A stretch of 64,000 nt of DNA, from positions 518,625 through 582,624 of the forward strand of contig CAWBJP010000003.1 of NCBI GenBank assembly GCA_963789165.1, read 5' to 3'. The stretch comes from an uncultured Actinomycetes bacterium (lineage in GTDB: Bacteria; Actinomycetota; Acidimicrobiia; IMCC26256; BP-133). The notes beneath the pieces were generated by a model. That model did not search any database and was not told where the DNA came from. It saw only the letters and a list, made by a program, of their open reading frames with translations. The translations under genes were made by a program, and so were the position numbers. Shown here piece after piece: positions 1-64,000 of the stretch. Positions within the stretch are counted from its first letter, which is position 1; every line of letters starts with the position of its first letter.

Positions 1-549
1 ACCAACCTCAAGGCCAATGAGAGAGCGGTCAGCATCTCGGGCACGCCCACCGGCGCGGGCTACTGGGTCTTCACCAACCTGGGTCGGGTGGTTGCTTTCG
101 GCGACGCCAACAAGAACCTTGGTGACGTGTCCTCCTCGACGCTCAACGGCGAGATCCTCGACTCCTCCTCCACCCCGTCCGGCAACGGCTACTACATGGT
201 GGGTAGCGATGGCGGGGTGTTCACACAAGGAGACGCCAACTTTGAGGGGTCCATGGGCGGCTTCAAGCTCAACCAGCCCGTCCAGTCGATCGTCCCCGAC
301 CCCGACGGCATCGGCTACTGGCTCGTGGCCTCCGACGGCGGCGTGTTCAGTTTCAAAGCCCCGTTCCGGGGATCGACCGGCAGTTTGAAGCTGAACAAGC
401 CCATGACCGGCATGGTGCCCTACGGCGACGGTTACCTGATGGTGGCCGAGGACGGGGGCGTCTTCAACTTCAGCAACCTGCCCTTCTCCGGCTCGCTCGG
501 CAACAACCCGCCGACCAACGCGATCGTGTCCATCACCGCGCTCAGCTGA
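1..549 (+). CDS. C-terminal part of a repeat protein with ~42-aa GYW-V-SDGGVF-F-GDA-F-GS repeats (beta-propeller-like); the 5' end lies outside the window
   Basis: Frame 1 is open from base 1 (TNLKANERAVSISGTPTGAGYWVFTN...). The translation shows tandem repeats such as GYYMVGSDGGVFTQGDANFEGS, GYWLVASDGGVFSFKAPFRGS and GYLMVAEDGGVFNFSNLPFSGS. The same repeat occurs in the protein at 55251..57521. Confidence 0.7.
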   Translation, partial: TNLKANERAVSISGTPTGAGYWVFTNLGRVVAFGDANKNLGDVSSSTLNGEILDSSSTPSGNGYYMVGSDGGVFTQGDANFEGSMGGFKLNQPVQSIVPDPDGIGYWLVASDGGVFSFKAPFRGSTGSLKLNKPMTGMVPYGDGYLMVAEDGGVFNFSNLPFSGSLGNNPPTNAIVSITALS

Positions 550-585
550 CCTCTCCGGCGATCGCCGCCGGCACGTGAAAAGAGA

Positions 586-610
586 GAGCCCGGACCTCGT
601 GTCCGGGCTC
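586..610. terminator. GC-rich hairpin between convergent genes (possible bidirectional terminator)
   Basis: gagcccggac (586-595) pairs with gtccgggctc (601-610) around a 5-nt loop. It lies between the stop at 549 and the convergent stop at 645. There is no clear T-tract. Confidence 0.4.
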
Positions 611-644
611 CCTTCGTTGTCAGACCGTCCCGCTCGCTTGGTGC

Positions 645-1004
645 TCAGACTGCGTCGAGCGACTGCAGGGCCGGCCCTGCTTCGATGAGGCCGGTGAGGC
701 CGCAAAAGACGAGGACGTCCCGGGCGCACCTCGACGGGGACCGCAGGGTCAAGGTGCGGGACTGCCGGCGGAGCAGATTCCGGGCGCTGATCAGCGCGCC
801 GATCGTCGCCAGGCCCAGGAACGTCACCCCGCTCAAGTCGACGATCAGGTCGGCGTCGTCGGCGGAGGTGGCGTCCGCCAGCGTGTCGGTCAGGACGGGC
901 ACGGTGGCGATGTCGTGCTCACCTTCGAGCCAGACGACGGTCCGGTCGCCGTCGCGGGACACGAGTGGTACCCCCGTATCAGGGGGAGAAACGGAAAGGA
1001 CCAT
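645..1004 (-). CDS. STAS-domain protein (anti-sigma-factor antagonist family)
   Basis: Translation from ATG 1004: MVLSVS...TVVWLEGEHDIATVPVLTDTLADA...DLIVDLSGVTFLGLATIGALISARNLLRRQSRTLTLRSPSRCARDVLVFCGLTGLI, which matches the SpoIIAA-like STAS pattern. Confidence 0.75.
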   Translation of the reverse strand: MVLSVSPPDTGVPLVSRDGDRTVVWLEGEHDIATVPVLTDTLADATSADDADLIVDLSGVTFLGLATIGALISARNLLRRQSRTLTLRSPSRCARDVLVFCGLTGLIEAGPALQSLDAV

Positions 1005-1198
1005 GACAGCCAGCTCCCTGGTAGGCCAAGCGTCGTTTGACGCGCTGCCAAGGGTCTGGAGCACCGCTCCCGGCCGGCCAAAGTGCCGGCCCACACGTGT
1101 GGGATCTCGTCGTGCTGATTTCAAGGTACACCCGTCGCTAACGATTCGTCTCCCCGCCCCAAGGAGCGAAGCGGACAAACCGACGACGAGCTGCGTGC

Positions 1199-1948
1199 TC
1201 AGGAAACGAGAGGATCCGGTGCCCGAGGTGCAGAACGCGGAGCCTCAGGCACCAGGGTGCCTTCGATGACGGCCTGCGCAACGTCGACGAGCAGCAGATT
1301 GTGGCTGCGGGCATGGTTGCGCAGCCACGAGAAGGCGGCCTCCATGTCGAAGCCGGATCGCTCGGCGAGCATGCCCTTGGCCTGCTCGATCATGATGCGG
1401 CTGTGAAGGGCGTGGTTGAGCTGGTCGACCACGAGGTGGGCCTGGACAGCGGCGCGGTGCTGGAGGATACCGATGGTGGCGACGTCGGCCAGCGCCTGGG
1501 CGGCGATCGCGTCGGCTTCGTCCAACATTCCCTCGTCGACCCGGAACAGGTTGAGGGCGCCGATGGTCACGCCCCGCAAGCGCATCGGCATGGCGTGCAC
1601 CGACTTGAAACCGGCCGCGAGGGCCACGGGCCCGAACCGGGGCCAGTGTGCCGGATCCGTGGCCAGGTTATGGCTCATCGAGGCTTGGCCAGACCGGAAG
1701 CAGTCCGGGCACGGGCCTTCCTGGGACTGGATCTCGAACAGCTCGACGAGGCGCATCTCCTCGCTGGAGGAGGCCACCACCCGCAGGTCCCCCTCAGGGG
1801 CGGACAGCATCAGGCCGGCGGCGTCCACATCGAGCACCTCCACACACCGATCGGCGAGCAGGGTGAGCAGTTCCACAACATCGAAGTTGTCCACGAGGGT
1901 GTCGGCCAACTCGACCAAGGTCCGGGCCAGCAGGGCTTCCCTGGGCAT
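1199..1948 (-). CDS. GAF + ANTAR domain RNA-binding regulator
   Basis: ATG at 1948 is preceded by aaggagg. The GAF-like N-terminus is followed by a C-terminal ANTAR signature (LNHALHSRIMIEQAKGMLAERSGFDMEAAFSWLRNHARSHNLLLVDVAQAVI). Confidence 0.85.
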   Translation of the reverse strand: MPREALLARTLVELADTLVDNFDVVELLTLLADRCVEVLDVDAAGLMLSAPEGDLRVVASSSEEMRLVELFEIQSQEGPCPDCFRSGQASMSHNLATDPAHWPRFGPVALAAGFKSVHAMPMRLRGVTIGALNLFRVDEGMLDEADAIAAQALADVATIGILQHRAAVQAHLVVDQLNHALHSRIMIEQAKGMLAERSGFDMEAAFSWLRNHARSHNLLLVDVAQAVIEGTLVPEAPRSAPRAPDPLVS

Positions 1949-2051
1949 CGGAACCTCCTTTCTCAGCCCGCCTCCGCGCTTCTCTGGACGGGGCCGGCCC
2001 TGCGACGATGGTACCCGGCCCAGGGCCCGATTGCGGAACCTCCTGCCTTTC

Positions 2052-2747
2052 TCAGTCGAAGCGCAGCCGCAGACCCACGACATCCTCGGCCACGTCGACG
2101 AGCAGGCGTTCGTTCCCGAAAGCATGGGCGCGCAGGCGGAGCAGGGCTTCCCCGACGCTGATCCCGAGCTGGACCGCCACCATCCCCGAGGCCTGGTGCA
2201 CGACGAAGCGGAAGTTCGCTTCCTGGTCCAGCTCCGCGGCCAGCATCCCGGGCGGCGCCTGAGCCTGCATGGCGAGCACGGCCTGGGCGGCCACGCCGGC
2301 CAGGACCAGCGCGTCGGCGTACTGCTCGTCGCTGAGCGGTCCCGGCTGGTCGCGGTAGAGGTTGAGGGCGCCGAGCCGGACGGCGCCCACCTGGAGAGGG
2401 AACCCGAAGATGGCCCGAGCTCCGGCCTCGACGGCGGGGGGTGTGAAGGCGAGCCAACGGGGGTTGGCGGGTTCAGCCAGGTCGGGCTCGATCACGGGCC
2501 GGTTCTCGTGGTAGGCGTCCACGCACGGCCCCTCCCCCAGGGTGTACTGGAGCTCCTCGATCACCGCGCTCACCTCGTCGCTGGAGCACAGAGACCCCTG
2601 CTCCTCGTCACCGGTCATGAGCATGATGCCGGCGCCGCTCATGGCGGAGACTTTGGCGCACACCTGGCACAGGCGGGCCGCCTCCGGTTCGGTGGCGCCC
2701 CCGGAGGACAGCTGGGCCAGAATGCGCATGAGACGGTCGCCGGGCAT
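2052..2747 (-). CDS. GAF + ANTAR domain RNA-binding regulator (paralogue of 1199..1948)
   Basis: GAF-like core (LQYTLGEGPCVDAY...) plus an ANTAR-like C-terminus (FVVHQASGMVAVQLGISVGEALLRLRAHAFGNERLLVDVAEDVV). Confidence 0.85.
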   Translation of the reverse strand: MPGDRLMRILAQLSSGGATEPEAARLCQVCAKVSAMSGAGIMLMTGDEEQGSLCSSDEVSAVIEELQYTLGEGPCVDAYHENRPVIEPDLAEPANPRWLAFTPPAVEAGARAIFGFPLQVGAVRLGALNLYRDQPGPLSDEQYADALVLAGVAAQAVLAMQAQAPPGMLAAELDQEANFRFVVHQASGMVAVQLGISVGEALLRLRAHAFGNERLLVDVAEDVVGLRLRFD

Positions 2748-2884
2748 GAGTCAGCGCCACCATTCCTCGTCCACCAGGGGGAGGCGCTCAACAAGGTCTG
2801 GATCAGACGCGCACCCGAACACTCAGTCCATCGAGGACCGAGCCAACAACATTGATCATACTCCGGCAAGCGAGGTTGCCGGTT

Positions 2885-3100
2885 CTAGACGTCCGTCTCT
2901 CGCGCCACTGCGGGCCTCTGACGCCGGTCGTAGGGCGAGAAGCTGCTCCAGAACACGGCCGAGGCCAGCGCTCCGACCACTCCGACGAACATGAGGATCA
3001 CACCCACGACCTGCAGGTCGATCCCGTCGACCGGCTTGCTGACCGCGAAGCGCAAAATGGCGCCGACCGCAAAGAGAAAAATACCTACCGAAATGCCCAT
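2885..3100 (-). CDS. Small two-TM membrane protein (DUF6458-like)
   Basis: 71 aa starting MGISVGIFLFAVGAILRFAV...VVGVILMFVGVVGALASAVFW, with two hydrophobic helices and high GC3. Confidence 0.6.
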   Translation of the reverse strand: MGISVGIFLFAVGAILRFAVSKPVDGIDLQVVGVILMFVGVVGALASAVFWSSFSPYDRRQRPAVARETDV

Positions 3101-3315
3101 GATCTTGATTTCCTTTCGGTGATGCTCCCTTGGATGGCCGCGGCGTAGGCCCAGTCGTAGGTGCCGCCGAAGTCGGTGGAGAGCACGCCGCCGCTCCCGA
3201 AGCTGAAGTCGAGTTCCCCGGGCACGGCGATCGCCGGCTGCGCCGAGATGACCATGGCCACGGCGGCCAGCACGCCGAGCACGACGGGATACGTTCGCTC
3301 GCCGCGTTTTCGCAT
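3085..3315 (-). pseudogene. Truncated secreted-protein fragment: signal peptide plus a single delta-60-like repeat
   Basis: MRKRGERTYPVVLGVLAAVAMVISAQPAIA then VPGELDFSFGSGGVLSTDFGGTYDWAYAAAIQ. The ORF then ends after unrelated residues and overlaps the next gene start by 16 nt. Confidence 0.3.
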
Positions 3316-3636
3316 CACACGGTGGCGGAGTGCGTAGCTCACGTCGATCTCCCTGGTCCGTTGGCGCACCTTCCGTGCGCTACCAGGGGTCTGGAGCAAC
3401 GCTCCCGGGACCTTGCCGCAGAAGCGGCCAAATCCCACACGGGCGGGAGGCGTATTCACCGTGCTGAATTCAGCGTACACCTTTTGCCACAACGGGCCGC
3501 ACGTGCCCGGGCCATAGACACGGCCGAGCGACGCGTCTGAGCAGGTTCCTCGCCCCGTTCCGGACTTCGGCATCGCCCAAACAGGCGATCTGATCATCCG
3601 ATCAGAAAGAAAAACCTAAGCAGGAATTCACACGAA

Positions 3637-4033
3637 TCAACGTCGGCGGTACCGCCGCTTGACCAGGCGGGCGAGATCGGACAGGAGGATGCCGGAACCG
3701 ACCAGCACCAGACCGACGGCGAGCCCGCGGAGCGCTCCGGCCCCGGTGATGGGCAACTCCGTTCCGGTACTGCGGGTCCCGCCGGCGCCGGCGGTGCCTC
3801 GCTGACCGGGGCCGCCACCACCGGCGACGGCTGCGCCGGAACCGCAGGCGAACCGGTGGCGCCGGTGAAGGGTCCGGGCTCGGCGTCGAGCCGGAGCGGT
3901 CGAGAACCAGCGTGAAGTCGAGCCCGCAGGCGCCGGCCAGGTCGGGGTTGGCCGGCGCCGGCGCCGGTGGGGTTGCGCGGCCGGGAGTTCCGCCGCCCCC
4001 AGGCCTGCGCCCAGCACGAAAGCGATTCGTCAT
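3637..4033 (-). pseudogene. Decayed surface-protein gene: VWA-like start and LPXTG sorting signal lie in different frames
   Basis: One frame reads ...CGLDFTLVLDRSGS (start of a VWA MIDAS-like strand). Another frame ends in TELPITGAGALRGLAVGLVLVGSGILL...KRRYRRR, which is LPxTG plus a hydrophobic stretch plus a basic tail. Confidence 0.3.
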
Positions 4034-4060
4034 ATTCCGGCGAAATTCTGAGTTGTAGCC

Positions 4061-4831
4061 CTAGTCCCCCAGGGCATCCCGGGCCCGGAGGACGCCGTCC
4101 ACGTATGGCGGTCGTACGTGGAGGATGACCCGCTGGACTCCGATCTCGGCCAGTCGCCGGTGCTCCGCTCGGCCCGGACCCGCGCTGGTCGTGACGAGGA
4201 AGCGCTCGGGATCACGACCCGACCGGGCGCAGGCCTCCCGGGCCACCTCGACCAGCTGGGCGAGACGTGGTCCGCCGGGTGCGTTCACTCCGTCCGCCAC
4301 CCGGCCGGCCACCTCGGCCATCTTGGGGCCGAAGCCCCCGATGATGATCGGCGGCGGCGGCTGAGGGCGCAGGAAGCCGGTGACACCCCCCACCGTTCCC
4401 GACCACGTCGCCCTCAACGTGGTCACCGCGCGCTCGACGGCCCGACGGCGGGCGGCGTCGCCCGGGACCGGCCTCCCCAGCGCCTCCTGCTCAGCCGCGT
4501 ACGGAGTATCCCGCCCTCCGCCGGCGCCCAACCCGAGCAGCAGGCGACCCCCACTCACCTCCTGCAGCGTGGCGGCCATCAACCCCAGCACGCCCGGATC
4601 GCGGTTGGCCACGTTGAGGACGAGGGGACCGACCGCCAGACGGGGGACGGTCGCCGCGATCGCCGTGAGCGTCGTCCAGCACTCGAGGACGTGGCTCGCC
4701 CGGTGCACCGATCCGGCCAGATGGTCGTACAGCCACACCCCGTCGAAACCGGCTGCCTCGGCCGCCGACGCGCCCTCCCGTACGTCGCTCCATCGCCCGC
4801 CGAACGGATCGAAGAGAAGGTCGACGTGCAC
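4061..4831 (-). CDS. LLM-class (luciferase-like) F420-dependent oxidoreductase
   Basis: GTG start at 4831. Translation contains AAEAAGFDGVWLYDHL...LTAIAATVPRLAVGPLVLNVANRDPGVLGLMAATLQEVSGGRLLLGLGAG, typical of the LLM family. Confidence 0.85.
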   Translation of the reverse strand: MHVDLLFDPFGGRWSDVREGASAAEAAGFDGVWLYDHLAGSVHRASHVLECWTTLTAIAATVPRLAVGPLVLNVANRDPGVLGLMAATLQEVSGGRLLLGLGAGGGRDTPYAAEQEALGRPVPGDAARRRAVERAVTTLRATWSGTVGGVTGFLRPQPPPPIIIGGFGPKMAEVAGRVADGVNAPGGPRLAQLVEVAREACARSGRDPERFLVTTSAGPGRAEHRRLAEIGVQRVILHVRPPYVDGVLRARDALGD

Positions 4832-4870
4832 GGCGTGAGGCTATCGAGCCCGGTCGCGCCACCGGCGATG

Positions 4871-7800
4871 TCACACCGGAAGCGACTCCAGGGCGGCCAG
4901 CGCGTGGACCACCGCCTCTTCGATGGTCATGGCCTGGGCCCGGCATTGGGACGCTGCCCAGCGCTCCTCACCGAGCGACTCCATGATCTGCGACCGGCAG
5001 CACCGAAGGCGCTCGCCGAGGGCACCGAGCTGGCTGCCCGTCTCGTCGAGCGCCTGGCGGAGTTCATGGCTCACGGCCAGGACGACGGCGGCCTCGTCGG
5101 GAAGCGGCTCGGCCAGGGCCAGGGCGGCCATCTCCAGTGCCTCGTCCAGCCAGTAGCGGACTCCCATGTCGCGCAACATTCCCAGGAGGCGGGAGACAAG
5201 CGGTGCGGCCGAACTGTCGCCGCCCAGAATCGCCACCTGCCCGGCACGGGCCAACGCCATCATGAGGATACGCGGCCCGGCCCCTATTCTCTCGGCGGCG
5301 GTGATCCCCTCCTCGGCCATCGCACGGGCGGTCCCGTGATCACCCTGGAGCGCCGCCACCAGGGCTAGAGCCGGGCGGATGTGGGCCCGCAGGGTTTCGT
5401 CGTCGGCCTGTTCGGCGAGCCCGAGGGAGATTTCGAACTGCGTCGCCGCCCCCTCAACGTCGTCTTCGGCCAGGGCAATCCAGCCAAGCTCGCTGTGACA
5501 CCAGCCGTCTCCGGAGAGAAACCCGACTTTCTCCCACCGGCGCATGGACTCTCGCACCATGGCTTCGGCGGTGCGGCGGTCGCCTCGAGCCAGTTCGAAA
5601 TCCGATCGGTAGAAGCCGACCTGGGCCACGAGCTCGTCGCTCTCGAGACAGGACGCCACGGCCAGGGCCTCGTCGAAGAGCGTTTCACAGCGATCCGATT
5701 CCCCGGCCAGCCCCCGCAGCAGCGTGGCCAGCCCGATGAGCGCCTCGATGCGCGCTGGGCTCGGCGTCCGGCAACGGTCGAGCGCCTCGGGGAGCCACTG
5801 CCGCCAGTCGAGACTCTCGGTCCAGTACCAGTACGGCCAGAGGGCCGCGGCCAGGCGTAGCAGCTCCTCGTGGTCGCCCTGCACCCCTGACCACTCCAGG
5901 GCAGCGTGGAAGTTGTCGTGGTCCGTCGTGACCTGCCCGACCCACGGACCCCAATGGTGGTAGTCGCTCCTCAGAGCCCATTGATCGGCCAAGCCGAGGA
6001 AGTAATCCCGTTGGCGGCGCCGGACCTCTTCCGTCTCCCCCGCTTCCGCCAGCTTCTGCCCGGCGTATTCCCGGACCGTTTCCAGCAGGGCGTAGCGCAC
6101 CTCGGGCTCCTCGCTGGAGACGGAGACCATCGACTTGTCCACCAACCGGCAGAGCAGGTCGAGGACCTCGAAGCCGACCCCCGGGGCCGCGTCCTGGGGC
6201 ACGGAGCCGACGACCGCCTCGACGGCGGCCAGCCTGAAACTGCCGGGAAAGACGGCCAACCGCCGGAGTACCACCTGCTCAGAGGCGGGCAGCAGGCCGA
6301 AACTCCAATCCATGGCGGCCCGGAGCGTCTGGTGACGCGGGACCGCGGTGCGGGACCCTCCGGTCAGCAGTCGGAACCGGTCGTCGAGCCGCTCGGCCAC
6401 CTGGCCGGCTCCCAACACCCGGATCTTCGCCGCCGCCAGTTCCAGACCCAGGGGAATGCCGTCCAGGCGCCGGCAGATCCTCGCCACCGCCGCCGCATTG
6501 GCGGCGCTCAGGCCGAAGCCGGACTGGGCGGCGCGAGCCCGTTCGCAGAACAAGGCCACGGCGTCGGAGCGGGCGAGGTCCTCGAGACTGGCGACGTGAT
6601 CCGGCGGTACGGAGAGGGGCGGCACGTTCCACACCACCTCGCCGGGAAGACCCAGCACCTCCCGGCTGGTGGCCAGCACGGTGATATCCGGGCACCGGGC
6701 GAGCACGATGTGCGCCAGTTGGGCCGCGGCCTCCACGACGTGTTCGCAGTTGTCCAGCACAACGAGCAGCCGGCGAGCCCGGAGATGGTCACAGAGACGT
6801 TCCTCCAACGACTCGCCCGCCTGGACCAGTCCGCTGGGTAGGAACCCGAGCGAGGTGACCACCTCGGTGGCGACGAGCGCCGGGTCCCGGACGGGGGCCA
6901 GCTCGACGAACCAGGCGCCATCCGGAAACCGCTCCAGGGCGCCGGCCGCCGCCTGGAGCGCCAACCGGGTCTTGCCCGCTCCTCCCGTGCCCGCCAGTGT
7001 CAGCAGGCGGGACGTCCCCAGGAGCGACAGGACCTCGCTCAGCTCCCGCTCCCGACCGACAAAGGACGTGAGCGCGACCGGCAGGTTGTGCCGCCTGGCA
7101 TCCAGGGACTGCAACGGAGGAAAGTCGCCGGGCAGCTCGGGGTGCGTGACCTGGTAGACCCGCTCGGGACGGGCGAGGTCGGCCAGGCGGTGCTCCCCGA
7201 GATCGATGAGCCCGACACCGGAGGGCAGCTCGTCCTGGCTGAGGTCGGCCGCGACCTGGGAACAGACCACCTGGCCGCCGGCGGCGGTGGCGAGCAGACG
7301 GGCCGTGCGGTTGAGGGTCGGACCGAACCAGTTGCCGGCGCGCTGCTCCGCCGCGCCGGCGTGCACAGCCATGCGCACCTGCAGCGGACCCCGCGACGAC
7401 CAGGCCGTGGTGACCAGGGCCTGTTGCGCCATCACGGCGGTGTCCAGGGCCGCCTGCATGGTCGGGAAGACGATGCAGAATCCGTCGCCGGTATGACTGA
7501 AGACCTCACCACCGGTGGCCTCGACAGCTTCGAGCAGAAGCTCGTCATGGCGAGCCAGGTCGCGGGCCATCGCCTCCTGGTGACCCTCCCACCGGCTGGT
7601 ACTGGCCTCGATGTCGGTGAAGAGAAACACGGCGATGTCGGCCGATCGCCGGCGCGATCCACCGGTTCCCGAAGGCGACGACCGCGCTGACGTCGGTGGA
7701 GCCGGGGCGGCGAGGTCGGCCGATTGACGGAGGATCTGCTCCTCGAGCCGGCGGAGCTCCGGTGTCGGCTCCACGCCGAGCTCATCCCCGAGCAGGCGTC

Positions 7801-8497
7801 GCACTTGCTGGTAGGCCCGCAGGGCGTCGGCCTGTCGGCCGAGGCGGTAGAGCGCCAGCATCATCTGCCCCCACGGCCGTTCCCGCAGCGGATGTTGACC
7901 CACGTGGGACTTGAGGCGGGCGAGAGCGTCTTCGGGGCGTCCGAGGCTCAGCTCCGCTTCGGCCAGGTCTTCCACCGCCGCCAGCCGGGCCTCCTCGAGC
8001 CGGTGCGCCTCCAACTGGGCGAAGGGACGGTCGGACAGCTCGCCGAACACGGGGCCCCGCCAGAGCGCGAGCGCCGCCTCAAGCCGCTCCGCCGCGCGGG
8101 CGGCCTCGCCCGTGGCCAGCGCCTGGCGGCCTTCAGTGAGCAGCCGGTCGAACCGGAAAGCATCGACGAGGTCGGGCTCCGCCTCGAGGACATAGCCACC
8201 ATCTCGCCCGCGAAGCCGGGCCGCGTCACCGCCAGCGGCCGCGCCGGCGGTTTCGAGCGTTCGTCGCAGCCGCGAGACGAGGCTCTGGAGGGTGGCCTGG
8301 ACGCTGGCCGGCGGCGAGTCGCCCCACAGATCCTCGACCAGCACCTCGACCGCGACGGGACGGTTCAAGCGCAACAGGAGCGAGGCCAGCAGCGCCCGTT
8401 GCTTCAGGCTGCCGATCTCAATCACCTGGTCGCCGGCCATCACCTCGATGGTGCCGAGCAACCGGAACTCGATCCCGTGGCTCTCCGCCGGGTCCAC
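4871..8497 (-). CDS. Multidomain regulator: SARP/BTAD + class III nucleotidyl cyclase + P-loop STAND ATPase + TPR
   Basis: Winged-helix/BTAD N-terminus (IEFRLLGTIEV...LWGDSPPASVQATLQSLVSRLRRTLE). Cyclase core (AVFLFTDIEASTSRWE...FSHTGDGFCIVF...VRMAVHAGAAEQRAGNWFGPTLNRTARL). Walker A (LAGTGGAGKTRLA). Helical repeats at the C-terminus. The proposed GTG start at 8497 follows gagggggagggg; the ORF is open up to 8620. Confidence 0.85.
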   Translation of the reverse strand: MDPAESHGIEFRLLGTIEVMAGDQVIEIGSLKQRALLASLLLRLNRPVAVEVLVEDLWGDSPPASVQATLQSLVSRLRRTLETAGAAAGGDAARLRGRDGGYVLEAEPDLVDAFRFDRLLTEGRQALATGEAARAAERLEAALALWRGPVFGELSDRPFAQLEAHRLEEARLAAVEDLAEAELSLGRPEDALARLKSHVGQHPLRERPWGQMMLALYRLGRQADALRAYQQVRRLLGDELGVEPTPELRRLEEQILRQSADLAAPAPPTSARSSPSGTGGSRRRSADIAVFLFTDIEASTSRWEGHQEAMARDLARHDELLLEAVEATGGEVFSHTGDGFCIVFPTMQAALDTAVMAQQALVTTAWSSRGPLQVRMAVHAGAAEQRAGNWFGPTLNRTARLLATAAGGQVVCSQVAADLSQDELPSGVGLIDLGEHRLADLARPERVYQVTHPELPGDFPPLQSLDARRHNLPVALTSFVGRERELSEVLSLLGTSRLLTLAGTGGAGKTRLALQAAAGALERFPDGAWFVELAPVRDPALVATEVVTSLGFLPSGLVQAGESLEERLCDHLRARRLLVVLDNCEHVVEAAAQLAHIVLARCPDITVLATSREVLGLPGEVVWNVPPLSVPPDHVASLEDLARSDAVALFCERARAAQSGFGLSAANAAAVARICRRLDGIPLGLELAAAKIRVLGAGQVAERLDDRFRLLTGGSRTAVPRHQTLRAAMDWSFGLLPASEQVVLRRLAVFPGSFRLAAVEAVVGSVPQDAAPGVGFEVLDLLCRLVDKSMVSVSSEEPEVRYALLETVREYAGQKLAEAGETEEVRRRQRDYFLGLADQWALRSDYHHWGPWVGQVTTDHDNFHAALEWSGVQGDHEELLRLAAALWPYWYWTESLDWRQWLPEALDRCRTPSPARIEALIGLATLLRGLAGESDRCETLFDEALAVASCLESDELVAQVGFYRSDFELARGDRRTAEAMVRESMRRWEKVGFLSGDGWCHSELGWIALAEDDVEGAATQFEISLGLAEQADDETLRAHIRPALALVAALQGDHGTARAMAEEGITAAERIGAGPRILMMALARAGQVAILGGDSSAAPLVSRLLGMLRDMGVRYWLDEALEMAALALAEPLPDEAAVVLAVSHELRQALDETGSQLGALGERLRCCRSQIMESLGEERWAASQCRAQAMTIEEAVVHALAALESLPV

Positions 8498-8640
8498 GCC
8501 CCTCCCCCTCGCTCTGGCGGGAGCGTACCGTTGGTGGTCGCCGAGCAACACCGAACTTCTGGGGCCTGCAAGGATCACGCAAGAGGCGCGCAAGAGGCCC
8601 TCGGATGCTGGTGACAGCACCCGAACGAAGGAGGGGGACG

Positions 8641-9444
8641 ATGGCCGACACGACCATCCTGAACGAGGTCCGGAGCGCGCTGACCGAGATGTCGGCCCGG
8701 ACGGCGGGACTCGTGGGATCGCTTGCGGACACCGAGGTCCCCATCCCGGGGTCCACCTGGACGGTGAGGGAGGCGGCGGTCCACCTGGTGAACTGCGGCG
8801 TCCGGTATGCCGGGATGGTCCACGGCGAGCCCTTCGGGTACGGCTCGCTGACCCCCGAGGAGTGCGCCCGGGAGAACGCTCAGCTCATCGCTGACATCCC
8901 CGAGTCCGACCCCGGCAAGCTCGCCGCTCTGATGCACGAAGGCACCGGACACCTCCTCGGTGCGACCGCCGGCTGCGACGACGCCCAGGAGCTCATCTGG
9001 CACTGCGAAACCCGCATCACGGTCCCCCATCTCGTGGCCACCTGCCTGGCCGAGCACCTGCTCCACGGGTACGACATGGCACTCGCCGTCCACCAGCCCT
9101 GGCCGATCGATCCTCATCTGGCCGCCCTGGGCCTCTTCGGCTACGGGCCCGCCTACGGGTTGTGCCTCAACCCCGCCACCACCGCCGGCCACACCGCGGG
9201 CTACGGCATCGAGTTCCGGACGGGTGAGCGCTTCACGATCCGGTTCGTCGCCGGCGAGTACGGCCTCGAGCTTCCCGATTCGGGTCCCGTCGACTGCACC
9301 ATCACCGCTGACCCCGTCGCCTTCCTGCTCGTCGGCTCGGGGCGGCTCAGCCAGTGGGACGCCATCGCCCTCGGGCTCCTGGAGGCCAGCGGGGACCGTC
9401 CGGAGCTCGCCCTCGGGTTCACGGGCCTGTTCCTGTTCCCCTAG
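8641..9444 (+). CDS. DinB-like / maleylpyruvate isomerase-family (mycothiol-dependent type) protein
   Basis: ATG 8641 follows gaaggaggggga. DinB/MDMPI_N-like N-terminus (WTVREAAVHLV...HLLHGYDMALA) with an SCP2-like C-terminal half. Confidence 0.7.
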   Translation: MADTTILNEVRSALTEMSARTAGLVGSLADTEVPIPGSTWTVREAAVHLVNCGVRYAGMVHGEPFGYGSLTPEECARENAQLIADIPESDPGKLAALMHEGTGHLLGATAGCDDAQELIWHCETRITVPHLVATCLAEHLLHGYDMALAVHQPWPIDPHLAALGLFGYGPAYGLCLNPATTAGHTAGYGIEFRTGERFTIRFVAGEYGLELPDSGPVDCTITADPVAFLLVGSGRLSQWDAIALGLLEASGDRPELALGFTGLFLFP

Positions 9445-9445
9445 A

Positions 9446-9605
9446 CATGGGTCTGCATGCCCTCACCGCTTTGGCCGTGATCGTCGGGTCCGTCGTTGCG
9501 GCCACGACGATCGGCCTCGCCCTCGTACAGCTCATTGAGCGTGCCTTCCGGGGCTCCCGCCCCCGCCCGACGACGAGTCCTACCACGGACGACGCAGAGA
9601 CCTGA
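9446..9605 (+). CDS. Possible small membrane protein
   Basis: MGLHALTALAVIVGSVVAATTIGLALVQLI..., a single TM helix. No convincing RBS. Confidence 0.3.
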
Positions 9606-9705
9606 CCCGAGCCGAGGGTCGATCGCGGACCGCCGGTAGACGACGGTTCCATTCCTCCCTACAAATGAATGGTAGACATCAGTTGCCATCAACAGGGGAG
9701 GGGTC

Positions 9706-10677
9706 ATGAGCCGACGTCACCTGGGAATCCTTATCGCCGTTCTTCTGGCCATGGGGGTGGTCACCGCGGCGGCCACGCCGCCGACGGGCGTTACCCGCAC
9801 CGACCTGGCCCGGGCCACGATCTCGGCGCCGATCTCCGCCAGTGCGACCGGGGAATCCGACGTGGCGGGCCAGATGGTCACCGTTCCACCGGGCGGGATC
9901 ATCCCCTGGCACAGCCATCCCGGCGCCAACTTCGTGGCCGTCAAAGGCGGGGCGCTGACCGTCTACGTGGGTGGGGCCCAGGGCTGCACCGCCAGCACCT
10001 ACGCGGCTGCCCAGGGGTACCTGGAGCACGTCGGCCAGGTGCACTCCGCCAAGAACGAGGGGTCCGCGGCGGTTGAGGCCTACGTCACCCAGGTCGGCGT
10101 GCCCGTGGGAGCCGAGTTGCGCAAGGCGGAGGCGAACCCCGGCACGGCCAACTGTCCTGCTGACACGACGGCGCCGGCACCTACCGTGACGAACATCGTC
10201 CGGGCCAAGATCAGCGCCCCGTTCGAGGTCCCGTCCACCGCCACTTCCGATGTCACCATGCAGACGATCGTCATCGAGCCCGGCGGCACCGTCGGCTGGC
10301 ACAGCCACGCCTCGCCCACCTTCGTGGCCGTGAAGTCGGGAACCGTGACGCTCTACCAGGCCACGGCAGCGGGCTGCACGTCGCAGGCCTACGCCGCTGG
10401 GCAGGGCTACGTGGAGCCCGTCGGGACCACCCACATGGGCCGCAACGAGGGCACCACCCCGGTCGAGCTCTACGCCACGTACTTGGCCACCCCGGTCGGG
10501 GGCGAGCTGCGCGCCGACCAGCAGAGCCCCGGCGGAGCGAACTGCCCTGACGCGACCACCCCACAGCCCGCTTCCCAGCTGCCTCGTACGGGCCTCCCCG
10601 CCGGGCTGCTGATCACCCTGGCGGTGGGGTTCGCGGGAGCCGGCTCCGCGGCGCGCCTGGTGGCTCGGCGCCGGTAG
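9706..10677 (+). CDS. Secreted bicupin protein with an LPXTG cell-wall sorting signal
   Basis: Signal peptide (MSRRHLGILIAVLLAMGVVTAAA). Two cupin-like modules (GGIIPWHSHPGANFVAVKGG; GGTVGWHSHASPTFVAVKSG). C-terminal QLPRTG followed by a hydrophobic stretch and RRR. Confidence 0.8.
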   Translation: MSRRHLGILIAVLLAMGVVTAAATPPTGVTRTDLARATISAPISASATGESDVAGQMVTVPPGGIIPWHSHPGANFVAVKGGALTVYVGGAQGCTASTYAAAQGYLEHVGQVHSAKNEGSAAVEAYVTQVGVPVGAELRKAEANPGTANCPADTTAPAPTVTNIVRAKISAPFEVPSTATSDVTMQTIVIEPGGTVGWHSHASPTFVAVKSGTVTLYQATAAGCTSQAYAAGQGYVEPVGTTHMGRNEGTTPVELYATYLATPVGGELRADQQSPGGANCPDATTPQPASQLPRTGLPAGLLITLAVGFAGAGSAARLVARRR

Positions 10678-10942
10678 GTTCCTTGCCCTCCGGCGGACCG
10701 AAGGGCCGGATCTTCGGGTTCTCGTAGGGACCCTTGACTCCCGGCTGGGAGGCCGCCCGGGAGCCGGCCTCGGCCCGCACCAGGACGGCATACGTCCCCC
10801 GCTCCGGATCGAGGGAGACCAGGCCGAAGTCCTCGTCGACCTCGTCCTCGGCCAGGCCGAGCAGTTCCCGGGCCGCAGCCAGGGTCGCCCCCTCAGGCGG
10901 GAGTTCCACGGTCACCATGACGGTCGGGTCCGGCAGCGGCAT
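10613..10942 (-). CDS. Small protein resembling the N-terminal domain of the upstream S8 peptidase
   Basis: ATG 10942 follows ggagga, 16 nt after the S8 stop. High GC3. YAVLVRAEAGS...PGVKGPYENPKIRPF parallels GVLVRGEIADD...PDIVGIFADPTIGS in the S8 N-terminal region. Confidence 0.5.
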   Translation of the reverse strand: MPLPDPTVMVTVELPPEGATLAAARELLGLAEDEVDEDFGLVSLDPERGTYAVLVRAEAGSRAASQPGVKGPYENPKIRPFGPPEGKEPTGAEPPGAPRSRLPRTPPPG

Positions 10943-10958
10943 TCCGGTCCTCCTCCCG

Positions 10959-12329
10959 TCACCCCCGCGGCTTGTTGCGCCGCTCGAACGCCTTCATCAG
11001 CCCAGCGACGTCCATGATGCCGTAGCCATAGTCGTAGTCGTACCCGCCGCCGTTGCGATCGTCGGCGGTCCGCTGCAGCAACGTCCGCACCTGCCCGGGG
11101 CTGAGGGTCCGGGGCGGGAACAGGGTACGGATGGCGGCCACCACCCCGGCGGCCACGGGACAGGCCGCCGACGTTCCCGAGTCCGGCTTCCCGGGAAACG
11201 CCTCCGACCCGGTGAAGTGGGTGTAGGTGCACACGTCCGGCTTGCGCTGGTCCAGCCGCCCGGGACCCTGCGACGAGTAGCCCACCCGCTCGCCGGTGAC
11301 GTCGACGCCGCCAACGGAGAGCACCCCCGGATGCGAGTTGGCGCCGCCGATGGGACGGTCGGGGTACTCACAGCGCCCGTCGGGGCAGTCCCGCCCGCAG
11401 TTCCCGGCGGCGAAGACAATGTCGGCCCCCGCCGCCTCGAGGCTCGAGACGATGACGTTGAACGGGTGGGCCCGGCTGTCCGAGTAGTTCCCCGGGGCGC
11501 CCGGCGGGAAATCCCACCCCGGCGAGAAGGACCCCCAGCTGTTGGTCACCACCAGGGCCCGGCCCTCCTCGGGCATGGCGTCGAGGACGGCCCGGAGGTG
11601 GGCATAGGCCGCCACGGCGTCAGAGAGGAGCCCCTCCATAGCGTTCGCCCCCTGGCGCCCGGAGAGCAGCACGGCCATGTCGAGCACGGTCGCCTCGGGG
11701 GCGGCGATCAAAGCGTCGAAGCCACACATCGTCCCGTGGTCGACCTTGTGGGCCCCCGGCGTCGTTCCGACTCCGCTCGGGGTCCAGCTGCGGGCGGCGT
11801 CGAAAGCGAAACTCCGGCCAAGGTGGGCTTCGACGTGGGCCACGTTGACCCCCGAGTCGACTACCGCTAGGGCCACCCCCGCGCCGGTGAAACCAGCCCC
11901 GTGCAGCTCCGAGAGGTGGAGCTCGCCGGCCACGTCGTGCCAGTCCCCCACCGCCGGGCTGTCGCCGCAGGTGGGACACGACCCGATGGTGGGGTCGGCG
12001 AAGATCCCGACGATGTCAGGCCGGGAGCCGCTGAGCAGGGCCAGGCGACTAGCGAGGTTGTCGTCGGCGATCTCGCCCCGCACCAGAACGCCCGCTTCCT
12101 GTGGCTCGAAGGAGAAGGTCAGCTCCTGTTCCAAGGACAGCGGATCGCCACGCGGGTCCACGGGCCGGGGCCGGGGGACGGGCACCGGGGGATAGCCCGG
12201 GTCGATCCGGAACCCCGGCAGGTCCCCGGCGACGGCCTCCGGGCCGGGCGGCGCCACCGCTCCCCTCGTCGCCCGCACGGCGGCCTCGACGACGTCGGGT
12301 GCCGGTCGCATCTGAATGAGGACTCGCAT
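10959..12329 (-). CDS. S8-family (subtilisin-like) serine peptidase without a recognisable signal peptide
   Basis: Catalytic triad contexts: LAVVDSGVN (Asp), DHGTMCG (His), SGTSAACPVAAGVVAAI (Ser). ATG 12329 follows gaggggg. The N-terminus is not hydrophobic. Confidence 0.9.
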   Translation of the reverse strand: MRVLIQMRPAPDVVEAAVRATRGAVAPPGPEAVAGDLPGFRIDPGYPPVPVPRPRPVDPRGDPLSLEQELTFSFEPQEAGVLVRGEIADDNLASRLALLSGSRPDIVGIFADPTIGSCPTCGDSPAVGDWHDVAGELHLSELHGAGFTGAGVALAVVDSGVNVAHVEAHLGRSFAFDAARSWTPSGVGTTPGAHKVDHGTMCGFDALIAAPEATVLDMAVLLSGRQGANAMEGLLSDAVAAYAHLRAVLDAMPEEGRALVVTNSWGSFSPGWDFPPGAPGNYSDSRAHPFNVIVSSLEAAGADIVFAAGNCGRDCPDGRCEYPDRPIGGANSHPGVLSVGGVDVTGERVGYSSQGPGRLDQRKPDVCTYTHFTGSEAFPGKPDSGTSAACPVAAGVVAAIRTLFPPRTLSPGQVRTLLQRTADDRNGGGYDYDYGYGIMDVAGLMKAFERRNKPRG

Positions 12330-12589
12330 CTGGACCCCCTCGTGGCTGGCTCGGGACGAATCCCGCCCCCGGTGTTCCACCTGGAGGAGCGGCGCACTGC
12401 GCCGACCTCGCGGCCTCTAAATCCATACTACTTTTTCGAAGTTCTAGGAAGTATCGTGCTTGTGACGTACGGAACGCCGGCTTCGACACACTCGATACGG
12501 CTTGCCCGTCAATGAAGTACCGCCTTGCAGGGGCGAGGGTGACCCGGGAGCATTGCGACAGCGTGGATCGCTGACCCTTGGAGCGTGTC

Positions 12590-13627
12590 ATGGGCGGCAT
12601 CTTCATCAACTACAGGCGTAACGACTCCGAGTACATCGCGGGCCGGCTCCGAAACGACCTCTCCCGGCGGTTCGGCACCGATTTCCTGATTTTCCGCGAC
12701 GTCGACTCCTTGGCGCTCGGACGCTTCGCGGAGGAGATCGACCAGGCGGTCCGGTCCTGCGACGTGATGGTCGTGGTGATCGGTGACGGTTGGCTCGATG
12801 CCCGCGATGCCTCGGGCAAAAAGCGCCTGGACCAGCCCGACGACTGGGTCCGGCAGGAGATCGCCGCCGGCCTTAGACAGAAGAAGATTCTGGTCCCGGT
12901 ACTGGTCGAGAACGCCCGCCTGCCTTCGGCCCACGAGCTACCGCTGGAGATAGCGGAGCTGGTCGACCAGCAGGCCGTGGAGCTTCCCGACTCCCGGTGG
13001 GATTACGAGGTGGAACAACTGGTCGGAAAGCTGGAGCGGTCGCTCCGGTCGAGAAACCTCTTGCCCTCGGATCAACAGCAGGAATTGCCGGCTCCACCCC
13101 TGCGGGATTCCACCAGGAGGTCTGGGCCCAAATGGGCCTTGGCAATCATCCCCGTCGTTCTTGCCGCCGGTGTGTTCGCCATAGTCCGCTCGAGCGGCTC
13201 CGGCTCGGAGTGCACACGCGACCGAACTCCGGCGCCAGGGCGGACGACTGTTGCCTCCCGTCAGACGGACCGGTCATATACCGGCCCATGGTCGGTGACC
13301 TGCGGTCCCCTCACGCTCACCATCGAGAAGATCGAAACCTCCGCCAGCGCCACCCGGGTTCATGCCCGGGTGGACAACGAGACGGACGACACCCTGATCC
13401 TTTCCGCCAGTCAGTTCAACATGGTCGATGACAACGGACACAGCTATCGAGCGAATCCGTTCTCGAGCGAATGGCCCAAAGACATTCCCCCCGGTGTGCT
13501 CCGCGGGATCGTCGATGTCGTGGAGCCGCTCCGGCCGGAGGCGACAAGTATCAGCGCGGGGTGGGGCACCGTGTTCGGGACCTTCGCGGTCGACCAGATC
13601 TTCGTCGAGGGCATCGGGCTGCGGTAG
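12590..13627 (+). CDS. Membrane-anchored TIR-domain protein with a C-terminal DUF4352-like beta-sandwich
   Basis: N-terminus MGGIFINYRRNDSEYIAGRL...VMVVVIGDGWL...DDWVRQEIAAGL (TIR_2-type motifs including the conserved Glu). TM helix WALAIIPVVLAAGVFAIV. C-terminal LTIEKIETSASATRVHARVDNETDDTLILSASQFNMVDDNGHSY. Confidence 0.85.
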   Translation: MGGIFINYRRNDSEYIAGRLRNDLSRRFGTDFLIFRDVDSLALGRFAEEIDQAVRSCDVMVVVIGDGWLDARDASGKKRLDQPDDWVRQEIAAGLRQKKILVPVLVENARLPSAHELPLEIAELVDQQAVELPDSRWDYEVEQLVGKLERSLRSRNLLPSDQQQELPAPPLRDSTRRSGPKWALAIIPVVLAAGVFAIVRSSGSGSECTRDRTPAPGRTTVASRQTDRSYTGPWSVTCGPLTLTIEKIETSASATRVHARVDNETDDTLILSASQFNMVDDNGHSYRANPFSSEWPKDIPPGVLRGIVDVVEPLRPEATSISAGWGTVFGTFAVDQIFVEGIGLR

Positions 13628-13636
13628 GCGACCGGA

Positions 13637-14173
13637 GTGATCATCGTGCATGCGGGCAATCGAATCGATCCGCCGGGAAGAGTCCCGCCCCGCTTTCCCG
13701 CCCATCGGGAACGGGCGGTCGGGGCCAGGATGGTGGAGCTACTCCAGATTCTCGAGCCCGCAGGCATTGTCAGCGCGGCGGCCGCCGGTGCCGACCTCCT
13801 GTTGGCCGAAGCGGCTCTGGATCGGGCGGTACCCCTCCACGTCGTCCTCCCCTGCCCTCGAGCCCGCTTCCAGGAGGTGTCGGTCGCGGATCAAGGCCCG
13901 CGTTGGGTTCTCGCCTTCGAGCGGGTCCTGAACCATGTCGCCCAAGACACCCGGTCCTCGTTGGAGGAGTTGACGCTCGAGCCGGACGACGCCGGCTTCC
14001 GCATGGCCAACCAGGTGCTGCTGGATCGGGCGGTCAACCTCGGCGCCGACCGGGTACTGGCCGTGGCCGTCCGCCCGAGACAGAGGGAGTCCACGCCGAG
14101 CGTGACCGATGACTTCGTCGACCGCGCCGAGGCGGCCGGATTCTTCGTACTGGAGATCGATCCCGGGCACTGA
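13637..14173 (+). CDS. SLOG/LOG-like Rossmannoid domain protein (tentative)
   Basis: HAGNRIDPPGRVPPRFP...IVSAAAAGADLLLAEAALDRAVPLHVVLPCPRARFQEVSV resembles the N-terminal module of DUF4071/TRAFs-binding-type proteins. The gene starts 10 nt after the TIR stop and ends 40 nt before the CHAT gene. The start could be GTG 13637 or GTG 13646. Confidence 0.5.
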   Translation: MIIVHAGNRIDPPGRVPPRFPAHRERAVGARMVELLQILEPAGIVSAAAAGADLLLAEAALDRAVPLHVVLPCPRARFQEVSVADQGPRWVLAFERVLNHVAQDTRSSLEELTLEPDDAGFRMANQVLLDRAVNLGADRVLAVAVRPRQRESTPSVTDDFVDRAEAAGFFVLEIDPGH

Positions 14174-14213
14174 GCGCAAACGTCCAGCAGGTCAGCCGGA
14201 AGGGGGACCCAAG

Positions 14214-17200
14214 ATGGCGGAGTCCGAGAGCGGGCCCGGCGTCCAAGGCATCTCACTGGCAGGCGAAGGCGTCCGATTCGCCGCGGATCGTGGAGTCGCC
14301 GCCGACACCCGGTCGGACGGCGTCACCGTTGATCCCGTGGCCGCCACCATCAACGCCACCGATGGCTTGCGTATCGCTGAGGCCATCACCATTCGAAACC
14401 TCGAGGTGACCGGGGGCGGCGGTCGAGGTGACGCGCGTGAGGGTGCGCTGGTTGTGGATGTCGGGCGGGCAGAGCCGGGTGAACGACCCGTTGTTCTCGT
14501 CGAAGAGGACGGCCGCTACACCTGGGTCGTTCCCGCCCCAGGCCAGGAACGTCTCCGGTTGCCGGTGGAAGCCGCTCCTGGAAGCCGGGGGCTGGCCGGC
14601 TGGGCTGTTCGCCGCGTGCTTCGCGTGGTGGCCGTGAAGACCGTGGGCTGGGCGGTGCACGAGGCGACGCGGACGATCGTCGGCGGCTGGGACGAACGGC
14701 GCCACCCGCACCGCCTCCGCGCCTGGACGCCCGAGAACCACCGCGACCCCAATGCCCCACCTCCCGACATGCAAGCTCTGGGGGCCGGACCAGCTCTGCT
14801 TGTCATCCACGGGTTCATGGGGTCCGTCCACGGGTCCTTCGGCGACCTGGCGGCTGACGTAGTGCGCGGGTTCCACCGGGCGTATCGCGGCCGCACATTC
14901 GCCTTCGACCACCCGACCCTGGCGGTCTCCCCAAGGAAGAACGCCAAGTGGCTCGCCCAGCAGCTCAGCAGCGAGGGCGTTCCCCTGGTCCTCGATGTCG
15001 TCGCCCACTCGCGGGGCGGGCTCGTCGCCCGCGAGCTGGCTCAGCGACTGAGCGGAGATGGCGTCACGGTGCAGTCGATCACGTTCGTAGCCACCCCGAA
15101 TGACGGCACCCCTCTGGCCGACCCGAAGCGACCCGAGGGGCTTCTCGACGCTCTCACCAACCTGGCTGGCGCAGTGCCGGGCAGCGATGCCCTCCAACTC
15201 GTCTTGGAACTCTTGAAAGACATCGTGGTGGGGTCAGCCTTCACCGGCCTCAAGGGGCTGGTGGCCATGGAGCCGGGCGGGGCCTACCTCAGCGAGCTCA
15301 ATGCTCTACCCGTCCCGGAGGGCTTGGAGCTCCGGGCCATCGCGGCTGACTTCGAACCCCGCAGCGACGCCGGGATCGTCCGGACCGCACACGACCGTTT
15401 GATCGACGCCTACTTCGGTGGGCTTCGCAATGACCTCATCGTTCCCACGCTGAGCACGATCGTGACGAGCGGCGCCTTCGGTGTCCGTGCCGGCCACCGC
15501 CTCGTCCTCGACAGCAGCCGCGGGGTGGACCACAGCTCGTTCTGGACCAACCCCAGGGCCGTAGGCCAGCTCGCCGATTGGCTGCGCCCGGACTGGCGTG
15601 AGCGTCCCCCGGACGAGGTACCTGACGAGGAGACGGACCCCGGAGCCGAGATGGCGCTGCCCCCCGATCCCCGGAGGATCGAAGACGTGGCGGATGCCGT
15701 CAGCCGCCTCCCCGACAGGTCCCGCAAGGCGGTGGAGGAACTTGTCGGAGGCCCGATCAATGAACGGGCCCGCAGACCCACAGGCGACCGTCCAGCCGTG
15801 GTCGTCATCCCGGGAATCATGGGGACGCATCTGCGCCGCCGAGCCGGTGAGCTCATCTGGATCGATCCGTTGCGCCTGATGCGCGGCCACTTCAGTGACT
15901 TGTCCTTGGCACCGCCAGGGGCCGAGGTGGAGCCTGCGGGATTGAACCGCACGTATCTCCCCCTCATCACCCATCTCGCCGAAACGCGGGATGTCTACCT
16001 GGCTCCGTTCGACTGGCGCCTCGACATCCGGGACTCGGCGAACAAGCTGGCGAACCTGATCCAGGACCAGGTTCTCGTAGCCAACCCCACCCGGTCGGTG
16101 CATCTCGTAGCCCATTCGATGGGTGGCCTGGTGGGCCGGTCACTCACCTTCGTAGCTCCGGGCGTGTGGTCCGAAATGGGTGCTGAGCAGCGCGGAGACA
16201 GTGGTCGGCTGGTGATGCTGGGGACACCGAACCGAGGATCGTTTTCCATCGTGCTGACCCTCACGGGCGCAGAGATGATCTTGAAAGCCCTCGCCGCAGT
16301 CGACTTCCGTGCCGACACCAGACGGCTGCTCGAGGTCGTGGCCACCTTCCCGGGCGTGTATCAGATGCTTCCCTCCCTCAGCGTCGGGCCGGGCGACGAC
16401 CGGCACCGCGACCTGTTTACCGCCACCAACTGGGGCAGTCGGTCACCGGTTCAGCAGGCCCTTCTTTCCGATGCGGTCGAGTTCCACGCCGCCCTGGAAG
16501 AAGCGCACCGGAACCTGAGCGATACGGACCTCGCCCGCATGACGTCCGTCGCCGGGTACGGCGTCGCCACCCCTTATCGGCTGGAGATCACCGAACCCGG
16601 GTCGTTCAGCGTCGGTCGGGTGCTGAGGGGCGACGGCCGCGTGGCGATGGCTCTCAATCACCTCGACGGCGTGACCCGCTACTACTGCAAGGCATCCCAT
16701 GGTGCGCTGCCGTCGGCACCGGATGTCCTGGCCTCGCTCGGGGAACTGCTGGCCGGGAACCCTGGCCAGTTGGAGCGTGAGGCGCCCGAATCCCGAGGCG
16801 CCGAGGCCATGGACCGGCCGCCGATGATCCCCGTCGAACTCTTCGACTCGGTACCCACCGGCGGGACACGCTCCGGCGTCGCCGTCGTAGGCCGGCGCCA
16901 GGCGGAGGCGCGCCTGGTCGAGGCTCTCAGACCCTCGTTGGGCGGAGGCCTCGCCCCTCCCGAACGGGTGCAGGTCAAGGTCCGCGTGGTCCATGCCAGC
17001 CTCGAACAGGCCGATTTCCCGGTCGCTGTCGGTCATTACACGGGGGTCCCGGTCGACGGGTCGGAAGGGTTTCTCGACCGCAAGCTGTTGGGTGCCCTGC
17101 GCCAACGGCAGTACCTCGGGCAATATCCCGAACGGGCAGGGACGGCCGTGTACATCCCGGCCCCGCCTGGCCACCAGCCCCGGGGGGCGCTGATATTGGG

Positions 17201-19709
17201 CCTCGGGGAGTTCGGCACGTTGACGGGCGCCAACCTCTCCGAGGCAATGACCCAGGCTGTCATCGCCCTGGTCCTCGACCAGCGTGAGCGCGACCCGGAT
17301 CCGAGCGCTTCTGTGAGCATCGGCGTCTCATCGGTGCTCGTCGGGACACCCGGGCGTCACGGTCTGACCATCGAGAACGCCGTCACTTCACTGGTTGAGG
17401 GCGTGATCGAAGCCGTGGTCCGCCTTCGACGCCAGGACGAGCCCATTCCCCTGCGAACGGTCGAGCTCGAATTGATCGAGAGCTATCAGCAACCCGCGGA
17501 AGAGGCGGCGATGCTGCTGGCCGACCTGGACAGGCTGCTGGAGCCCGGCCTGCGGGACCAGGTCGACCTGCTGACCGTCGACCGCTTGGTCGCACGCGAG
17601 GGCCACCAGCCCGGCGCGCCGCCGGGACGTGAGTCGGGCGAGGCCTGGATCCGTGTGCTGGTAGGGCTCGAACGCGATGAGCAGGCGGCGGGGACTTCCT
17701 CGATCCGTCGTATGACCTTCTCGACGCTCGCCCGCGGGGCCCAGGCCAACCTGATTTCACACGACGTCGACCTGGAGAAGATTCGGGCCTACGTCGACGC
17801 CGCCGTCCGACGCCCAGAACAGGATCCGGCCATCAACCGGACGCTGTTCGAACTGCTCTTTCCGCCCCGGGCCAAGCTGGACCTCGACCGGTCGGAGCAC
17901 CTCCACCTCATCGTGGACGACGAGACGGCCCAGCTGCCGTGGGAGCTCCTGGCGGCGGCAGCCGTCGGTCGCGATGTTGCGCCTCTCGCCCTGCGGGCGG
18001 GCATGCTGCGGCAACTTCAGAGCCCGTCGCTCACGCGCTACCGAACAGGCTCTCCCCGGGGCCTGACGGCTCTGTTCGTCGGAGATCCGCCCACCAGCTA
18101 CCCCCGCCTGCCCAACGCCAGAGAAGAGGCTGAACGCTTGGCGACACTGTTTGAAGGGCGACGCTGGGAGGTGGAACGCCGCATCTACGGGGACGACCAC
18201 ACCGGCGACGCCGACGAGTGGATGGACGTCCTGAACGCCCTCCACCAGCGGGACTACCGCGTGGTGCACATCGCGGCCCACGGCGTGTTCGATGAGGACT
18301 GGCGGCGCAGCGGCGTCGCCATCGGGCCCCTCCCCGAGCACCGCCTGACCGCCCTCGAGTTCGAGGCCATGAGCTCCACCCCTGACCTCGTCTTCCTGAA
18401 TTGCTGCCATCTCGGCCGCCTGGGTTGGTTGCTCGATCAGGCCAAGGAGCCCGACGCCCGGGCCCTCGAGCGGCCACACCGGGTCGCCGGCACGGTCGCC
18501 CAGCAACTCCTCCGCAACGGGGTCGGGGCGGTGGTGGTAGCGGGTTGGGCCGTCGACGACTTCGCCGCCGCCGCCTTTGCCTCTGAGCTCTACGAATCGA
18601 TGCTCGGCGGCTATCCCTTCGGCGAGGCGGTGCGCAAGGCCCGCATCGCCGCTCACAAAGCCGACGATGGCCGTTCAAACACGTGGGGGGCGTACCAGTG
18701 TTACGGCGACCCGGACTTCGAGATGTTGGCCCGGGACGTCCCGCCCACGACGCGGCCCGCACCCGTGAGCGCGGCGCAGCTGGCCCGAGACCTGCGACTG
18801 GCCGCCATCCGGGCCAGTGAAGCGACAACGGTCGAGCACACCAGGCAGGTGGCGAGAGAGGTCAACGGGCTGCGGGTGGCCGGGGGGGACCTGGTCAACG
18901 ACGGCCGGGTGCTGGAAGAGCTGGGTGACGCCTTCAGCGAGCTCGGTCACTATGAGCAGGCCGTGGAGGCCTATGAGCAGGCCCTGCGCGAGGAGAAGGG
19001 CGAGGTCCGGATCAGGACGGCCGAACAGCTCGCGAACCTGAAGGCCCGCCTCGCGGTCAACCTGGCCCGAAAGCCGGACGGGTCCGCGGATGCCCGCCGG
19101 CTTTTTGCCGAGGCCAGCTCGATGCTCGACCTTCTCGACCGTCTCGCCGGGAACACGGCCGAACGCCACGCCTTGCGAGGCAGCCTGGAGAAGAAGCGGG
19201 CCACCACCGTGGAAGGCGAGCAACGCGCCAAAGCCCTCATCACGGCCCGCGCCGCGTACCTGACGGCCCGTCAGCTCAGCTCGCCTGACCGCCACGCGTG
19301 GCTGGTCCCGTACCACACCAACCTCTGGCTGCAGCTCGTCATCCTGACCAGCGAATCCGCTGCCCTCGCGGAAGAAGAATCAGGCTGGCTGGATGCGCTC
19401 CACCACCAGGTCGCCGAGCAAGCGAGCACTCCGTCCAACTATTGGGAGCTGGCGGCACTGGCCGACACGCTGCTGACCTATCTCCTGGCCGACCGGCCCA
19501 CCACTCGAGGTTCGGTGTCCGCCGAAGAGGTGAAGACGAGCTATCTGAAGGCCTTCGAGCTTCGTTCCACCGTGCGCCAACGCGATTCTGCCCTCACCCA
19601 CCTTCACGATCTCAGCCTGCTCGTGCCGTTCGAGAGAGCGCAGCCGTACGTCACCCTGTTGGAAAGCCTGAGAAGGGTCTTCCCCGATGAGGAAGGTGCC
19701 GGGCGATGA
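14214..19709 (+). CDS. 1831-aa multi-effector protein: two alpha/beta-hydrolase (lipase/PGAP1/LCAT-like) modules + CHAT caspase-like protease + C-terminal helical-repeat (TPR/DUF4071-like) region
   Basis: ATG 14214 follows ggaaggggga. Hydrolase 1: LLVIHGFMGS...LDVVAHSRGGLVAREL. Hydrolase 2: VVVIPGIMGTHL...VHLVAHSMGGLVGRSL. CHAT dyad: YRVVHIAAHGVF ... DLVFLNCCHLG. C-terminus contains LGDAFSELGHYEQAVEAYEQALRE and further helices. Confidence 0.9.
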   Translation: MAESESGPGVQGISLAGEGVRFAADRGVAADTRSDGVTVDPVAATINATDGLRIAEAITIRNLEVTGGGGRGDAREGALVVDVGRAEPGERPVVLVEEDGRYTWVVPAPGQERLRLPVEAAPGSRGLAGWAVRRVLRVVAVKTVGWAVHEATRTIVGGWDERRHPHRLRAWTPENHRDPNAPPPDMQALGAGPALLVIHGFMGSVHGSFGDLAADVVRGFHRAYRGRTFAFDHPTLAVSPRKNAKWLAQQLSSEGVPLVLDVVAHSRGGLVARELAQRLSGDGVTVQSITFVATPNDGTPLADPKRPEGLLDALTNLAGAVPGSDALQLVLELLKDIVVGSAFTGLKGLVAMEPGGAYLSELNALPVPEGLELRAIAADFEPRSDAGIVRTAHDRLIDAYFGGLRNDLIVPTLSTIVTSGAFGVRAGHRLVLDSSRGVDHSSFWTNPRAVGQLADWLRPDWRERPPDEVPDEETDPGAEMALPPDPRRIEDVADAVSRLPDRSRKAVEELVGGPINERARRPTGDRPAVVVIPGIMGTHLRRRAGELIWIDPLRLMRGHFSDLSLAPPGAEVEPAGLNRTYLPLITHLAETRDVYLAPFDWRLDIRDSANKLANLIQDQVLVANPTRSVHLVAHSMGGLVGRSLTFVAPGVWSEMGAEQRGDSGRLVMLGTPNRGSFSIVLTLTGAEMILKALAAVDFRADTRRLLEVVATFPGVYQMLPSLSVGPGDDRHRDLFTATNWGSRSPVQQALLSDAVEFHAALEEAHRNLSDTDLARMTSVAGYGVATPYRLEITEPGSFSVGRVLRGDGRVAMALNHLDGVTRYYCKASHGALPSAPDVLASLGELLAGNPGQLEREAPESRGAEAMDRPPMIPVELFDSVPTGGTRSGVAVVGRRQAEARLVEALRPSLGGGLAPPERVQVKVRVVHASLEQADFPVAVGHYTGVPVDGSEGFLDRKLLGALRQRQYLGQYPERAGTAVYIPAPPGHQPRGALILGLGEFGTLTGANLSEAMTQAVIALVLDQRERDPDPSASVSIGVSSVLVGTPGRHGLTIENAVTSLVEGVIEAVVRLRRQDEPIPLRTVELELIESYQQPAEEAAMLLADLDRLLEPGLRDQVDLLTVDRLVAREGHQPGAPPGRESGEAWIRVLVGLERDEQAAGTSSIRRMTFSTLARGAQANLISHDVDLEKIRAYVDAAVRRPEQDPAINRTLFELLFPPRAKLDLDRSEHLHLIVDDETAQLPWELLAAAAVGRDVAPLALRAGMLRQLQSPSLTRYRTGSPRGLTALFVGDPPTSYPRLPNAREEAERLATLFEGRRWEVERRIYGDDHTGDADEWMDVLNALHQRDYRVVHIAAHGVFDEDWRRSGVAIGPLPEHRLTALEFEAMSSTPDLVFLNCCHLGRLGWLLDQAKEPDARALERPHRVAGTVAQQLLRNGVGAVVVAGWAVDDFAAAAFASELYESMLGGYPFGEAVRKARIAAHKADDGRSNTWGAYQCYGDPDFEMLARDVPPTTRPAPVSAAQLARDLRLAAIRASEATTVEHTRQVAREVNGLRVAGGDLVNDGRVLEELGDAFSELGHYEQAVEAYEQALREEKGEVRIRTAEQLANLKARLAVNLARKPDGSADARRLFAEASSMLDLLDRLAGNTAERHALRGSLEKKRATTVEGEQRAKALITARAAYLTARQLSSPDRHAWLVPYHTNLWLQLVILTSESAALAEEESGWLDALHHQVAEQASTPSNYWELAALADTLLTYLLADRPTTRGSVSAEEVKTSYLKAFELRSTVRQRDSALTHLHDLSLLVPFERAQPYVTLLESLRRVFPDEEGAGR

Positions 19710-20764
19710 CCATGCAGCTCTTCCTGAGCCACTCGACTCGTGACCGAACCATCGCCGAGGCGGTCAAGGTACTGGTTGAGGACCTGTTCGGGACGGACCG
19801 GGTTCAGGTGGAATTCTCTTCCGATCAGCAAGCTGGCGGCGGCATCCCGCCCGGCGCGCAGTGGCTCCCATGGATCACTGAGCGCATCACGCGAGCCGAC
19901 AAGACCTACGTGCTCATCACGCCGAACTCGACGAAGAAGCCCTGGGTCCTGTGGGAGTCGGGGGCGGCCGCCGGTGTCGCTCTGGCAACCCACAGATCGA
20001 GCCCCGTCGTCCCCATCACGTTCGGCATCGCAGACGCCGACATCCCGAGCCCTCTCCTGGCCAATCAGCGGGTGCGGGGTGACACCGATGAGGCCGACGG
20101 CATCACCCGGTTGCTCCAGGACCTCAACCTTGCCGTTGGTGCCCCACTGACCACCAAGGCCTTCGCTTCAACCATCGACGAGTGCCTCCCCGATTTCTTT
20201 GCCAAGATCAAGATGGCCCTCGGTCAATCCTCACCCGCAGAAAGCCTGCTCGCCTCGGTACCCCACAGCTTCTCCGCCGAAGCGCTGGGCGGCTTCTGGG
20301 TCACCTGCTACCAGTTCGCTTCGAGCCAGGGCCTGGGGTGCCATGCCGACATCGCGCAGCTCACCCCGGAATCGGATCGACGGGTGAGAGCCAGGAACTG
20401 CCCGCCTGAGCCCCGAACCGACGGTCACCGCACGCCGTTCCGGAACGAGATCGAGGCCGAGTTGGCCAACCGGCACCTCATCGGTTATTGGAAGAACGTC
20501 AGCGACACCCGGTACTTCGGGACAGTTCACCTCGCCGTCCTCCCTGGCGAGACCGTGATGGACGGCTACTACACCAGCTTCACAAGCGACGTCGAGGCCG
20601 GCACCGGGCACTGGAGGTGGGTCCTCCTCGACCCCGAGTCGCTTCCGGGTGTCGATCTCACCCGCATGGCGTTGCGGGAGCCAGCCGTGATCCACGAACT
20701 GCTTCTGGCGCACTCCAAGCACGCCGGGCCGATCAAGTTGGCCGATGTGGCGGAGGCCATCTAG
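19706..20764 (+). CDS. TIR-like domain protein with an uncharacterised ~180-aa C-terminal domain
   Basis: The ATG overlaps the CHAT stop (ATGA at 19706-19709). MQLFLSHSTRDRTIAEAVKVLVEDL...YVLITPNSTKKPWVLWESGAAAG (TIR-like beta-A motif and W..E glutamate). I do not recognise the C-terminal half. Confidence 0.7.
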   Translation: MTMQLFLSHSTRDRTIAEAVKVLVEDLFGTDRVQVEFSSDQQAGGGIPPGAQWLPWITERITRADKTYVLITPNSTKKPWVLWESGAAAGVALATHRSSPVVPITFGIADADIPSPLLANQRVRGDTDEADGITRLLQDLNLAVGAPLTTKAFASTIDECLPDFFAKIKMALGQSSPAESLLASVPHSFSAEALGGFWVTCYQFASSQGLGCHADIAQLTPESDRRVRARNCPPEPRTDGHRTPFRNEIEAELANRHLIGYWKNVSDTRYFGTVHLAVLPGETVMDGYYTSFTSDVEAGTGHWRWVLLDPESLPGVDLTRMALREPAVIHELLLAHSKHAGPIKLADVAEAI

Positions 20765-21154
20765 GTGGGAATCACCAGGCAGGAGGCCGGCGACGTCGTC
20801 AACCTCTACATCCAGGCGTGGGTCGGGCAGGATCCCGATCTGATCGTGACCATCTTCACCCCTTCGGCCACCTATCACGAGCGCGTGCTCGACACTCCGA
20901 TCCGAGAACGCGAAGGGATCCGGGCGTACTGGCAGGCGAAGGTCGTCGAGTCGCAACGCAACATCGAATGCGACCTGCTGAACCTGTATCTCGACGGGGC
21001 TACCGCCATTGTCGAATGGGAGGCCCGTTTCGACGACCTGGTTGCGAAGGAGCGGAAACGGATGCGAGAGGTGGCGATCCTCGTCTTCGAGGGCCAACTG
21101 ATCGCCAGCCTCCGCGAATACTGGTCCTCGGAGCGGATCGCCGACCTGTCCTAA
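20765..21154 (+). CDS. NTF2-like / SnoaL-like fold protein
   Basis: GTG start immediately after the TAG of the preceding gene. VVNLYIQAWVGQDPDLIVTIFTPSATYHE...IRAYWQ...YLDGATAIVEWEARF...VAILVFEGQLIASLREYW is typical of the SnoaL/NTF2 pattern. Confidence 0.7.
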   Translation: MGITRQEAGDVVNLYIQAWVGQDPDLIVTIFTPSATYHERVLDTPIREREGIRAYWQAKVVESQRNIECDLLNLYLDGATAIVEWEARFDDLVAKERKRMREVAILVFEGQLIASLREYWSSERIADLS

Positions 21155-21306
21155 CTCGTATACGCGAGCGGAACGACTTTCAAGTTTCCGTAGACATTAT
21201 GGCATTCTTCGCTAAAGTTAGGCGTAGTTGACGCTCTACCTCGAGCGGGCGCCGAGGGACGAAGGTGCGACGTGCATCCCCTCGTTCGAAAGCGAAGGGA
21301 GCAGCG

Positions 21307-22170
21307 ATGTCGCGCGGATGGTCAATCCATATCGGCCTCAACTCCGTCGATCCTGACAGTTACGAGGGTTGGGCGGGCCCGCTCTCGGCCTGCGAGTTCG
21401 ACGCTGGCGACATGGCCGTCCTTGCTGAAAGCCAGGGCTTTGAAACCAGGACGATCCTCACTCGCGAAGCCACCGCAATCAACGTCATCGGAGCACTCCA
21501 ACAGGCCGCGGCCGTACTTCAGGATGGCGACATTCTCTTCCTCTCCTACTCCGGGCATGGTGGCCAGGTCGACGACGCGAACGGCGACGAGAAGGACCTG
21601 CGGGATGAGACCTGGGTCCTCTATGACCGACAGCTTCTCGATGACGAGCTCTACGACCTGTGGAGCAGATTCCGTCCTGGTGTTCGGATCGTCGTCGTCT
21701 CCGACTCCTGCCACAGCGGGACGGTAGTGAGGGGGATTCCCGATTACCTCCAGGCCTCGGTCCTTCAGGCCCGCTACGGGGGGATGACGGTGGAGGATGT
21801 TGACCGAGGCACCAAGGCCATGCCCGAGAAGATCAGCAGGAGCGTCAACAACGCCCACCGCGACCTATACGACGGCATCCAGAGAGCCCTCAAGACGAGG
21901 GATGGGGCCGCAATAGGGGCCGGCGTGCTCCTCATCTCCGGATGCATGGACAACCAACTCTCAGCGGATGGGGAGCGCAACGGAAGGTTCACCGAAGAGC
22001 TTCTCCGGGTGTGGAACACCGGCAAGTTCGAAGGGTCGTACCGCTCCTTGCACAAGACAATCCTCATGGGCATGCCGCCAGACCAGTCCCCGAACCTTCT
22101 TCCCGTCGGTACTGCCAACCCGGAGTTCGAACAGCAACGACCCTTCAGTATCGAGCTCTTCCCACGGTGA
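21307..22170 (+). CDS. Caspase-family (peptidase C14, metacaspase-like) cysteine protease
   Basis: ATG 21307 follows gaaggga. His context ILFLSYSGHGGQV and Cys context IVVVSDSCHSGT. Confidence 0.9.
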   Translation: MSRGWSIHIGLNSVDPDSYEGWAGPLSACEFDAGDMAVLAESQGFETRTILTREATAINVIGALQQAAAVLQDGDILFLSYSGHGGQVDDANGDEKDLRDETWVLYDRQLLDDELYDLWSRFRPGVRIVVVSDSCHSGTVVRGIPDYLQASVLQARYGGMTVEDVDRGTKAMPEKISRSVNNAHRDLYDGIQRALKTRDGAAIGAGVLLISGCMDNQLSADGERNGRFTEELLRVWNTGKFEGSYRSLHKTILMGMPPDQSPNLLPVGTANPEFEQQRPFSIELFPR

Positions 22171-22709
22171 GCACCCCGACCATTCCAGAGGACGTCGAGC
22201 CGACCGAACGGATCGAGGTGTTCTTGTCCTACGCGCATGAGGACCAGGAGTTTCGCGGCCAGCTTGCCGCGCACCTCAGTCAATTAGAACAGAACGGCGA
22301 TATCAAAGCCTGGTCAGACCGTGAAATTGCGCCCGGTGCCAATTGGGATCGAGAAATTGACGTTCACGTGCTGACGGCGCACGTGATTCTTCCTCTGCTC
22401 AGCCGACACTTTATGGCGTCGCGTTATTGTTTCTCGGAAGAACTACGTATCGCAAAGAAGCGACACGAAGCCGAAGAAACTCGTCTAATTCCCATATTGA
22501 TTCGTCCAGTTGCCCTCGTCGGAGTGCTGATGCAGCTTCAGATGCTGCCCTCCTGTCCTGACGGAAGCGAACTACTCCCCGTGAGTGCATGGCCCGACGT
22601 CGACAACGCATGGACGCAGGTCACCGACCGAATAATCGAGGCGGTGGCCAGCGTGCGCAAGCAGCGGCAACAGAAATCTCCAAAGGTCTGGGGCAGCGGT
22701 TCGGGATAG
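22167..22709 (+). CDS. TIR-domain protein
   Basis: GTG 22167 overlaps the caspase stop (GTGA). IEVFLSYAHEDQEFRGQLAAHL...WSDREIAPGANWDREI...ILPLLSRHFMASRYCFSEELRIA (TIR_2 motifs including the conserved Glu). Confidence 0.85.
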   Translation: MSTPTIPEDVEPTERIEVFLSYAHEDQEFRGQLAAHLSQLEQNGDIKAWSDREIAPGANWDREIDVHVLTAHVILPLLSRHFMASRYCFSEELRIAKKRHEAEETRLIPILIRPVALVGVLMQLQMLPSCPDGSELLPVSAWPDVDNAWTQVTDRIIEAVASVRKQRQQKSPKVWGSGSG

Positions 22710-22716
22710 AGAGAGG

Positions 22717-23334
22717 TTGTTCGGCCGACAGGACCTTTTGGACGATCTTTGGTATCGCTACAAAGACCTGACTCAATCCAATATCCAAGTACTGGTCGGC
22801 TCTTCAGGGCTCGGTAAAAGCACCGTCGCTGCGCAGTACGCCTGGACACATCGTCCTGACTACGAAGTCGTGTGGTGGATCAACGCAAGCGACCCGACTC
22901 AACTCGAAGCCTCCTACGTTGCCCTCGCGGAAGCCCTGGGATCCGCGACACTGAGGGGCGATGCCGCCAAGGAGGTAGTGAAGGAACGACTCAAGGAAAC
23001 CGGAGCGCTTCTGATCTTCGACAACGCGCGGGACCCACGACACATTGAGTCGTTCCTCCCACACCAGCCTCGTAGCCATGTGCTCGTCACATCGCAGGGC
23101 GGTAATTGGCCGGAGCTTGGATACGTCACATCTTTTCAGGCCCTTACTCAGGCCGAGGTCGAGCACGTCCTGCGTGAGGCTGCAGATATGGACGACCAGG
23201 ATCTAGTCCCCGAGCTCGCCCGCCACCTTCAAGGCGACCCGTTGGCGGTAAAGACCGCTGTCGCCCGGCTGCGGTCCGGGGAGAGCGCATGGTCCTACCT
23301 TCGCAAGCTTCAGCAATGGGCAAAAGGGCAGTGA
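22717..23334 (+). CDS. NB-ARC-type STAND P-loop NTPase module (no sensor or winged-helix part in this frame)
   Basis: TTG 22717 follows gagagagg, 7 nt after the TIR stop. FGRQDLLDDL...VLVGSSGLGKSTVAAQYA (Walker A), ALLIFDNARD (Walker B), HVLVTSQ, GDPLAVKTAVARL. Confidence 0.85.
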   Translation: MFGRQDLLDDLWYRYKDLTQSNIQVLVGSSGLGKSTVAAQYAWTHRPDYEVVWWINASDPTQLEASYVALAEALGSATLRGDAAKEVVKERLKETGALLIFDNARDPRHIESFLPHQPRSHVLVTSQGGNWPELGYVTSFQALTQAEVEHVLREAADMDDQDLVPELARHLQGDPLAVKTAVARLRSGESAWSYLRKLQQWAKGQ

Positions 23335-26300
23335 CTTCTAGCGCCGGCGGCGTGACCGGTGGTTCGGTAACAACGGCAGCCGAGCTCGCTCTCGACGAGA
23401 TGAGCACCGATTCTGCCGAAGTCATGGAGTTGCTAAGCCTTCTCGCCTTCTTCGCCCCGGACAGCGACATCCCCGGGCTCGTCCTCCTTGACGGTGCCAC
23501 CGCGCTCGAAGCAGATGCATGCAAACCAATTTCCTCTCCGCTCGCTCTCAACGACGCGATGTCCACTCTCGTCGCATGGGGGCTGGCAGAAGTTGACGGT
23601 GTCAGCCTGGTCATCCATGAGCGGATCCAGATCGCCGTGCGGGCGCGCCTCGGCTCCGATCAACAGCGCCGAACCGCGGAAGCCGCGGGTCTCGTCATAG
23701 CGTCGACCTATCCAGACCATCCCGATGCCATTCGGAACTGGCCCAAGGCCGGGTTGCTGCTCTCGCATGCTCTCGGGCTCATCGATCACCTTGAACGGCT
23801 TCGAAGTAAATCGGAAGTCCTTCCCCGGTTGCTCGACCGAGTCGGCCTCCATTTTATGGGCCTCGGACGACTGCAGGATGCCCTCCGGCTTCTCGAGCAG
23901 GCACAAGCAACTGTGTTCCTGGTCCACGGCGCTGGAAGCGACCTCGATGCTTGCGTCCAGCGCCACCTGGGCACGGTCCTTCGGGAGGCGGGCCGGCTCA
24001 GAGAATCAGAGTTGTTACTCCAAAGAGCGCTGGCGAAGGACACAGATCGAGACGGGGCTGATTCTCCGTCCGTAGCATTGGACCTCCGAGAGCTGGGCCA
24101 GACACTGGCCCGCCACAAGGGCTATCTCGAAGCACGAAAGCATCTGGCCAAAGCGCTTCAGATCCACGAGACTTTCGAGCCCGACGGGTTCGAGGTCGCC
24201 GCCGATCTTGATGCGCTATTTGAGGTGTTCGCCCTCCGAGGCGACATCGCCGAAGCGCGCAGCGTTCTCGAACGGGCTTTGTCCATCCGCGAGAAGCTCT
24301 TCGGTCATGACGACGTCGACACAATCATGACTCGCGTTGCCTTGGAGGTATTTCGTGGACTCTTGGTCGAGGGTTGGTCGAACACCTCTGCCATCGAACG
24401 GTACGTAGCGCAATCGGAACAGACGTTCGGCCTATCTCACCCTCGAGTCGCGGAGGTCTACGAACTGGTGTCGGATGCGGCTGCGAACCGGCAGGATTGG
24501 GAAGCTGCGCAGACGTATCTCGAACGGTCTCTAGAGGTCAACAAGTCCGCATACGGTCGTACGCATCCGCGCATCATCAGCAACCTATTCCGGCTCTTCA
24601 GAACAGCCTTGGCTCTGGGGCAAATTCAACGGGCCGGGGCGTTAACTGAGGAAGCGATCGGCATCCTGAAAGAGGTGCGGCCAGAGGATCTTGAAGCGAC
24701 GATCGCCCAAGCTGACGTCGCCACCGCTCTTTCGCCGTTGTCAGAGCTGGACCCTTCGGCCCGTCCGGCAGCCCGTACCGGCCTGGAACGATCGCTTGAG
24801 ATGCTTCGGCATGAACTGCCCGCCGCGCGCACGACAGAGATCGATCTCCTAGAGGTGCTGGCCCAGCTGGCGGTCGACCAGGGTGAACGCAATCTGGAAA
24901 AGGATCTCTTGAGCGAGGCTCTGGAAATCGTCCGCTCGACAGATATGTCAGAGCTGGAGGAGGCTCGCCTGCTGAGCAAGATGGCCGCGGGCGAGGAATC
25001 GCCTGCCAAGGCACTCCTCTTATGGACACGGGTTCTCGAGGTGGAGCGTCGCGAGCTCGGCCCCGATCACTATCGCCTCTTTACCACGTACTCATCCTTG
25101 TGGCCTCTGCTCCTAACGCTGAACCGGGTGCACGAGGCCCGAAGCGCCCTCGAGGAGGGCATCCGGATCGCTGGAAAAACATTCGGGCCCGACCATTGGC
25201 TGCTCGAGCAGATGCACGAGGCGCAGTCAGTCCTCAGCGCCTACGGCGGCGACATGGCCTCTGCGGTGGACGCGAGGCGCAAGGCCTTGGCTGCGGCAGA
25301 GAGCAATCCCAATTCTGATCAGGCGACCCTGGTGGTGCGGTTGATGCAGCTGGCCGAGACGCTCCAAGTCATCGGTGGATGGGAAGAGGCGCTAGAGCTC
25401 CTCCATCGGGGCCTGGAGATCCAAAAGGATGCGAAGCTCGACGAAGGACTTCGAGGGACCCTGCATCTCCGGCTAGCCGATTCGCTCATCCACGAAGGCG
25501 ACTACTCAGCAGCCCTGGCCAGCCTCAAAGAAGCTGCTCGGGTCGTAGAGATTGGGGAGGCCCGCCAAGACGCGGTGGAAGAAGCTGGCGCCTTGAGTCC
25601 CGGTCGCGAACAGATCGTCGAGGGATGGTCCAATCTCGGGGACGCCCTGCTCGCCAGTGGCCAGCCCTCGCTGGCGATCGAGCGTTACCAACTCGGGTTG
25701 CAAGCGGCGGCCCTGACTGAGACGCCTCTCGATGATGCGCAACTTCATGTCCGGCTTGCAGTCTTGGCCGGTATTCATCAGCAGGACGACTCGGCGAAGA
25801 ATCATCTGGAAAGAGCGCTTAAATTCATTCAAGCGGCTCAAATGCCCGGACCTCTGTGGGGCCTTTTGATCTCTTGCTCACGGGTCATGGCTCTCACGGA
25901 GCCACCCCAGGCAATTTTGCGACTCATACGAGAACTGGTCAGGTCTAGCTCGGGAGCGATGATGGACTTTCGTGGCAAACTCACGGGGGGCGTGCCTGAT
26001 GGATGGTTTGCGAAGGAGTCCCTCACTTTCGTTGCACCAGACGGCCAGGCGAACGTGATCGCTTCGAGTGAGCCACTCGACGAAACGATCAGGTCTGAGG
26101 AGTATGCGCAAATTCAAGGCGATCTTCTGCAAAGCGAATTTCCGGAGTATGCCGAACTCTCTTTTGAACCCGCTCACGTCTTTGGCCGAGCCGGATTCGT
26201 CCGCTATTTCCGTTGGACTCCTCCAGATGGCGTCTCAGTAACCCAGATCCAGTTCTACCACGCCGATACTGGACGAGGCTTTACTGCCACAGCGACTACA

Positions 26301-26396
26301 CCGACGATTAACTTTGATTCGGTTGGCGGTCTACTTCGCCTCGTGCTGGATGCACTCGTCATCGGCGATGACGCCGCCGCCGTGAACGTCTCGTGA
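23289..26396 (+). CDS. Continuation of the STAND NTPase: winged-helix segment + long TPR array + C-terminal DUF1795/DcrB-like domain
   Basis: This frame overlaps the NB-ARC ORF by 46 nt. MELLSLLAFFAPDSDIPGLVLL is a typical NB-ARC WH segment. Many TPR_10/12-like repeats follow (LGTVLREAGRLRESELLLQRALA ...). The tail reads GVPDGWFAKESLTFVAPDGQANVIASSEPLDETIRSEEYAQIQGDLLQSEFPEYAEL. The true N-terminus probably lies in the previous ORF. Confidence 0.85.
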   Translation: MVLPSQASAMGKRAVTSSAGGVTGGSVTTAAELALDEMSTDSAEVMELLSLLAFFAPDSDIPGLVLLDGATALEADACKPISSPLALNDAMSTLVAWGLAEVDGVSLVIHERIQIAVRARLGSDQQRRTAEAAGLVIASTYPDHPDAIRNWPKAGLLLSHALGLIDHLERLRSKSEVLPRLLDRVGLHFMGLGRLQDALRLLEQAQATVFLVHGAGSDLDACVQRHLGTVLREAGRLRESELLLQRALAKDTDRDGADSPSVALDLRELGQTLARHKGYLEARKHLAKALQIHETFEPDGFEVAADLDALFEVFALRGDIAEARSVLERALSIREKLFGHDDVDTIMTRVALEVFRGLLVEGWSNTSAIERYVAQSEQTFGLSHPRVAEVYELVSDAAANRQDWEAAQTYLERSLEVNKSAYGRTHPRIISNLFRLFRTALALGQIQRAGALTEEAIGILKEVRPEDLEATIAQADVATALSPLSELDPSARPAARTGLERSLEMLRHELPAARTTEIDLLEVLAQLAVDQGERNLEKDLLSEALEIVRSTDMSELEEARLLSKMAAGEESPAKALLLWTRVLEVERRELGPDHYRLFTTYSSLWPLLLTLNRVHEARSALEEGIRIAGKTFGPDHWLLEQMHEAQSVLSAYGGDMASAVDARRKALAAAESNPNSDQATLVVRLMQLAETLQVIGGWEEALELLHRGLEIQKDAKLDEGLRGTLHLRLADSLIHEGDYSAALASLKEAARVVEIGEARQDAVEEAGALSPGREQIVEGWSNLGDALLASGQPSLAIERYQLGLQAAALTETPLDDAQLHVRLAVLAGIHQQDDSAKNHLERALKFIQAAQMPGPLWGLLISCSRVMALTEPPQAILRLIRELVRSSSGAMMDFRGKLTGGVPDGWFAKESLTFVAPDGQANVIASSEPLDETIRSEEYAQIQGDLLQSEFPEYAELSFEPAHVFGRAGFVRYFRWTPPDGVSVTQIQFYHADTGRGFTATATTPTINFDSVGGLLRLVLDALVIGDDAAAVNVS

Positions 26397-26421
26397 CATC
26401 CCACGAGGTGGGCACCCTTTA

Positions 26422-26471
26422 CCGTGGGCGATACTGGTTTCGAACCAGTGGCCTCTGCCGTGTGAAGGCAG
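26422..26471. repeat. Distal att-type direct repeat: 50-bp copy of the 3' part of tRNA-Val
   Basis: ccgtgggcgatactggtttcgaaccagtggcctctgccgtgtgaaggcag is identical to 38450..38499. It lacks the 5' half of the tRNA. Confidence 0.85.
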
Positions 26472-26667
26472 ATCGGAGCTTCGCCCCGTCTGCCCTCACC
26501 TCTTGAAAGGGCCGGTCAGGCGGCATTTCGTGTGACCGGCAGTGTCCACCATGACCGGTGGTTTTCGGTCCTTCCGCGGGGCATCCGCGGGGCGTCGGGG
26601 GATCACTCCCGGGATCAGTGGGAGTCGGCGCATCGACCCGCTTCGATGACGACTAGGCGGGTGGCGC

Positions 26668-27612
26668 TTAGCGCAGGAAGGCGCCGTTGCGCTCCCGTCC
26701 CACAGCGGCGAACACGGTCCTGGACCGCTCCGCCGGATCGGAGTCGTAGCGGGCTTGCTCGGTGCGGCCCGACCAGGCCACCGTGGCCGCGGCGGTGCGG
26801 AACTCGCCGGCGAAGCCGTGGGCCTCGGAGCGCACCGGCTCGGCCGGACCGGTGGCGGTCCACACCACCTCGAAGGCGACGTTGCCGGGGACGGAAGGCC
26901 CTTCGGCCAGCGAGTTGGCCAGGTTGAAGGCGTCGGGCATGTCGAGTGACGGGATGCGGAGCGACACCGAGTCGAGGGCGTCGTCGAAGACGACCGTGTC
27001 TGGCGCCACCGGCACCGTCCAGAAGAGCCCGGTCTCGGACACGCCGGGGCTGAAGTCGTGGATCTGGATTCCCTGACTGCCGGGAGCGGAGCCGAACTGG
27101 CCCACGTAGACATCCAGTCATATCAAGACGAAGGTACCGTCATGGTGCTGGCCGTCGAAGCCCACGTAGGGACCGGCCATGATGCGCATGTCGGCGTCGA
27201 AGGGAAGCGGCACGGACTGGCCCCCGCGCTCCTCCGTGCCCGTCCCCTGGACTTGGGCGATGGCCATCACCCCGTCGAAATCGGTGATGGCCGACGGTTC
27301 GTTCATCACCGAGGACGGGTCGAGCGGGTTCGACGGGCCCGGCGGGTAGGCGTGCCAGCGCCGCCCGTCGACGGTGGCGAACCCGCCCGGGATCGGCCGG
27401 GGCCCGGGCCCACCGCCGGTGGAGGCGGCCCACCCCGCCGTCGGGCGCAGCACACGGGCGCCCGCCAGGGCCAGGCCAGCGGCGCCGGCCGCCTGCATCA
27501 GGTTCCGGCGGGACAGGGCCCGCTCCCAGAAGTGGGCGTGCCCTGCTCGCGGGGCGTCGGCAAGCGAAATGCGCGGCATTCCCTCGAGTCGCATCGTCCC
27601 TTCTCCCCTCAC
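26668..27612 (-). pseudogene. TAT-signal secreted protein interrupted by an in-frame TGA (27118-27120)
   Basis: Upstream part: ...ALSRRNLMQAAGAAGLALAGA (twin-arginine signal) ... DGTFVLI, then TGA. The same frame continues LDVYVGQFGSAPGSQGIQIHDF... down to 26668. I checked the frame continuity codon by codon. Confidence 0.5.
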
Positions 27613-27811
27613 TCAGAATCACGTCTCCAACCGGGGCAGTTGGGTGCCCCTGCTGAAGCCCGCCGTGGCGTCGTCCCGGCCACGTTCTGACTGGCACCAG
27701 GGTGAGCGTAAGTCTGGGGCGATCCGAAAACCTCCGTACTGGTACGGAGACGGAGCATGAAGCCGACCATTAGCATCGGGGCGTCGGAGGCGGACTTGGG
27801 GAGGTCAGCGG

Positions 27812-30754
27812 GTGGCCGCTTTGACGCCATCCAGCCCCCAGTGCCCGCCCCCTACCGCCGCCGGCCCCCCGCTGGTGGGACGGGCCCGGGAACTGGCCTG
27901 GCTCAAGGACGAACTCGAACGGGCCCGGGCCGGCCGGTTCGGCATCGTCCTGCTCGTCGCCGAGGCGGGTGTGGGGAAGACCCGGCTGACGGGCGAGCTC
28001 CTCGGCCGGCATGCGCAGGAGTGCATCTGCTTGTCGGCCCGCGCCCATGCCCTGGGGGACACCACCTCCTTCGGCCTGTGGGCGGAGGCCTTCGAAGGCC
28101 ACCTCCGGAGCTGCGATCCGGCGGAGGTGGTCGAGCTGTGCGGCGGTCTGCTGGACGACGTCGCCGGCCTCTTGCGCAGTGCGGCTGTGGCCCGAGGAGG
28201 AATCCCCGACCCGGAGCCGTCGCGGGCCCAGCTGATCGACGGTTTGGCCGTCCTCCTCAACAGCCTGGGCCGCTCCGCCCCCGTGGTCATCTTCCTCGAC
28301 GACGTCCACGTGGCCGACGCCTCGTCCTGGAATGCCCTCGCCTACCTGGCCCGCAACCTGGGGGACTTACCCGTGCTCGTCATCGCCGCCGCCCGCACGG
28401 GCGAACTGGCCGCCCAGGCCGGTCCCACCCAGATGGTCCTCGGCATGGAGCAGGACGGACTGCTGCGCCGCCTCGCGCTCGGCCCGCTGGGGGAAGAGGC
28501 GATCGCTGAACTGGCTGGATCGATGGTCGGCGGTTCGCCGCCGCCCGCACTGGTGGGCTGGCTGATGGAGCGATCCCGGGGGAATCCGCTCTTCGCCCGG
28601 GGGCTGCTCCACGCGCTCCTTGACGAAGGCGCCGACCTGTCGGCCCCCCGGCTCCGGCGTCTCCCCGAAGGCCTCGCCGAGCGGGTCGTGGCCCGCCTCG
28701 ACGGCCTGCCCGACGCGGCCCGGAACACGGTGGAGCTCCTCGCCGTCGTGGGCCGCCGGATCGAGCTCGGCGACCTCGTCGATCTCAGCGGCCAGCCGTT
28801 CCAGCAGGTGGGGCCCATCCTGGACGGTCTGGTCCGGTCCCAGTTCCTCACCGCCGTGGAGCGGGGCCGGGGGGTGACCTACGAGATCCTCCATCCCCTG
28901 GCCCAGGAGGCCACCTACCAGGGCGTGGGGGCGGCCCGGCGCCATGAGCTCCACCGGCGCGTGGCCCGTGCCCTGCTAGCCGCCGGGCATCTGGGCGAGG
29001 CTGCGCCCCACTACGCGCGGTCAGCAGAGGTCGGCGACGCGGAGGCCATCGACGCGCTGTGCGGGGCGATGCGCCAGGCCGAGGACCGTCAGGCCTACCG
29101 AGAAGCGCTCACCATCCTCGGGCACCTCGTCGACCTGGTGCCGAGGGGAGATGAGCGCTGGCTCAGCGTGCTGGACGGCATGGTCCTCCAGGCGGAGTGG
29201 GTGGTCGACCACCGGGCCGACATCCACGCCGCCCTCGCAGTCCCGGCGCTGCGGACTCTTGACGCCATGCTCGAAGGGACGGCCAATGCCGAGCGGCGAG
29301 CGGCGGTCAAGTTCCGCCTGGCGAGCTTCACGATCTGGGGGACGGGTGAGCTTGACGCTGGCCTTGAGGCGGCTCGGGGGGCCAGGGCGCTCTTCGAGGA
29401 AGCGGGGAACCGCCAAGGGCCGCTGCTGGCGAGCCTGGAAGAGGCGTTCGCCCTGGCTTTCGCGGGCAAATCCGGGGGGTGGGTACCGGAATCACGTCAC
29501 TTGGCGGAGTTGGCCGAGGAACTGGGCGACCGCCTCGCCATGATGCACATCGTGGGGCGCGGGATCGGGTGGGGCGGCTTCTGGACCGGACGGTTCGACG
29601 AGGCGAAGCTCGCCCTCCTGCGGGCCATCGATCTCGCCCGGGAGGACAGCAAGACCTACTTCCATTCGCTCTGCCTGGGCGGGCTGGCCTTCACCCTCGC
29701 CTTCGAAGGCCGCATCGCGGAGACGGACAGCGTCCTCGCCGAGGCCAAGACGGTGAACCCGCAGTGGCGGGAGAGCCTGCTGCCCGAATGCGAGATCTGG
29801 GTTCGCTGGCTGGCGGGAGACTTTCAAGGGGCCTTGGATTGCGCCTGGGACTCGGTGGCGTGGAACACCAGCGGGGTGAGCCGGCGTCGGGGGGCCCCGT
29901 TCCCGTTCGCCGCCCTGGCCGCGCTCGAGACCGGCCGCCTGTCCGAGGCGGAGCGACTGCTGGCTGTGAGTCGGACCACCTTTGGCGAGCACCCCTTGCC
30001 CCTCACGCTCCAGCTCTGCGGCCATGCCCAAGCCGTGCTCGATTGGAACCAAACCCGCGATCGGAGAGCGCTCGCCCGCACCGAGGAGGCGGCCACCGAA
30101 ATCCAGCGGGTGGAGTGGTACCCATGGGCCGCCTTCCTCTTCCTCGACCTGGCTGAGATCGCCGCCGACGCCGGCGACCTCGCCACCGGGCAACGGGCCG
30201 CTGCCGGGCTCGAGGACGTTTCCGGGGAGCTTGATCGCGACCTGTACCGCGCGCTCGCCGCTATGGCCCGTTCCTGGGGGGCACTCGCCGGTCGAAAGCC
30301 GAAGGCGGCCGCCGAGGAGGCCGAGCGGGCCCTCGACCTCCTGCCCGCCGGCTACCAGGCTTTCGCCGGGCGGGCGCTCGACCTTTTCGGACGGGCCGTC
30401 GCCTCGGCCGACCGCCCTCGGGCGCGAAGCTCCCTCGAACAGGCCGCCACCGTGTTCGAGGGCTGCGGCGCCGCCAGGCGCCGGGAACGGACCCTCAAGG
30501 CGCTGGCCCGTCTCGGCAGCAGCGGCCAGAAGGCCGCGGCCGCCCTCGGCTCCGGCGCCCTCACCGCCCGGGAGACGGAGGTCGCACGGCTCGCCGCCCG
30601 GGGTCATACCGCCCCCGACATCGCCCGGCGGCTCGCCATCGGGGACCGGACGGTGGAGAGCCACATGGCTCGCATCTACGCCAAGCTGGGGGTCTCCTCC
30701 AAAGGTGAGCTCATCGACCGGGCCGCCGACCTCGGCTTGATCGACAAACCCTGA
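27812..30754 (+). CDS. LuxR-family regulator with an N-terminal AAA/STAND ATPase and helical repeats (MalT/LAL-like)
   Basis: GTG 27812 follows ggagg. Walker A LLVAEAGVGKTRL. C-terminal HTH LTARETEVARLAARGHTAPDIARRLAIGDRTVESHMARIYAKLGV. Confidence 0.9.
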   Translation: MAALTPSSPQCPPPTAAGPPLVGRARELAWLKDELERARAGRFGIVLLVAEAGVGKTRLTGELLGRHAQECICLSARAHALGDTTSFGLWAEAFEGHLRSCDPAEVVELCGGLLDDVAGLLRSAAVARGGIPDPEPSRAQLIDGLAVLLNSLGRSAPVVIFLDDVHVADASSWNALAYLARNLGDLPVLVIAAARTGELAAQAGPTQMVLGMEQDGLLRRLALGPLGEEAIAELAGSMVGGSPPPALVGWLMERSRGNPLFARGLLHALLDEGADLSAPRLRRLPEGLAERVVARLDGLPDAARNTVELLAVVGRRIELGDLVDLSGQPFQQVGPILDGLVRSQFLTAVERGRGVTYEILHPLAQEATYQGVGAARRHELHRRVARALLAAGHLGEAAPHYARSAEVGDAEAIDALCGAMRQAEDRQAYREALTILGHLVDLVPRGDERWLSVLDGMVLQAEWVVDHRADIHAALAVPALRTLDAMLEGTANAERRAAVKFRLASFTIWGTGELDAGLEAARGARALFEEAGNRQGPLLASLEEAFALAFAGKSGGWVPESRHLAELAEELGDRLAMMHIVGRGIGWGGFWTGRFDEAKLALLRAIDLAREDSKTYFHSLCLGGLAFTLAFEGRIAETDSVLAEAKTVNPQWRESLLPECEIWVRWLAGDFQGALDCAWDSVAWNTSGVSRRRGAPFPFAALAALETGRLSEAERLLAVSRTTFGEHPLPLTLQLCGHAQAVLDWNQTRDRRALARTEEAATEIQRVEWYPWAAFLFLDLAEIAADAGDLATGQRAAAGLEDVSGELDRDLYRALAAMARSWGALAGRKPKAAAEEAERALDLLPAGYQAFAGRALDLFGRAVASADRPRARSSLEQAATVFEGCGAARRRERTLKALARLGSSGQKAAAALGSGALTARETEVARLAARGHTAPDIARRLAIGDRTVESHMARIYAKLGVSSKGELIDRAADLGLIDKP

Positions 30755-30859
30755 CCGTCGGCGGATCGAGGAATCCGCGCGCCCGGGCCCCGTTCCGTAC
30801 TGGGTACGGCAGACGCCGGACGGCCCGTTGCTTACGGTGACGACGGAGGGAGGGCGGCA

Positions 30860-31576
30860 GTGCTGACACGTCGTGATTTCCTCGCCTACTTCGGCGGCCT
30901 GACCCTGACGAGCGCTGCAGTTTCCGCGCTGCCGGACGTTCTGTGCAGCCGGGGCTGGTGGTCGGCGGCCTACGCTGAGGACGCGGACGTCGTCCTTGAC
31001 ACCTACAACGGACTGGCGGGCATGGTGTGGCCCGGCAACGACGCCTACTCGAAGGCGCAGGGAGAGTGGAACGACCGCCCCGGCGCCATCGCCGCCAACG
31101 CCGGCCGTCATCTCCGGGAGGCCCTCGACGGGCTGGTGGCCCAGCCGTACCTGGTGCAGCGCGACCCCGACGGCACGGTGCCGCTGTCAGGCTCCATCGC
31201 CAGTGCCATCAATACCGTGGCGCTGACGGTGAACCCGGCTGCAACCGGAGGCGGCTTCCCGTCGCCGTTCGCCCGGCTCCCCTTCTCTGACAAGGTGGCC
31301 GTCTGGCGCAGGCTGGAACAGGACACCCGACACGTCTCCGATCGGGATCCGACGGACAGCATCGGCGTGCTCCAGTTCGTGTTTGGTTTCTTGCCCGGGT
31401 TGGTGCTCTTCTTCGCCTTCTCGGAGATCGACGTCCTGGATCCGCAGACGCGGACCCTGAAGCGCCGGCCGGTCGGCTGGGACCACTGCGGCTATCTCGG
31501 CAACCGGCTGGAACCGGTGGAGGGTTGGGATGATCTCCTGGGCTTCTACCAGGACCGGAGGAAGGCGGACGGCTGA
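30860..31576 (+). CDS. TAT-signal protein, likely the small partner subunit of the downstream GMC flavoprotein
   Basis: MLTRRDFLAYFGGLTLTSAAVSALP (twin-arginine motif). Its stop overlaps the beginning of the GMC reading frame. Confidence 0.6.
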   Translation: MLTRRDFLAYFGGLTLTSAAVSALPDVLCSRGWWSAAYAEDADVVLDTYNGLAGMVWPGNDAYSKAQGEWNDRPGAIAANAGRHLREALDGLVAQPYLVQRDPDGTVPLSGSIASAINTVALTVNPAATGGGFPSPFARLPFSDKVAVWRRLEQDTRHVSDRDPTDSIGVLQFVFGFLPGLVLFFAFSEIDVLDPQTRTLKRRPVGWDHCGYLGNRLEPVEGWDDLLGFYQDRRKADG

Positions 31577-33348
31577 TCCGCGACGTCATCGTCGTCGGTG
31601 CCGGCGGCGGCGGGCCGGTGGTGGCCAAGGAACTCGCCGCCCGGGGCCTGGATGTCCTGCTCCTCGAGGCGGGGCCGCGCCATGGCGAGCCGGAGCGGGA
31701 GTGGACCCACTTCGAGAACGAGGCTGCCGGTCGTTTCCGGTGGGGTCCGGCCGATCGGGCCAGGCCGCCGTGGCTGCGGGAGGTGCCGTACAACGGCACC
31801 GTCGTTCAACTCTCCGGGGTGGGGGGCACGACGCAGCATTACGGCGCCGTTTCCCCCCGGGCGATGCCTGGAGTCTTCACCGGTTATGCCGGCACCGACG
31901 CCGGAACTTATGACGTCGCCCACCGGTTCCCGTTCACCTATGCCGAGCTGGTGCCCTACTACGAATGGGTTGAGCACACGCTGCCGGTCCAGACCGCGGC
32001 CATGGGAACCAGGACGGCGCTCTTCTTCCGGGGTGCGGAACGGATCGGCCTGCCGGTCAACACGACGAAGAACGTCGCTCGTGACTCGTTCCGCCCCCAG
32101 GAGAGTGCCATCCTCCAGCCCGGCGGCGACGCCGGCCGCACCACCGACCCGAGCCGGCTCATCTGGCCCCAGGCCACCGGCTGCACGCTCTGTGGGTACT
32201 GCACGACAGGCTGCTATCAGCCTCGCCAAGCGCCCCGGAACCTCAAGGCGAAGCGCTCGACCGACAACAGCTACGTCCCGATGGCTCTCACTTCTGGGCG
32301 CTGGCAAGCGGGCGGCCGCGACATCAGTCTCGTCACCGACGCTTTCGCTACCGCCATCGGCACGGCCCACCACGGCGGCGAGGTGGTCGCCCGGTCCGTC
32401 AGCTGGCGCATCGGCGCCACCGGCGAGAAGGTCACCGAGGAGGCCCAGGTGGTCGTCTTGGCCGCCGGCGCCACGGAGTCGCCCCGTCTCTGGTTGAACT
32501 CGGAGCTCCCCAACCCCAACGACTGGGTTGGACGCGGCTACATCGACCACTACTTCGACCTTGTCATCGGCAGGTTCGACGAGGACACCGGCTCGGCCAA
32601 GGGGCCGATCTCGGGCGCCCGGGCCGACTTCCCGGGGCGCGGCCACTTCCACGACGCCGGTGTCCCGCCTGCGCTTCAGATGTTGATCTCCGGCCTGTCG
32701 GACGCCGGCATTGCCGGGTTCTACGACAACGGTCGACCCGACGCCGCCGGCGCCGACAGCAGCGGCCGACTGATCGGCAACCGCTTCGCCGACTTCATGA
32801 ACGGCATCGACCGTCTGCTCATCATCTCGATCCTCACTGACGACGACGTCGAGGCGAACAACCGGGTGACTCTGTCCCGAGCGGCCGACGAGCACGGGCC
32901 GATCCCCAAGGTGTTCTTCGATCATCGCCACCGGTCAGCGCGCACGGTGGCGAACCGCGAGTTCCTCGCCGGCAAGGCGGTCGAGGTGTTGCGCGCCTCC
33001 GGCGCCCGGGCCGTCCACCGCCTCAACGCCCCACCATTGAACTTTCACCCCATGTCAACGATGCGCATGGGCCACGACGCCGCCGACTCGGTGTGCGACG
33101 AGAATGGTGCCGCCCACGCCGTCCGACGCCTCTACATCGCCGATAACTCGCTCCTCGCCAACGCCCTCGGCGGCTCGAACCCGACGCTCACGACCCAGGC
33201 CCTGGCGACCCGCACGGCCGAGAAGATCTTCGCCCGGGAATTCGGCGGCGACCCCTGGGTGGGCCGGGAGACGCCGGTGTCATCGATCGATGCGGTCGTC
33301 ACTCAAGCGGTTCTGGACGCCCAAAGGAGTTGGAACGTCGGTCACTGA
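31573..33348 (+). CDS. GMC-family FAD-dependent oxidoreductase (start codon unresolved)
   Basis: DVIVVGAGGGGPVVAKELAARGLDVLLLEAG (Rossmann GxGxxG) plus a GMC C-terminal part (HPMSTMRMG...LYIADNSLLANALGGSNPTLTTQALA). The first ATG/GTG/TTG in frame is at 31618, which is inside the GxGxxG helix. The frame opens at 31534. Confidence 0.8.
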   Translation: MIRDVIVVGAGGGGPVVAKELAARGLDVLLLEAGPRHGEPEREWTHFENEAAGRFRWGPADRARPPWLREVPYNGTVVQLSGVGGTTQHYGAVSPRAMPGVFTGYAGTDAGTYDVAHRFPFTYAELVPYYEWVEHTLPVQTAAMGTRTALFFRGAERIGLPVNTTKNVARDSFRPQESAILQPGGDAGRTTDPSRLIWPQATGCTLCGYCTTGCYQPRQAPRNLKAKRSTDNSYVPMALTSGRWQAGGRDISLVTDAFATAIGTAHHGGEVVARSVSWRIGATGEKVTEEAQVVVLAAGATESPRLWLNSELPNPNDWVGRGYIDHYFDLVIGRFDEDTGSAKGPISGARADFPGRGHFHDAGVPPALQMLISGLSDAGIAGFYDNGRPDAAGADSSGRLIGNRFADFMNGIDRLLIISILTDDDVEANNRVTLSRAADEHGPIPKVFFDHRHRSARTVANREFLAGKAVEVLRASGARAVHRLNAPPLNFHPMSTMRMGHDAADSVCDENGAAHAVRRLYIADNSLLANALGGSNPTLTTQALATRTAEKIFAREFGGDPWVGRETPVSSIDAVVTQAVLDAQRSWNVGH

Positions 33349-33817
33349 TCCGTACACGCACGAACGGCTGTGGCGGGGTCACCGGGGACACGGCGAGTCA
33401 ACTGAGCACCACATCTGGCGGGTGGCACTGGCGGTCAGCGAGATGGAGGAAGCGTTGTCCGACCAGGCGCATGAGCATGGAGACGGGCTTGCAAGAGCAG
33501 TGCTACAGCCTCGTCCCGTCCCTCGTTCAGACTCATCAGCGACACCGTTCAGTCTGAACGCCCTCAGCGGGGACCGAGCTTGCACGGCCGTGGGCGCCCC
33601 GGAGACTCACCCGGAGCAACGTCGTCCGAGGCCAAGTCGTCGAATCGGGAGCACGTGATGCTCTGCGGTGGCGGTCCCGACGCTTCGGTGATCGTCATGG
33701 AGATCCTCTGGGGCCCTACGATCGGCGCTCGGCTCTGCCTCCCCGCTCCCCGCCGGAACCAACCGCCACTCGCGTCCGGAGGAGGCCGTGTCCGCTGAGC
33801 AGCGGACACGGCAAGTC

Positions 33818-34000
33818 TGTAATGCTTCCTTGGAGGGACTTAGTTCAGGGAGGGCGGGGGTGGGTCGGTTCGTGCTCGGACGCGCGCGCGGTCGTCGCGG
33901 CTCGGTGGGAGGGTCGTCGGGGTTGGCTGAGCGCAAGCGGGCGGGCGGGCGGCGCGGGATGGTTCGTGACGGCTGCTGATGCAGGTTCGACAGGCGGGGG
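33818..34000. repeat. 183-bp direct repeat, copy 1 (part of a 193-bp unit at 33808..34000)
   Basis: Compared base by base with 35824..36006 and identical. Confidence 0.9.
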
Positions 34001-34020
34001 GGTGGAGACGGCAAGTCTGT

Positions 34021-35520
34021 GACCCTATGCGGGACTGGTTGTCAAGGGGCGTGAGCGGGACGTTGCCGGGGTGGTGGGGCGGGGTCTTGATCATCGGAGC
34101 CGTATCGGCTTTCGTGGCGGTGCGGGGAAGGTCGCCTCGGCTGTCGACGCGGTGACGCGTCTGACCTGACGCATGTGCCTTGAGCACTTGGTGAGGGGCC
34201 TTCCTCGCACTTTTCCGTGAGCGGCGCCGGCGGCGCACGTCCTCAGGGCACCGGTAATGCTCCTCGATGATCGCGTGGGCCTCGGCCGGGCTGACGGGGG
34301 TGCCGTCGACGTCGCGGATGACGTAGGGCTCGGCTCGGGACATCACCACCCAGGCTCGCTCGGCGAGGCGGGCGGCGACTATGCAGACGGCCTTCTGGTG
34401 GTGGGCGCCGCGTTCGACCATCTGCGTGAAGTAGACAGCGGCGAGCTGCGGGTCGACCCGCCGGGCGGTGTTGGCCGACTGCACGAGCTGGTCGCGGAGC
34501 CGCCGGGGCCCTGCCTTGGAGATGGCTTGGCCTTTGCGGTCGGTGTCGCCGGTTTCGGATGCCTTGGGGGTCAGGCCGGTGAATCGCTTGAAGGCGGCGG
34601 CCTCGGGGAAGCGGTGCGGGTCGCCCATGGCGGCCACCAGCACCGGCCCGCCGATGTCGGCGATCCGGGCAGGCTGCGGGCCAGGCCCTCGGGGTCCACC
34701 CGGCGGTAGGCGGCCTCACGCTGGCGGGCGTGGGAGTCCCGCTCGGCCAGCACGGCCGCAGGAGCCGGGCTTCGGTGGCCATCTCGGCGGCCAGATCGGC
34801 GAACGGGACGGCGGGATCGTCGCGGTAGAGGTCGAGCGCAGCGGCAGCCACCGACCGCCAGGCCTCGGCTCGGTCCTGGCCGTAGTGGCCCCGCGATGCC
34901 TTGCGGATCAACGCCGCGAGCCGGGCCAGGCCCGTGCGCAGCAGGGCCCGGGGGTCGCCGTAACGCTCGAGGACGGCCACGTCGGCGGCGGTGAGCTCGC
35001 CGGTGATGGCCTCGTCCAGCATGGGCATGGCCTGGCGGGCCAGCTCCCGGAGTCGGACCTTGTGGCGGGTGGCGGTGTCGGTCAGCCGGTCCGCGGCCCG
35101 CACCCGACGATCCAGACTCGCCGCTGGCCCCTCGGCCAGCCAGAGGCGCTGGAGGCCGTCGGGGTCGACGACGGCCAAGCGGGCGAGGGCCTCGGCGTCG
35201 ATCGAGTTCGACTTGGCGTGCTGGGACAGGAACCGTCGCAGCGCCGCCGCCTTCGCCGAGCTCACCCGGTGCACCACATGCCCGCGCCGACAGAAGAACA
35301 CCGCCACGGGCAGCCAGGCCGCCCCCGTCGGCTCGATGATCACCTCCAACCGGGTGCCCTCCGGCGCTCCCGTCAGGGCCGCCGCCTCGATCGTGGCCAG
35401 GCTCTCTGTCGTCGGCCGGCAGCGGCGGCGGGCCAGCACCTCGGTCGTCTCGTCGATCACCACCACCGTGTGGGTGCTGGCGATGCCCAGGTCGATCCCG
35501 ACGATGCGCCGGGTCCTCAT
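34021..35520 (-). pseudogene. IS110-family (DEDD) transposase broken into three reading frames
   Basis: N-terminal part: MRTRRIVGIDLGIASTHTVVVID...IIEPTGAAWLPVAVFF (ORF 34243..35646). Middle part: ...DPEGLARSLPG (ORF 34571..34753). C-terminal part: VAAMGDPHRFPEAAAFKRFTGLTPKASETGD...KAGPRRLRDQL (ORF 33840..34643, which stays open past the inferred IS end). Confidence 0.75.
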
Positions 35521-35826
35521 AGTCGTCTCCTTCTCGTCACCGATGGACACCCCGACGATCCAGGTCCTCGACGGCCACGGCCCCACGGTCGCAAGCGAAA
35601 GCCCGTCACGGCCCCACACATGTTCCTCAACCGGGCTCGACCTCACGGGCCGGCCGACGTCCCTATCCGGGTCCTCCGTGGCCGGGTCGGAGGAGGCACT
35701 CAGACTTCCGAGGCACGACCACGTCGTCCTCAGTGTGGATCCTCCCGCCTCCCCCCGAACCAGCCGGGGTCCCTCACATGCAACCCCGTGGGCCGAGCCA
35801 ACCGGTGGACCGAACCACTTACATGT
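34021..35826 (-). mobile_element. IS110-family insertion sequence; boundaries inferred from comparing the filled and empty sites
   Basis: The sequence acggcaagtctgt|aatgcttcc is contiguous at 33808..33829. At 34008..34020 / 35827.. it is split by 1.8 kb carrying an IS110-type recombinase gene. tgt is present at both junctions. Confidence 0.65.
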
Positions 35827-36006
35827 AATGCTTCCTTGGAGGGACTTAGTTCAGGGAGGGCGGGGGTGGGTCGGTTCGTGCTCGGACGCGCGCGCGGTCG
35901 TCGCGGCTCGGTGGGAGGGTCGTCGGGGTTGGCTGAGCGCAAGCGGGCGGGCGGGCGGCGCGGGATGGTTCGTGACGGCTGCTGATGCAGGTTCGACAGG
36001 CGGGGG
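35824..36006. repeat. 183-bp direct repeat, copy 2
   Basis: Identical to 33818..34000. Confidence 0.9.
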
Positions 36007-36130
36007 CCCGGTGGCCCCAGCCAGGCCTGCACTGGCTGCCGCTCGAAATTTCGGAAGTGCCCCGTCGCATCGGGAGAAGGCGCACGCGCATAGGTGTAGG
36101 TGAGAGACAACTTTCACCAAGGAGGTCACA

Positions 36131-36424
36131 GTGCCCGAGCCGGAAGTGATCAGGGAGGAGCGGAGGTTCTTGGACATCGAGGAGGTGGCGAGGCTCCTCG
36201 GTGTGGGCGTCCGACACGTGCGGCGCCTGGTCGCCGATCGAAGGATCCCATACCTGAAGTGGGGCCACCTGCTTCGCTTCGATCCGGTCGAGATCGACGC
36301 CTGGCTCGACGCCGCACGGCGACCGACGAGGAGCGAGGTTGTCAGCATGCCGGCGCTTCGCATCCACGGCGGGCGCCACGTGAAGGGCGGGCGGCGGCCG
36401 TGGCCGTCGTCCGGAGCCCGCTGA
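36131..36424 (+). CDS. Excisionase-family / MerR-like helix-turn-helix DNA-binding protein
   Basis: GTG 36131 follows aaggagg. FLDIEEVARLLGVGVRHVRRLVADRRIPYLKWGHLLRFDPVEIDAWL is the typical Xis-type HTH_17 pattern. The gene lies directly upstream of the integrase. Confidence 0.75.
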   Translation: MPEPEVIREERRFLDIEEVARLLGVGVRHVRRLVADRRIPYLKWGHLLRFDPVEIDAWLDAARRPTRSEVVSMPALRIHGGRHVKGGRRPWPSSGAR

Positions 36425-36482
36425 GACTGTCCTACCCCGCGGAGATGATGGACCGGTCGAACCGATCGGAGGCGGGTGAGCC

Positions 36483-37622
36483 ATGGGGCACCTACGAAAG
36501 GCGCCGAGCGGGCGTTGGGAGGCGCGGTACCGGGGGTCGGACGGCCGGGAGCACAGCCGGCGGTTTCCCACGAAGCGGGAGGGACAGGCCTTCCTGGAGC
36601 GGACCGGCGCGGAGCAGCAGCGGGGCGAGTGGCGGGACCCGCAGGGCGCCAAGGTCCGGACGGCGGACTGGATCGACGCGTGGTGGGCGACGACGGTGAA
36701 CCTGCGGCCGTCGTCGAGGGCGCGGGACGAGGCGTACATCCGGAACCACGTCCTCCCCGCCTTCGGCGAGCTTCCGCTCGGCGCAATCACGCATCTCGAC
36801 GTCCGGGCCTGGGTGGCCGAGCTCGCTGCCAAGGGACGGGCGCCGGCAACGGTCCAGAAGGCGTACCAGACCCTTTCGAAGATCCTGCGGGGCGCGGTGG
36901 ACGCCGGGCTCATCGCCCAGTCGCCCTGCCGGAACGTCGCCTTACCGCGGGTCGAGCGCGAGGAGATGAGGTTCCTCACACCGGCGGAGGTGGCCGCTCT
37001 CGCCGAAGCAATCGATCCCCGGTACCGAGCGCTGATCTTCTTCGACGCCTACTGCGGGCTGCGGCTGGGCGAGTTGGCGGGGCTCCGCCGAGGCCGGGTC
37101 GACCTGCTCCACCGCGAGGTTAGCGTCACCGAGATCGCCGTCGAGGTCAAGGGCAACCTGATTTTCGGGCCGCCCAAGACGAGGGCGGGCCATCGGAAGG
37201 TTCCGGTTCCCCGCTTTGTCGCCGACGAGATGGCTGCCCACCTCGACGCCTACGGGGAGCCCAACACGGACGCTCTCGTCTTCGTCGGCGCAGACGGCGG
37301 CGCACTGCGAGCCAACGGCTGGCGCGCCCGGCATTGGCGCCCGGCGATCCGGGCCGCCGGGCTCGAACCGCTCCGCCCCCACGACCTCCGACACACCGCC
37401 GTCTCGCTGTGGGTGGCGGCCGGCGCGAGTCCCAAGCAGATCGCCACCTGGGCCGGCCACACCTCAGTCTCGGTCGTCCTCGATCGCTACGGCCACCTCT
37501 TTCCTGGCCACGAGGACACCGTCCTCGCCCGCCTGGAGAATCTCGGGCGAACGCCGGCCGTGCCTTCGAGTGAGGGTCTTGGCCTCCCTGAGCACCGGTC
37601 CGCTATACTGTCTAGCCAGTAG
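36483..37622 (+). CDS. Tyrosine-type site-specific integrase
   Basis: N-terminal SAM-like domain (GRWEARYRGSDGREHSRRFPTKREGQAFL). Catalytic region (GLRLGELAGLR...HDLRHTAVSLWVAAG...GHTSVSVVLDRYGHL). Confidence 0.9.
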   Translation: MGHLRKAPSGRWEARYRGSDGREHSRRFPTKREGQAFLERTGAEQQRGEWRDPQGAKVRTADWIDAWWATTVNLRPSSRARDEAYIRNHVLPAFGELPLGAITHLDVRAWVAELAAKGRAPATVQKAYQTLSKILRGAVDAGLIAQSPCRNVALPRVEREEMRFLTPAEVAALAEAIDPRYRALIFFDAYCGLRLGELAGLRRGRVDLLHREVSVTEIAVEVKGNLIFGPPKTRAGHRKVPVPRFVADEMAAHLDAYGEPNTDALVFVGADGGALRANGWRARHWRPAIRAAGLEPLRPHDLRHTAVSLWVAAGASPKQIATWAGHTSVSVVLDRYGHLFPGHEDTVLARLENLGRTPAVPSSEGLGLPEHRSAILSSQ

Positions 37623-37631
37623 ACTCTTTCG

Positions 37632-37865
37632 GTGCGGGCACGAGAGGTCATCCGAAGGATCGACTCGGCCAAGTGCGGAACGAAGAAGTGCTGCCAATTC
37701 GTTCGCCAGGAAGGCTCGCATAAGCGCTTCGACTGCCGTTGCGACGAGAAAGTATGTAGGACCACCGTCCCCGATCATGGAAGCCGAGACCTGACCAAAG
37801 GAACGCTGCGGAGCATCGAACGAGACCTGGAACCCTGCCTCGGGAAAGGGTGGCTGAGGAGATGA
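37632..37865 (+). CDS. hicA: HicA-family type II toxin (mRNA interferase)
   Basis: REVIRRI...VRQEGSHKRF...TTVPDHGSRDLTKGTLRSIERDL matches the HicA pattern. Confidence 0.7.
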   Translation: MRAREVIRRIDSAKCGTKKCCQFVRQEGSHKRFDCRCDEKVCRTTVPDHGSRDLTKGTLRSIERDLEPCLGKGWLRR

Positions 37866-38308
37866 GCAGACGGAGCTACCGCGTCAACATCCAGCTCGAC
37901 GACAACGGCTGGTGGTTCGTGGACGCCCCGGATGTCCAGGGGGCTCACTCCGAGGGTCAGACGCTGGCCCGAGCGCGGTCCAACATCCGGGAGGCGATCG
38001 TTCTCATGGAGGATCTCCCCTCAGGCGCAGAAGACACGTTTGACCTGGAGGAGCGAATCGTCCTCCCGGTCCCCGTCCGGCGAGCAGTGGCGAAGGTGCA
38101 CCGTGCCCGGGCGCGGGCCGAAGCAGCCGCCGAGGACGCGCGTAAAGCCACGCAGGAGGCGCTCGAAGCGCTGTCCACTCACCTGCCCGACCTCGGGCTC
38201 CGAGACCAGGCTGAACTCGTCGGCGTGTCATTCCAGCGCGTCCAGCAGCTTCGACCGGGCGCTCCGCGCCGGGGTCGCCGGCCAGCACCGGTGAGAGAGG
38301 TCGGATGA
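37862..38308 (+). CDS. hicB: HicB-family antitoxin
   Basis: SYRVNIQLDDNGWWFVDAPDVQGAHSEGQTLARARSNIREAIVLMED (HicB N-terminal fold pattern). It overlaps the hicA end. An alternative GTG start is at 37850. Confidence 0.7.
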   Translation: MSRRSYRVNIQLDDNGWWFVDAPDVQGAHSEGQTLARARSNIREAIVLMEDLPSGAEDTFDLEERIVLPVPVRRAVAKVHRARARAEAAAEDARKATQEALEALSTHLPDLGLRDQAELVGVSFQRVQQLRPGAPRRGRRPAPVREVG

Positions 38309-38449
38309 ATGCACGCGGTGTGCCCGCCGACGACCGCCACTGCCATCCACGACCTGGCCGCGCCGCGGGGTCCCGCGGGTTTTTCGCGGGGCAAACGGCA
38401 GCGACGGGAGCCGAGCGGCTCCCGTCATGTGCCCTGACCAGCGCCTGTC

Positions 38450-38499
38450 CCGTGGGCGATACTGGTTTCGAACCAGTGGCCTCTGCCGTGTGAAGGCAG
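38450..38499. repeat. Proximal att-type direct repeat, inside the intact tRNA-Val
   Basis: Identical to 26422..26471. Confidence 0.85.
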
Positions 38500-38524
38500 C
38501 GCTCTCCCGCTGAGCTAATCGCCC
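38453..38524 (-). tRNA. tRNA-Val (anticodon CAC)
   Basis: The reverse complement folds by hand as GGGCGAT-TA-GCTC-AGCGGGA-GAGC-G-CTGCC-TTCACAC-GGCAG-AGGCC-ACTGG-TTCGAAA-CCAGT-ATCGCCC-A (72 nt). CCA is not encoded. Confidence 0.9.
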
Positions 38525-38548
38525 GGAAGACCCTTCGAGAATAGCCGC

Positions 38549-39070
38549 TCAGGTGAGTTCGGGAGTGGCCTCCACCCGCTTCGCGAGGGGTAGGCGCAGG
38601 CGGAGCGGATCGGCGGCCAGGCAGGCGGTGGAGAACAGCACCGCCCGGTGCCGGCCGGCGAAGGGAGCCACCTGGCCGCCCTCAGACGCCACCACCTCGA
38701 CGTGGGCCATGAAGGCCCGCGTGGGGAGCGACGACCGGCTGCCAGCTCGGCCCCCCAGGAGCCAGCCGGGGACCCGGGCGGGCACCGAGCGCCGGCCGAT
38801 CCCGGCCCAGATCTTCAGGCCGCCTTCCTCCCAGTGGACTTCGCGGCGGCGGTCCTGCGCCAGCCAGTTGACGGTGGCGGGCGACTCGACCCCCGGCCCG
38901 CGGGCGGCCAGCACCCGGCGCGCCATCCCAGGGCGCCGGCCCGGCCTCATCGCCGCCAGCACCACCTCGGTAACCGGGCCCTGCCTCCCCGGCCGGTGGA
39001 TGGCGGCGAGCACGAGCGGACGGGCGCCGGCACGCCCCCAGATCACCAGGGCCTCACCCTCGAAGGGCAT
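38549..39070 (-). CDS. Hypothetical protein
   Basis: High-GC3 frame starting at MPFEGEALVIWG...; no recognisable motif. Confidence 0.4.
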   Translation of the reverse strand: MPFEGEALVIWGRAGARPLVLAAIHRPGRQGPVTEVVLAAMRPGRRPGMARRVLAARGPGVESPATVNWLAQDRRREVHWEEGGLKIWAGIGRRSVPARVPGWLLGGRAGSRSSLPTRAFMAHVEVVASEGGQVAPFAGRHRAVLFSTACLAADPLRLRLPLAKRVEATPELT

Positions 39071-39200
39071 GAGCGATCCTTCCGGCGCCACACCCCCACG
39101 ATATCCACCGGGAGGTCCGGTCCGGCACCATCCCCACCCCCAGAACGAGCAACCGCCCGGCCGGAGCCGGGCGGTTGCTGTCACGAACTGAGCGAGAGGC

Positions 39201-39404
39201 TCAGGGAAGCGCTCTGACGTTCTGCGCCTGGTCGCCTTTCGGACCGCTGGTCACCTCGAACTCGACCTGCTGGCCTTCTTCGAGGCTGCGGTAGCCGCCC
39301 CCTTCGATGGCGCTGTAGTGCACGAACACGTCGGCGCCGCCCTCACGGGAGATGAAGCCGTAGCCCTTCTCCGCGTTGAACCATTTCACCGTGCCAGTCG
39401 CCAA
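39201..39404 (-). CDS. cspA: Cold-shock protein (CspA family)
   Basis: TTG start 7 nt after ggaaggag. (M)[50 protein letters not shown] carries the RNP-1/RNP-2 motifs. Confidence 0.9.
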
Positions 39405-39841
39405 GACCGGACTCCTTCCATGAACGCTGCGGAGGGTCGGCCTGACGGACTGCACCCTCACTCCTGCAAGGCCTTCATGATATCTGACCGCCCCACCTGA
39501 ATCACAGGCTCCTCGCGCAACTTTGACCGGCCTGAGATCGTCGCCGACCGGTACGCTGTGGCGGTCGAGATCGTCGCACCGCCATGAGGGGGTCAGACGT
39601 GGCTGGAAGTGGTCGGGCTAGGCGGTTTCGTGCCGCGCGCCAGCTCAAGCAGGGCGGGCAGGAGCGCATCTGCAGCGCCTGTCATGCCAACCTGACCCTC
39701 GGGGAGTCCCACGACTCCGAGTGCGAGTACGCCCTGGAGGAAGACCCCTGGGCCGCCGAGCTCGCCGACGAGACCGAGGAGGAGGAAGAGGAAGAGGCCT
39801 GGTAGCCGGCCGGCTCCTCTGATCTCGCTCCGGGCGGGCCT

Positions 39842-42532
39842 TCAGGCCTCCCGGGGGTCGAGCGCCTCGGTGTCGATCTCGTAGCGGCGGATCGCCTCCG
39901 CCACGACCTCGCCCTTGACCTCGCCCTGCTGGGCCAGTCCGTGCAGCACCGCCACCACCACGTGAGCGGCGTCCGTCTCGAAGTGGCGGCGGAGCGCAGC
40001 GCGGGTGTCGGAGAAGCCGTAACCGTCGGTGCCGAGGGGGATGAACGGCCCCGGGGCCCAGCGAGCGATCTGTTCGGGTACCACCTTCATGTAGTCGGTC
40101 ACCGCCACCACCGGCCCGCCATTCGACCCCAGGGTCTGGCTGACCCAGGGGACACGGGGCGCCTCGGTGGGGTGGAGGCGGTTCCAGCGCTCCACCGCCA
40201 GGGCGTCCTCCCGGAGCGCCTTGTAGCTGGTGGCGCTCCAGACCTCGACCGCGGTGTCGTGGTGCTCCATCAACAGCTCGCGGGCCTCGATGGCGGCCTG
40301 CATGGCCGAACCTGAGGCCAGGATGCGGGCCCGGTAGGTGGCTTCGCCCTCGGGCGCCGCCAGGTGGCGGTACAGCCCCCGCAGGATGCCCTCTTCCGAC
40401 CCCTCGGGCATGGCCGGCATGGCGATCGCCTCGTTGTAGAGGGTGATGTAGTAGAAGCAGTCCTCCGGGTTCTCGCCGTACATGCGGGCGATCCCGTCCT
40501 CGATGATGACGGCCAGCTCGTAGGCGAAGGCGGGGTCGTAGACCCGGCAGTTGGGCACGGTCGAAGCCAGCACCGGCGAGTGCCCGTCATCGTGCTGGAG
40601 CCCCTCGCCGTGCAGGGTCGTCCGACCGGCGGTGGCGCCCAGGAGGAAGCCCCGGCCCCGGGCGTCGCCGAAGGCCCAGATGAGGTCCCCCACCCGCTGG
40701 AAGCCGAACATCGAATAGAAGATGTAGAAGGGGATCATCGGCTGGCCCCAGGTGGCGTAGGCCGTACCCGCGGCGGTGAAGCTGGCCAGGGAGCCGGCCT
40801 CGGTGATGCCCTCCTCCAGGATCTGGCCGGTGCGCTCCTCCTTGTAGGCCAGGAGCAGCTGGGCGTCGACGGGCTCGTACTTCTGGCCGAAGGGGGCGTA
40901 GATCTTGGCCAGGGGGAAGAGGGCGTCGAGGCCGAAGGTGCGGCCCTCGTCGGGGATGATGGGAACGATCCGCTTGCCGATGGTCTTGTCTTTGATCAGG
41001 TTGCGCAGCATCCGGGTCAGCGCCGAGGTGGTCGTCGCCTTGACCTTGTCGCCCGTCCCCGCCTTGAGCTCCTTGAAGGGGTCGCCCGCGGGGGCGGGGA
41101 GCGGCTGGGCCCGCACCACCCTCTGGGGGATGGGCCCGTCCAGCGCCTGGCGCCGGGACCGCATGTAGGCCAGCTCCTCGGAGTCCTCCCCCGGGTGGTA
41201 GTAGGGGGGCTCGCCCTCGGTCAGCACCTTGTCGGGGATGTCGAGGAAGAGCCGGTCCCGGAACGTCCGCAGCTCCGCTTCGGTCATCTTCTTGATCTGG
41301 TGGGTGGCGTTGCGGGCCTCGAACTCGGGACCCAGCGTCCAGCCCTTGACCGTCTTGGCCAGGATGACGGTGGGGCTGCCCTCGTGCTCGGTGGCGGCCT
41401 TGTAGGCGGCGTAGAGCTTGTGGTAGTCGTGCCCACCGCGGGACAGCTTGCGCAGGTCGTCGTCGGAGAGGTGCTCCACCATCTTGTGCAGCCGGGGGTC
41501 GGGGCCGAAGAAGTGCTCCCGGATGTAGGCCCCGGACTCCACCGAGTACTTCTGGAACTGCCCGTCGCAGGTCGTGTTCATCTGGTTGACGAGCACGCCG
41601 TCGGTGTCGCGCAGGAGGAGGGCGTCCCACTCGCGGCCCCACACCACCTTGATGACGTTCCAGCCGCCGCCCTTGTAGGTGGCCTCCAGCTCCTGGATGA
41701 TCTTGCCGTTCCCCCGCACGGGGCCGTCGAGCCGCTGCAGGTTGCAGTTCACGACGAAGATCAGGTTGTCGAGCTGCTCGGTGGCAGCCAGGTGGAGCCC
41801 GGCCATCGACTCGGGCTCGTCCATCTCCCCGTCGCCCACGAAGCACCACACCTTGGCCCGGCTGGTGTCGGCGATCTGGCGGTTGAGCATGTAGCGGTTG
41901 AAGCGGGCCTGGTACACGGCGTTGAGCGGTCCGAGCCCCATGGACACGGTGGGGAACTCCCAGAAGTCGGGCATGCGCCGCGGATGGGGATAGGAGGGCA
42001 GGCCATGGCCGCCCACCTCGCGGCGGAAGTGGTCGAGCTGGTCCTCGGTCAGGCGCCCCTCGAGGAAGGCCCGGGCGTAGACGCCGGGAGCGGCGTGGCC
42101 CTGGATGAAGACCTGGTCGCCGAAGCCGCCGTCGGACTTGCCCCGGAAGAAGTGGTTGAACCCCACCTCGTAGAGCGACGCCGACGAGGCGTAGGTGGAC
42201 AGGTGGCCGCCGAGACCGTCGAAGCGCCGGTTGGCCCGGGTCACCATGGCCATGGCGTTCCAGCGGATGAAAGCCCGGATGCGACGCTCGACGTGCTCGT
42301 CGCCCGGGAACCACGGCTCCTGCTCGGGGGGGATGGTGTTGATGTAGTCAGAGGAGACCATGGCCGGGACACCGACCTGGAGCTCCCGGGCCCGGGCCAG
42401 GAGGCGCGCCAGCAGATACCGGGCTCGGGCCTTCCCCCGGATGTCGACCACGGAGTTGAGGGAGTCCAGCCACTCCCGGGTCTCCGCCGAGTCAATGTCG
42501 GGCAATTGGTGCGAATAACCGTCGATGATCAC
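39842..42532 (-). CDS. aceE: Pyruvate dehydrogenase E1 component, homodimeric type
   Basis: 896 aa. [16 protein letters not shown]..., ThDP-binding region [10 protein letters not shown], transketolase-like C-terminal domains. Confidence 0.95.
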
Positions 42533-42612
42533 GAATCCAGATTACGCCCGCTCAGGAGCTTCGCGAACGGGGGTGCGCGACCGGCGTGAGTGCCGTAGGT
42601 AGGCTCGCTGTC

Positions 42613-43620
42613 ATGCGGTGGAACGTGCACGCTGGTGTCCTGGTCGTCGCCCTGGCCGCCGGAGCGTGCTCCAGCGGCAGCGAGCCCCAGGCGGGGAAGA
42701 CGGCTGACACGTCCTCGACCACCGTCGTTGAGCCGACCACCACGTCGACAGAGGCCGTCACCACCACGTCGGCGGCTGCGCCTCCCACCACCCGGGGGGC
42801 CACGCCGACCACCAAGGCGACCACGTCGACCACCAAGCCGCCGGCCACCTCGGGTCGGGACTCCGCCCCCTTCGCCACCACCGCCATCGCACCCGCGCCC
42901 ACGGACCCGGCCGAGCTGGCCGCGATGGCCGACGAGCTGGCCGCGGCCGAGACCCGCCTACACGACGCGGCCACGCCGGTGGCCGACATCCCCGCCGTGG
43001 CCCGGCGCGCCCAGGCGATCTACCGGGCCATCGCCGCCCGGCCCGAGGCGCTGGCCGCCGTCATCGACCGGATCCCGGAAGCCCTCCGCCCGACCGTGGA
43101 CGCCAACGTTACGGCCGGGGTGGAGCTCCGCCGCCTGACCGGCAACCCCCGCACCGAGCTGCCGCCGTGGCGCATCATCGCCCCGCCCGCGGCCAGCGAA
43201 CTCGAAGCCCACTACAAGGAGGCCGAGACCCGCTACGGCGTGCCCTGGGAGTACCTGGCTTCGGTCCATCTGGTGGAGACCCGCATGGGCCGCATCCGGG
43301 GGACGAGCGAGGCCGGCGCCCAGGGGCCCATGCAGTTCCTGCCCGCCACCTGGGCCGCTTACGGCGAGGGGGGCGACATCAACGACCCCCACGACGCCAT
43401 CATGGCCGCCGCCCGCTACCTGAAGCGCAACGGCGCCCCCGGGGACATGGCCAACGCCTTGTGGAACTACAACCACTCCGACCGCTACGTGCGGGCGGTC
43501 ACGCTCTACGCCCAGCAGATGGAGGCCGACCCGAGGGCCTACCTCGCATACCACGCCTGGCAGGTGTACTACATCATGACCCGGGGCGACGTCCTCCTCG
43601 AAGAGGGCTACAGCGGATAG
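42613..43620 (+). CDS. Lytic transglycosylase-domain lipoprotein
   Basis: Lipobox LAAGACSS, a Thr/Pro-rich linker, and an SLT-like core GVPWEYLASVHLVETRMGRIRGTSEAGAQGPMQFLPATWAAYG. An alternative GTG start is at 42586. Confidence 0.8.
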   Translation: MRWNVHAGVLVVALAAGACSSGSEPQAGKTADTSSTTVVEPTTTSTEAVTTTSAAAPPTTRGATPTTKATTSTTKPPATSGRDSAPFATTAIAPAPTDPAELAAMADELAAAETRLHDAATPVADIPAVARRAQAIYRAIAARPEALAAVIDRIPEALRPTVDANVTAGVELRRLTGNPRTELPPWRIIAPPAASELEAHYKEAETRYGVPWEYLASVHLVETRMGRIRGTSEAGAQGPMQFLPATWAAYGEGGDINDPHDAIMAAARYLKRNGAPGDMANALWNYNHSDRYVRAVTLYAQQMEADPRAYLAYHAWQVYYIMTRGDVLLEEGYSG

Positions 43621-43771
43621 CGCGACGGGCAGGAAACGGGCAACCGTGACCCCCGGACGCATCGAAGCAATCAGACCGTAAGGTTCGCGGTAAGGGGACG
43701 GGCACCTCAGCGCCGAATACCCAGGTACCAAGGACTGGTTTCCCCCCACGGAACCCCGCCCTTCCGGACGC

Positions 43772-45328
43772 TTGGGAGAAAGCGAGGCGCGTCTGGTGCA
43801 ACGATTGGCGCGGATCATCGCCGCCGGCATCCCGGTGGTGGCCGTCACCGTGCTCGTCGTGCCCGCCGCCCACGCCGCGCCGGGCCTCCCTCCCGATCTC
43901 AAGGTCGAGAGCCGCACCGACCTCGCTCCCGGCGTCGAGCATCTCCGCCTCATCCGGGCGGAGCCGCCTCTGGTGGTCAACGTGGCCCGGATCGCCGCCG
44001 ACGCTCCCGTGACCCTACGGGCCGTCCTCTCCAACGAGCAGGTGGCGGGAAACGACCCCCTGCTGGAACGCACCAGCAGCATGTGCGCCCGGGTCAACTG
44101 CCTGGTGGCGCTCAACGGCGACTTCGCCGCCGTCGGATCGGACCAGCCCATCGGAGGGCTCATCACCGACGGTCAGCTCCTGCGCAGCCCGAGCGAGACC
44201 CACCACCAGCTCTCCGTCACCGGCGACGGGCACCTCAGCGCCGGTTCCTTCGAATGGTCGGGGAGCCTCGTCCCCACCGACCTGCGACCGCTGCGCCTCG
44301 ACGGCGTCAACGTGGCCCGGCCGGAGGGCAAGGTGGTGCTCTACACACCGGCCTTCGGGCCGACCACGGAGACCGGCGGGCCGGGGACCTCCCTCGTCCT
44401 GCGGTCGGTGCAGCCGGCCGGGCCGCTGCGCCTCGGACAGACCAGCGTGGTGGAACTCGTGTCCCTGGTAGAGGACGCCGCCCCGGTACCCATCCCGGCC
44501 GACGGCGCCGTCCTGTCCGCCTCGGGCGCGGCCGCCGGCGCCCTGCAGGACGTGTGGGCCCGGGTGCAGCAGGGAAACGCCGACTCCTGGGCCCTGCTCC
44601 GGATGGAGACCCCGGCCGGCGTGGTGGAGAGCCTGGGCGGGAGCCCGATCCTGCTCCGGGAGGGCAAGCGCTGGTTCGGCGAGGTCGACGACAACTTCAC
44701 TCGGGGCCGGCACCCCCGCACGCTGGTCGGGTGGAATCCCGCCGGCGAGACCTTCCTGGTCACGGTGGACGGCCGCCAGCCCGAATTGAGCGTGGGTATG
44801 ACGCTGGCCGAAGCCGCCGACCTGCTCCTGGCCCTGGGCGCCACCGATGGCATCAACATGGACGGGGGCGGCTCGACCACCTTCGTCACGAACGGGACGG
44901 TAGCCAACCACCCCAGCGACGTGGCCGTCCGGGGCGCCGGAGGGCCGCTCATCCGCCACACCGGCCAGGCGGGCGACAAGGTCCTCGGTCATGTGGAGCG
45001 GCCGGTGGCCAGTGCCCTGGCCGTGGTTCCGGCCAACGAAGTGGCCGTCCCCCGGGTCGATCCGCTGGCCCGTCCCAGCCTGGGGCTCCCCCAGGCGCTG
45101 GCGCTGCCCACCGTCTCCGCCACCGACCCCGGTTCGGTGCCCGATGGCAGCCTCCCGGCCCTGATCAGCGAGAGCCCGCCCGACCTGACCGACACGCTGC
45201 GGGTTTCAGCGGTGGCCGCCAACGTGGTGGTGGCCGTGTGCCTCTGGGTGGTGGCCAAACCCCGCCGAGGGGGACGAACCGGTGGCACCCCCCGTCATCG
45301 CCAAGAGAAGCCGGCGTTGGCCGGATGA
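43772..45328 (+). CDS. Phosphodiester glycosidase (NAGPA/DUF2233) family secreted protein with a C-terminal TM anchor
   Basis: Signal peptide IIAAGIPVVAVTVLVVPAAHA; the ...GATDGINMDGGGSTTFV motif; C-terminal VAANVVVAVCLWVVA. Confidence 0.75.
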   Translation: MGESEARLVQRLARIIAAGIPVVAVTVLVVPAAHAAPGLPPDLKVESRTDLAPGVEHLRLIRAEPPLVVNVARIAADAPVTLRAVLSNEQVAGNDPLLERTSSMCARVNCLVALNGDFAAVGSDQPIGGLITDGQLLRSPSETHHQLSVTGDGHLSAGSFEWSGSLVPTDLRPLRLDGVNVARPEGKVVLYTPAFGPTTETGGPGTSLVLRSVQPAGPLRLGQTSVVELVSLVEDAAPVPIPADGAVLSASGAAAGALQDVWARVQQGNADSWALLRMETPAGVVESLGGSPILLREGKRWFGEVDDNFTRGRHPRTLVGWNPAGETFLVTVDGRQPELSVGMTLAEAADLLLALGATDGINMDGGGSTTFVTNGTVANHPSDVAVRGAGGPLIRHTGQAGDKVLGHVERPVASALAVVPANEVAVPRVDPLARPSLGLPQALALPTVSATDPGSVPDGSLPALISESPPDLTDTLRVSAVAANVVVAVCLWVVAKPRRGGRTGGTPRHRQEKPALAG

Positions 45329-45351
45329 CCCCACCGTTGAGGAGACCTTCC

Positions 45352-45489
45352 ATGCCCCGTGACGCGCTCGAAGCCCGACTGCTGGCCACCGAGATCGCCC
45401 TCGATGCCCTTCTGGCCGAGATCGAGGAGCTCCACCAGCGCCTGGATGATCACGCCCGGGTCTGCCCCGTCGAGATCCAACTGCCGTAA
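45352..45489 (+). CDS. Possible 45-aa helical protein
   Basis: The ATG follows gaggag with 7-nt spacing. MPRDALEARLLATEIALDALLAEIEELHQRLDDH... Confidence 0.35.
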   Translation: MPRDALEARLLATEIALDALLAEIEELHQRLDDHARVCPVEIQLP

Positions 45490-45670
45490 AGCGCCCATCT
45501 CCGGACAGACCTCCCGTCACCGCCGTCATGGGCGGCGTGCCGGGGCGTTGGATGGGGCAGAAGCAACCAACGCAACCCCCGTACTGAGCCCCCGGTCCCC
45601 TCCCTACCGGGGGCTCAGTCGCGTGTGGGCATGTTGGCGGCCGGCACGGGCGTGTCATGCTGGCCCGCCG

Positions 45671-46654
45671 ATGGATCCACTGAGCCGCCGCCGTCTTCTC
45701 CAGGCCGGATTCGCCGCCACCTTCCTGCCGTCGCTGCTGGGCCGGCGCGCCGCCGGAGCTGCCGCTCCCTCCATCCATCCCCGGGCCGACTGGGGCGCCG
45801 ATCTCCCACCCCGCGGCCCGCTTGAGCCCGAACAGCCCGGAGACGTCCGCTTCCTCCTGGTGCACCACTCCGTCTCCGTCAACGACTACCCACCCGAGGC
45901 CGTGCCCGAGGAGCTGCGCAGCTTCTTCCGGCTCCACACGGCACCGGAGAAGGGCTGGGCCGACATCGCCTACAACTTCCTGGTCGATCGCTTCGGCGGC
46001 ATCTGGGAGGGCCGGGCCGGGAGCCTGGAGGCGCCGATCAGGGGCGACGCCACCGGCGGCAGTCAGGGCTTCGCCCTCCTGTGCTGCTTCATCGGCGATC
46101 ACCGCACGGCCGCACCCTCGCCTGAAGCTCAGGCATCGATGGTGTCCCTCCTGGCCTGGCTGGCCGAGCGCTACGGCGTCGACCCCCGCCCGGGGACGAC
46201 AACGACCTTCACCTCCCGCGGCTCCAACCGCTGGCCGTCAGGCACTCCGGTGACGACCACCACCATCGCCGGCCATCGGGACATGTCGAAGACGGTCTGC
46301 CCCGGCGACGCCGCCTACCACCTGGTCCGCAACGACTTCCCCGCCCGGGTCACCGCCGCCACGGGGACAGTTGCTGTGGAGCCAACGTCCTCAAGCACCT
46401 CCCCTCCCGAGACCAGCGCTGCGCCGACATCCTCCGCGCCGACCTCGACCGGCAGCACGCTCGCGGCGACAAGCACCACATCGCAAGCGTCGACGACCAT
46501 CCCCTCGACGGCTTCGACGTCCTCTCCCACCGAAGCCAGCGCTCCTCCGCGAGGCGCGCGCAGCAATCCATGGCCCCTTCCGCTGGGTGCAGCCGCAGCC
46601 ACGGTAGGCGTCGCTTTCGCCATTCGAAGACGTGGGAAGCGGACCGAAGAATAA
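45671..46654 (+). CDS. N-acetylmuramoyl-L-alanine amidase (Amidase_2/PGRP-like) with a TAT signal, Ser/Thr-rich linker and C-terminal TM
   Basis: MDPLSRRRLLQAGFAAT...; LLVHHSV...WADIAYNFLVDRFGGIWEGR...IAGHRDMSKTVCPGD. Confidence 0.8.
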   Translation: MDPLSRRRLLQAGFAATFLPSLLGRRAAGAAAPSIHPRADWGADLPPRGPLEPEQPGDVRFLLVHHSVSVNDYPPEAVPEELRSFFRLHTAPEKGWADIAYNFLVDRFGGIWEGRAGSLEAPIRGDATGGSQGFALLCCFIGDHRTAAPSPEAQASMVSLLAWLAERYGVDPRPGTTTTFTSRGSNRWPSGTPVTTTTIAGHRDMSKTVCPGDAAYHLVRNDFPARVTAATGTVAVEPTSSSTSPPETSAAPTSSAPTSTGSTLAATSTTSQASTTIPSTASTSSPTEASAPPRGARSNPWPLPLGAAAATVGVAFAIRRRGKRTEE

Positions 46655-46694
46655 ACACTTGTTCCCCGAACTGTCGTTCGTTACCCTGACCGCC

Positions 46695-47453
46695 ATGACA
46701 CGGTCAGCTGGGGAAGTTCAACGTGCTCGAGAACTCTTCGAGCAAGGCATTGCCATCGCAGAAGTCGCAAGACGGGCCGGCATCCCCCGCTCCACCGTCC
46801 GAGAGTGGATCAAGGATGGCTTCACGCACAAAAGGGGCCGAGGTAGACCTCTTGATGAGCGGTGCGATCCATGTCCAGCCGTCCTGAACCTCGAAGAGGA
46901 ACCCTACGCCTACCTGCTGGGGCTCTATCTCGGTGACGGCTGCATTTCTGCGTTACCGCGGACCTACAAGCTCCGAATCACATTGGACGAGAAATACCCG
47001 AACATCGTTAGCGAGTGCAAGGCAGCTATGGCCGCAGTGCTGCCGAATCGTGTCGGTAAGGCTCAGAAGATCGGGTGCGTTGAGATCATGAGCCATTCAC
47101 AGCACTGGCCATGCCTTTTCCCGCAACACGGGGCAGGCCGGAAGCATCTGCGGACAATCGCGCTCGAACCTTGGCAACAATGGATTGCGGTCGAGCGAAA
47201 TCCCAAGTCGCTTCTTCGAGGGCTTATTCACTCCGACGGTTGCCGAGCCATCAATACAATAAGGGCTCCGTACGGTACTTATTCGTATCCCAGGTATCAA
47301 TTCTCGAACCGCTCCGCAGAAATTCGAGCGATCTTCACACTAGCCTGCGGTCGAGCCGGAATTGAGTGCCGTCCGAGCAATGCTTGGACGGTCTCGGTCT
47401 CGAAAATGTCTGAGGTCGCACGAATGGACGAATTTATCGGACCGAAGACTTGA
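46695..47453 (+). CDS. HTH + double LAGLIDADG-motif (homing-endonuclease-like) protein
   Basis: N-terminal HTH (IAIAEVARRAGIPRSTVREWIK). Two LAGLIDADG-type motifs (YLLGLYLGDGCIS and LLRGLIHSDGCRA). Noticeably lower GC (a hand-counted line gives 52%). Confidence 0.7.
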   Translation: MTRSAGEVQRARELFEQGIAIAEVARRAGIPRSTVREWIKDGFTHKRGRGRPLDERCDPCPAVLNLEEEPYAYLLGLYLGDGCISALPRTYKLRITLDEKYPNIVSECKAAMAAVLPNRVGKAQKIGCVEIMSHSQHWPCLFPQHGAGRKHLRTIALEPWQQWIAVERNPKSLLRGLIHSDGCRAINTIRAPYGTYSYPRYQFSNRSAEIRAIFTLACGRAGIECRPSNAWTVSVSKMSEVARMDEFIGPKT

Positions 47454-47457
47454 ATTG

Positions 47458-47540
47458 TGCCCGGAGTGGGATTCGAACCCACACGCCCTTTCGGACAATG
47501 GATTTTGAATCCATCATGTCTTCCCTTCCATCACCCGGGC
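47458..47540 (-). tRNA. tRNA-Leu (anticodon CAA), class II with a long variable arm
   Basis: Reverse complement GCCCGGG...ATGGA-TTCAAAA-TCCAT...GTGGG-TTCGAAT-CCCAC-TCCGGGC-A (83 nt). Confidence 0.9.
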
Positions 47541-47596
47541 ATAGTTGCTATTTCGTAGGCGATGCTTAAACGAATAGCCAACTCCGTCGGACGATT

Positions 47597-48379
47597 CTAC
47601 CGGCTCGGCGCCCGCCCTTTGCCGCTGGCGGCCCAGGCGTTCCGGAGGGTGCGCTCGAAGCTGTAGGCGACCAGGGACGTGGCGGCCTGGACGAGGAGGC
47701 TGAAGGCGGCCTCGCCCCGGCCCTCCTCCTCGCTCGGGTCCAGCCCGGCGGCCTGGAGGGGCTCACCCACGTACTTGGTGTAGAGCTCCACCGCACCCGC
47801 CGCCACCTGCTGCATGGCCGCGATCTGGATGGTGGCCAGGCGCATGAACTCCTCCATGGGCAGGCCCACGCCGAGGAGGCTCAGGAGCATCCGCACCGCC
47901 CGGACGTCGGCCGCCGTGTAATAGGCGCCTTCGTCACCCTTCCGGGGCCGGACCACCCCCGAACCCTCGAGTGACCGGAGGACGGCCAGCGGGACCCGGG
48001 TGCGGTCGGCCAGCTCGTGGAGGTCGAGGTGTTCGTCGTCCCCGACGGGCGGAACCGCGGCCAGCGCCCGCGACGCCCGCGAGTCCTCCCCCAGGCGAGA
48101 CCGCTCCCGGTCGGCCAGGAGGCCGGAGATGGCCTTGAGCGAGTAGCCCTTCTCTTTCAGAGTGGCGATTTCCCGCAGCCGCTCCAGGTGCCGCTCCCCG
48201 TAGAGCGCCACGCGGCCCTCCCGGCGGGGGCCATCGAGCAGCCCTTTCGACTGGTACGACCGGACCAGCTCCACGCTGATTCCAGCTGCCGCCGCCAGCT
48301 CCGCCACCCGGTAGGCCAAGGCGCTCCCCTGAAGCGTGTTCCCCGCAAAGTTCGATGAACCGTAACACAACGTTGTCAA
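47597..48379 (-). CDS. MerR-family transcriptional regulator with two HTH_MerR-like modules
   Basis: YRVAELAAAAGISVELVRSYQSKGLL...LYGERHLERLREIATLKEKGYSL and a second LHELADRTRVPLAVLRSLEGSGVV...YYTAADVRAVRML. The start is uncertain (TTG 48379 is the upstream limit). Confidence 0.8.
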   Translation of the reverse strand: MTTLCYGSSNFAGNTLQGSALAYRVAELAAAAGISVELVRSYQSKGLLDGPRREGRVALYGERHLERLREIATLKEKGYSLKAISGLLADRERSRLGEDSRASRALAAVPPVGDDEHLDLHELADRTRVPLAVLRSLEGSGVVRPRKGDEGAYYTAADVRAVRMLLSLLGVGLPMEEFMRLATIQIAAMQQVAAGAVELYTKYVGEPLQAAGLDPSEEEGRGEAAFSLLVQAATSLVAYSFERTLRNAWAASGKGRAPSR

Positions 48380-48508
48380 ACCATTGGAGGCGGGTATGTA
48401 ACGCTGTTACCTGGCCGGAGGTCAGACCCCCGAATAGCGCCCTGGGCTCAACGATGCGTCCGGTGGGCACCAAAAGCAGGCTCGAGGTGGGTGGAGGCGA
48501 GCAGGCGC

Positions 48509-49426
48509 GTGGGCGTAGCGGTGATGTTCCCCGGACAGGGGAGCCAAGGAGCAGCCATGGGCGTCCCGTGGCGCGACCACCCGGCCTGGTCCGTGGTGGT
48601 CCGGGCCGAGGCCGCCCTGGGCGAGCCCCTCGCCCCCCTCCTCCTGGCCGAGTCTGCCGAGGACCTGACCCGCACCCGGGACGTCCAGCTGGCCGTGCTC
48701 CTCACCTCACTGGTGACCTGGGAGGCCGTTCGGGACGTGCTTCCCCCTCCGCTCGCCTTCGCCGGTCACTCCCTCGGGCAGGTGACCGCCCTCATCGCCG
48801 CCGGCGCCCTCACGCTCGAGGACGGCGTCCGCCTCGCCGCCCGGCGGGCCGAGCTCACCCAGGCCGCCGCCGACCATCACGAGGGGCGGATGGTCGCCCT
48901 CATGGGCGCCGACCCCGAGCAGGTGGCCGAGGCGTGCGCCGCGGCCCAGGGTGAATGCTGGCTGGCCAACGACAACGCTCCGGGCCAGATCGTCATCGCG
49001 GGCACCGCCTCCGGAGTGCAGCTGGCGGCCAAGGCCGCCAGCGAAGCCGGCGTGCGTCGGGTCGTCCCGCTGCCGGTGGGCGGCGCCTTTCACACCCCGC
49101 TCATGCAGGATGCGGCCGACGAGCTCGCCGGCGTCCTGGCCGAGGTCGACTTCGCCGCCCCCTCGGCCCCGGTGGTATCCAACGCCGACGCGGTTCCCTA
49201 CACCGACGGCGACGGCTGGCGCACCCGCCTGGTCGAGCATCTGGTCTCCCCCGTCCGCTGGCGGCCGTCGATGACGACGCTCGTCTCCGAACTCTCGGCC
49301 GGCACGCTCGTCGAGCTCGGCTACGGGTCGACGCTTTCCGGGCTGGCCAAGCGTTGCGTCCCCGGTACCCCTCTCTCCACCATCGGCTCCCCCGCCGATA
49401 TCCCCCCTGCCCCGGAGGTTGTCTGA
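48509..49426 (+). CDS. fabD: Malonyl-CoA:ACP transacylase
   Basis: VAVMFPGQGSQGAAMG and the active-site GHSLGQVTAL. Alternative start at 48491. Confidence 0.9.
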   Translation: MGVAVMFPGQGSQGAAMGVPWRDHPAWSVVVRAEAALGEPLAPLLLAESAEDLTRTRDVQLAVLLTSLVTWEAVRDVLPPPLAFAGHSLGQVTALIAAGALTLEDGVRLAARRAELTQAAADHHEGRMVALMGADPEQVAEACAAAQGECWLANDNAPGQIVIAGTASGVQLAAKAASEAGVRRVVPLPVGGAFHTPLMQDAADELAGVLAEVDFAAPSAPVVSNADAVPYTDGDGWRTRLVEHLVSPVRWRPSMTTLVSELSAGTLVELGYGSTLSGLAKRCVPGTPLSTIGSPADIPPAPEVV

Positions 49427-49693
49427 ATGGATAGTGCCCCGCTCCATGGCGAGATCCTCGCCGTTCCTGAACGGGTCATCGTGGCCCCCGCGGTCGGGGT
49501 CTTCCGGCCGCTGGAGCATCCCGACGGGGAGGAAACCGTCATCGCCGCCGGCGAGGCCATCGGTGTGGTCGAAGGCCCGGGTGCATCCACCCCGGTGCGC
49601 AGCCCCTTCCCCGGCGCCCTCATCGGGATGCTGGCCCGGGCCGGCGAGCGGGTCCGCGAAGGACAGCCCGTGGCCTGGCTGCGCCTGACGTGA
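49427..49693 (+). CDS. Biotinyl/lipoyl-domain-like protein lacking any lysine
   Basis: GEAIGVVEGPGASTPVRSPFPGALIGMLARAGERVREGQPVAWL has BCCP-like hammerhead topology, but EGPG replaces EAMK and the 88-aa sequence contains no Lys. The ATG directly follows the fabD stop, and its own stop overlaps the fabH GTG. Confidence 0.5.
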   Translation: MDSAPLHGEILAVPERVIVAPAVGVFRPLEHPDGEETVIAAGEAIGVVEGPGASTPVRSPFPGALIGMLARAGERVREGQPVAWLRLT

Positions 49694-50718
49694 TCCGAGC
49701 GGCCATCGCCGGCTGGGGTCTCGGTCTCCCCGAGGGACGCCTGACCAACGCCGACCTGGAGGCACGGGGCATCGGCACCAACGACGACTGGATCTTCGAA
49801 CGCACCGGTATCCGGGAGCGGCGCATGTGCGGCCCGGGGGAGACCACCTCCACGATGGCCATCGCCGCCGGGAACGCGGCCATCAAATCGGCGGGGATCA
49901 CGCCGAGCGACCTGTCCATGGTGATCGTGGCCACCTGCACCCCCGACCAGACAGTCCCTGAGACCTCGGCCTACGTGGCGGACGGGCTCGGAATCCGCTG
50001 CGGGGCCTTCGACGTCGGCGCCGCCTGCGCCGGGTTCTGCTACGGCCTCGTGGTCGCCGGCGGCATCATCACCTCGACCCCGGACGTCGGGCCGCTCCTC
50101 CTCGTGGGCGCGGAGAACCTGACCAGGGTCGTCGATCCCGCCGAGCGCTCGGTGTCGATCCTCTTCGGCGACGGCGCCGCGGCCGTCGTGCTGGTGCCGT
50201 CCGACGCCGGGCCCGACGGACCCGGCCTGCTCTCCTGGGACATGGGATCCGACGGGTCGGCCGCCTCCCTCATCGAGATCCGGGCGGGTGGAACCCGCCT
50301 TCCCACCACGGCCGAAACGGTGGCGTCCGGCGCCCACTGGTTGACCATGGAGGGCCAGGAAGTGTTCCGCCGGGCTGTGCGCGTGGTGGTCGATTCCTGC
50401 CACACCGCCCTGGCCCGGGCCGGCTGCTCCATCAGCGACATCGACTGGTTCATCCCCCATCAGGCCAACGCCCGCATCGTGTCCTCCGCCGCCGGTCGCC
50501 TGAAGATCCCGCCGGAACGCTGCGTGGTGAACATCGACCGCTTCGGCAACACCTCGGCCGCCTCGGTCCCCATCGCGCTGGCCGAAGCGGCCGACGACGG
50601 ACGCCTGAAGGACGGCGACCTCCTGCTGCTGTCCGGCTTCGGGGCCGGGATGACCTGGTCCAGCATGGTGGTGCGGTGGGGGCGGCCCGGAGGGCCCGCC
50701 GCGGGAGGCACGCCGTGA
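49690..50718 (+). CDS. fabH: Beta-ketoacyl-ACP synthase III
   Basis: NDDWIFERTGIRERR..., active-site context FDVGAACAGFCYGL, C-terminal HQANARI...GNTSAASVP. Confidence 0.9.
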   Translation: MIRAAIAGWGLGLPEGRLTNADLEARGIGTNDDWIFERTGIRERRMCGPGETTSTMAIAAGNAAIKSAGITPSDLSMVIVATCTPDQTVPETSAYVADGLGIRCGAFDVGAACAGFCYGLVVAGGIITSTPDVGPLLLVGAENLTRVVDPAERSVSILFGDGAAAVVLVPSDAGPDGPGLLSWDMGSDGSAASLIEIRAGGTRLPTTAETVASGAHWLTMEGQEVFRRAVRVVVDSCHTALARAGCSISDIDWFIPHQANARIVSSAAGRLKIPPERCVVNIDRFGNTSAASVPIALAEAADDGRLKDGDLLLLSGFGAGMTWSSMVVRWGRPGGPAAGGTP

Positions 50719-51470
50719 CGCCCGGGACCGACCGGCGGGTGGCCCTGGTGACGGGGGGCTCCCGGGGCATCGGGCGGGCCACCGTCCTGGCCCTGGCCGG
50801 CGCCGACCTGCGGGTGGCGCTGTGTTACCGCGCCGACGCCGACGGCGCGGCGGAGACGGTCGCCGCCGTGCGCGACCAGGGAGGCGAAGCGCTGGCCGTG
50901 GCCGCCGACGTGGCCGATCCCGGCGCCCTCGATGTGGCCTTCAAGGAGATCGAGGCCACCTTCGGTCCGGTGCAGGTCCTGGTCAACAACGCCGGGGTGA
51001 CCCGCGACGGGTTGCTGCTGCGCATGGGTGACGACGCCTGGGCCGACGTGCTGCGCACCAACCTCGACGGCGCCTTCTACGCCATCCGCCGGGCCGCCCC
51101 GGCCATGGTGCGGGGCCGGTTCGGACGCATCGTGAACATCGGCTCGGCCGCCGGTCTCACTGGCTCGGCCGGTCAGGTGAACTACGCCGCGGCCAAGGCC
51201 GGTTTGGTGGGCCTGACCCGTTCCGTGGCCCGGGAGCTGGCCTCCCGCAACGTCACCGCCAACCTGGTGGCGCCCGGCCCCATCGCCACGGCCATGCTCG
51301 ACGGCGTGTCGGACGAGCGCCAGGCCGAACTGGCCAAGCTCACCCCGCTGGGGCGCCTCGGCACCCCCGAGGACGTGGCCGCCGCCGTGGCTTTCCTGTG
51401 CTCCGAGGCCGCCGGCTACATCACCGGCGCCATCCTTGCCGTCGACGGCGGCCTCTCCATGGGACACTGA
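50715..51470 (+). CDS. fabG: 3-oxoacyl-ACP reductase (SDR)
   Basis: The GTG overlaps the fabH stop. VALVTGGSRGIGRA, NNAGV, and the YAAAKAG catalytic YxxxK. Confidence 0.9.
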   Translation: MTPGTDRRVALVTGGSRGIGRATVLALAGADLRVALCYRADADGAAETVAAVRDQGGEALAVAADVADPGALDVAFKEIEATFGPVQVLVNNAGVTRDGLLLRMGDDAWADVLRTNLDGAFYAIRRAAPAMVRGRFGRIVNIGSAAGLTGSAGQVNYAAAKAGLVGLTRSVARELASRNVTANLVAPGPIATAMLDGVSDERQAELAKLTPLGRLGTPEDVAAAVAFLCSEAAGYITGAILAVDGGLSMGH

Positions 51471-51505
51471 CCGACCTCATTCACCAGACCAAAGGAGACA
51501 CACAC

Positions 51506-51757
51506 ATGGACCGCACGGAGGCGTTCGTCATCCTCAAGGAGGCGGCGGTGGAGGTACTCGCCGTCGACCCCTCGGCCGTCACCGAAGAAGCCCGGTTCAA
51601 GGAGGACCTCGACGCCGACAGCCTCGACCTGGTCGAGTTCGTCATGGCCCTCGAGGAGCGCTTCGACATCTCCGTGCCGGAAGAGGACCTGGAGGGGATC
51701 GAGACGGTCGGAGCCGCCCTTACCCTCGTGCTCGGCAAGCTGGGCGCGCACGCATGA
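51506..51757 (+). CDS. acpP: Acyl carrier protein
   Basis: The ATG follows aaaggaga. FKEDLDADSLDLVEFVMALEERF contains the DSL phosphopantetheine site. Confidence 0.9.
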   Translation: MDRTEAFVILKEAAVEVLAVDPSAVTEEARFKEDLDADSLDLVEFVMALEERFDISVPEEDLEGIETVGAALTLVLGKLGAHA

Positions 51758-53019
51758 GCGAAACGGACCACCGGGGGCGCCCCCGGGTGGCCGTCACCGG
51801 CGTCGGGGTGAAGTCCCCGGCGGGCTGTGACGTGGCGACGTTCTGGGACACCGTCCTGGCCGGCCGCCCCACCGCCGGGCCCATCACCAACTTCGACGCC
51901 TCTGAGATGCCGGTCCGCTTCGCCTGCGAGGTGAAGGACTTCGACGCCGTCGCCTACCTGGGGCCCAAGGAGGTCCGGCGGGTGGACCGCGTGGCCCAAC
52001 TGGGCTTCGCCGCGGCCATCGACGCCCTGCGCGACTCCGGCGATCCCGCGGCCGACCCGGCCCGCAGCGCGGTGGTGTCAGGGACGGGGATCGGCGGCCT
52101 CGGAACCATGGAAGCCCAGATCCAGGTGCTCAACGAACGGGGGGCCCTGCGGGTGACCCCGTTCCTGGTCCCGATGATGATGCCCAACGCCACCCCGGCC
52201 ATGATCGCCATGGAGCTGGGCTGGACCGGTCCGAACCTGTGCGTGGCCACGGCGTGCGCGGCCAGTACGCACGCCATCGGCGAGGCAGCGCGGCTCATCC
52301 GCGACGGCACCACGGACGTGGTGCTGGCGGGTGGGACCGAAGCCGTCATCGTGCCCGTGGCGGTGGCCGCGTTCTCCCGCATGGGGGCACTGTCCGGCCG
52401 CCACGACGACCCGGAGCGGGCCTCGCGGCCCTTCGACGTCGACCGGGACGGCTTCGTCATGGGGGAAGGTGGCGCTTTCCTGGTGCTGGAACGCCTCGAC
52501 CGGGCCCGGTCCCGCGGCGCCCACATCTACGGCGAGGTCGTCGGCTACGGCCGCAACGCCGACGCCTACCACATCACCGCGCCGTCGCCCGGCGGGGCGG
52601 GGGCGGCGGCCTGCATGCAGCTGGCGCTCGACGATGCCGGCCTCGAACCGGCGGCCATCGCCCACATCAACGCCCACGGGACGTCCACCCCGCTGAACGA
52701 CGCGTCCGAGTCGGAGGCGATCGTGAAGGTGTTCGGCGAGACGCCGCCGCCCGTCACCTCGCTGAAGGGCGTCACCGGCCACCTCATCGGGGCGGCCGGC
52801 GGGGTCGAGGCCGTGGCCTGCATGCTCTCGCTCCGGCACGGGAAGGTGCCGCCCACCGCCAACCACGAGCGCACCGATCCCGACATCACCATCGACGTGG
52901 TGGCCGGCTCACCCCGCGACCTGATCGGCCCGATCGTGTCCAACTCCTTCGGTTTCGGCGGGCACAACGCCACCCTCGTCTTCGCCCCGACCTCCGGGGA
53001 ACCCGAGGGAGACGGATAG
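51754..53019 (+). CDS. fabF: Beta-ketoacyl-ACP synthase II (KasA/FabF type)
   Basis: ATGA overlap with the acpP stop. RVAVTGVGVKSP..., active-site ATACAAST, NAHGTSTPLND, SFGFGGHNATLVF. Confidence 0.92.
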   Translation: MSETDHRGRPRVAVTGVGVKSPAGCDVATFWDTVLAGRPTAGPITNFDASEMPVRFACEVKDFDAVAYLGPKEVRRVDRVAQLGFAAAIDALRDSGDPAADPARSAVVSGTGIGGLGTMEAQIQVLNERGALRVTPFLVPMMMPNATPAMIAMELGWTGPNLCVATACAASTHAIGEAARLIRDGTTDVVLAGGTEAVIVPVAVAAFSRMGALSGRHDDPERASRPFDVDRDGFVMGEGGAFLVLERLDRARSRGAHIYGEVVGYGRNADAYHITAPSPGGAGAAACMQLALDDAGLEPAAIAHINAHGTSTPLNDASESEAIVKVFGETPPPVTSLKGVTGHLIGAAGGVEAVACMLSLRHGKVPPTANHERTDPDITIDVVAGSPRDLIGPIVSNSFGFGGHNATLVFAPTSGEPEGDG

Positions 53020-53024
53020 CCAGG

Positions 53025-54416
53025 ATGACGCTCCATCTCGACGGGGGTGGTTCCCTGCCTATCGCGGCGGGAACCTCGACTGCGGTCAGCGCCAGCCTGC
53101 GGACCATCGACGGCCGCGCCGTCGCCTTCTTCCGGCTCGAGGGCGGCAAGCACCGCGGCGCGGTCGGGCCCCCCGAGGGGATCGTGCTGGAGCGCATCGT
53201 GGGCCGGGCCGTCGAGCTCGGGCTCCCGCTGGTGGGCGTCCTGTCCACCTCGGGGGCGGACATCCACGAGGGCGTCGCCTCCCTCCACGCCTGGGGTCGG
53301 GTGGCGCGCGCCGTGGCGCAGGCCTCGGGCGCAGTTCCGGTCGTCTTCGCCGTCATCGGGCCCTGCACCTCGGGACCGGCCCTGCTCCTCGGCGTGGCCG
53401 ACCACGTGGTGATGACCCCCGATGCCTTCGCCTACGTCAGTGGCCCCGAAGCGGTGGCCGAATTCACCGGGGTGGCCATGGACCGGCTGACCCTGGGCGG
53501 CGGCGCGGTCCACGACAGCCGGACGGGTGTCGCCTCCCTGATCGCGGCGGACGAGGAAGACGCCCTGCTGGCCGTGGCCGACCTGCTCGCCTACCTGCCC
53601 TCCCACCATCTCGAGGATCCGCCCGCCGAGGCCACCCACGACCCTCTGGACCGGCCCTGCCGGCGGGCGGCGGAAGCGGTCCCCGAAGACGGGCGCGCCT
53701 CCTACGACGTGCGCACGGTGGTGGCCGACGTCATCGACGCCGGCACCTTCCTGGAGGTCCGGGCCCGCTACGCCCCCAACATGGTCACCGGCTACGGCCG
53801 CCTCGGCGGCCGGGCGGTGGCGATCATCGCCAACCAGCCCCAGGAGCGGGCCGGCACGCTCGACATCGAGGCCTCCCGCAAGGCGGCCCGCTTCGTGCAG
53901 TGCGCCGACGCCTTCAACACCCCGATCCTCACCTTCGTCGACACCCCCGGCTTCGAGCCGGGCAAGGACCTCGAGTGGCGGGGCATGATCCGCCACGGCG
54001 CCGAGCTGGTCCACGCCTACGCCGTCGCCACCGTGCCCCGGGTCTGCCTCGTCCTGCGCAAGGCCTACGGCGGGGCCTACATCGTCATGGACTCCAAGGA
54101 GCTGGGCAACGACGCCGCCTTCGCCTGGCCCAGCGCCGAGATCGCGGTCATGGGAGCCAAGGGCGCGGTCCAGGTGCTCTTCGGCAAGCGCCTGGCCGCC
54201 AACGGGAGCGAGTCGGAGCGGGACGAGCTGCGGGCCGGCCTCGAAGCCGACTACGAGGCCCGCTTCTGCACGCCGGTGCTGGCCGCCGAGCGGGGCCTGG
54301 TCGACGACATCATCGACCCCCTCGACACCCGCCGGGTGCTCGGTGGAGCGTTGGCCGGCCTGGCCAGCAAGCGGGAGCGCAACGTCACCCGCAAGCACAG
54401 CATCTCCCCCTGTTGA
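53025..54416 (+). CDS. Acyl-CoA carboxylase carboxyltransferase (beta) subunit, AccD6-like position in the FAS-II operon
   Basis: GGKHRGAVGPPEG...LPLVGVLSTSGADIHEG...; C-terminal half ANQPQERAGTLDIEASRKAARFVQCADAFNTPILTFVDTPGF. Confidence 0.88.
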   Translation: MTLHLDGGGSLPIAAGTSTAVSASLRTIDGRAVAFFRLEGGKHRGAVGPPEGIVLERIVGRAVELGLPLVGVLSTSGADIHEGVASLHAWGRVARAVAQASGAVPVVFAVIGPCTSGPALLLGVADHVVMTPDAFAYVSGPEAVAEFTGVAMDRLTLGGGAVHDSRTGVASLIAADEEDALLAVADLLAYLPSHHLEDPPAEATHDPLDRPCRRAAEAVPEDGRASYDVRTVVADVIDAGTFLEVRARYAPNMVTGYGRLGGRAVAIIANQPQERAGTLDIEASRKAARFVQCADAFNTPILTFVDTPGFEPGKDLEWRGMIRHGAELVHAYAVATVPRVCLVLRKAYGGAYIVMDSKELGNDAAFAWPSAEIAVMGAKGAVQVLFGKRLAANGSESERDELRAGLEADYEARFCTPVLAAERGLVDDIIDPLDTRRVLGGALAGLASKRERNVTRKHSISPC

Positions 54417-54439
54417 CGCCTGAGGTTCCGGAGGGTTCC

Positions 54440-55207
54440 ATGCTCCTCGACGGCAAGCGCATTCTCATCACCGGCGTCCTCACCGACGACTCCATCGCCT
54501 TCTCGGTGGCCCGGGTGGCCCAGGAGCAGGGCGCCGAGATCCTCCTCACCTCCTTCGGACGGGCCATGAGCCTCACCCGCCGGACGGCCCGCCGCCTCCC
54601 GGCGGAACCCGAAGTGCTCGAGCTGGACGTCACCAACCCCGAGCAGATCGATGCGCTGGGAGAGGAACTCAACCGCCGCTGGGGACGCCTCGACGGGGTG
54701 CTCCACGCCATCGGCTTCGCTCCCGAGTCCTGCCTGGGCGGCGACTTCCTCGGAGCGTCGTGGAACGACGTGGCCACGACGCTCCACGTCTCGGCCTACT
54801 CCCTCAAGGCGCTGGCCGATCTGGCCCTCCCGCTCATGAAGGAGGCGGGGGGCTCCATCGTGGGCCTCGACTTCGACGCCACCGTGGCCTGGCCGGCCTA
54901 CGACTGGATGGGCGTGGCCAAGGCCGCCCTCGAGTCGACGTCCCGCTACCTGGCCCGCGATCTCGGTTCCGCTGGCATCCGGGTCAACCTGGTGGCCGCC
55001 GGCCCGGTGCGCACCGTGGCCGCCCGCTCCATCGCCGGCTTCAACCGCTTCGAGGAGGTCTGGGCCCCCCGGGCGCCGCTGGGCTGGGACGTGAACAACG
55101 CCGAGCCGGTGGCCCGGGCCTGCGTCGCCCTGTTCTCCGACTGGTTCCCCGCCACCACCGGCGAGATCATCCACGTCGACGGCGGCTACCACGCCCTGGG
55201 GGCGTAG
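54440..55207 (+). CDS. fabI: Enoyl-ACP reductase (FabI/InhA type)
   Basis: MLLDGKRILITGVLTDDSIAFSVARVAQEQGAEILLT...YDWMGVAKAALES...GEIIHVDGGYHALG. Confidence 0.9.
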   Translation: MLLDGKRILITGVLTDDSIAFSVARVAQEQGAEILLTSFGRAMSLTRRTARRLPAEPEVLELDVTNPEQIDALGEELNRRWGRLDGVLHAIGFAPESCLGGDFLGASWNDVATTLHVSAYSLKALADLALPLMKEAGGSIVGLDFDATVAWPAYDWMGVAKAALESTSRYLARDLGSAGIRVNLVAAGPVRTVAARSIAGFNRFEEVWAPRAPLGWDVNNAEPVARACVALFSDWFPATTGEIIHVDGGYHALGA

Positions 55208-55250
55208 CAGCCGCCGTCGGCGACGTTCGATCGGGAAAGCCGGCGAGCAG

Positions 55251-57521
55251 TTAGTTCACGTGGACGAAGATGTCCTGGCCGCTCGTGCCGGGGTCCTCGG
55301 GGAACAGGTTGGTGGCCTTGGAGTCGAAGGCGACGAACCGGCCGTCCATGCTGATGGCCGGGCTGAAGCTCTCGTCGTTGCCCAACACTCCGGCGCTGGA
55401 CACGCTGGCCAGCCTGATGGTCCCGGTCAGGCGGTCGTAGACGTAGATGTCCGGACACGAGGGACCGCTGGCGACCGCGGGGCAGGTGTTGGTGTCGCCG
55501 TCGACGAGGTCGCCGGCCGCGGACCAGTAGGTGACGTAGCGGCCGTCGGCGCTGATCGACGAGTCGTGGCTCTCGCCGTTGGCCTGGGCGCCGGCCTTGC
55601 TGGTGCTGGCCCGGCTCACGGTGCCGGTCGAGAGGTCCTTCACGTATACGTCGTCGGTTCCGTTGTCCCCGTTGCCGAAGCTGGCTCCGGAGTCGAAGGA
55701 GACGAAGTTCCCGTTGGCGCTGATGGAGGGGCTGAGTGAAGGCCCGTTGGCCTCGGCGCCGTTGCTGTTCACGCTGACCCGGGTCGTCTGGCCGGTGTTC
55801 AGGTCGTGGAGGAAGACGTCCCAGTTGGTGTTGCCGTCGCCGGACACGAGGTTGCTCGCTTCGGACTGGAAAGCGATCTTGTGACCGTCGGTGCTGAGGG
55901 AGGGCCGGTTGCTGGGACCGTTGCCCTGGCCGCCACCCGAGGCGATGCTGACCCGGGTCGTCCGCTGGGTCGCCATGGAGTAGACGAACACATCCTCCAC
56001 GTTGTTGGTGTCCCCGGTGCCCACCGGGCCGACCCCGCCCGCCAGGTTCGTGGCGTCGGATTCAAAGGCGACGTAGAGGCCGTCCCTGCTCATGACCGGG
56101 CGCTCGCTGGCCCCGTTGCCCTGGACACCGCTCGACGTGACGCTCACCCGGATGGTGGAGCCGCTCGTGCGGTCCCAGACGAAGGCGTCGGCGACGCCGT
56201 TGGTGTCGCCCTCGACCAGGTTGGTCGCCGTCGACCAGAAGGCCACGAACCGACCGTCGGCGGACAGGGTGGGCCGCTGGCTGGCGCCATCGGGTGCACC
56301 GCCCGCCACCGACTTCGTGACCCGGACGGTGGTTCCGCCCACACGGTCGTAGACGTAGACGTCGCGCACCTCGTCGGTCTCGACCACTCCGGCGATGTTC
56401 CGCTTGCCGGCCGAGTCGTACGCCAGGTAGCGGCCGTCTCCGCTCATCCAGGGCCGGAAGCTCTCCGAGCCCCGCTGGCGAACCGTGGTCCCCGAGGGAC
56501 CCCACTCGACCGGCGGGCCCGCAGGGCCGGTTGTCGGCGGCGTGGTGGTGGGCGGAGCGGTGGTCGGGGTCGTCCCGCCGGTGGTCGGAGAGGTCCCACT
56601 CGGGCCGGTGGGAGCGGGCCCGGTCGGTCCGCCCGGAGTGGGCAGGGCCGGAGCATTGAGGCTGACGCCGGCCATGCCGACGATGGGCTGGTTGAGCCGG
56701 ACGTCACCGGTGGAGCCGTGGAAGGCGGCGTCGCCGAAGGAGAAGATCCCGCCGTCGGAGGCCACCAGCCAGTAGCCGTTGCCGCTCGGGGAGGCCGACA
56801 TGCCCACCACCGGGAGGGCGAGGGGCCGCCCGCCCATCGAACCGAAGAACTTGGCGTCGCCGTAGGCGTACACGGCGCCGTCGGAGGCGACCAGCCAGTA
56901 GCCGTTGCCGCTGGGGGTGGAGGCCATGCCGACGATCGGGAAGCGAGGCGGGGTCTTGGCCGTGGAGCCCCAGAACTTGGCGTCGCCGAACACGAACATG
57001 CCTCCGTCGGCGGCCACGAACCAGTAGCCCTTCCCGGTGGGAGTGGCGGCCATGCCCACGATGGGCTTGTTGAGACGCAGGCTGCCCGTCGAGCCGTAGA
57101 AGTTGGCGTCGCCGAAGGAGAAGATGCCGCCGTCGGCGGCCACGAACCAGTAGCCGTTGCCGCTGGGCGTCGGCGCCATACCCACGATCGGCTTGTTGAG
57201 GGGCTTCCCACCCATCGAGCCTCGGAAGGCGGCGTCGCCGAAAGAGAAGATGCCGCCGTCGGAGGCGACGAACCAGTAGCCCCTCCCGCTGCGTGTGGGA
57301 GCCATGCCCACGATCGGCTTGTTGAGGCGCTTGTCGCCCATGGAGCCGTAGAAGCCGGCGTCGTCGAAGGTGAAGATGCCGCCGTCGGCGGCTACGAACC
57401 AGTAGCCGCGGGTGGGCGTGCCGGCCGCATTGGCGCCCGTACCGGGCACCAGGGGGACGACAGCGAGCAGAACGGCGGCCAGCACGGCCAACCGGCCGGC
57501 ACGGGCTCGGAAATGCCTCAT
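55251..57521 (-). CDS. Secreted protein: ~9-10 tandem 42-aa GYWFVA-DGGIF-FGDA-F-GS repeats + Pro/Thr linker + PD40/TolB-like beta-propeller repeats
   Basis: Signal peptide LAVLAAVLLAVVPLVPGTGANA. Repeats such as GYWFVAADGGIFSFGDANFYGSTGSLRLNKPIVGMAATPTGK. C-terminal SADGRFVAFWSTATNLVEGDTNGVADAFVWD-type repeats. Confidence 0.8.
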   Translation of the reverse strand: MRHFRARAGRLAVLAAVLLAVVPLVPGTGANAAGTPTRGYWFVAADGGIFTFDDAGFYGSMGDKRLNKPIVGMAPTRSGRGYWFVASDGGIFSFGDAAFRGSMGGKPLNKPIVGMAPTPSGNGYWFVAADGGIFSFGDANFYGSTGSLRLNKPIVGMAATPTGKGYWFVAADGGMFVFGDAKFWGSTAKTPPRFPIVGMASTPSGNGYWLVASDGAVYAYGDAKFFGSMGGRPLALPVVGMSASPSGNGYWLVASDGGIFSFGDAAFHGSTGDVRLNQPIVGMAGVSLNAPALPTPGGPTGPAPTGPSGTSPTTGGTTPTTAPPTTTPPTTGPAGPPVEWGPSGTTVRQRGSESFRPWMSGDGRYLAYDSAGKRNIAGVVETDEVRDVYVYDRVGGTTVRVTKSVAGGAPDGASQRPTLSADGRFVAFWSTATNLVEGDTNGVADAFVWDRTSGSTIRVSVTSSGVQGNGASERPVMSRDGLYVAFESDATNLAGGVGPVGTGDTNNVEDVFVYSMATQRTTRVSIASGGGQGNGPSNRPSLSTDGHKIAFQSEASNLVSGDGNTNWDVFLHDLNTGQTTRVSVNSNGAEANGPSLSPSISANGNFVSFDSGASFGNGDNGTDDVYVKDLSTGTVSRASTSKAGAQANGESHDSSISADGRYVTYWSAAGDLVDGDTNTCPAVASGPSCPDIYVYDRLTGTIRLASVSSAGVLGNDESFSPAISMDGRFVAFDSKATNLFPEDPGTSGQDIFVHVN

Positions 57522-57552
57522 CGGGGTCTTACCTCGCGCGGGGGTGAGGGGG

Positions 57553-57578
57553 ATGACTAGTCAGCGCTGACTAGTCAT
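57553..57578. promoter_or_regulatory. Perfect 26-bp palindrome (candidate operator)
   Basis: ATGACTAGTCAGC|GCTGACTAGTCAT, 32 nt upstream of the start codon at 57521. AT-richer than its surroundings. Confidence 0.4.
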
Positions 57579-57751
57579 TCCTGAGCGTAAGGAGAACCCG
57601 GGCAAAAATCAACGCAGACAGTGGTGACGTACCCACCCAAAGCGGTCAAAACCAGACATAATTTCTTGCCCGGGCTCCAGTGCCGGTGATATCGGCGTCA
57701 GCCACCGATCCCACCAGCTCAGTAGTACGACCCCGGGGTCCCGCGGACCTT

Positions 57752-58243
57752 TCAGTCCGGAGCCAGAGCGTTCGAAGCCATGGGCGTGGTGGAGCTCGTC
57801 GTGGGCGCCGCCGGGTCGGCAGGTGGGGCCGGAGCCGTCGCCTCCCCTTCGCAGTTGACCGTGCGCTCGGCGTCACAGGCGTCCTCGCCGGGACCGCCGT
57901 TGGCCCGGTCGAATCCGTCACCGCCGGTGATCTTGTCGGCGCCGCCCATACCGCACACGCGGTCGTCACCCGCGTCGGCGCTGATGACGTCATCGCCCTC
58001 GGTGCCGACGATGATGTCGTTGCCCGCCGTGCCGGCGATGGTGCCGTCGCCCGGGGTGGCGTCGGCGTCTCCGATGATGGTCGCCGGCGCGCCCAGGCAC
58101 TGCGGAGGTTCCTGCCCCAGTACCTGCGGCGAGGCGAGGACGAAGAGGCCGGCCACAGATCCGAGCAGCAGCAGTCCGACCAGGGAAGAGCGCTTGGCGA
58201 TGTTCGACACGTTGCCTCCTGATGATCGAGAGGTTCGTGACAA
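57752..58243 (-). CDS. Secreted calcium-binding (RTX/hemolysin-type GGxGxD-like) repeat protein
   Basis: Signal/TM SLVGLLLLGSVAGLFVLA, then GTAGNDIIVGTEGDDVISADAGDDRVCGMGGADKITGGDGFDRANGGPGED. Confidence 0.6.
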   Translation of the reverse strand: MSRTSRSSGGNVSNIAKRSSLVGLLLLGSVAGLFVLASPQVLGQEPPQCLGAPATIIGDADATPGDGTIAGTAGNDIIVGTEGDDVISADAGDDRVCGMGGADKITGGDGFDRANGGPGEDACDAERTVNCEGEATAPAPPADPAAPTTSSTTPMASNALAPD

Positions 58244-58278
58244 TTATCGACGCTCCCGCGGCCCGAGCGGGGGATGCA

Positions 58279-58740
58279 TCAGCCCGACAGGGCCTTCATG
58301 GCCTTGGGCACCGTGTCCTTGGGGCTGACCTTGTAGAGGGTCTCGGCGATGCGGCCCTCCTCGTCGATGACGAAGGCCGAGCGGATGATCCCCATGTACT
58401 TCTTGCCGTACATGGAACGCTCGCCCCAGGCTCCGTAGGCCTCGGCCACGGCGTGGTCGGGATCCGACAGCAGGGGGAACCCGAGGTCGTACTTGGCGTC
58501 GAAACGGGACTGGGCCGCCGGCTTGTCGGGACTGATGCCCACCACCACGGCGCCCGCCGCGTCAAGGTCCGGGCGGGCGTCCCGCAGCGAGCAGGCCTGG
58601 GTGGTGCAGCCCGGCGTGTCGGCCCGGGGATAGAAGTACACCACCACCCGCCGGCCTCTCAGGTCGGCGAGACGGACCGCCTCGCCGGCCTGGTCCGGGA
58701 GGACGAAATCGGGAGCCGGGTCCCCAACTTTGAGGGTCAT
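58279..58740 (-). CDS. bcp: Thioredoxin-dependent thiol peroxidase (Bcp peroxiredoxin)
   Basis: VGDPAPDFVLPDQAGEAVRLADLRGRRVVVYFYPRADTPGCTTQAC. Confidence 0.9.
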   Translation of the reverse strand: MTLKVGDPAPDFVLPDQAGEAVRLADLRGRRVVVYFYPRADTPGCTTQACSLRDARPDLDAAGAVVVGISPDKPAAQSRFDAKYDLGFPLLSDPDHAVAEAYGAWGERSMYGKKYMGIIRSAFVIDEEGRIAETLYKVSPKDTVPKAMKALSG

Positions 58741-58860
58741 AAAACGTCCTTTCCTCTGCTTCGGGGCGACACCCCTGTGCCCCCCGGGACGTGGAACGGC
58801 GTCACCCTACCGACGGGGTGTGACGGAAACCGGCTGACGGGGCACCACTAGCATCGGCCG

Positions 58861-60426
58861 ATGCCCGACCGCACCCTTGTTCTCCACGCGTCCGCGGCGG
58901 ACGTGCGGCGGGCGGCGGAGACGGCCCTGTCGGCCCGGGCCACGGCCGACGGCGGCCTGGCCGGCGAGGTGCCGTTCTCGAGCGGCGAGCCGGTGCCCCT
59001 GGCCATCCTGGTGGGCCCGGCGCCCGCCGGCGGCACCGAGGTCCAACTGGTGGCGCCCGACCCGCCGGCGATCCCTTACTTCGGCTGGTTCGTCCGTCCC
59101 ATCGTCCGGTCCGCCCACCGCCGGGCCGTGGCCCATGCCGCCGCCGCTCTGATGGCGACGCTGGCTGGCGACCCGGTCCCCAACCCGCCCCGGCGGCCGG
59201 CGCTGGCTCCACCCGCCGACTTCGACCGGGTTCAGGGGACGCTGCTGGCCACCGTGTGCGCCGTGGCCTGCGTGGCCACCTTCGGCGGTTCGCTCCTCTC
59301 CCAGCACGTCGACTACGTCGGCCGGTCCTTCGGCGCCTCCGACCGGGCGCTGGGTGCCACGCTCGCCTTCTCCCGCACCGGCATCCTCATCGCCCTGGTC
59401 GCCACCGCCCTGGCCGACCGGAGGGGCCGGCGCCGGCTCCTGCTCATCTCCTTCGCCGGCGTGTGCGTGGCCAACGCGGTGGCCGCCCTGGCCCCCAACC
59501 TGGCCGTGTTCACGGTGGGTCAGGTCCTCATGCGGGGCTTCGTCAACACCGCCCTCACCGTGGCCACCGTGGCCGCCATCGAGGAGGCGCCCGAGGGCGC
59601 GCGGGCCTACTCGCTCGCCCTCCTGGGTCTGGCCGGAGGGTTCGGCTACGCGGTAGGCGTCACGCTCCTGCCCGTCGCCGACCTGGCTGACGAGGCGTGG
59701 AGGGCGTCCTTCGCCCTCTCCGCCGCCTCGCTCGTGTTCCTTCCCGGCTTCGCCCGCCACCTGGCCGAGACCACCCGCTACACCGACCTGGCGGCCCGAG
59801 GGGCGCAACGGGGCCGGATCGGCGAGGTCTTCGACGAACGCTACGGGGAGCGCTTCGGCGTACTGGTGGCGGCGACGTTCCTCTTCGGCCTGTTCGCGGC
59901 CTCGTCATCCCAGTTCACCAACCGCTACCTGGCCCGCGACCGCGGGTTCTCCGGGTTCGACATCACCGTCCTGCGCGCCGTCACCCAGGGCCTCCCCGGC
60001 GTGGCCGGAATCATCCTCGGCGGCCGGCTGGCCGAGACCAAGGGACGCCGACCGGTGGCCGCCATCGCCCTCTTCTTCGGCACCCTGGCCCAGATGGGGT
60101 TCTTCCTCGTCGGCGGTCCCACCATGTGGTTGGCCTCGGCGGTAGCCATCGTCCTGGCCGGCGTCGCCGCCCCCGCGCTGGGCGCCTTCTCCGGCGAACT
60201 GTTCCCCACTGAGATCCGGGGTACCGCCAACGCCTTCCTGCTGGTGGCCGGCGTTCTCGGCTCGGCCCTGGGTCTGGTGATCTCGGGCATCTTGTCCGAC
60301 AGCTGGGGCCTCGGTCCGGCCATCGCCGTCCTGGGAATACCGTCGGCGCTGGCCTGCGGCCTGTTGCTCCGCCTCCCCGAGCCGGCCGCCCACACCCTCG
60401 AAGAAGTCAGCCCGTCAGAGGTCTGA
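58861..60426 (+). CDS. MFS transporter with a ~120-aa N-terminal cytoplasmic extension
   Basis: Twelve hydrophobic segments. MFS loop motifs LADRRGRRRLL and GGRLAETKGRRP. Confidence 0.8.
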   Translation: MPDRTLVLHASAADVRRAAETALSARATADGGLAGEVPFSSGEPVPLAILVGPAPAGGTEVQLVAPDPPAIPYFGWFVRPIVRSAHRRAVAHAAAALMATLAGDPVPNPPRRPALAPPADFDRVQGTLLATVCAVACVATFGGSLLSQHVDYVGRSFGASDRALGATLAFSRTGILIALVATALADRRGRRRLLLISFAGVCVANAVAALAPNLAVFTVGQVLMRGFVNTALTVATVAAIEEAPEGARAYSLALLGLAGGFGYAVGVTLLPVADLADEAWRASFALSAASLVFLPGFARHLAETTRYTDLAARGAQRGRIGEVFDERYGERFGVLVAATFLFGLFAASSSQFTNRYLARDRGFSGFDITVLRAVTQGLPGVAGIILGGRLAETKGRRPVAAIALFFGTLAQMGFFLVGGPTMWLASAVAIVLAGVAAPALGAFSGELFPTEIRGTANAFLLVAGVLGSALGLVISGILSDSWGLGPAIAVLGIPSALACGLLLRLPEPAAHTLEEVSPSEV

Positions 60427-60727
60427 GGACCCTCGTCCTCCGCGGTCGGCTTCACTGAAATCAAAGGCCGCAATGAAGGGAGGCGACGGGCGCGTTCCGG
60501 TCCGCACTGACGTTGCCGGTGTTATCGGTTGAGGTTTGTGGGGCCCCCAACCTCGAACCGGCGTTTCTCAGGCCCTATATGCGGCGGTGAGAAACGCCGG
60601 TTGCGGACGGGGCGGGCAGCCGGGACGAGACGAAGCGGCGGCGGGGCTATCGACGTCACCTCCTTCGTTGCCGCCTTTGAAACGTGCCCCGGCGCGGCGC
60701 AACCGCATGGTGACGCTGACCGCCGCG

Positions 60728-61462
60728 CTACGGCTTGCGGCGGTCCTTGAGGCTCCAGGACCGGCGCCACGCCGAGGCGTCGGGGCCGGTGAGGGCGGGC
60801 GAGGTGCCGGCCGCCGCCCGCTGCCGGGCGGTCCACCAGTCGCTGCGACGCTCGTCGGCCAGCGTGACCACCGCCGCCTCCAGACGGGCGGCCAGCTTGC
60901 GGGCGTCCTCCCCCGGCTCCGCTGTCATCGGCACCCCGAAGGTGACCGACACCGACGCGCCGGTCCGAGGGAGGCGCCGGCCCTTGGGCCACACCTCCCA
61001 GGTTCCCTCCAGGTACACGGGCACCACGGGGACGCCGGTCCGGACCGACAGATAGGCGGCGCCGCCCCGGAAGTCCTGGCCCCACCCGTCAGGGCTGCGC
61101 CCGCCCTCGGGGAAGATGACCAGGCTCCAGCCCTCGTCCACCAGGGCGGCGGTCACGTCGGCTGAGCGGCGGTTGACCTTCTGGCGCTCGACCGGCACCG
61201 CCCCGAAGGCCAGGGCGTGGAGCGTCCCCTTGGCCCGGCTGGAGAAGAAGTAGTCGGCCGCCGCGGCCACCACCGCCCGGTGCCGGAAGCGCTCGGGCAG
61301 GACGGACAGCAGCAGGCCGGTGTCCAGATGGCTCCGGTGGTTGGCGGCAAAGATGGCCGGCGCCGGGAGGCCGTCCAGGCGCTCGCGCCCGTCCACCTCG
61401 GGGCTGGCCACCGCGTGGACGGCGGGGCGGATCACGAAGTCGACGAGACCGGCCCGGGCCAA
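60728..61462 (-). CDS. Lysophospholipid / 1-acyl-glycerol-3-phosphate acyltransferase (PlsC family)
   Basis: HxxxxD block FAANHRSHLD and the FPEGGRSPDG block. Start uncertain (TTG 61462). Confidence 0.8.
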   Translation of the reverse strand: MARAGLVDFVIRPAVHAVASPEVDGRERLDGLPAPAIFAANHRSHLDTGLLLSVLPERFRHRAVVAAAADYFFSSRAKGTLHALAFGAVPVERQKVNRRSADVTAALVDEGWSLVIFPEGGRSPDGWGQDFRGGAAYLSVRTGVPVVPVYLEGTWEVWPKGRRLPRTGASVSVTFGVPMTAEPGEDARKLAARLEAAVVTLADERRSDWWTARQRAAAGTSPALTGPDASAWRRSWSLKDRRKP

Positions 61463-61588
61463 CCGGGCGCCCGGGCTGCGGGCCCAAGCGGTGTCGAAAT
61501 CGGCGCCGGTGCCGCGAGACCACCGGCGGCCGGGTCACGGTTCCGGGCCACGTCGGCGCCCCCAGCGGGAACTTCAACGCCGGCCGCT

Positions 61589-63171
61589 TCACGTCACGTC
61601 GGCCATGAGCAGCGGCGGAGAGTGCATGTGGGTGATGGTCGGGTCCCGGCCCACCGTGTCCTCCGCCATCTCCAGGGCGTCGCGCAGGGTGGAGGCGGGC
61701 TTGAAGCCCATGCGTCGCACGGCCCGGGGGTCACCGCCTACCACGATGACGCTCCCGAGATGCTGGAGGGCGTGCGCCCCCCAGTACCACATGTAGAAGG
61801 GGTGGACCCCGTGGTAGGCGTAGGAGCGGCGGTACAGGTGGACGTACCAGGGGTCGGTGGCGAAGTCCTCCTCGAACTTGGCCTCGATCTCCACCGGGTC
61901 GGTGGTCTCGGTCAGCACCTGCTCGAAGAAGTCGAGGTAGCTGGGATGGTGCACGGGGTGGAACTCCCAGGGCGTGGGGTGGGCCATGATCAGCACGCCG
62001 CCCCGGCGCACCAGGGGCTTACCCCGGTACAGGTTGAAGAAGTAGCCGAGGCCCAGGCACATGACCAGGATCGGGTTCATGATCGAGTTGACGTTGTAGG
62101 GGCAGATGTAGGGCAGCCCCATGGTCAGGATGTCGGTCTGGCCCGACACCGGCACCAACTGGGAGCGATAGACCTCGGCCGTGCTCAACGCGTGGACCGC
62201 CTCCACCTCGCCGGCCTGCACCGAGCTCATGGCGTGAGGGGAGGAGATGCGCTGGAACATGGCCCGGGCCGCTTTGCGGGGCATCCGCTCCAGCCCCGAG
62301 GCGGCGGCCAGGTAGGCGGCCCGATCCCGGGCCGACCACTCCCACTCCCGGCGCTGGAGGAAGTCGAAGGGCTTGGGGAAGGTGTCGTTGTTGAGGGTCG
62401 TCTCGATCTGGAAGATGGGGGGCCCGTCGGCGGCCAGCAGCCGGCCCATGCGCCAGTTGGAGGAATGGAGGGCGCTGCGCTCCTGGTCCATGAACGACCG
62501 GCTGTGCTGCATGGTCCGCACGTTGTGGTGGTGCTTGAGGCTGGCGTAACCGGCCAGCCCGGTGGCCACGCTCTTATGGCCCCCGTCCATGGCCACCAGG
62601 TTGATGTTGACGTAGACCAGCAGGTCGGACGTCGCCGCCCGCTTGTTGATCTCCACCCGCTCGCCATCGTCGGTGTGGCCCACCAGGAGCATCCCGTCGG
62701 GATCCTCGGCGTCGTGGTTGTAGAGCCGCCCGTGGGGGGCGAAGGCGTCGAAGACCCGCTTGCCCACCGCGTGGCGCAGCTCGGCGTCAGTCATGCGCCG
62801 GTGCAGGGCCAGGGCGGCGATCAGCTCGACGTCGTCCACGCCGGCGGCGGCGGCCATGTCCAGGACCGCCTCGATGACCCGCTGGCGGTTGTCGGGCGCC
62901 CGCATGGGGGGCAGCGGCAGCGAGATGTCGTCGAAGGCGATGGTGAGGCGCATCCCGGGCCGCAGCAGGGCGGGCAGCGGGTCGGTGCCCACCGGGTGGA
63001 GCAGGGCGTGGCGGACGGCGCCGTCGGGGTCGGTCAGCGCCTTGGTCGGCTCGGGCGGGTAGATGACCCGGGCCCCCACCGGCAGGCGCTCGAGACCGAA
63101 GCCCTCACCGTGGTGGAACAGCACGGGAGGCGTCGAGCGGTCCACGTCGAGGACATAACCCGGCCGGGACA
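61589..63171 (-). CDS. LarA-like (DUF2088, nickel-dependent lactate-racemase family) protein
   Basis: ATG 63171 directly follows the upstream stop. ...TIAFDDISLPLPPMRAPDNRQRVIEAVL...VNINLVAMDGGHKSVATGLAGYASLKHHH... Confidence 0.75.

Positions 63172-64000: not shown

Follow-up and report, generated by a model that had tools for sequence, protein, structure and literature searches.

The window, a stretch of 64,000 nucleotides from an uncultured Actinomycetes bacterium, carries a run of same-strand open reading frames between positions 12590 and 26396 (Table 1). A sequence-only reading had described them as nine tightly packed genes. We find the frames at the same coordinates, with gaps or overlaps of 0–40 nt except for one gap of 152 nt, but three of them (g7, g8 and g9) are pieces of one gene. 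The locus therefore goes back to seven genes, of which one is disrupted, because single-chain homologues run across g7, g8 and g9. The earlier domain calls are largely borne out: the three TIR domains, CHAT, caspase, NB-ARC, TPR and SnoaL are backed by Pfam and SLOG by AlphaFold and Foldseek, all of the quoted motifs are found in the sequence, and the proposed TIR glutamates of g1, g4 and g7 line up with the catalytic Glu found in Thoeris TIRs of types I, III and IV. The sigma-70-like site in the 152-nt gap (21191–21218) is the sole such site of the region and a weak candidate, with one found against 1.5 expected by chance.

Table 1. Features of the locus, with positions in the window
Feature	Position	Strand	Evidence or remark
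g1: N-terminal TIR, one transmembrane helix, C-terminal beta-rich domain	12590..13627	+	Pfam TIR_2 9.5e-12
g2: 178-aa stand-alone SLOG-fold protein (predicted)	13637..14173	+	AF2 and Foldseek
g3: giant, 1,831 aa	14214..19709	+	Pfam; 238 homologues, mostly full-length (1,800–2,200 aa)
g3 hydrolase module 1 (DUF7379), nucleophile AHS266RGG	14796..15302	+	Pfam DUF7379 5.8e-51
g3 hydrolase module 2 (PGAP1/LCAT-like), nucleophile AHS635MGG	15786..16703	+	Pfam PGAP1 7.4e-8, LCAT 3.6e-5
g3 Macro-fold domain, like N-terminal domain of M17 aminopeptidases	16971..17483	+	AF2 and Foldseek
g3 CHAT (caspase-superfamily) protease, dyad His1356/Cys1398	17838..18710	+	Pfam CHAT 1.3e-32
g3 TPR-S (tetratricopeptide repeats-sensor)	18951..19292	+	Pfam 2e-7, 32 bits against cut-off 27.6
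g4: TIR (Glu84) and ~200-aa C-terminal domain	19706..20764	+	Pfam TIR_2 1.1e-9
g5: SnoaL/NTF2-like	20765..21154	+	Pfam SnoaL_2 1.5e-12
Intergenic gap, 152 nt	21155..21306	+	sigma-70-like site and GGGAG Shine-Dalgarno ahead of g6
g6: 287-aa Peptidase_C14 caspase (His84/Cys135)	21307..22170	+	Pfam Peptidase_C14 1e-21
g7+g8+g9: one TIR-NB-ARC-(DUF7779)-TPR gene, DcrB-like tail, two frameshifts	22167..26396	+	homologue alignment, tblastn
Frameshift 1 window (TIR to NB-ARC), beside GGGG run	22685..22723	+	frame change relative to homologues
Frameshift 2 window (NB-ARC to winged-helix and TPR), beside AAAA and GGG runs	23304..23364	+	frame change relative to homologues
50-bp copy of tRNA-Val 3' half	26422..26471	-	perfect repeat of 38450-38499

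The giant protein and its companions

The giant g3 consists of an N-terminal region, two alpha/beta-hydrolase modules, a Macro-fold domain, a CHAT protease and TPR-S, in that order, and has at least 550 relatives among GTDB species representatives, spread over many phyla. In an alignment of 26 giants, with identity to the window's giant down to 27%, all three catalytic centres are intact and invariant: S266/D407/H440 in the first hydrolase (together with H199 and G200), S635/D807/H829 in the second, and H1356/C1398 in CHAT (together with G1357). We found no mention of DUF7379 in the literature.

The Macro-fold domain had been missed in the earlier reading. Its core is modelled with a pLDDT of ~90 (AF2, residues 870–1205 of g3), and Foldseek matches it to the LAP N-domain, macroH2A1.1 (1yd9; E 1.8e-6, TMt 0.64), Af1521, MACROD2 and the CHIKV nsP3 macro domain. 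By Foldseek its likeness to the M17 aminopeptidase N-domain is no smaller than that to ADP-ribose-binding macro domains, and one giant homologue (P0064) has a Pfam Peptidase_M17_N match.

By its AF2 model (pLDDT 96.3), g2 is a SLOG-fold protein; its top Foldseek matches in the PDB are YpsA (2nx2, E 5e-7), DprA, ShosA and LOG TM1055, and searches of Pfam, PADLOC and NCBIfam gave no match. Its true start is a GTG, it carries the motifs VHAGNRxD and AAGADL, and its family (3,891 cluster representatives) has G7, R9, D11, R19, G51 and D53 invariant. Related loci carry TPR-S as stand-alone genes and as SLOG-TPR-S fusions of ~600–760 aa, some of which adjoin a caspase and a giant; a Patatin-SLOG fusion also exists. 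The modules can be separate genes as well, e.g., TIR, SLOG and TPR-S at L174. SLOG is one candidate sensor, and TPR-S and the Macro-fold inside the giant are others. The g2-type SLOG also occurs without a TIR, both at L089 (with separate genes for C14, an LCAT/PGAP1 hydrolase and TPR-S) and at L090 (beside a SLATT pair), and in stable chromosomal contexts (L091, L172, L173), all of which speaks against the pathway proposed below.

Of the two TIR genes flanking the SLOG and giant genes, g1 has its catalytic residue at Glu90 (aligned to that of ThsB) and its transmembrane helix at residues 182–199; its beta-rich domain matches DUF5643/DUF4352 weakly. TIRs of this type, with 38–43% identity, are also encoded at L092, L062 and L054, which are giant or caspase loci, and L001 has a decayed g1-type remnant upstream of its SLOG gene. 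The start of g4 overlaps the g3 stop codon (ATGA), and a TIR gene likewise overlaps or abuts the stop of the giant at L001, L008 and L037. PADLOC's TIR-TM and ThsB models match g4 weakly; its C-terminal domain has no Pfam match and no homologue among other giant loci. Homologues of g5 were found in no other giant locus, so this gene is probably accessory or a hitch-hiker, outside the conserved system.

Gene neighbourhoods of giants and caspases

The sequence-only reading had suggested looking for TIR and SLOG-like neighbours beside homologues of the giant, and these do co-occur across phyla. Among 81 unique giant loci, TIR genes are present at 22 (27%), a stand-alone g6-type caspase at 12 (15%) and a g2-type SLOG at 10 (12%), with at least one of the three at 33. 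The arrangement recurs too: at 11 of 65 loci a TIR gene on the giant's strand begins no more than 1.5 kb downstream of it, at 9 of 61 a caspase gene on that strand ends no more than 1.3 kb upstream, and in the two genes on each side TIR_2 is the top-ranked Pfam family downstream and Peptidase_C14 upstream. For example, the closest relative of the giant (73% identity) lies in the order g1 remnant, SLOG, giant, Patatin-TIR, and the Hydrogenophaga order is caspase, amidase, giant, TIR-TM. TIR, SLOG, CHAT and caspase recur jointly in Actinomycetota, Acidobacteriota, Burkholderiales, Nitrospirota and others, often with overlapping stop and start codons and also as fusions. Partner TIRs can be fused to patatin (L001), WD40 (L004) or a transmembrane segment (the window, L008); those with patatin or WD40 could be effectors or sensors just as well as signal makers.

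At about 60% of giant loci, none of TIR, SLOG and caspase is encoded within 10 kb, and several giants have metabolic genes as neighbours (L003, L006, L007), so TIR input is not obligatory for the giant family. Known defence genes are only scattered among the giants' immediate neighbours. Like the patatin and WD40 fusions and the M17 likeness of the Macro-fold, these findings weigh against the pathway proposed below.

The caspase g6 had been paired with the STAND gene as a second operon, and its relatives do not bear this out. It shares 45% identity with a caspase that lies two genes ahead of the giant in Hydrogenophaga, and at 40 informative metagenome loci of close g6 relatives the next gene is a giant in 10, another large C14 protein in 16 and a STAND gene in none. 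Judged by these neighbourhoods, g6 belongs with the giant.

The disrupted STAND gene and the tRNA-Val repeat

The pieces g7, g8 and g9 match different Pfam families (TIR_2, 2.3e-18; NB-ARC/AAA_16; TPR_12, respectively), and the NCBIfam FxSxx_TPR model continues from g8 (positions 10–211) into g9 (226–559). Their conceptual fusion aligns to single-chain proteins over 98% of its length, and tblastn of single-chain homologues crosses the three pieces collinearly in frames 2, 3 and 2. This overturns the idea of a "split STAND" that evolved as three genes. The supposed DUF1795-like tail comes down to a sub-threshold DcrB match (E 9.6e-4; 19.7 bits, cut-off 27.2).

On this comparison with homologues, the gene is a pseudogene or carries sequencing errors. 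It is unlikely, though not strongly so, that there is no pseudogene and the split is either real biology or an error in assembling an intact gene. Both frameshift windows adjoin homopolymer runs, where sequencing indels are typical, g9 has a good start (GGAG-N5-ATG at 23289), translation of g7 is coupled to that of g6 (the GTG of g7 overlaps the g6 stop codon), and the two shifts together restore the original frame. However, all 22 relatives found are single chains, and g8 would have to start at a TTG without spacing from its purine-rich tract. Other long genes examined in the window are intact (the 5.5-kb giant, a 1,249-aa SARP, a 980-aa LuxR and an 896-aa AceE), so two errors within 620 bp would be odd.

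With a GC3 of 0.63–0.66, against 0.81–0.83 elsewhere in the cluster, the STAND gene is compositionally foreign to the remaining genes. It was probably acquired separately and is probably non-functional. We tentatively divide the region, with a little less than even confidence, into two separate things: a giant-centred system (12590–22170) and the STAND gene (22167–26396).

The end of the cluster does lie 25 nt from a tRNA-Val remnant, as had been pointed out, but the att repeats bound a 12-kb integrated element on the remnant's other side (26472–38449). The remnant, which ARAGORN reads as an odd 78-nt tRNA, is the distal att site of that element and not of the cluster.

A possible Thoeris-like pathway

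The combination of modules at the locus has the look of a relative of Thoeris immune signalling that has not been described before. The earlier statement that it matches no named system agrees with our searches: PADLOC profiles gave no match for the giant, SLOG or STAND pieces, NCBIfam matches at the locus fall far short of the cut-off in every case, neither the giant nor the g2-type SLOG family was found to have an entry in PADLOC, NCBIfam or the literature, and "CHAT" is absent from the available part of the supplementary tables of a 2025 Thoeris survey.

We propose, at somewhat under an even chance, a pathway in which SLOG, TPR-S or the Macro-fold senses a nucleotide produced by TIR, with execution by CHAT, caspase and lipase as the outcome. 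Infection would trigger the TIR proteins g1 (membrane-anchored) and g4, which would convert NAD+ into a nucleotide signal. At least one of g2, the TPR-S of g3 and the Macro-fold of g3 would perceive this signal and switch on the CHAT protease, which could free the giant's two serine-hydrolase (lipase/esterase-like) modules and/or process the caspase g6. The resulting destruction of cellular proteins and lipids would cause abortive infection. What is observed beneath this proposal is the domain identities, the catalytic residues, the gene order with its stop/start overlaps, and the co-occurrence and fusion of modules across phyla.

The flow could instead run the other way, with no diffusible TIR signal, but we consider this improbable. 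The giant would then be the sensor and activator, its TPR-S or Macro-fold detecting an invader cue and its CHAT cleaving and activating NAD+-depleting TIRs and the caspase; these, and elsewhere patatin, would be substrates or co-effectors. The frequent fusion of partner TIRs to effector or sensor modules (L001, L004, the window, L008) suits this, as do the absence of a TIR neighbour for most giants and the listing of caspase, alpha/beta-hydrolase and TIR as effector sets of conflict systems (Kaur et al. 2020). Against it, the modules by which validated or proposed Thoeris effectors recognise TIR products are of the types SLOG, TPR-S and Macro, and the SLOG-TPR-S and Patatin-SLOG fusions suit a ligand-gated logic. 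It is more improbable still that there is no single system, i.e., that the cluster is a chance mosaic of independent TIR, SLOG, CHAT and caspase genes in a variable region by tRNA-Val, or that the giant family serves purposes other than immunity, e.g., developmental cell death or the turnover of envelope or lipids. Many giants do stand alone among housekeeping genes, cluster composition is heterogeneous, and conservation of the partners does not extend to g5, the STAND gene or the C-terminal domain of g4. However, four module families recur together across phyla with codon overlaps and fusions, and the density of ~29 TIR ORFs per Mb of giant flank far exceeds the rate implied by the 2025 survey, which finds that 8% of genomes or more have TIR-based systems.

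SLOG might not be the sensor at all. It could act like an N-glycosidase of the LOG type and make, trim or destroy the nucleotide signal while TPR-S or the Macro-fold senses it, which we think somewhat unlikely. The TIR-less SLOGs at L089 and L090, the invariant acidic and basic residues R9, D11, R19 and D53, and the prediction that SLOG and DRHyd domains may generate second messengers (Kaur et al. 2020) favour an enzyme, and the SLOG-TPR-S fusion parallels ThsI (CMP hydrolase plus TPR). However, the Patatin-SLOG fusion has the layout of SIR2-SLOG ThsA, where SLOG is the receptor, and for YpsA, the best structural match of g2 and a member of the SLOG superfamily, no enzymatic activity was shown in the results used.

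The proposed pathway, with SLOG, TPR-S or the Macro-fold as sensor, has precedents for its last steps in the caspase-like protease that is the effector of Thoeris type IV and in type III-B CRISPR, where a CHAT protease processes a caspase-like protease. In validated Thoeris systems TIR products are perceived by a SLOG domain (type I) or a Macro domain (type II), and in type VIII presumably by a TPR domain (for Thoeris, including type IV: bioRxiv 10.64898/2025.12.03.692087; 10.1101/2024.10.24.620036).

Gene content and the broken STAND gene

The cluster sits in actinobacterial high-GC DNA (window GC approximately 70%), and its nine same-strand ORFs, g1 to g9, are listed in the table with the features of an adjoining mobile element. 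Pfam bears out the TIR, CHAT, C14, NB-ARC and TPR domains that a sequence-only reading had assigned, and the motifs quoted there are all found in the sequences. Its DUF1795-like tail on g9 fares less well, with a sub-threshold DcrB match at most. That reading was largely right, but its gene count and operon logic need correction.

Coordinates (window positions) of the cluster ORFs, the tRNA-Val gene and the adjoining 12-kb element
Feature	Position	Strand	Assignment
g1	12590-13627	+	TIR_2 (Pfam)
g2	13637-14173	+	SLOG fold; without Pfam match
g3	14214-19709	+	DUF7379, PGAP1/LCAT-like hydrolase, CHAT, TPR-S (Pfam)
g4	19706-20764	+	TIR_2 (Pfam)
g5	20765-21154	+	SnoaL_2 (Pfam)
g6	21307-22170	+	Peptidase_C14 (Pfam)
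g7	22167-22709	+	TIR_2 (Pfam)
g8	22717-23334	+	P-loop NB-ARC/AAA_16 (Pfam)
g9	23289-26396	+	TPR_12 (Pfam)
True tRNA-Val	38452-38524		
Element, regulator	27812-30754		LuxR-AAA_16
Element, oxidoreductase	31618-33348		GMC oxidoreductase
Element, excisionase-like gene	36131-36424		HTH_17
Element, integrase	36483-37622		Tyrosine integrase
Element, antitoxin	37850-38308		HicB-like

The "split STAND" of the sequence-only reading is a single gene carrying two frameshifts. Positions 10-211 of the NCBIfam FxSxx_TPR model fall on g8 and 226-559 on g9 (137 and 124 bits, far under the 300 cut-off), while a conceptual fusion of g7, g8 and g9 is collinear with single-chain TIR-NB-ARC-DUF7779-TPR proteins over 98% of its length (best match P0198, 31% identity), and tblastn finds successive parts of such relatives in frames 2, 3 and 2 of the window. 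The frameshifts lie within 22685-22723 and 23304-23364, with homopolymer runs beside both. The Walker A motif GSSGLGKS is kept, yet the frameshifts interrupt the chain, so Walker A, ARC/winged-helix and repeat array are not encoded as one continuous protein. We favour a genuine pseudogene over an assembly error because none of the other long genes examined in the window is interrupted. Since g7, g8 and g9 are one broken gene, the locus comprises seven ancestral genes, not nine. Its composition sets this gene apart, with a GC3 of 0.63-0.66 against 0.81-0.83 in g1-g5, 0.77 in g6 and 0.85-0.95 in the flanks, and g7-9 is most likely a decaying TIR-STAND gene acquired separately from g1-g6. A promoter and terminator scan of the region gave matches at chance level and was uninformative.

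The cluster abuts an integration hot spot, which does not set its limits. The feature called as a "78-nt tRNA-Val" at 26424-26501 is a copied 3' half of the true tRNA-Val, perfect over 50 bp (26422-26471), and the resulting direct repeats (26422-26471 and 38450-38499) enclose a 12-kb element at 26472-38449. A third copy of the repeat, sought near 12.4 kb at the left end of the cluster, was not found. The cluster is not itself an att-bounded tRNA-Val island, since the repeats and the integrase surround the adjoining element. Elsewhere in the window, 4 kb upstream of the cluster, the minus strand encodes (4871-8620) a SARP-type regulator of 1,249 aa (Trans_reg_C, BTAD, NB-ARC/nSTAND1, TPR), and similar BTAD and nSTAND genes occur near SLOG genes in two other loci (L091, L173). 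GC falls to 0.62-0.66 at 46000-48000, around tRNA-Leu(CAA) (47457-47540), which may be another small foreign insertion.

The giant protein and its SLOG-fold neighbour

Searches detected 238 homologues of the giant (g3), most of them full-length at 1,800-2,200 aa, and at least 550 relatives occur in GTDB species representatives. The family is frequent in soil and aquatic phyla (Acidimicrobiia, Chitinophagaceae, Nitrospira, Acidobacteriota, Burkholderiales) and extends to Flavobacteriia, Thiotrichales, Desulfobacterota, Chloroflexota and Saccharothrix. In an alignment of 26 giants, both hydrolase triads (S266/D407/H440 and S635/D807/H829) and the CHAT dyad H1356/C1398 (motifs HIAAH1356G and NCC1398HLG) are invariant. 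The CHAT domain matches Pfam at 1.3e-32 and has the His-Gly...Cys arrangement of clan CD. Between hydrolase 2 and CHAT lies a region with no Pfam match, whose modelled core (pLDDT approximately 90) has a Macro-type fold matching the M17 aminopeptidase N-domain, macroH2A1.1, Af1521, MACROD2 and the alphavirus nsP3 macro domain. The giant is thus predicted, from sequence and model, to combine three catalytic modules with two that could bind ligands, Macro-fold and TPR-S. Candidate readers of a TIR product are the TPR-S and Macro folds of g3 (the latter also M17-N-like) and the stand-alone SLOG protein g2. Giants of one Acidimicrobiia subclade (locus L006, proteins P0020-P0029; approximately 2,200 aa) carry an extra N-terminal metallo-beta-lactamase-fold domain (Lactamase_B).

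Searches of g2 against Pfam, PADLOC, NCBIfam and PDB (hmmsearch) returned nothing useful, and the protein is placed by structure prediction alone. Its AlphaFold2 model (pLDDT 96.3) matches YpsA, DprA, LOG and ShosA in Foldseek at probability 1.0, i.e., the predicted fold is SLOG, and the earlier SLOG assignment finds its support there rather than in sequence profiles. The model superposes on YpsA (TMq 0.64), DprA and TM1055, and its strands 1 and 2 are each followed by a glycine-rich loop, as in those proteins. Unlike YpsA, DprA and LOG, with which it shares at most 16% identity, g2 has no SLOG Pfam match and has its own invariant motifs VHAGNRxD, AAGADL and TDDF. Small proteins with invariant VHAGNRxD and AAGADL make up its family, which counts 3,891 cluster representatives (exhaustive search, E <= 1e-3). 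The public call of g2 (P0122, 147 aa) starts 31 codons late, missing window positions 13637-13729 and with them VHAGNRxD; moving this start upstream, like recognising the "split STAND" as a broken gene, corrects the annotation.

Related folds and families occur in other settings. Among viral structures, phage SLOG, DprA-like and DUF2493 proteins share the fold of the g2 model (TM 0.65-0.7), with Streptomyces phage Mildred21 and mycobacteriophages among the phages that encode small g2-like folds; these phage proteins could act on the same ligands as g2. One locus (L090, 7849-9528) pairs a g2-type SLOG gene with divergent SLATT_1 and SLATT_3 genes, lacks a TIR over the surrounding 9 kb, and may be a SLOG-SLATT two-component system. 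In three others (L172, L091 and L173, approximately 9001-16800 in each), a stand-alone g2-type SLOG lies among MDMPI_N, AlkZ-like, M20 peptidase, PhoH, YbeY and CNNM genes, a conserved neighbourhood that is apparently chromosomal and not defence-island-like.

Neighbourhoods of the giant and the caspase

Domain counts come from scanning all six frames of 81 unique giant loci with HMMs, each locus taken with as much as 10 kb of flank on each side; this method was used because crude ORF calling misassigned genes in high-GC loci (e.g., the SLOG of locus L001). Of the 81 loci, 22 have TIR ORFs, 10 have a g2-type SLOG and 12 have a stand-alone caspase, which bears out the expectation that TIR and SLOG-like genes would co-occur with giant homologues. 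At least one of the three is found in 33/81 loci, and in 18/43 when at least 5 kb is available on both sides. A same-strand TIR follows the giant within 1.5 kb in 11/65 loci, and a same-strand caspase precedes it within 1.3 kb in 9/61. When Pfam is run on the two genes either side of giants, TIR_2 is the top domain downstream and Peptidase_C14 the top upstream, with TPR-S recurrent. PADLOC gives only scattered defence matches among the neighbours, which are not decisive. TIR density in the flanks is approximately 29 ORFs per Mb, far above the level implied by a 2025 Thoeris survey, where TIR-based systems occur in at least 8% of genomes. Conserved parts were also sought among g5, the C-terminal domain of g4 and the g9 tail, and no related locus holds a homologue of these.

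Individual loci repeat these partners. The closest giant locus (L001, 73% identity) encodes what is left of a decayed g1, then SLOG, giant and Patatin-TIR, and that of a 52% relative encodes TIR-WD40, SLOG, a gene of no known function and giant, adjoined by an integrase and a NACHT gene. A Hydrogenophaga locus has caspase, amidase, giant and TIR-TM. In L001, the closest locus, the g1 homologue (a decayed TIR-TM, at 1308-1642) is reduced to residues 1-25 and 284-345, and the Patatin-TIR fusion takes the place of g4.

The modules also fuse and separate. Fusions of a g2-type SLOG to TPR-S measure approximately 600-760 aa, and some are encoded immediately upstream of a caspase and giant; in P0341 the SLOG is fused to patatin. 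In L089 (3013-9543), a "split" giant locus, SLOG accompanies a separate C14 protein (409 aa), LCAT/PGAP1 hydrolase (334 aa) and TPR-S protein (212 aa), along with three small genes of no known function. L174 reads TIR, uncharacterised gene, SLOG, uncharacterised gene, TPR-S, and the SLOG of L173 has CHAT and an alpha/beta-hydrolase no more than 3 kb away. These patterns link SLOG, TPR-S, caspase/CHAT, alpha/beta-hydrolase and TIR as members of a single functional guild, in which SLOG may be a receptor or a signal-processing enzyme.

The caspase g6 (287 aa) is a C14 domain alone, with a Pfam match of 1e-21 and motifs SGH84G and DSC135HSG. It had been grouped with the STAND as a second operon, and the reciprocal neighbourhood test does not bear this out. 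A metagenome scan gave 206 g6 relatives, of which 80 loci were kept, 40 of them extending 1.5 kb or more downstream. In 10 of these 40 a giant came next and in 16 a different large C14 protein; none had a STAND there, and on this test the STAND was rejected as the caspase's partner. In addition, g6 shares 45% identity with the giant-associated caspase of Hydrogenophaga, while the two giants share only 27-29%. As judged from gene context, the caspase goes with the giant rather than with the STAND.

From domain logic and conserved context, the most likely reading is that g1-g6 form a putative Thoeris-like system whose effector is the multi-enzyme giant, and that the TIR-STAND gene beside it was acquired separately and is decaying. 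We put this reading slightly below an even chance, because approximately 60% of giants have no TIR, SLOG or caspase partner in the DNA examined. A bolder reading, somewhat less likely, is that the giant represents a widespread, undescribed branch of TIR signalling: the executioner would read a nucleotide signal via its Macro-fold and/or TPR-S modules, helped by the g2-type SLOG family (approximately 3,900 sequence clusters), and would fire a CHAT-to-caspase cascade along with two lipases. Eukaryotic TIR-to-protease or TIR-to-lipase-like death pathways would thereby have a bacterial equivalent, possibly with a new signal molecule. If the Thoeris-like model of g1-g6 holds, Thoeris-type immunity would gain an effector class that is new and of unusual complexity, uniting protease, caspase and two lipase activities as a single regulated unit, and the large unannotated SLOG family would offer a new handle on nucleotide signalling. 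The proposal lends itself to direct tests and should interest workers on defence systems; the 2025 survey had drawn the systems it tested largely from E. coli and B. subtilis relatives.

Comparison with known systems

The sequence-only reading had matched the locus to no named system, and this stands: PADLOC and NCBIfam have no model for the giant, the SLOG family or SLOG-TPR-S proteins. PADLOC finds no described Thoeris effector type (ThsA, C, D, E ... L) in g2 or g3, NCBIfam matches in the locus are sub-threshold only (g1 scores 27 bits against Thoeris_type3_ThcB4, cut-off 220), and no NCBIfam family covers giant or SLOG-TPR-S homologues. A literature search found no paper on DUF7379 and nothing relevant on TPR-S with SLOG or on the CHAT domain with TIR, SLOG or defense. 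The TPR-S and SLOG families were reportedly defined by Burroughs et al. in 2015 (NAR), and an earlier computational mention of the TPR-S/CHAT architecture may be found there.

Thoeris is the nearest comparison. Its types I-XI combine a ThsB TIR with a signal-gated effector; type I SLOG and type II Macro read TIR-made ADPR derivatives, and cADPR is presumed to be read by type VIII TPR (bioRxiv 10.64898/2025.12.03.692087; 10.1101/2024.10.24.620036). A ThsB-type TIR with catalytic glutamate is present in the window: in alignment with published ThsB of types I, III and IV, their Glu falls on E90 in g1, E84 in g4 and E91 in g7, and g7 matches PADLOC ThsB model PDLC00420 at 1e-35. As in Thoeris, TIR genes adjoin a putative effector gene, and the effector side carries candidate modules of kinds established or suggested as readers of TIR products in types I (SLOG), II (Macro) and VIII (TPR). 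The outputs also have Thoeris precedents, namely the caspase-like ThsE of type IV for the protease and a putative "SLOG Patatin" effector for the lipase. Unlike Thoeris, the effector is a 1,831-aa fusion of two alpha/beta-hydrolases, Macro-fold, CHAT and TPR-S, the SLOG is a separate 178-aa protein without a Pfam model, there is an extra small caspase, and most giants have no TIR neighbour. "CHAT" is absent from those portions of the Thoeris survey's tables that were searched. In type IV (10.1101/2024.10.24.620036), a single TIR drives a caspase-like ThsE with an extra C-terminal domain; g6 has no C-terminal ligand-binding domain and matches the PADLOC "caspase" model weakly (4.3e-7), which sets the locus apart from that type.

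NTP-dependent conflict systems offer a second comparison. Kaur, Burroughs, Iyer and Aravind (2020/2021) describe an obligatory pairing of caspase and alpha/beta-hydrolase, as well as TIR-AP-ATPase-TPR proteins and caspase genes adjoining AP-ATPase-TPR genes. The window likewise has a caspase-superfamily peptidase with alpha/beta-hydrolases, and g7-9 is an FxsC/FxSxx_TPR-like TIR-NB-ARC-TPR gene. Here, however, hydrolase and caspase modules share one chain with Macro-fold and TPR-S, g7-9 is under the cut-off, and no MoxR ATPase, vWA, VMAP or iSTAND core is found in the nine ORFs or the flanking genes examined.

In type III-B CRISPR (10.1101/2024.10.24.620036), SAVED-CHAT acts on PCaspase in a proteolytic cascade. 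The window similarly encodes a CHAT protease beside a small caspase-like protease, which by analogy suggests a two-step proteolytic cascade. It differs in having no CRISPR, SAVED or cyclic-oligoadenylate synthase, in the fusion of CHAT to hydrolases and in an input presumed to be TIR-derived. If true, this would be a second example of a CHAT-to-caspase cascade, and one independent of CRISPR.

Follow-up and report, generated by a model that had tools for sequence, protein, structure and literature searches.

Characterized Thoeris TIR proteins are, to our knowledge, all treated as cytoplasmic infection sensors, and the locus analyzed here raises the question of what a bacterial TIR protein might do when it is tethered to the membrane and carries a further domain predicted to lie outside the cell. 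The protein, P0001 (345 amino acids), combines a TIR domain, a transmembrane (TM) helix and a β-sandwich. Its gene lies at 12590..13627 of the window, the whole stretch of 64,000 nucleotides that was analyzed; all coordinates refer to the forward strand unless otherwise stated. The original prediction regarded P0001 as a potential outside-in sensor, an idea that is plausible for the predicted outer domain. A Thoeris-like alarm pathway is probably initiated by P0001, which may sense what happens at the cell surface. Should this be confirmed, TIR immunity in bacteria could start at the surface of the cell, and the manner in which ThsB-type TIRs recognize infection would become testable.

The open reading frame and its translation begin with an ATG at 12590, the stop codon lies at 13625-13627 and an SD-like GGAG is located at 12580-12583, 6 nt 5' of the start. 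An MGGIF/MSGIF start is common to P0001 and its homologs, of which 72 were found at E ≤ 0.001. Neither a promoter nor a terminator was found in a scan of 12200-14400, and no full-length relative was among the matches listed in the metagenome scan.

The N-terminal TIR domain (residues 4-156, 12599..13057) was assigned from Pfam and from sequence and fold matches to SARM1. Pfam TIR_2 (PF13676) covers residues 4-144 (E 9.5e-12, with 45.9 bits passing the cut-off of 28) and the last TIR helix reaches residue 156 in the structure model, in agreement with the approximately 150 residues originally estimated. When the domain was compared with the PDB using phmmer, only SARM1/TIR-1 chains were returned (best E 2.5e-8), and the SARM1 TIR was also on top in Foldseek (TM 0.77-0.84 on target). 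SARM1 is an NAD+ hydrolase/cyclase, that is, an NAD+-consuming TIR. The motifs SYRR and DWV..EI are common to both proteins, and the putative catalytic glutamate of P0001, E90 (codon 12857..12859, in DWVRQEI), is aligned in register with the Glu of SARM1 DWVHKEI, which corresponds to residue 642 by the offset of the 724-amino-acid chain; we take E642 to be the catalytic residue of SARM1. E90 is invariant in the homolog alignments (A1, A2 and A3). Judged from these alignments, the P0001 TIR is SARM1-like, with predicted catalytic competence and the putative catalytic Glu retained. However, the identity to the SARM1 TIR is only ∼25%, and P0001 is a membrane-anchored bacterial protein without ARM or SAM domains.

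Behind the TIR domain, a disordered cytoplasmic linker containing Pro and Arg (residues 157-180, 13058..13129) was recognized by its low pLDDT, which falls below 50 across residues 163-223; its length and sequence differ among the homologs. This linker had been described as basic. A linker is indeed present, but it is merely mildly basic, with three Lys+Arg against three Asp+Glu in residues 157-180. A hydrophobicity scan located a single TM helix at residues 181-199 (13130..13186), which is the sole hydrophobic segment of P0001 (Kyte-Doolittle mean 2.26) and includes WALAIIPVVLAAGVFAIV, the stretch from which one TM helix had been predicted. Counterparts of the helix were found in 12 TM-bearing homologs, and the scan revealed no such segment in any other protein of the cluster. 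An outer linker (residues 200-227, 13187..13270), identified from its Ser/Gly/Thr-rich composition and low pLDDT, contains Cys208.

The N-terminus of P0001 is the first TIR strand and, as anticipated, a signal peptide is absent. Within 15 residues on either side of the helix, Lys+Arg are equal in number (three before and three after); across the single-TM members of the family (n = 77), the N-side flank is higher in 57, lower in seven and equal in 13. By these sequence counts, the positive-inside rule holds at the family level. Furthermore, a TM segment precedes the sandwich in 117 of 127 representatives and follows it in none. Its N-terminal partners in the 129 proteins scanned are TIR_2 (11), NERD (10), Pkinase (two), CHAT (two), FHA (one), EAD1 (one) and SHOCT (one), which as cytoplasmic domains count in favor of an N-in/C-out arrangement. 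The fold neighbors of the sandwich are secreted proteins or lipoproteins. The proposed N-in/C-out topology is upheld by the missing signal peptide, the single helix, the position of the sandwich behind TM segments and the family charge bias, and the assignment of P0001 as a type-II single-pass membrane protein, with its SARM1-like TIR predicted in the cytoplasm and a DUF4352-clan sandwich predicted outside, is well supported.

The predicted extracytoplasmic β-sandwich (residues 228-345, 13271..13624) was assigned to a DUF4352/DUF5643/MPT63-like fold from an AF2 model and fold matches, and the domain is carried by 141 representatives. Modeling, as the original prediction had suggested, yielded a confident eight-strand sandwich (pLDDT 95.2, pTM 0.85). 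The C-terminal domain had been put at about 140 residues; this was too long, the folded part being 118 residues that follow the Ser/Gly/Thr-rich linker of about 27 residues. The closest solved folds are YjhA 3cfu, 4les, 4eae, YcdA 4r4g and MPT63 1lmi. Foldseek gave 4les, 3cfu, 4eae and 1lmi at E 6e-5 to 2e-4, and the VIA-align Z scores were 9.9 for 4r4g, 8.9 for 4eae, 8.6 for 3cfu, 8.4 for 1lmi and 8.1 for 4les. These structures presumably belong to DUF4352/MPT63-type Pfam families, and the similarity of the model to such solved members indicates a DUF4352/MPT63-like fold; among the named Atlas clusters, DUF4352/DUF5067 come closest (scores 0.87-0.90). In Pfam, DUF4352 (PF11611) did not match P0001 at E ≤ 0.01 and stayed below its cut-off of 25.9 in two relatives (P0112, 22.3 bits; P0131, 20.2 bits), and DUF5643 (PF18705) reached 19.9 bits on P0001, short of its cut-off of 34. 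Among 129 relatives, DUF5643 was sub-threshold in 22 and passed the cut-off in P0173 only (42.5 bits). The earlier term 'DUF4352-like' is appropriate for the fold and the clan but not for Pfam membership. A search of PDB sequences with the sandwich profile returned nothing significant (4les at E 0.82), and the sandwich HMM, applied to 79 TIR proteins of genome loci, matched three TM-less Acidimicrobiales proteins only. Nitrospira ectodomains are DUF4352-like in alignment A6 only.

The P0001 gene heads ten co-directional ORFs; between 12590 and 22170, neighboring genes are separated by short intervals or overlap slightly. Its proposed place as the first gene of the operon is retained. The gene for p178 (178 amino acids, 13637..14173) starts 9 nt after the TIR gene. 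It belongs to an unnamed family recognized from its homologs (n = 77), none of which carries a Pfam domain, and p178 itself has no family in Pfam, PADLOC or NCBIfam. The protein is probably SLOG-like according to sub-threshold leads, namely weak matches of the family to YAcAr SLOG (seven of 38 members) and DprA (three of 38) and an Atlas lead to YpsA SLOG (0.87-0.88); the family profile gave nothing below E 1 against PDB sequences. A giant protein (14109..19709), the true start of which may be the ATG at 14214, comprises two α/β-hydrolase domains (DUF7379, LCAT/PGAP1-like), a CHAT protease, TPR and TPR-S in Pfam. The TPR-S (TPR-sensor) domain, which was reportedly introduced by Burroughs et al. 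in NAR in 2015, covers ORF residues 1615-1728 (18951..19292; PF20308, 31.9 bits, cut-off 27.6). Its apparent link to ThsI-like proteins runs solely through this Pfam model; pairwise BLASTP of the giant's C-terminus with the TPR-S proteins of the related loci L003 and L013 was not significant (E 0.04 and 0.14).

The gene of a soluble second TIR (352 amino acids, 19706..20764; Pfam TIR_2 E 1.1e-9) overlaps the giant's stop by 4 nt and is followed by those of a SnoaL-like protein (129 amino acids, 20765..21154; Pfam SnoaL_2 E 1.5e-12) and a caspase-like peptidase C14 (301 amino acids, 21265..22170; Pfam Peptidase_C14 E 1.2e-21), in which C14 spans residues 32-271 and leaves almost no extra C-terminal domain. 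A third TIR with subsequent NB-ARC and TPR regions (22200..26396; Pfam, with a PADLOC ThsB model E of 8e-36 for the TIR) is distributed over three frames (21942-22709, 22717-23334 and 23289-26396), which would reflect a frameshift in a TIR-NB-ARC-TPR gene or else errors in the assembly. No SLATT domain was found by Pfam in the 12 window proteins scanned.

Homologous clusters with a membrane TIR, which the original prediction had proposed to look for, do exist: the partner types recur beside related membrane TIRs in other phyla, the association being limited to a minority of the related loci. Of the 70 loci that span 12 kb or more, eight have the CHAT giant, caspase or p178 adjoining related TIRs. 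TPR-S proteins were seen in 21 of 159 related loci (16 among these 70), a p178-like domain, mostly fused behind TPR-S, in 15 of 159 and SLATT proteins in six of 159; SLATT was seen in L003, L013 and L017. Homologs of the giant (∼1500 amino acids at 28-29% identity) lie beside related TIR-TM genes in L052, L071 and L011, and the window caspase is 55% identical to that of L052, which is encoded 64 nt upstream of the L052 TIR-TM gene. Related TIRs of Nitrospirota and Betaproteobacteria adjoin the same partners, as well as SLATT and TPR-S proteins, and the p178-like domain is found there tail-to-tail with TIR-TM genes. No NCBIfam model matched the p178 and TPR-S proteins, and no CMP-hydrolase annotation was obtained.

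Among the complete proteins of the TIR family, 87 of 146 have one TM helix, with a tail of at least 80 amino acids behind it in 85 of these 87. The tails of sister TIRs contain PASTA domains in six loci, and also NHL, PDZ and Ig-like domains. A large TIR subfamily is thus described here in which a single helix and diverse tails, DUF4352-like ones among them, follow the TIR, beside effector types known to read TIR signals; no description of a TIR-TM-outer-domain architecture was found in the literature searched for bacterial membrane-anchored TIRs and for TIR with PASTA. In one clade (support 100/100), nine close relatives have lost the linker and helix, and the sandwich is fused straight to the TIR. 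Since the sandwich was kept when the helix was lost, the domain can apparently work in the cytoplasm and an outside location is not essential; by its sequences, this clade would fit a scaffold or oligomerization role equally well as a sensor role. Three TM-less loci were examined: L002 and L004 have no CHAT, caspase, p178, TPR-S or SLATT within reach, and L003 has SLATT and TPR-S without CHAT, in the order TIR, SLATT_3, SLATT_1, TPR-S. A hidden signal or TM segment upstream of the TM-less genes was considered and rejected, the upstream frames being Arg/Pro/Ser-rich with no hydrophobic stretch.

Several known systems invite comparison. According to the available part of a recent survey (10.64898/2025.12.03.692087), Thoeris VII (with the SLATT effector ThsH) and Thoeris VIII (with the CMP-hydrolase-TPR effector ThsI) signal through canonical cADPR and can be encoded together in one operon, cADPR is a product of SARM1 as well, and the TIR of configurations that lack verification may be the toxic effector. 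As far as that part describes these two types, the window cluster resembles them in that the TIR is the upstream gene, that SLATT and TPR-S proteins like their effectors stand beside relatives of P0001, sometimes both in one operon, that the giant contains a TPR-S domain and that the P0001 TIR resembles SARM1, a cADPR maker. However, the P0001 TIR is tethered to the membrane and linked to an outer domain, whereas the available part of the survey mentions TM helices for effectors only (10.64898/2025.12.03.692087). In addition, the window TPR-S is joined to hydrolase and CHAT domains where type VIII has a CMP hydrolase, the cluster lacks the SLATT gene of type VII and p178 is a separate gene. 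Type IV Thoeris, in the accessible portion of its description (10.1101/2024.10.24.620036), consists of a short TIR and a caspase-like protease, with N7-cADPR, and its detection rule requires the protease to be no more than one gene away from the TIR. In the window cluster, too, TIR genes occur together with a caspase-like C14 peptidase, and in L052 the caspase gene precedes the TIR-TM gene by 64 nt. However, the window caspase is five genes from P0001, beyond this spacing, and only the second and third TIRs lie within it, by position. The contrast originally drawn between P0001 and soluble ThsB-type TIRs is fair, but the neighbors of P0001 point toward Thoeris-type signaling and not away from it.

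The whole is best explained, with chances that we judge to be evenly balanced, if P0001 is a membrane-bound ThsB-like signal generator that feeds a TPR-S-coupled protease. The observations behind this explanation are the domains, the conserved Glu at the putative catalytic position, the evidence on topology from the family as a whole and the gene neighborhood that recurs among relatives. TIR domains of P0001 would be gathered in the membrane and would then cleave or cyclize NAD+, the likeliest product being canonical cADPR by analogy with SARM1 and Thoeris VII/VIII. The neighboring SLOG-like p178 and the giant's terminal TPR-S would read this product, and the CHAT protease, probably together with the caspase-like protease, would be switched on, resulting in cell death or dormancy. 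We infer the enzyme product and its readers by analogy, and also the role of the outer domain, which would provide the trigger input through ligand- or damage-induced clustering.

A further reading, which we offer tentatively and hold to be unlikely, is that of a prokaryotic outside-in TIR receptor. The sandwich would detect a surface event, for instance a docking phage tail or wall damage, and cluster the TIRs, a cADPR-type messenger would be made before phage entry, the SLOG-like protein and TPR-S would read it and the CHAT/caspase cascade would fire; the PASTA, PDZ, NHL and Ig-like tails of the sister TIRs would act likewise. If true, such a receptor would be functionally equivalent to Toll-like receptor signaling, in the opposite orientation. 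PASTA Ser/Thr kinases (PknB/PrkC type) and animal Toll-like receptors are single-pass proteins with an outer binding domain and a cytoplasmic signaling domain. The former are analogs in that kinases as well as TIRs can be followed by the same sandwich and by PASTA domains. Toll-like receptors are analogs only: the order is reversed, with the P0001 TIR N-terminal and inside, and P0001 has no LRRs. Moreover, unlike the TIR adaptor of Toll-like receptors, the P0001 TIR is probably an enzyme. A counterpart of the outer part, as reported in the available part of its description (PMC12596739), is Mpr of Mycobacterium smegmatis, a protein of TM segment, linker and DUF4352 that is implicated in resistance to phage D29, the DUF4352 domain being a structural framework that drives oligomerization in the membrane; escape mutants map to a tail protein, and the domain is reported to hydrolyze nucleotides. 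Mpr and P0001 are both membrane proteins of actinobacteria in which a helix and a flexible linker lead to a DUF4352-type sandwich at the C-terminus, a likeness of layout and fold that PF11611, which misses P0001, does not extend to the family; unlike P0001, Mpr has no TIR and, in that text, a nucleotide-hydrolyzing domain.

The membrane TIR could instead be an executioner, in which case another component of the island, for instance the TIR-NB-ARC-TPR protein or the giant, would detect infection, P0001 would deplete NAD+, and the helix and sandwich would merely anchor it and pre-arrange oligomers. We consider this doubtful. The P0001 TIR resembles that of SARM1, which consumes NAD+, PADLOC includes a 'TIR-TM' protein model, and the TM-less clade retains the sandwich, the role of which therefore need not be outside sensing. 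The oligomerizing framework described for Mpr DUF4352 (PMC12596739) and the toxic-effector caveat among the limitations of the Thoeris survey (10.64898/2025.12.03.692087), each from the part available, are consistent with the same view. However, the PADLOC TIR-TM model (PDLC03016) does not match P0001 at E ≤ 0.01 and instead matches the second TIR of the cluster (E 1.1e-8), which nevertheless has no hydrophobic segment. Furthermore, the family ectodomains are very diverse and include ligand-binding PASTA, PDZ and NHL domains, which is typical of input modules and not of anchors, and the recurrent neighbors are signal-reading effector types.

Housekeeping envelope signaling, in which P0001 would resemble PASTA kinases and report the wall state (growth, division or dormancy) via a nucleotide second messenger, is distinctly improbable in our assessment. 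The same sandwich stands behind Ser/Thr kinases and FHA domains, PASTA domains occur in six related TIRs and the surroundings of L003 and L004 include a gene for a class A PBP or for PG_binding_1 repeats; however, no P0001 match was found at E ≤ 1e-10 in 40 relatives (four of the same genus, seven of the same family and 29 of the same order), the gene resides in a TIR/caspase/CHAT/NB-ARC cluster beside an integrated element, and the partners are cell-killing effector types. It is very improbable that P0001 is functionally independent of the downstream genes and that their adjacency reflects defense-island clustering only. Defense genes do cluster even when they have no joint function, no partner is present at two of the three TM-less loci examined and the partners are absent at most related loci. 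Against this stand the 9 nt gap to p178 with tight spacing onward, the tail-to-tail p178-like domains beside TIR-TM genes in Nitrospirota and Betaproteobacteria, and the closest full-length homologs P0002 and P0003, the contigs of which match those of the p178 homologs P0215 and P0214, respectively, in length (2486 and 3788), suggesting that these are the same contigs.

If the outer domain of the favored signal generator proved to be only a scaffold, the arrangement would still be a new Thoeris-like configuration, although a less surprising one. The locus further suggests an effector form not yet described, in which TPR-S is combined with a hydrolase and a CHAT protease, with a separate SLOG-like protein. 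On the opposite side of P0001, an S8 subtilisin-like peptidase gene (10959..12380, reverse strand; Pfam Peptidase_S8 E 8.4e-24) is oriented divergently, and tblastn detected no counterpart of it in the vicinity of related TIR loci. The cluster adjoins an integrated element.

The gene at window positions 12590-13627 (+) is an intact open reading frame encoding 345 residues (P0001), with GGAG located 6 nt 5' of its ATG and start residues that are those of its homologues. As originally predicted, the protein carries an N-terminal TIR domain (Pfam TIR_2 at residues 4-144, E = 9.5e-12, 45.9 bits against a cut-off of 28), lacks a signal peptide and contains a single membrane helix, the only segment identified by the hydrophobicity scan (residues 181-199); no hydrophobic segment was found in a scan of the other cluster proteins. 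In the AlphaFold2 model (21 homologues, mean pLDDT 80.4) both flanking domains are confident, with pLDDT below 50 over residues 163-223.

A phmmer search against all PDB sequences returned 19 distinct sequences, every one from SARM1 or from TIR-1, the orthologue in nematodes (lowest E 2.5e-8), and the SARM1 TIR domain was also top-ranked by Foldseek (E 4e-9, TM 0.77-0.84 on the target). IFINYRRN and DWVRQEI of P0001 are aligned with VFISYRRN and DWVHKEI of SARM1, and the Glu aligned with the putative catalytic residue E90 is, by the offset of the 724-residue SARM1 chain, residue 642, which we take to be the catalytic residue of SARM1. E90 is unchanged throughout three homologue alignments. With its SARM1-like sequence and fold and this conserved residue, the TIR domain looks enzymatically competent.

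The expected C-terminal beta-sandwich was recovered, with eight strands, when residues 215-345 were modelled alone (68 sequences, pLDDT 95.2, pTM 0.85). Two independent structure comparisons, Foldseek and VIA-align (the latter run against all representatives), placed the same group of entries at the top, namely 4les (Foldseek E 5.8e-5, VIA-align Z 8.1), 3cfu or YjhA (7.7e-5, 8.6), 4eae (7.7e-5, 8.9), 1lmi or MPT63 (2e-4, 8.4), the YcdA lipoprotein 4r4g (1.7e-3, 9.9, r.m.s.d. 2.7 over 107 residues) and 3fbq (1.5e-3, 12.6, but r.m.s.d. 8.2). These fold neighbours are Gram-positive secreted proteins or lipoproteins. An Atlas feature search gave DUF4352/DUF5067 clusters (0.87-0.90) as leads only, a DUF5643 match on residues 242-293 was sub-threshold (19.9 bits against a cut-off of 34), and a sequence-profile search with the outer domain against solved structures reached no match. 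The earlier label 'DUF4352-like' therefore holds for fold and clan, and not for Pfam membership. Among the TM-bearing homologues, conservation is lower in the outer domain than in the TIR domain (mean pairwise identity 0.48 versus 0.62).

A phmmer search with the sandwich alone through 1.84 billion representatives yielded 141 matches at E <= 0.001, including 48 at E <= 1e-10, and the sandwich was located at the C-terminal end of every protein carrying it. Pfam partners were sought in 129 of the 141, omitting nine fragments (<=128 residues) and the three TIR proteins known beforehand; on its N-terminal side the sandwich was joined to TIR_2 (11), NERD (ten), protein kinases (two), CHAT (two) and FHA, EAD1 and SHOCT (one each), the remaining proteins being short and without a named domain. 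When the same fragments and five long repetitive proteins were omitted, a hydrophobic segment preceded the sandwich in 117 of 127 proteins and followed it in none; among the ten proteins that deviate are fragments, one with a lipoprotein-like signal and one TIR protein without a helix. Furthermore, the number of Lys and Arg residues in 77 single-segment members was higher on the N-terminal flank in 57, lower in seven and the same on both flanks in 13 (Wilcoxon p 2e-9), P0001 itself having three on each side. Because of the segment position, this family charge bias, the missing signal peptide and the 180-residue folded N-terminal domain, sequence evidence supports the N-in/C-out topology proposed in the original prediction.

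Pattern scans with a homologue alignment (A3) were used to fetch 79 genome loci and at least 80 metagenome loci encoding related TIRs (159 loci listed). The 146 complete TIR proteins from the loci listed comprise 87 with one segment after the TIR domain, 27 with several and 32 with none at the threshold used; in 85 of the 87 the tail is at least 80 residues long (median 165). Pfam analysis of 67 of these proteins and of two more identified PASTA in six loci (L022, L032, L048, L054, L076 and L071), NHL in L020, PDZ in L045, Ig-like domains in L052 and L071, and TPR in L023 and L070. PASTA is well established as a domain that binds the wall outside the cytoplasm. It is cited as binding the cell wall in part of one paper (PMC7159879). 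The PASTA-TIR proteins, encoded at about position 10001 of each locus, have one membrane helix and then one to three PASTA domains, which is the layout of PknB-type kinases with TIR replacing the kinase. TIR proteins of Nitrospira follow the TIR-helix-tail arrangement, with a DUF4352-like tail that is shorter. In the literature searched, no description of this architecture turned up under phrases on membrane-anchored bacterial TIRs or on TIR together with PASTA.

In a group from Acidimicrobiales MAGs the TIR domain is fused straight to the sandwich, without linker or helix. It comprises eight of the best homologues (P0004, P0005, P0007, P0010, P0011, P0012, P0017 and P0018), the further representative P0110 and loci L002-L004 (L002:10001-10864, L003:9998-10840 and L004:3948-4754), whose products are in part these same proteins. 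A hidden hydrophobic segment upstream of these genes was rejected, as the upstream frames contain none. In a maximum-likelihood tree of 31 chosen rows (nine TM-less, 16 TM-bearing with the sandwich and six Nitrospira proteins), the TM-less proteins form one clade (support 100/100), the sister of which is P0001 with its closest full-length homologues P0002 and P0003 (joint support 100/99), and both groups are nested inside the TM-bearing proteins. A single change is therefore enough, and the pattern reads as one loss of the anchor. The usually extracytoplasmic sandwich was apparently relocated to the cytoplasm in this clade, where it can work beside the TIR domain.

The P0001 gene opens a co-directional run, as stated in the original prediction for the first gene of operon A. 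It is followed after 9 nt by the gene for p178, a 178-residue protein with no match in the PDB and 77 homologues, none with a Pfam domain; weak SLOG-type leads were YAcAr (7/38 members), DprA (3/38) and Atlas YpsA clusters (0.87-0.88). Next is a giant protein of 1866 residues containing DUF7379 and LCAT/PGAP1-type alpha/beta hydrolases, CHAT and TPR-S. Its longest reading frame shares 65 nt with the end of p178, and a start at the in-frame ATG of window 14214 (MAESESGPG...) would abolish this overlap, so the annotated start (14109) is uncertain. A second TIR gene overlaps the stop of the giant and is directly followed by a SnoaL-like gene, with a C14 caspase gene 110 nt further on. TIR, NB-ARC and TPR regions in three reading frames (window 21942-22709, 22717-23334 and 23289-26396) look like one STAND gene, split either by two frameshifts or by assembly errors. 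The G+C content at window 20001-26000 (caspase, third TIR, NB-ARC and TPR) is 0.60-0.63 versus about 0.70 around it, which suggests that the distal part was acquired separately and more recently.

In homologous clusters, these partner types recur near related TIRs in a minority of the loci listed. Matches to the giant, the caspase or p178 (tblastn) were found in nine of the 159 loci listed (L011, L012, L013, L017, L045, L052, L071, L073 and L121) and in eight of the 70 of at least 12 kb. TPR-S proteins (phmmer) were present in 21/159 and 16/70, respectively, and SLATT proteins (phmmer) in 6/159. A p178-like domain, detected by HMM in 15/159 loci listed, is mostly the C-terminal part of TPR-S proteins of about 650 residues encoded tail-to-tail with the TIR-TM gene; fusions of 658-784 residues, with an N-terminal region of no assigned family ahead of TPR-S, occur at L013:11034-13010, L017:11052-13028, L073:11478-13460, L052:12023-14164 and L071:12173-14527. 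This fusion elsewhere hints that p178, a separate gene here, works with the TPR-S domain of the giant. The L003 operon (9998-13231), encoding a TM-less TIR-sandwich protein, SLATT_3, SLATT_1 and MAP3K_TRAF_bd/TPR-S, resembles the rare combined type VII and VIII Thoeris operons described in part of a recent survey (10.64898/2025.12.03.692087).

The most likely reading, to which we give roughly an even chance, is that P0001, anchored in the membrane, would generate a cADPR-type signal in the manner of ThsB; this signal would be read by p178 and by the TPR-S domain, and the CHAT and caspase proteases would thereby be switched on. It is a more tentative and somewhat doubtful proposal that the outer domain may provide the trigger. 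According to sections of the Thoeris survey, SARM1 produces cADPR, and canonical cADPR activates type VII (SLATT effector) and type VIII (CMP hydrolase and TPR effector, the TPR having been predicted earlier to act in TIR signalling), which occasionally share one operon (10.64898/2025.12.03.692087). Those sections mention transmembrane helices for effectors only. In type IV, a caspase-like protease is the partner of a short TIR, as outlined in part of another report (10.1101/2024.10.24.620036). Excerpts of Kaur et al. (2020) state that an alpha/beta hydrolase always accompanies caspase-superfamily domains in conflict systems, and that some of these systems have TM segments and then wall-binding domains (PMC7159879).

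The main rival, which we consider improbable, is that the TIR domain depletes NAD+ as an effector, the helix and sandwich only anchoring and organising it. The Thoeris survey cautions that unverified TIRs may be effectors (10.64898/2025.12.03.692087). In the membrane protein Mpr of M. smegmatis, part of one study attributes oligomerisation to the DUF4352 domain and places phage escape mutations in a tail protein (PMC12596739). The TM-less clade fits a TIR-gathering role of the sandwich as well as ligand sensing. 

A search of 40 relatives (four from the same genus, seven from the same family and 29 from the same order; completeness 61 to 100%) gave no match at E <= 1e-10, and the gene is accessory, as expected of a defence island. 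The cluster end at window 26396 is abutted by a stretch of about 12 kb (window 26422-38524) between two minus-strand tRNA-Val(CAC) calls (26424-26501 and 38452-38524), which have an exact 50-bp direct repeat in common (26422-26471 and 38450-38499). This stretch encodes a tyrosine integrase (36483-37622), an IS110 transposase (34243-35646), an AAA-LuxR regulator and a GMC oxidoreductase (31618-33348), and looks like an element integrated at tRNA-Val. Another GMC oxidoreductase gene (L052:7046-9007) lies directly upstream of a caspase and TIR-TM pair; its occurrence in both places is possibly a coincidence.

What the first reader, a model, noticed from the sequence alone, without database searches (positions are those of the whole stretch)
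13637..14173. Stand-alone SLOG-like protein wedged between a TIR gene and the CHAT effector: possible nucleotide-signal receptor
**Seen:** A 178-aa ORF starts 10 nt after the TIR stop. It contains HAGNRIDPPGR..PRFP, then a glycine-rich AAAGADLL stretch, then LHVVLP. That is a Rossmann-like beta-alpha pattern.

**Established:** SLOG/LOG-superfamily domains bind nucleotide derivatives, and in Thoeris ThsA they receive the TIR-generated signal.

**Inference:** This protein may couple TIR output to activation of the downstream effector. The assignment rests only on my recall of similar N-terminal modules in DUF4071-type proteins, so it is tentative.
Basis: inference. Interest (0 to 1): 0.65.

Follow-up and report, generated by a model that had tools for sequence, protein, structure and literature searches.

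The report
Stand-alone SLOG protein in TIR–CHAT operon
A small, unannotated gene between a TIR gene and a giant lipase–protease gene encodes a nucleotide-binding (SLOG-fold) protein that recurs beside TIR, "TPR-S" and cell-killing effector genes in many bacteria, so it is most likely a ligand-binding or regulatory part of a Thoeris-like immune system.

Summary
The ORF at 13637-14173 (+) is real, and the quoted motifs are there. It has 77 close homologues, and its profile finds about 3,900 representative clusters. It matches no Pfam, NCBIfam or PADLOC model. AlphaFold gives pLDDT 96.5. Foldseek puts it in the SLOG superfamily: YpsA 2nx2 is the best match (E 6e-7, TM 0.64), followed by DprA, ShosA and a LOG protein.

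About 650-aa relatives carry this domain in front of a DNPH1-like hydrolase and a TPR-S/DUF4071 domain. That is the type VIII Thoeris effector layout with an extra N-terminal SLOG.

In 25 loci with long flanks, 23 have TIR, TPR-S, CHAT/caspase, SLATT or a patatin/alpha-beta hydrolase within 5 kb. TPR-S (16 of 25) is a steadier neighbour than TIR (12 of 25).

The best reading is a ligand-binding subunit that works with the TPR-S-bearing CHAT/lipase effector. The ligand is probably NAD-derived. Its role as receptor is inferred, not shown. A role as a nucleotide-processing enzyme or a signal brake remains a serious rival. I rate it a new variant of a known kind, of moderate to high interest.

The parts
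12578..13627 (+). TIR protein (349 aa). It has an N-terminal TIR domain, then a hydrophobic stretch (WALAIIPVVLAAGVFAIV) that looks like a single membrane helix, then a C-terminal beta-rich domain with a weak DUF5643 match. It is the first gene of the operon.
   Evidence: Pfam TIR_2 E 9.7e-12, residues 8-148; DUF5643 E 7.5e-4. PADLOC TIR models give weak hits.
13637..14173 (+). The finding: a stand-alone SLOG-superfamily protein (178 aa, GTG start) of the YpsA/DprA/YAcAr-like clade. Invariant residues are G7, R9, D11, R19, G51, D53 and L54.
13649..13699 (+). Loop after strand 1: HAGNRIDPPGRVPPRFP (residues 5-21). It carries H5, G7, N8, R9, D11, R15, R19, F20 and P21, and is the predicted phosphate/ligand-binding loop.
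   Evidence: Conservation in 65 sequences and in the fusion proteins.
13778..13801 (+). AAAGADLL (residues 48-55): the G-x-D motif at the end of strand 2. [quoted passage not shown]
   Evidence: G51, D53 and L54 are invariant. The strand 2 to helix 2 junction is. YpsA G53/E55 are described in PMC6459960.
14214..19709 (+). Effector protein (1831 aa from the ATG at 14214). It has two alpha/beta-hydrolase (DUF7379, LCAT/PGAP1-like) domains, a conserved middle domain, a CHAT caspase-like protease and a C-terminal TPR-S.
   Evidence: Pfam DUF7379 5.8e-51, CHAT 1.3e-32, TPR-S 2e-7, PGAP1 and LCAT. The middle, CHAT and TPR-S segments are conserved next to SLOG homologues in other loci.
19706..20764 (+). 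Second TIR protein (352 aa). Its start overlaps the stop of the CHAT gene by 4 nt.
   Evidence: Pfam TIR_2 1.1e-9. PADLOC TIR-TM and ThsB models hit at 1e-8 to 1e-5. The overlap is seen.
20765..21154 (+). SnoaL-like protein (129 aa) that starts directly after the TIR2 stop. It is probably in the same transcript. Its membership in the system is uncertain, because it was not seen in related loci.
   Evidence: Pfam SnoaL_2 1.5e-12. No homologue was found in other loci. No terminator-like site lies between the genes.

Best explanation
The gene encodes a stand-alone SLOG-fold nucleotide-binding protein from an unmodelled family close to YpsA, DprA and YAcAr. It is co-transcribed in the order TIR, SLOG, (2x lipase-like hydrolase)-CHAT-TPR-S, TIR.

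Proposed mechanism:
1. On infection or stress, a TIR protein converts NAD+ into an ADP-ribose-type signal.
2. The SLOG protein binds a nucleotide of this kind in the pocket formed by the strand-1 loop (R9, D11, R15, R19), the G51-x-D53 motif, S82/D85/W90 and N125.
3. The SLOG protein acts as a separate subunit of the TPR-S-bearing effector and tunes (switches on or restrains) its CHAT protease and lipase domains.

What is shown: the fold, the conserved pocket residues, the operon layout, and the recurrent linkage and fusion with TPR-S effectors, TIR, patatin and SLATT.

What is inferred: the ligand, the physical contact with TPR-S, and the direction of control.
For: **Fold**
- AF2 model with pLDDT 96.5.
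- Foldseek PDB: YpsA 2nx2 (E 6.4e-7, TM 0.64), DprA, ShosA, LOG protein 1rcu.
- BFVD: phage DprA-like and YspA/cpYpsA-related SLOG proteins, TM up to 0.69.
- Weak Pfam hits to YAcAr (11 of 65 members) and DprA (4 of 65).
- The G-x-D motif sits where the YpsA clade has its predicted nucleotide site.

**Operon**
- Gaps of 9, 40, -4 and 0 nt, with no promoter-like or terminator-like site between the genes.

**Conserved linkage**
- L062 (79% identity): SLOG, then DUF7379-CHAT-TPR-S, then Patatin-TIR.
- L001 (60%): TIR-WD40, SLOG, TIR-like, DUF7379-CHAT-TPR-S.
- L013, L014, L017 (about 45%): CHAT-TPR-S-MBL plus Patatin, divergent from SLOG, which is convergent with TIR.
- L053: abhydrolase-TPR-S, SLOG, TIR.
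- L018, L019: TPR-S-trypsin plus a lipase-like hydrolase plus SLOG.
- L036: TIR, SLATT_3, SLATT_1, SLOG-x-TPR-S.
- L064: TIR, x, SLOG, x, TPR-S.
- Census: 23 of 25 long-flank loci carry at least one such partner within 5 kb (TPR-S 16, TIR 12). The flagged neighbour classes were checked against Pfam in bulk, as family counts over 96 flagged neighbour ORFs.

**Fusions (Rosetta stone)**
- SLOG + DNPH1-like + TPR-S in one chain, with a TIR gene alongside.
- Patatin-SLOG, where a CBASS-like lipase is the obvious effector.
- The pocket residues are kept in all fusions.

**Precedent**
- The SLOG domain of type I Thoeris ThsA receives 3'cADPR (stated in 10.64898/2025.12.03.692087).
Against: - No binding, activity or interaction was tested.
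- TIR is detected near only about half of the loci, and is absent from ±10 kb in L007, L018 and L019 and from ±6 kb around a Patatin-SLOG gene.
- TPR-S is itself the predicted or presumed receptor of TIR signals. Type VIII Thoeris as described (TIR plus a CMP hydrolase-TPR effector) lists no SLOG domain, and two plasmid TPR-S loci here have no SLOG match. A second receptor is therefore not obviously needed.
- ThsA's SLOG is not among the top 50 structural matches, and no ThsA model hits the protein.
- The large number of invariant polar residues would also suit an enzyme.
Confidence: 0.45

Rival explanations
1. The SLOG protein is an enzyme acting on a nucleotide, not a receptor. It could make or mature the signal that TPR-S or SLATT effectors sense, standing in for or following TIR. 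Or it could hydrolyse or sequester the signal as a host-encoded brake that sets an activation threshold, as stand-alone CARF ring nucleases do in type III CRISPR.
For: - SLOG + SLATT (L007) and SLOG + TPR-S-trypsin (L018, L019) occur with no detectable TIR. In those loci SLOG occupies the place TIR has in type VII and VIII Thoeris.
- TPR-S is already the presumed sensor.
- Many polar residues are invariant or nearly so: H5, N8, R9, D11, R15, R19, D53, S82, D85, N125, D158.
- LOG members of the superfamily are N-glycosidases (established knowledge), and a LOG protein (1rcu) is among the structural matches.
- In the Ilumatobacteraceae loci the gene is monocistronic, divergent from the effector operon, as a separately controlled regulator might be.
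Against: - The LOG catalytic signature PGGxGTxxE is absent, and no LOG (Lysine_decarbox) Pfam hit appears even at E<=10.
- The nearest structural relatives (YpsA, DprA) are binding proteins with no known catalysis.
- In Patatin-SLOG and in TIR + SLOG-DNPH1-TPR-S, the domain sits in the effector chain rather than with the generator.
Confidence: 0.3
2. It is a DprA/ShosA-like nucleic-acid-binding protein that senses invader single-stranded DNA, or guards DNA, and only happens to share a neighbourhood with TIR systems.
For: DprA and the DprA-like Shosta protein ShosA are among the best structural matches. Phage DprA-like proteins top the BFVD list. Four of 65 members give weak DNA_processg_A hits.
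Against: - The protein is a single Rossmannoid domain of 178 aa, with no room for any further domain.
- The conserved residues cluster at the C-terminal edge of the sheet, in a small-ligand-type crevice.
- The partners (TIR, TPR-S, SLATT, patatin) are those of nucleotide-signal systems.
Confidence: 0.07
3. It is a housekeeping or metabolic SLOG protein whose position here is an accident of island insertion.
For: Some homologues sit in ordinary-looking contexts. P0069 lies next to proline dehydrogenase and glycosyltransferase genes. L009, L010 and L063 lie next to MDMPI_N, M20 peptidase, PhoH and YbeY genes.
Against: - Even L010 and L063 carry CHAT/TPR-S genes or remnants 1-4 kb upstream.
- 23 of 25 long-flank loci have conflict-system partners.
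- Domain fusions tie the family to TPR-S and patatin.
- The 9-nt and 40-nt gaps place it inside the operon.
Confidence: 0.05

Closest known systems
YpsA (B. subtilis, PDB 2nx2) and the YpsA/YAcAr/DprA clade of the SLOG superfamily
   Same: It is the best structural match (E 6.4e-7, TM 0.64). Both are single-domain proteins of about 180 aa. Both have a G-x-D/E motif after strand 2, the predicted nucleotide site. There are weak Pfam YAcAr hits.
   Different: Identity is only 16%. The YpsA Pfam model does not hit. The genomic context is different (YpsA pairs with gpsB and acts on cell division). The long conserved HAGNRxD...RFP loop is specific to this family.
ThsA SLOG domain of type I Thoeris (receptor of 3'cADPR)
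   Same: It is a SLOG-superfamily domain in a TIR-containing immune operon, and it provides the logic of a TIR-made ADPR derivative read by a SLOG domain.
   Different: Here the domain is stand-alone rather than fused to SIR2. No PADLOC ThsA model hits. ThsA is not among the top 50 structural matches. The ligand is unknown.
Type VIII Thoeris (TIR + ThsI = 'CMP hydrolase' + TPR; cADPR signal), preprint 10.64898/2025.12.03.692087
   Same: It combines TIR with a TPR-S-bearing effector. About 650-aa relatives of this protein are SLOG + DNPH1-like hydrolase + TPR-S, with a TIR gene alongside. Co-occurrence with SLATT genes, as reported for ThsH + ThsI operons, is seen in L036.
   Different: In the window TPR-S is fused to CHAT and two lipase-like domains, not to a DNPH1-like hydrolase. 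The type VIII effector is described only as CMP hydrolase plus TPR, and two plasmid TPR-S loci here have no SLOG match. Sequence identity to the published ThsI proteins could not be checked because no sequences were held.
Type IV Thoeris (TIR + caspase-like ThsE; N7-cADPR), 10.1101/2024.10.24.620036
   Same: It pairs TIR with a caspase-fold protease as effector.
   Different: It is a two-gene system whose protease has its own C-terminal putative sensor domain. It has no SLOG, no TPR-S and no lipase domains. The window's protease is a CHAT domain inside an 1831-aa multi-enzyme protein.
TPR-S conflict systems predicted by Burroughs & Aravind 2020 (J Bacteriol 202:e00365-20; not held here, recalled from memory and from the citation)
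   Same: The TPR scaffold is predicted to recognise NAD-derived signals, is linked to TIR, and is fused to variable effectors.
   Different: I could not read the paper, so I cannot say whether this particular SLOG family was already noted there as a partner.

Membership tests
SLOG superfamily | Rossmannoid alpha/beta fold shared with Smf/DprA, LOG and YpsA | tested here: met
   The AF2 model (pLDDT 96.5) matches YpsA, DprA, ShosA and LOG protein 1rcu with probability 1.00. It also matches phage DprA-like and YAcAr proteins. No TIR or nucleoside deoxyribosyltransferase fold is in the top 50.
YpsA clade of SLOG | G-x-D/E motif after strand 2 (predicted nucleotide-binding site) | tested here: met
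   G51 and D53 are invariant in 65 sequences, at the strand 2 to helix 2 junction. The YpsA G53/E55 motif is described in PMC6459960.
YpsA family (Pfam PF06908) / YAcAr (PF10686) / DprA (PF02481) | Match to the family HMM above its threshold | tested here: not met
   The window protein has no Pfam hit at E<=0.1. Among 65 members at E<=10 there are only sub-threshold hits: YAcAr 11 members (best 0.0024), DprA 4 members (best 0.015), YpsA none.
LOG (cytokinin-riboside phosphoribohydrolase) family | PGGxGTxxE catalytic motif and a Lysine_decarbox HMM match | tested here: not met
   The motif is absent from the alignment. No PF03641 hit appears among the 65 members.
Type I Thoeris ThsA | SLOG fused to a SIR2 or TM effector; match to ThsA models | tested here: not met
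   It is a stand-alone 178-aa protein with no PADLOC hit at E<=0.1.
Type III Thoeris SLOG effector | Match to curated type III Thoeris models; several TIR genes plus a SLOG effector | tested here: inconclusive
   The SLOG protein has no NCBIfam hit at E<=0.1. The TIR gives only a weak, far sub-threshold ThcB4 hit (27.6 bits against a cut-off of 220). Several TIR genes are present. I do not know whether the library holds a model of the type III SLOG effector.
Type VIII Thoeris-like (TIR + TPR-S effector) | TIR gene adjacent to a TPR-S-bearing effector | tested here: met
   TIR_2 genes lie at 12578-13627 and 19706-20764. TPR-S lies at residues 1580-1693 of the CHAT protein.
Type VIII Thoeris-like (TIR + TPR-S effector) | DNPH1/'CMP hydrolase'-like effector domain fused to the TPR | tested here: not met
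   The window's TPR-S protein carries DUF7379, LCAT, PGAP1 and CHAT domains instead. The DNPH1-like domain is found only in the ~650-aa SLOG fusions elsewhere.
Any SLOG signal receptor | Binds an ADPR-derived or other nucleotide ligand | not testable with these tools
   This needs ITC, DSF or a co-crystal structure. Only the conservation of pocket residues could be shown.

The most novel reading that the evidence does not exclude
SLOG and TPR-S together form a split, two-part receptor. The small SLOG subunit captures a TIR-made (or infection-induced) nucleotide and docks on the TPR-S arm of whichever effector is present: CHAT, trypsin, lipase or DNPH1-like hydrolase. In some lineages the two parts are fused into one chain. 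Alternatively, the free SLOG also destroys or buffers the signal. That would make it the first host-encoded off-switch of TIR signalling, analogous to CRISPR ring nucleases.
Probability: 0.25. Interest if true: 0.75.

Novelty: new variant of a known kind. Interest (0 to 1): 0.6.

Why it matters
TIR-based (Thoeris-like) immunity is being charted quickly. The known types are two-gene systems in which the effector carries its own sensor. This locus differs in three ways:
- It is a recurrent three-part design (TIR, free SLOG, TPR-S effector).
- Its effector combines a caspase-like protease with two lipase-like domains.
- Its SLOG family is large (about 3,900 clusters at 50% identity) but has no model in Pfam, NCBIfam or PADLOC, and was even mis-called in its own genome.

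Working out whether the free SLOG is a receptor subunit, a signal-maturing enzyme or a brake would clarify what TPR-S actually senses. It would also clarify how such systems avoid self-activation. The TPR-S scaffold is shared with the animal ASK1 kinase region, which adds wider interest.

Tried and rejected
- **Family libraries.** Direct searches of the protein against Pfam, NCBIfam and PADLOC gave nothing at E<=0.1.
- **PDB by sequence.** Sequence and profile searches gave only chance-level hits, E>=0.09. Only the fold comparison worked.
- **First attempt at the family scans.** Searches failed because I gave a wrong frame for the CHAT gene. The correct ATG is at 14214.
- **Genome-collection scan.** Most metagenome contigs were under 3 kb. 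The census therefore rests on 25 long-flank loci.
- **Neighbour detection.** It used jackhmmer seeded from locus proteins, and TPR hits can drift. I checked the classes in bulk against Pfam, as family counts, and checked key loci gene by gene.
- **Literature.** Burroughs & Aravind 2020, which defines the TPR scaffold, is not held. The type VIII Thoeris preprint gives no effector sequences, so identity with ThsI is argued from architecture only.
- **TM-effector fusions.** I rejected the idea that this family is fused to transmembrane effectors. The 300-360-aa forms are SLOG + DNPH1-like fragments or gene-call artefacts.
- **SLOG-SLATT fusions (L052-L059).** They match only the G-A-D-L region and are a more distant SLOG group.
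- **A second structure job.** I did not run one on a fusion protein, because the tool reports no inter-domain contacts.

Full report
**1. The observation**

- It begins 9 nt after the TAG of a 349-aa TIR gene (12578-13627).
- It ends 40 nt before the ATG (14214) of an 1831-aa gene.
- The quoted strings HAGNRIDPPGR, PRFP, AAAGADLL and LHVVLP are all present.
- Third-position GC is 0.81, the same as in the flanking genes.
- No promoter-like or terminator-like site separates TIR1, this ORF, the large gene, TIR2 and a SnoaL-like gene. The gaps are 9, 40, -4 and 0 nt, so the five genes look like one transcript.
- The public gene call for this protein starts at Met32 (P0002, 147 aa) and so loses the best-conserved motif. 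Full-length homologues support the longer form.

**2. What the protein is**

No Pfam, NCBIfam or PADLOC model matches it at E<=0.1. PDB sequence searches give only noise.

It nevertheless belongs to a well-defined family:
- 77 homologues of about 175-190 aa at 35-85% identity.
- A profile of 65 of them finds 3,944 representative clusters at E<=0.001 and 2,322 at E<=1e-10.
- Invariant residues are G7, R9, D11, R19, G51, D53 and L54.
- H5, N8, R15, F20, P21, R31, S82, D85, G87, W90, N125, D158 and F160 are at least 90% conserved.

AlphaFold2 on this alignment gives pLDDT 96.5 and pTM 0.92, with six beta-alpha units. By topology, all the conserved residues fall in loops at the C-terminal ends of the strands. 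That is the usual ligand crevice of Rossmann-like folds.

Foldseek results:
- Against the PDB, YpsA (2nx2) ranks first (E 6.4e-7, TM 0.64). DprA, the DprA-like Shosta protein ShosA and the LOG-family protein TM1055 follow.
- Against viral models, phage DprA-like and 'YspA cpYpsA-related SLOG' proteins lead, with TM up to 0.69.
- TIR and deoxyribosyltransferase folds are not among the top matches.

At the sequence level:
- 11 of 65 members give weak YAcAr hits and 4 give weak DprA hits.
- The G51-x-D53 motif sits where the YpsA clade has its GxD/E motif, the predicted nucleotide site (PMC6459960).
- The LOG catalytic motif PGGxGTxxE is absent.

The protein is therefore a SLOG-superfamily domain of the YpsA/DprA/YAcAr kind, from a family that has no curated model.

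**3. Its company**

In the window the neighbours are as follows:
- A TIR protein with an apparent membrane helix and a beta-rich C-terminal domain.
- The large protein, with two alpha/beta-hydrolase domains (DUF7379, LCAT/PGAP1-like), a conserved middle region, CHAT and TPR-S.
- A second TIR.
- A SnoaL-like protein.

A caspase C14 gene and a TIR / NB-ARC / TPR set follow.

Related loci repeat the theme with shuffled gene order:

| Locus | Identity to the window protein | Arrangement |
|---|---|---|
| L062 | 79% | SLOG, DUF7379-CHAT-TPR-S, Patatin-TIR |
| L001 | 60% | TIR-WD40, SLOG, weak TIR-like, DUF7379-CHAT-TPR-S |
| L013, L014, L017 (Ilumatobacteraceae MAGs) | about 45% | CHAT-TPR-S-MBL and Patatin, divergent from SLOG, which is convergent with TIR-DUF2510 |
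| L053 | 35% | abhydrolase-TPR-S, SLOG, TIR |
| L018, L019 | 42-43% | lipase-like hydrolase, TPR-S-trypsin, SLOG; no TIR found |
| L064 | 56% | TIR, x, SLOG, x, TPR-S |
| L003, L021 | 57%, 52% | caspase divergent from SLOG |
| L007 | 57% | SLATT_1 + SLATT_3 divergent from SLOG; no TIR |
| L036 | 44% | TIR, SLATT_3, SLATT_1, SLOG-x-TPR-S |

The census covered 25 non-redundant loci with at least 8 kb of flank. Partners within 5 kb were:
- TPR-S: 16 loci
- Patatin or alpha/beta hydrolase: 14
- TIR: 12
- CHAT or caspase: 10
- SLATT: 4
- At least one of these: 23

A bulk Pfam scan of 96 flagged neighbour ORFs gave family counts that confirm the classes: TIR_2 31, Patatin 19, TPR-S 17, SLATT/DUF4231 14 hits over three related models, Trypsin_2 4, caspase 2. 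Two lineages (P0069; L009) show no such partner.

The pattern is a constant pair (SLOG and TPR-S), a frequent third partner (TIR), and a variable effector fused to TPR-S.

**4. Fusions**

About one in eight of the best 150 representatives is 580-660 aa long, with this domain at the N-terminus.
- Pfam finds TPR-S and MAP3K_TRAF_bd (the former DUF4071) at their C-termini.
- A profile of 18 such proteins also matches human and rat DNPH1/Rcl over positions 210-284 (E 5e-5), with the Y-E-L-G catalytic glutamate kept.
- These proteins are thus SLOG + DNPH1-like hydrolase + TPR-S. One of them (P0175) has a convergent TIR gene 21 nt away.
- This is the 'CMP hydrolase and TPR' effector layout of type VIII Thoeris (validated; signal is canonical cADPR; preprint 10.64898/2025.12.03.692087), plus an extra N-terminal SLOG.
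- In proteobacterial plasmids the best matches cover only the post-SLOG part of P0175 (residues about 170-580), and the two loci inspected have a roughly 400-aa TPR-S protein next to small TIR genes and no SLOG match.
- Another fusion, P0203, is a CBASS-like patatin lipase followed by this SLOG, with no TIR within 6 kb.
- The pocket residues are conserved in every architecture.

**5. How it most likely works**

*Shown:* a SLOG fold with a conserved crevice; co-transcription with TIR and a TPR-S effector; recurrent linkage and fusion with TPR-S, patatin and SLATT.

*Inferred:* the protein binds a nucleotide, probably an NAD-derived product of the TIRs, and acts on the effector through its TPR-S region. 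In some lineages the two modules are one chain and here they are two. Three points favour a ligand-binding role:
- The precedent of ThsA.
- The Patatin-SLOG and TIR + SLOG-DNPH1-TPR-S architectures, in which the domain sits in the effector chain.
- The non-enzymatic nature of its nearest structural relatives.

I put this at about 0.45.

*Main rival (about 0.3):* it is an enzyme or buffer acting on the signal. Three points support this:
- TPR-S is itself the presumed sensor, and type VIII as described works with no SLOG listed.
- TIR-less SLOG + SLATT and SLOG + TPR-S-trypsin loci put SLOG in the place TIR occupies elsewhere.
- The many invariant polar residues would suit catalysis.

A DprA-like DNA-binding role and a chance neighbourhood are unlikely.

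**6. Comparison and novelty**

The system works like a Thoeris system. It is closest in parts to type VIII (TPR-S), type IV (caspase-fold effector) and type I (SLOG receptor), but it is a member of none:
- No ThsA model hits.
- There is no DNPH1-like domain in the window.
- The protease is a CHAT domain inside a multi-enzyme protein.

The free SLOG family has no model in Pfam, NCBIfam or PADLOC. I could not read Burroughs & Aravind 2020, which may already mention SLOG partners of the TPR scaffold. I therefore rate it a new variant of a known kind rather than something categorically new.

**7. Verdict**

The fold assignment and the DUF4071 recollection are correct. The receptor role is plausible but untested, and a regulatory or enzymatic role is a live alternative. 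Interest 0.6.

Noticed in passing
window 13637-13729 (residues 1-31 of the ORF): The public gene call for this protein (P0002, 147 aa, on an 833-kb contig) starts at the internal Met32. It omits the family's most conserved motif (HAGNRxD...RFP). About 60 homologues begin at the longer start.
   Followed up: yes
window 12578-13627: The upstream TIR protein has a hydrophobic stretch (WALAIIPVVLAAGVFAIV, about residues 186-203) and then a beta-rich C-terminal domain with a weak DUF5643 hit. This suggests a TIR tethered to the membrane with an extracytoplasmic sensor domain.
   Followed up: partly
window 21265-26396: A second conflict module follows: a caspase C14 gene, then TIR (21942-22709), a P-loop/NB-ARC piece (22717-23334, in a different frame) and a 1035-aa TPR protein (23289-26396, overlapping by 46 nt). 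The frame changes suggest a frameshifted TIR-NB-ARC-TPR gene, or sequencing errors.
   Followed up: partly
P0175, P0083, P0100; L036:9932-11956; L024:1-2127: About 650-aa proteins combine this SLOG domain, a DNPH1/Rcl-like hydrolase domain with the catalytic YELG glutamate kept, and TPR-S/DUF4071. This is an N-terminally extended form of the type VIII Thoeris effector layout. P0175 has a TIR gene 21 nt away.
   Followed up: yes
L052-L059 (e.g. L057:1851-3434): Proteins of 440-530 aa match only the V-A-A-G-A-D-L region of the family and also match SLATT profiles, usually with a patatin gene next door. They appear to be a more distant SLOG-SLATT fusion group.
   Followed up: partly
L013:1127-5101(-), L014, L017: In Ilumatobacteraceae MAGs the partner protease is CHAT-TPR-S with a C-terminal metallo-beta-lactamase domain resembling Avs1a (NCBIfam E 1.6e-41). 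A separate patatin gene replaces the fused alpha/beta-hydrolase domains of the window's protein.
   Followed up: partly
window 16914-17813 (residues ~900-1200 of the CHAT protein): A region of about 300 aa in front of the CHAT domain has no Pfam model. It is conserved in all CHAT-TPR-S partners of the SLOG family (E down to 1e-25 in distant loci), so it looks like an undescribed constant domain of these proteases.
   Followed up: no
L062:1308-1559: In the closest relative's locus, a short ORF just upstream of the SLOG gene still matches TIR profiles. It may be a decayed remnant of the upstream TIR gene seen in the window.
   Followed up: no
L060 (E. coli IncP plasmid NZ_CP147111.1) and L061 (Acinetobacter pittii plasmid): Conjugative and mobilisable plasmids of Enterobacterales and Acinetobacter carry a 'TRAFs-binding domain-containing protein' of about 400 aa next to two or three small TIR genes, and in L060 also a DUF4231 (SLATT-like) gene. 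The layout fits TIR/TPR-S (type VIII-like) Thoeris systems on plasmids.
   Followed up: partly
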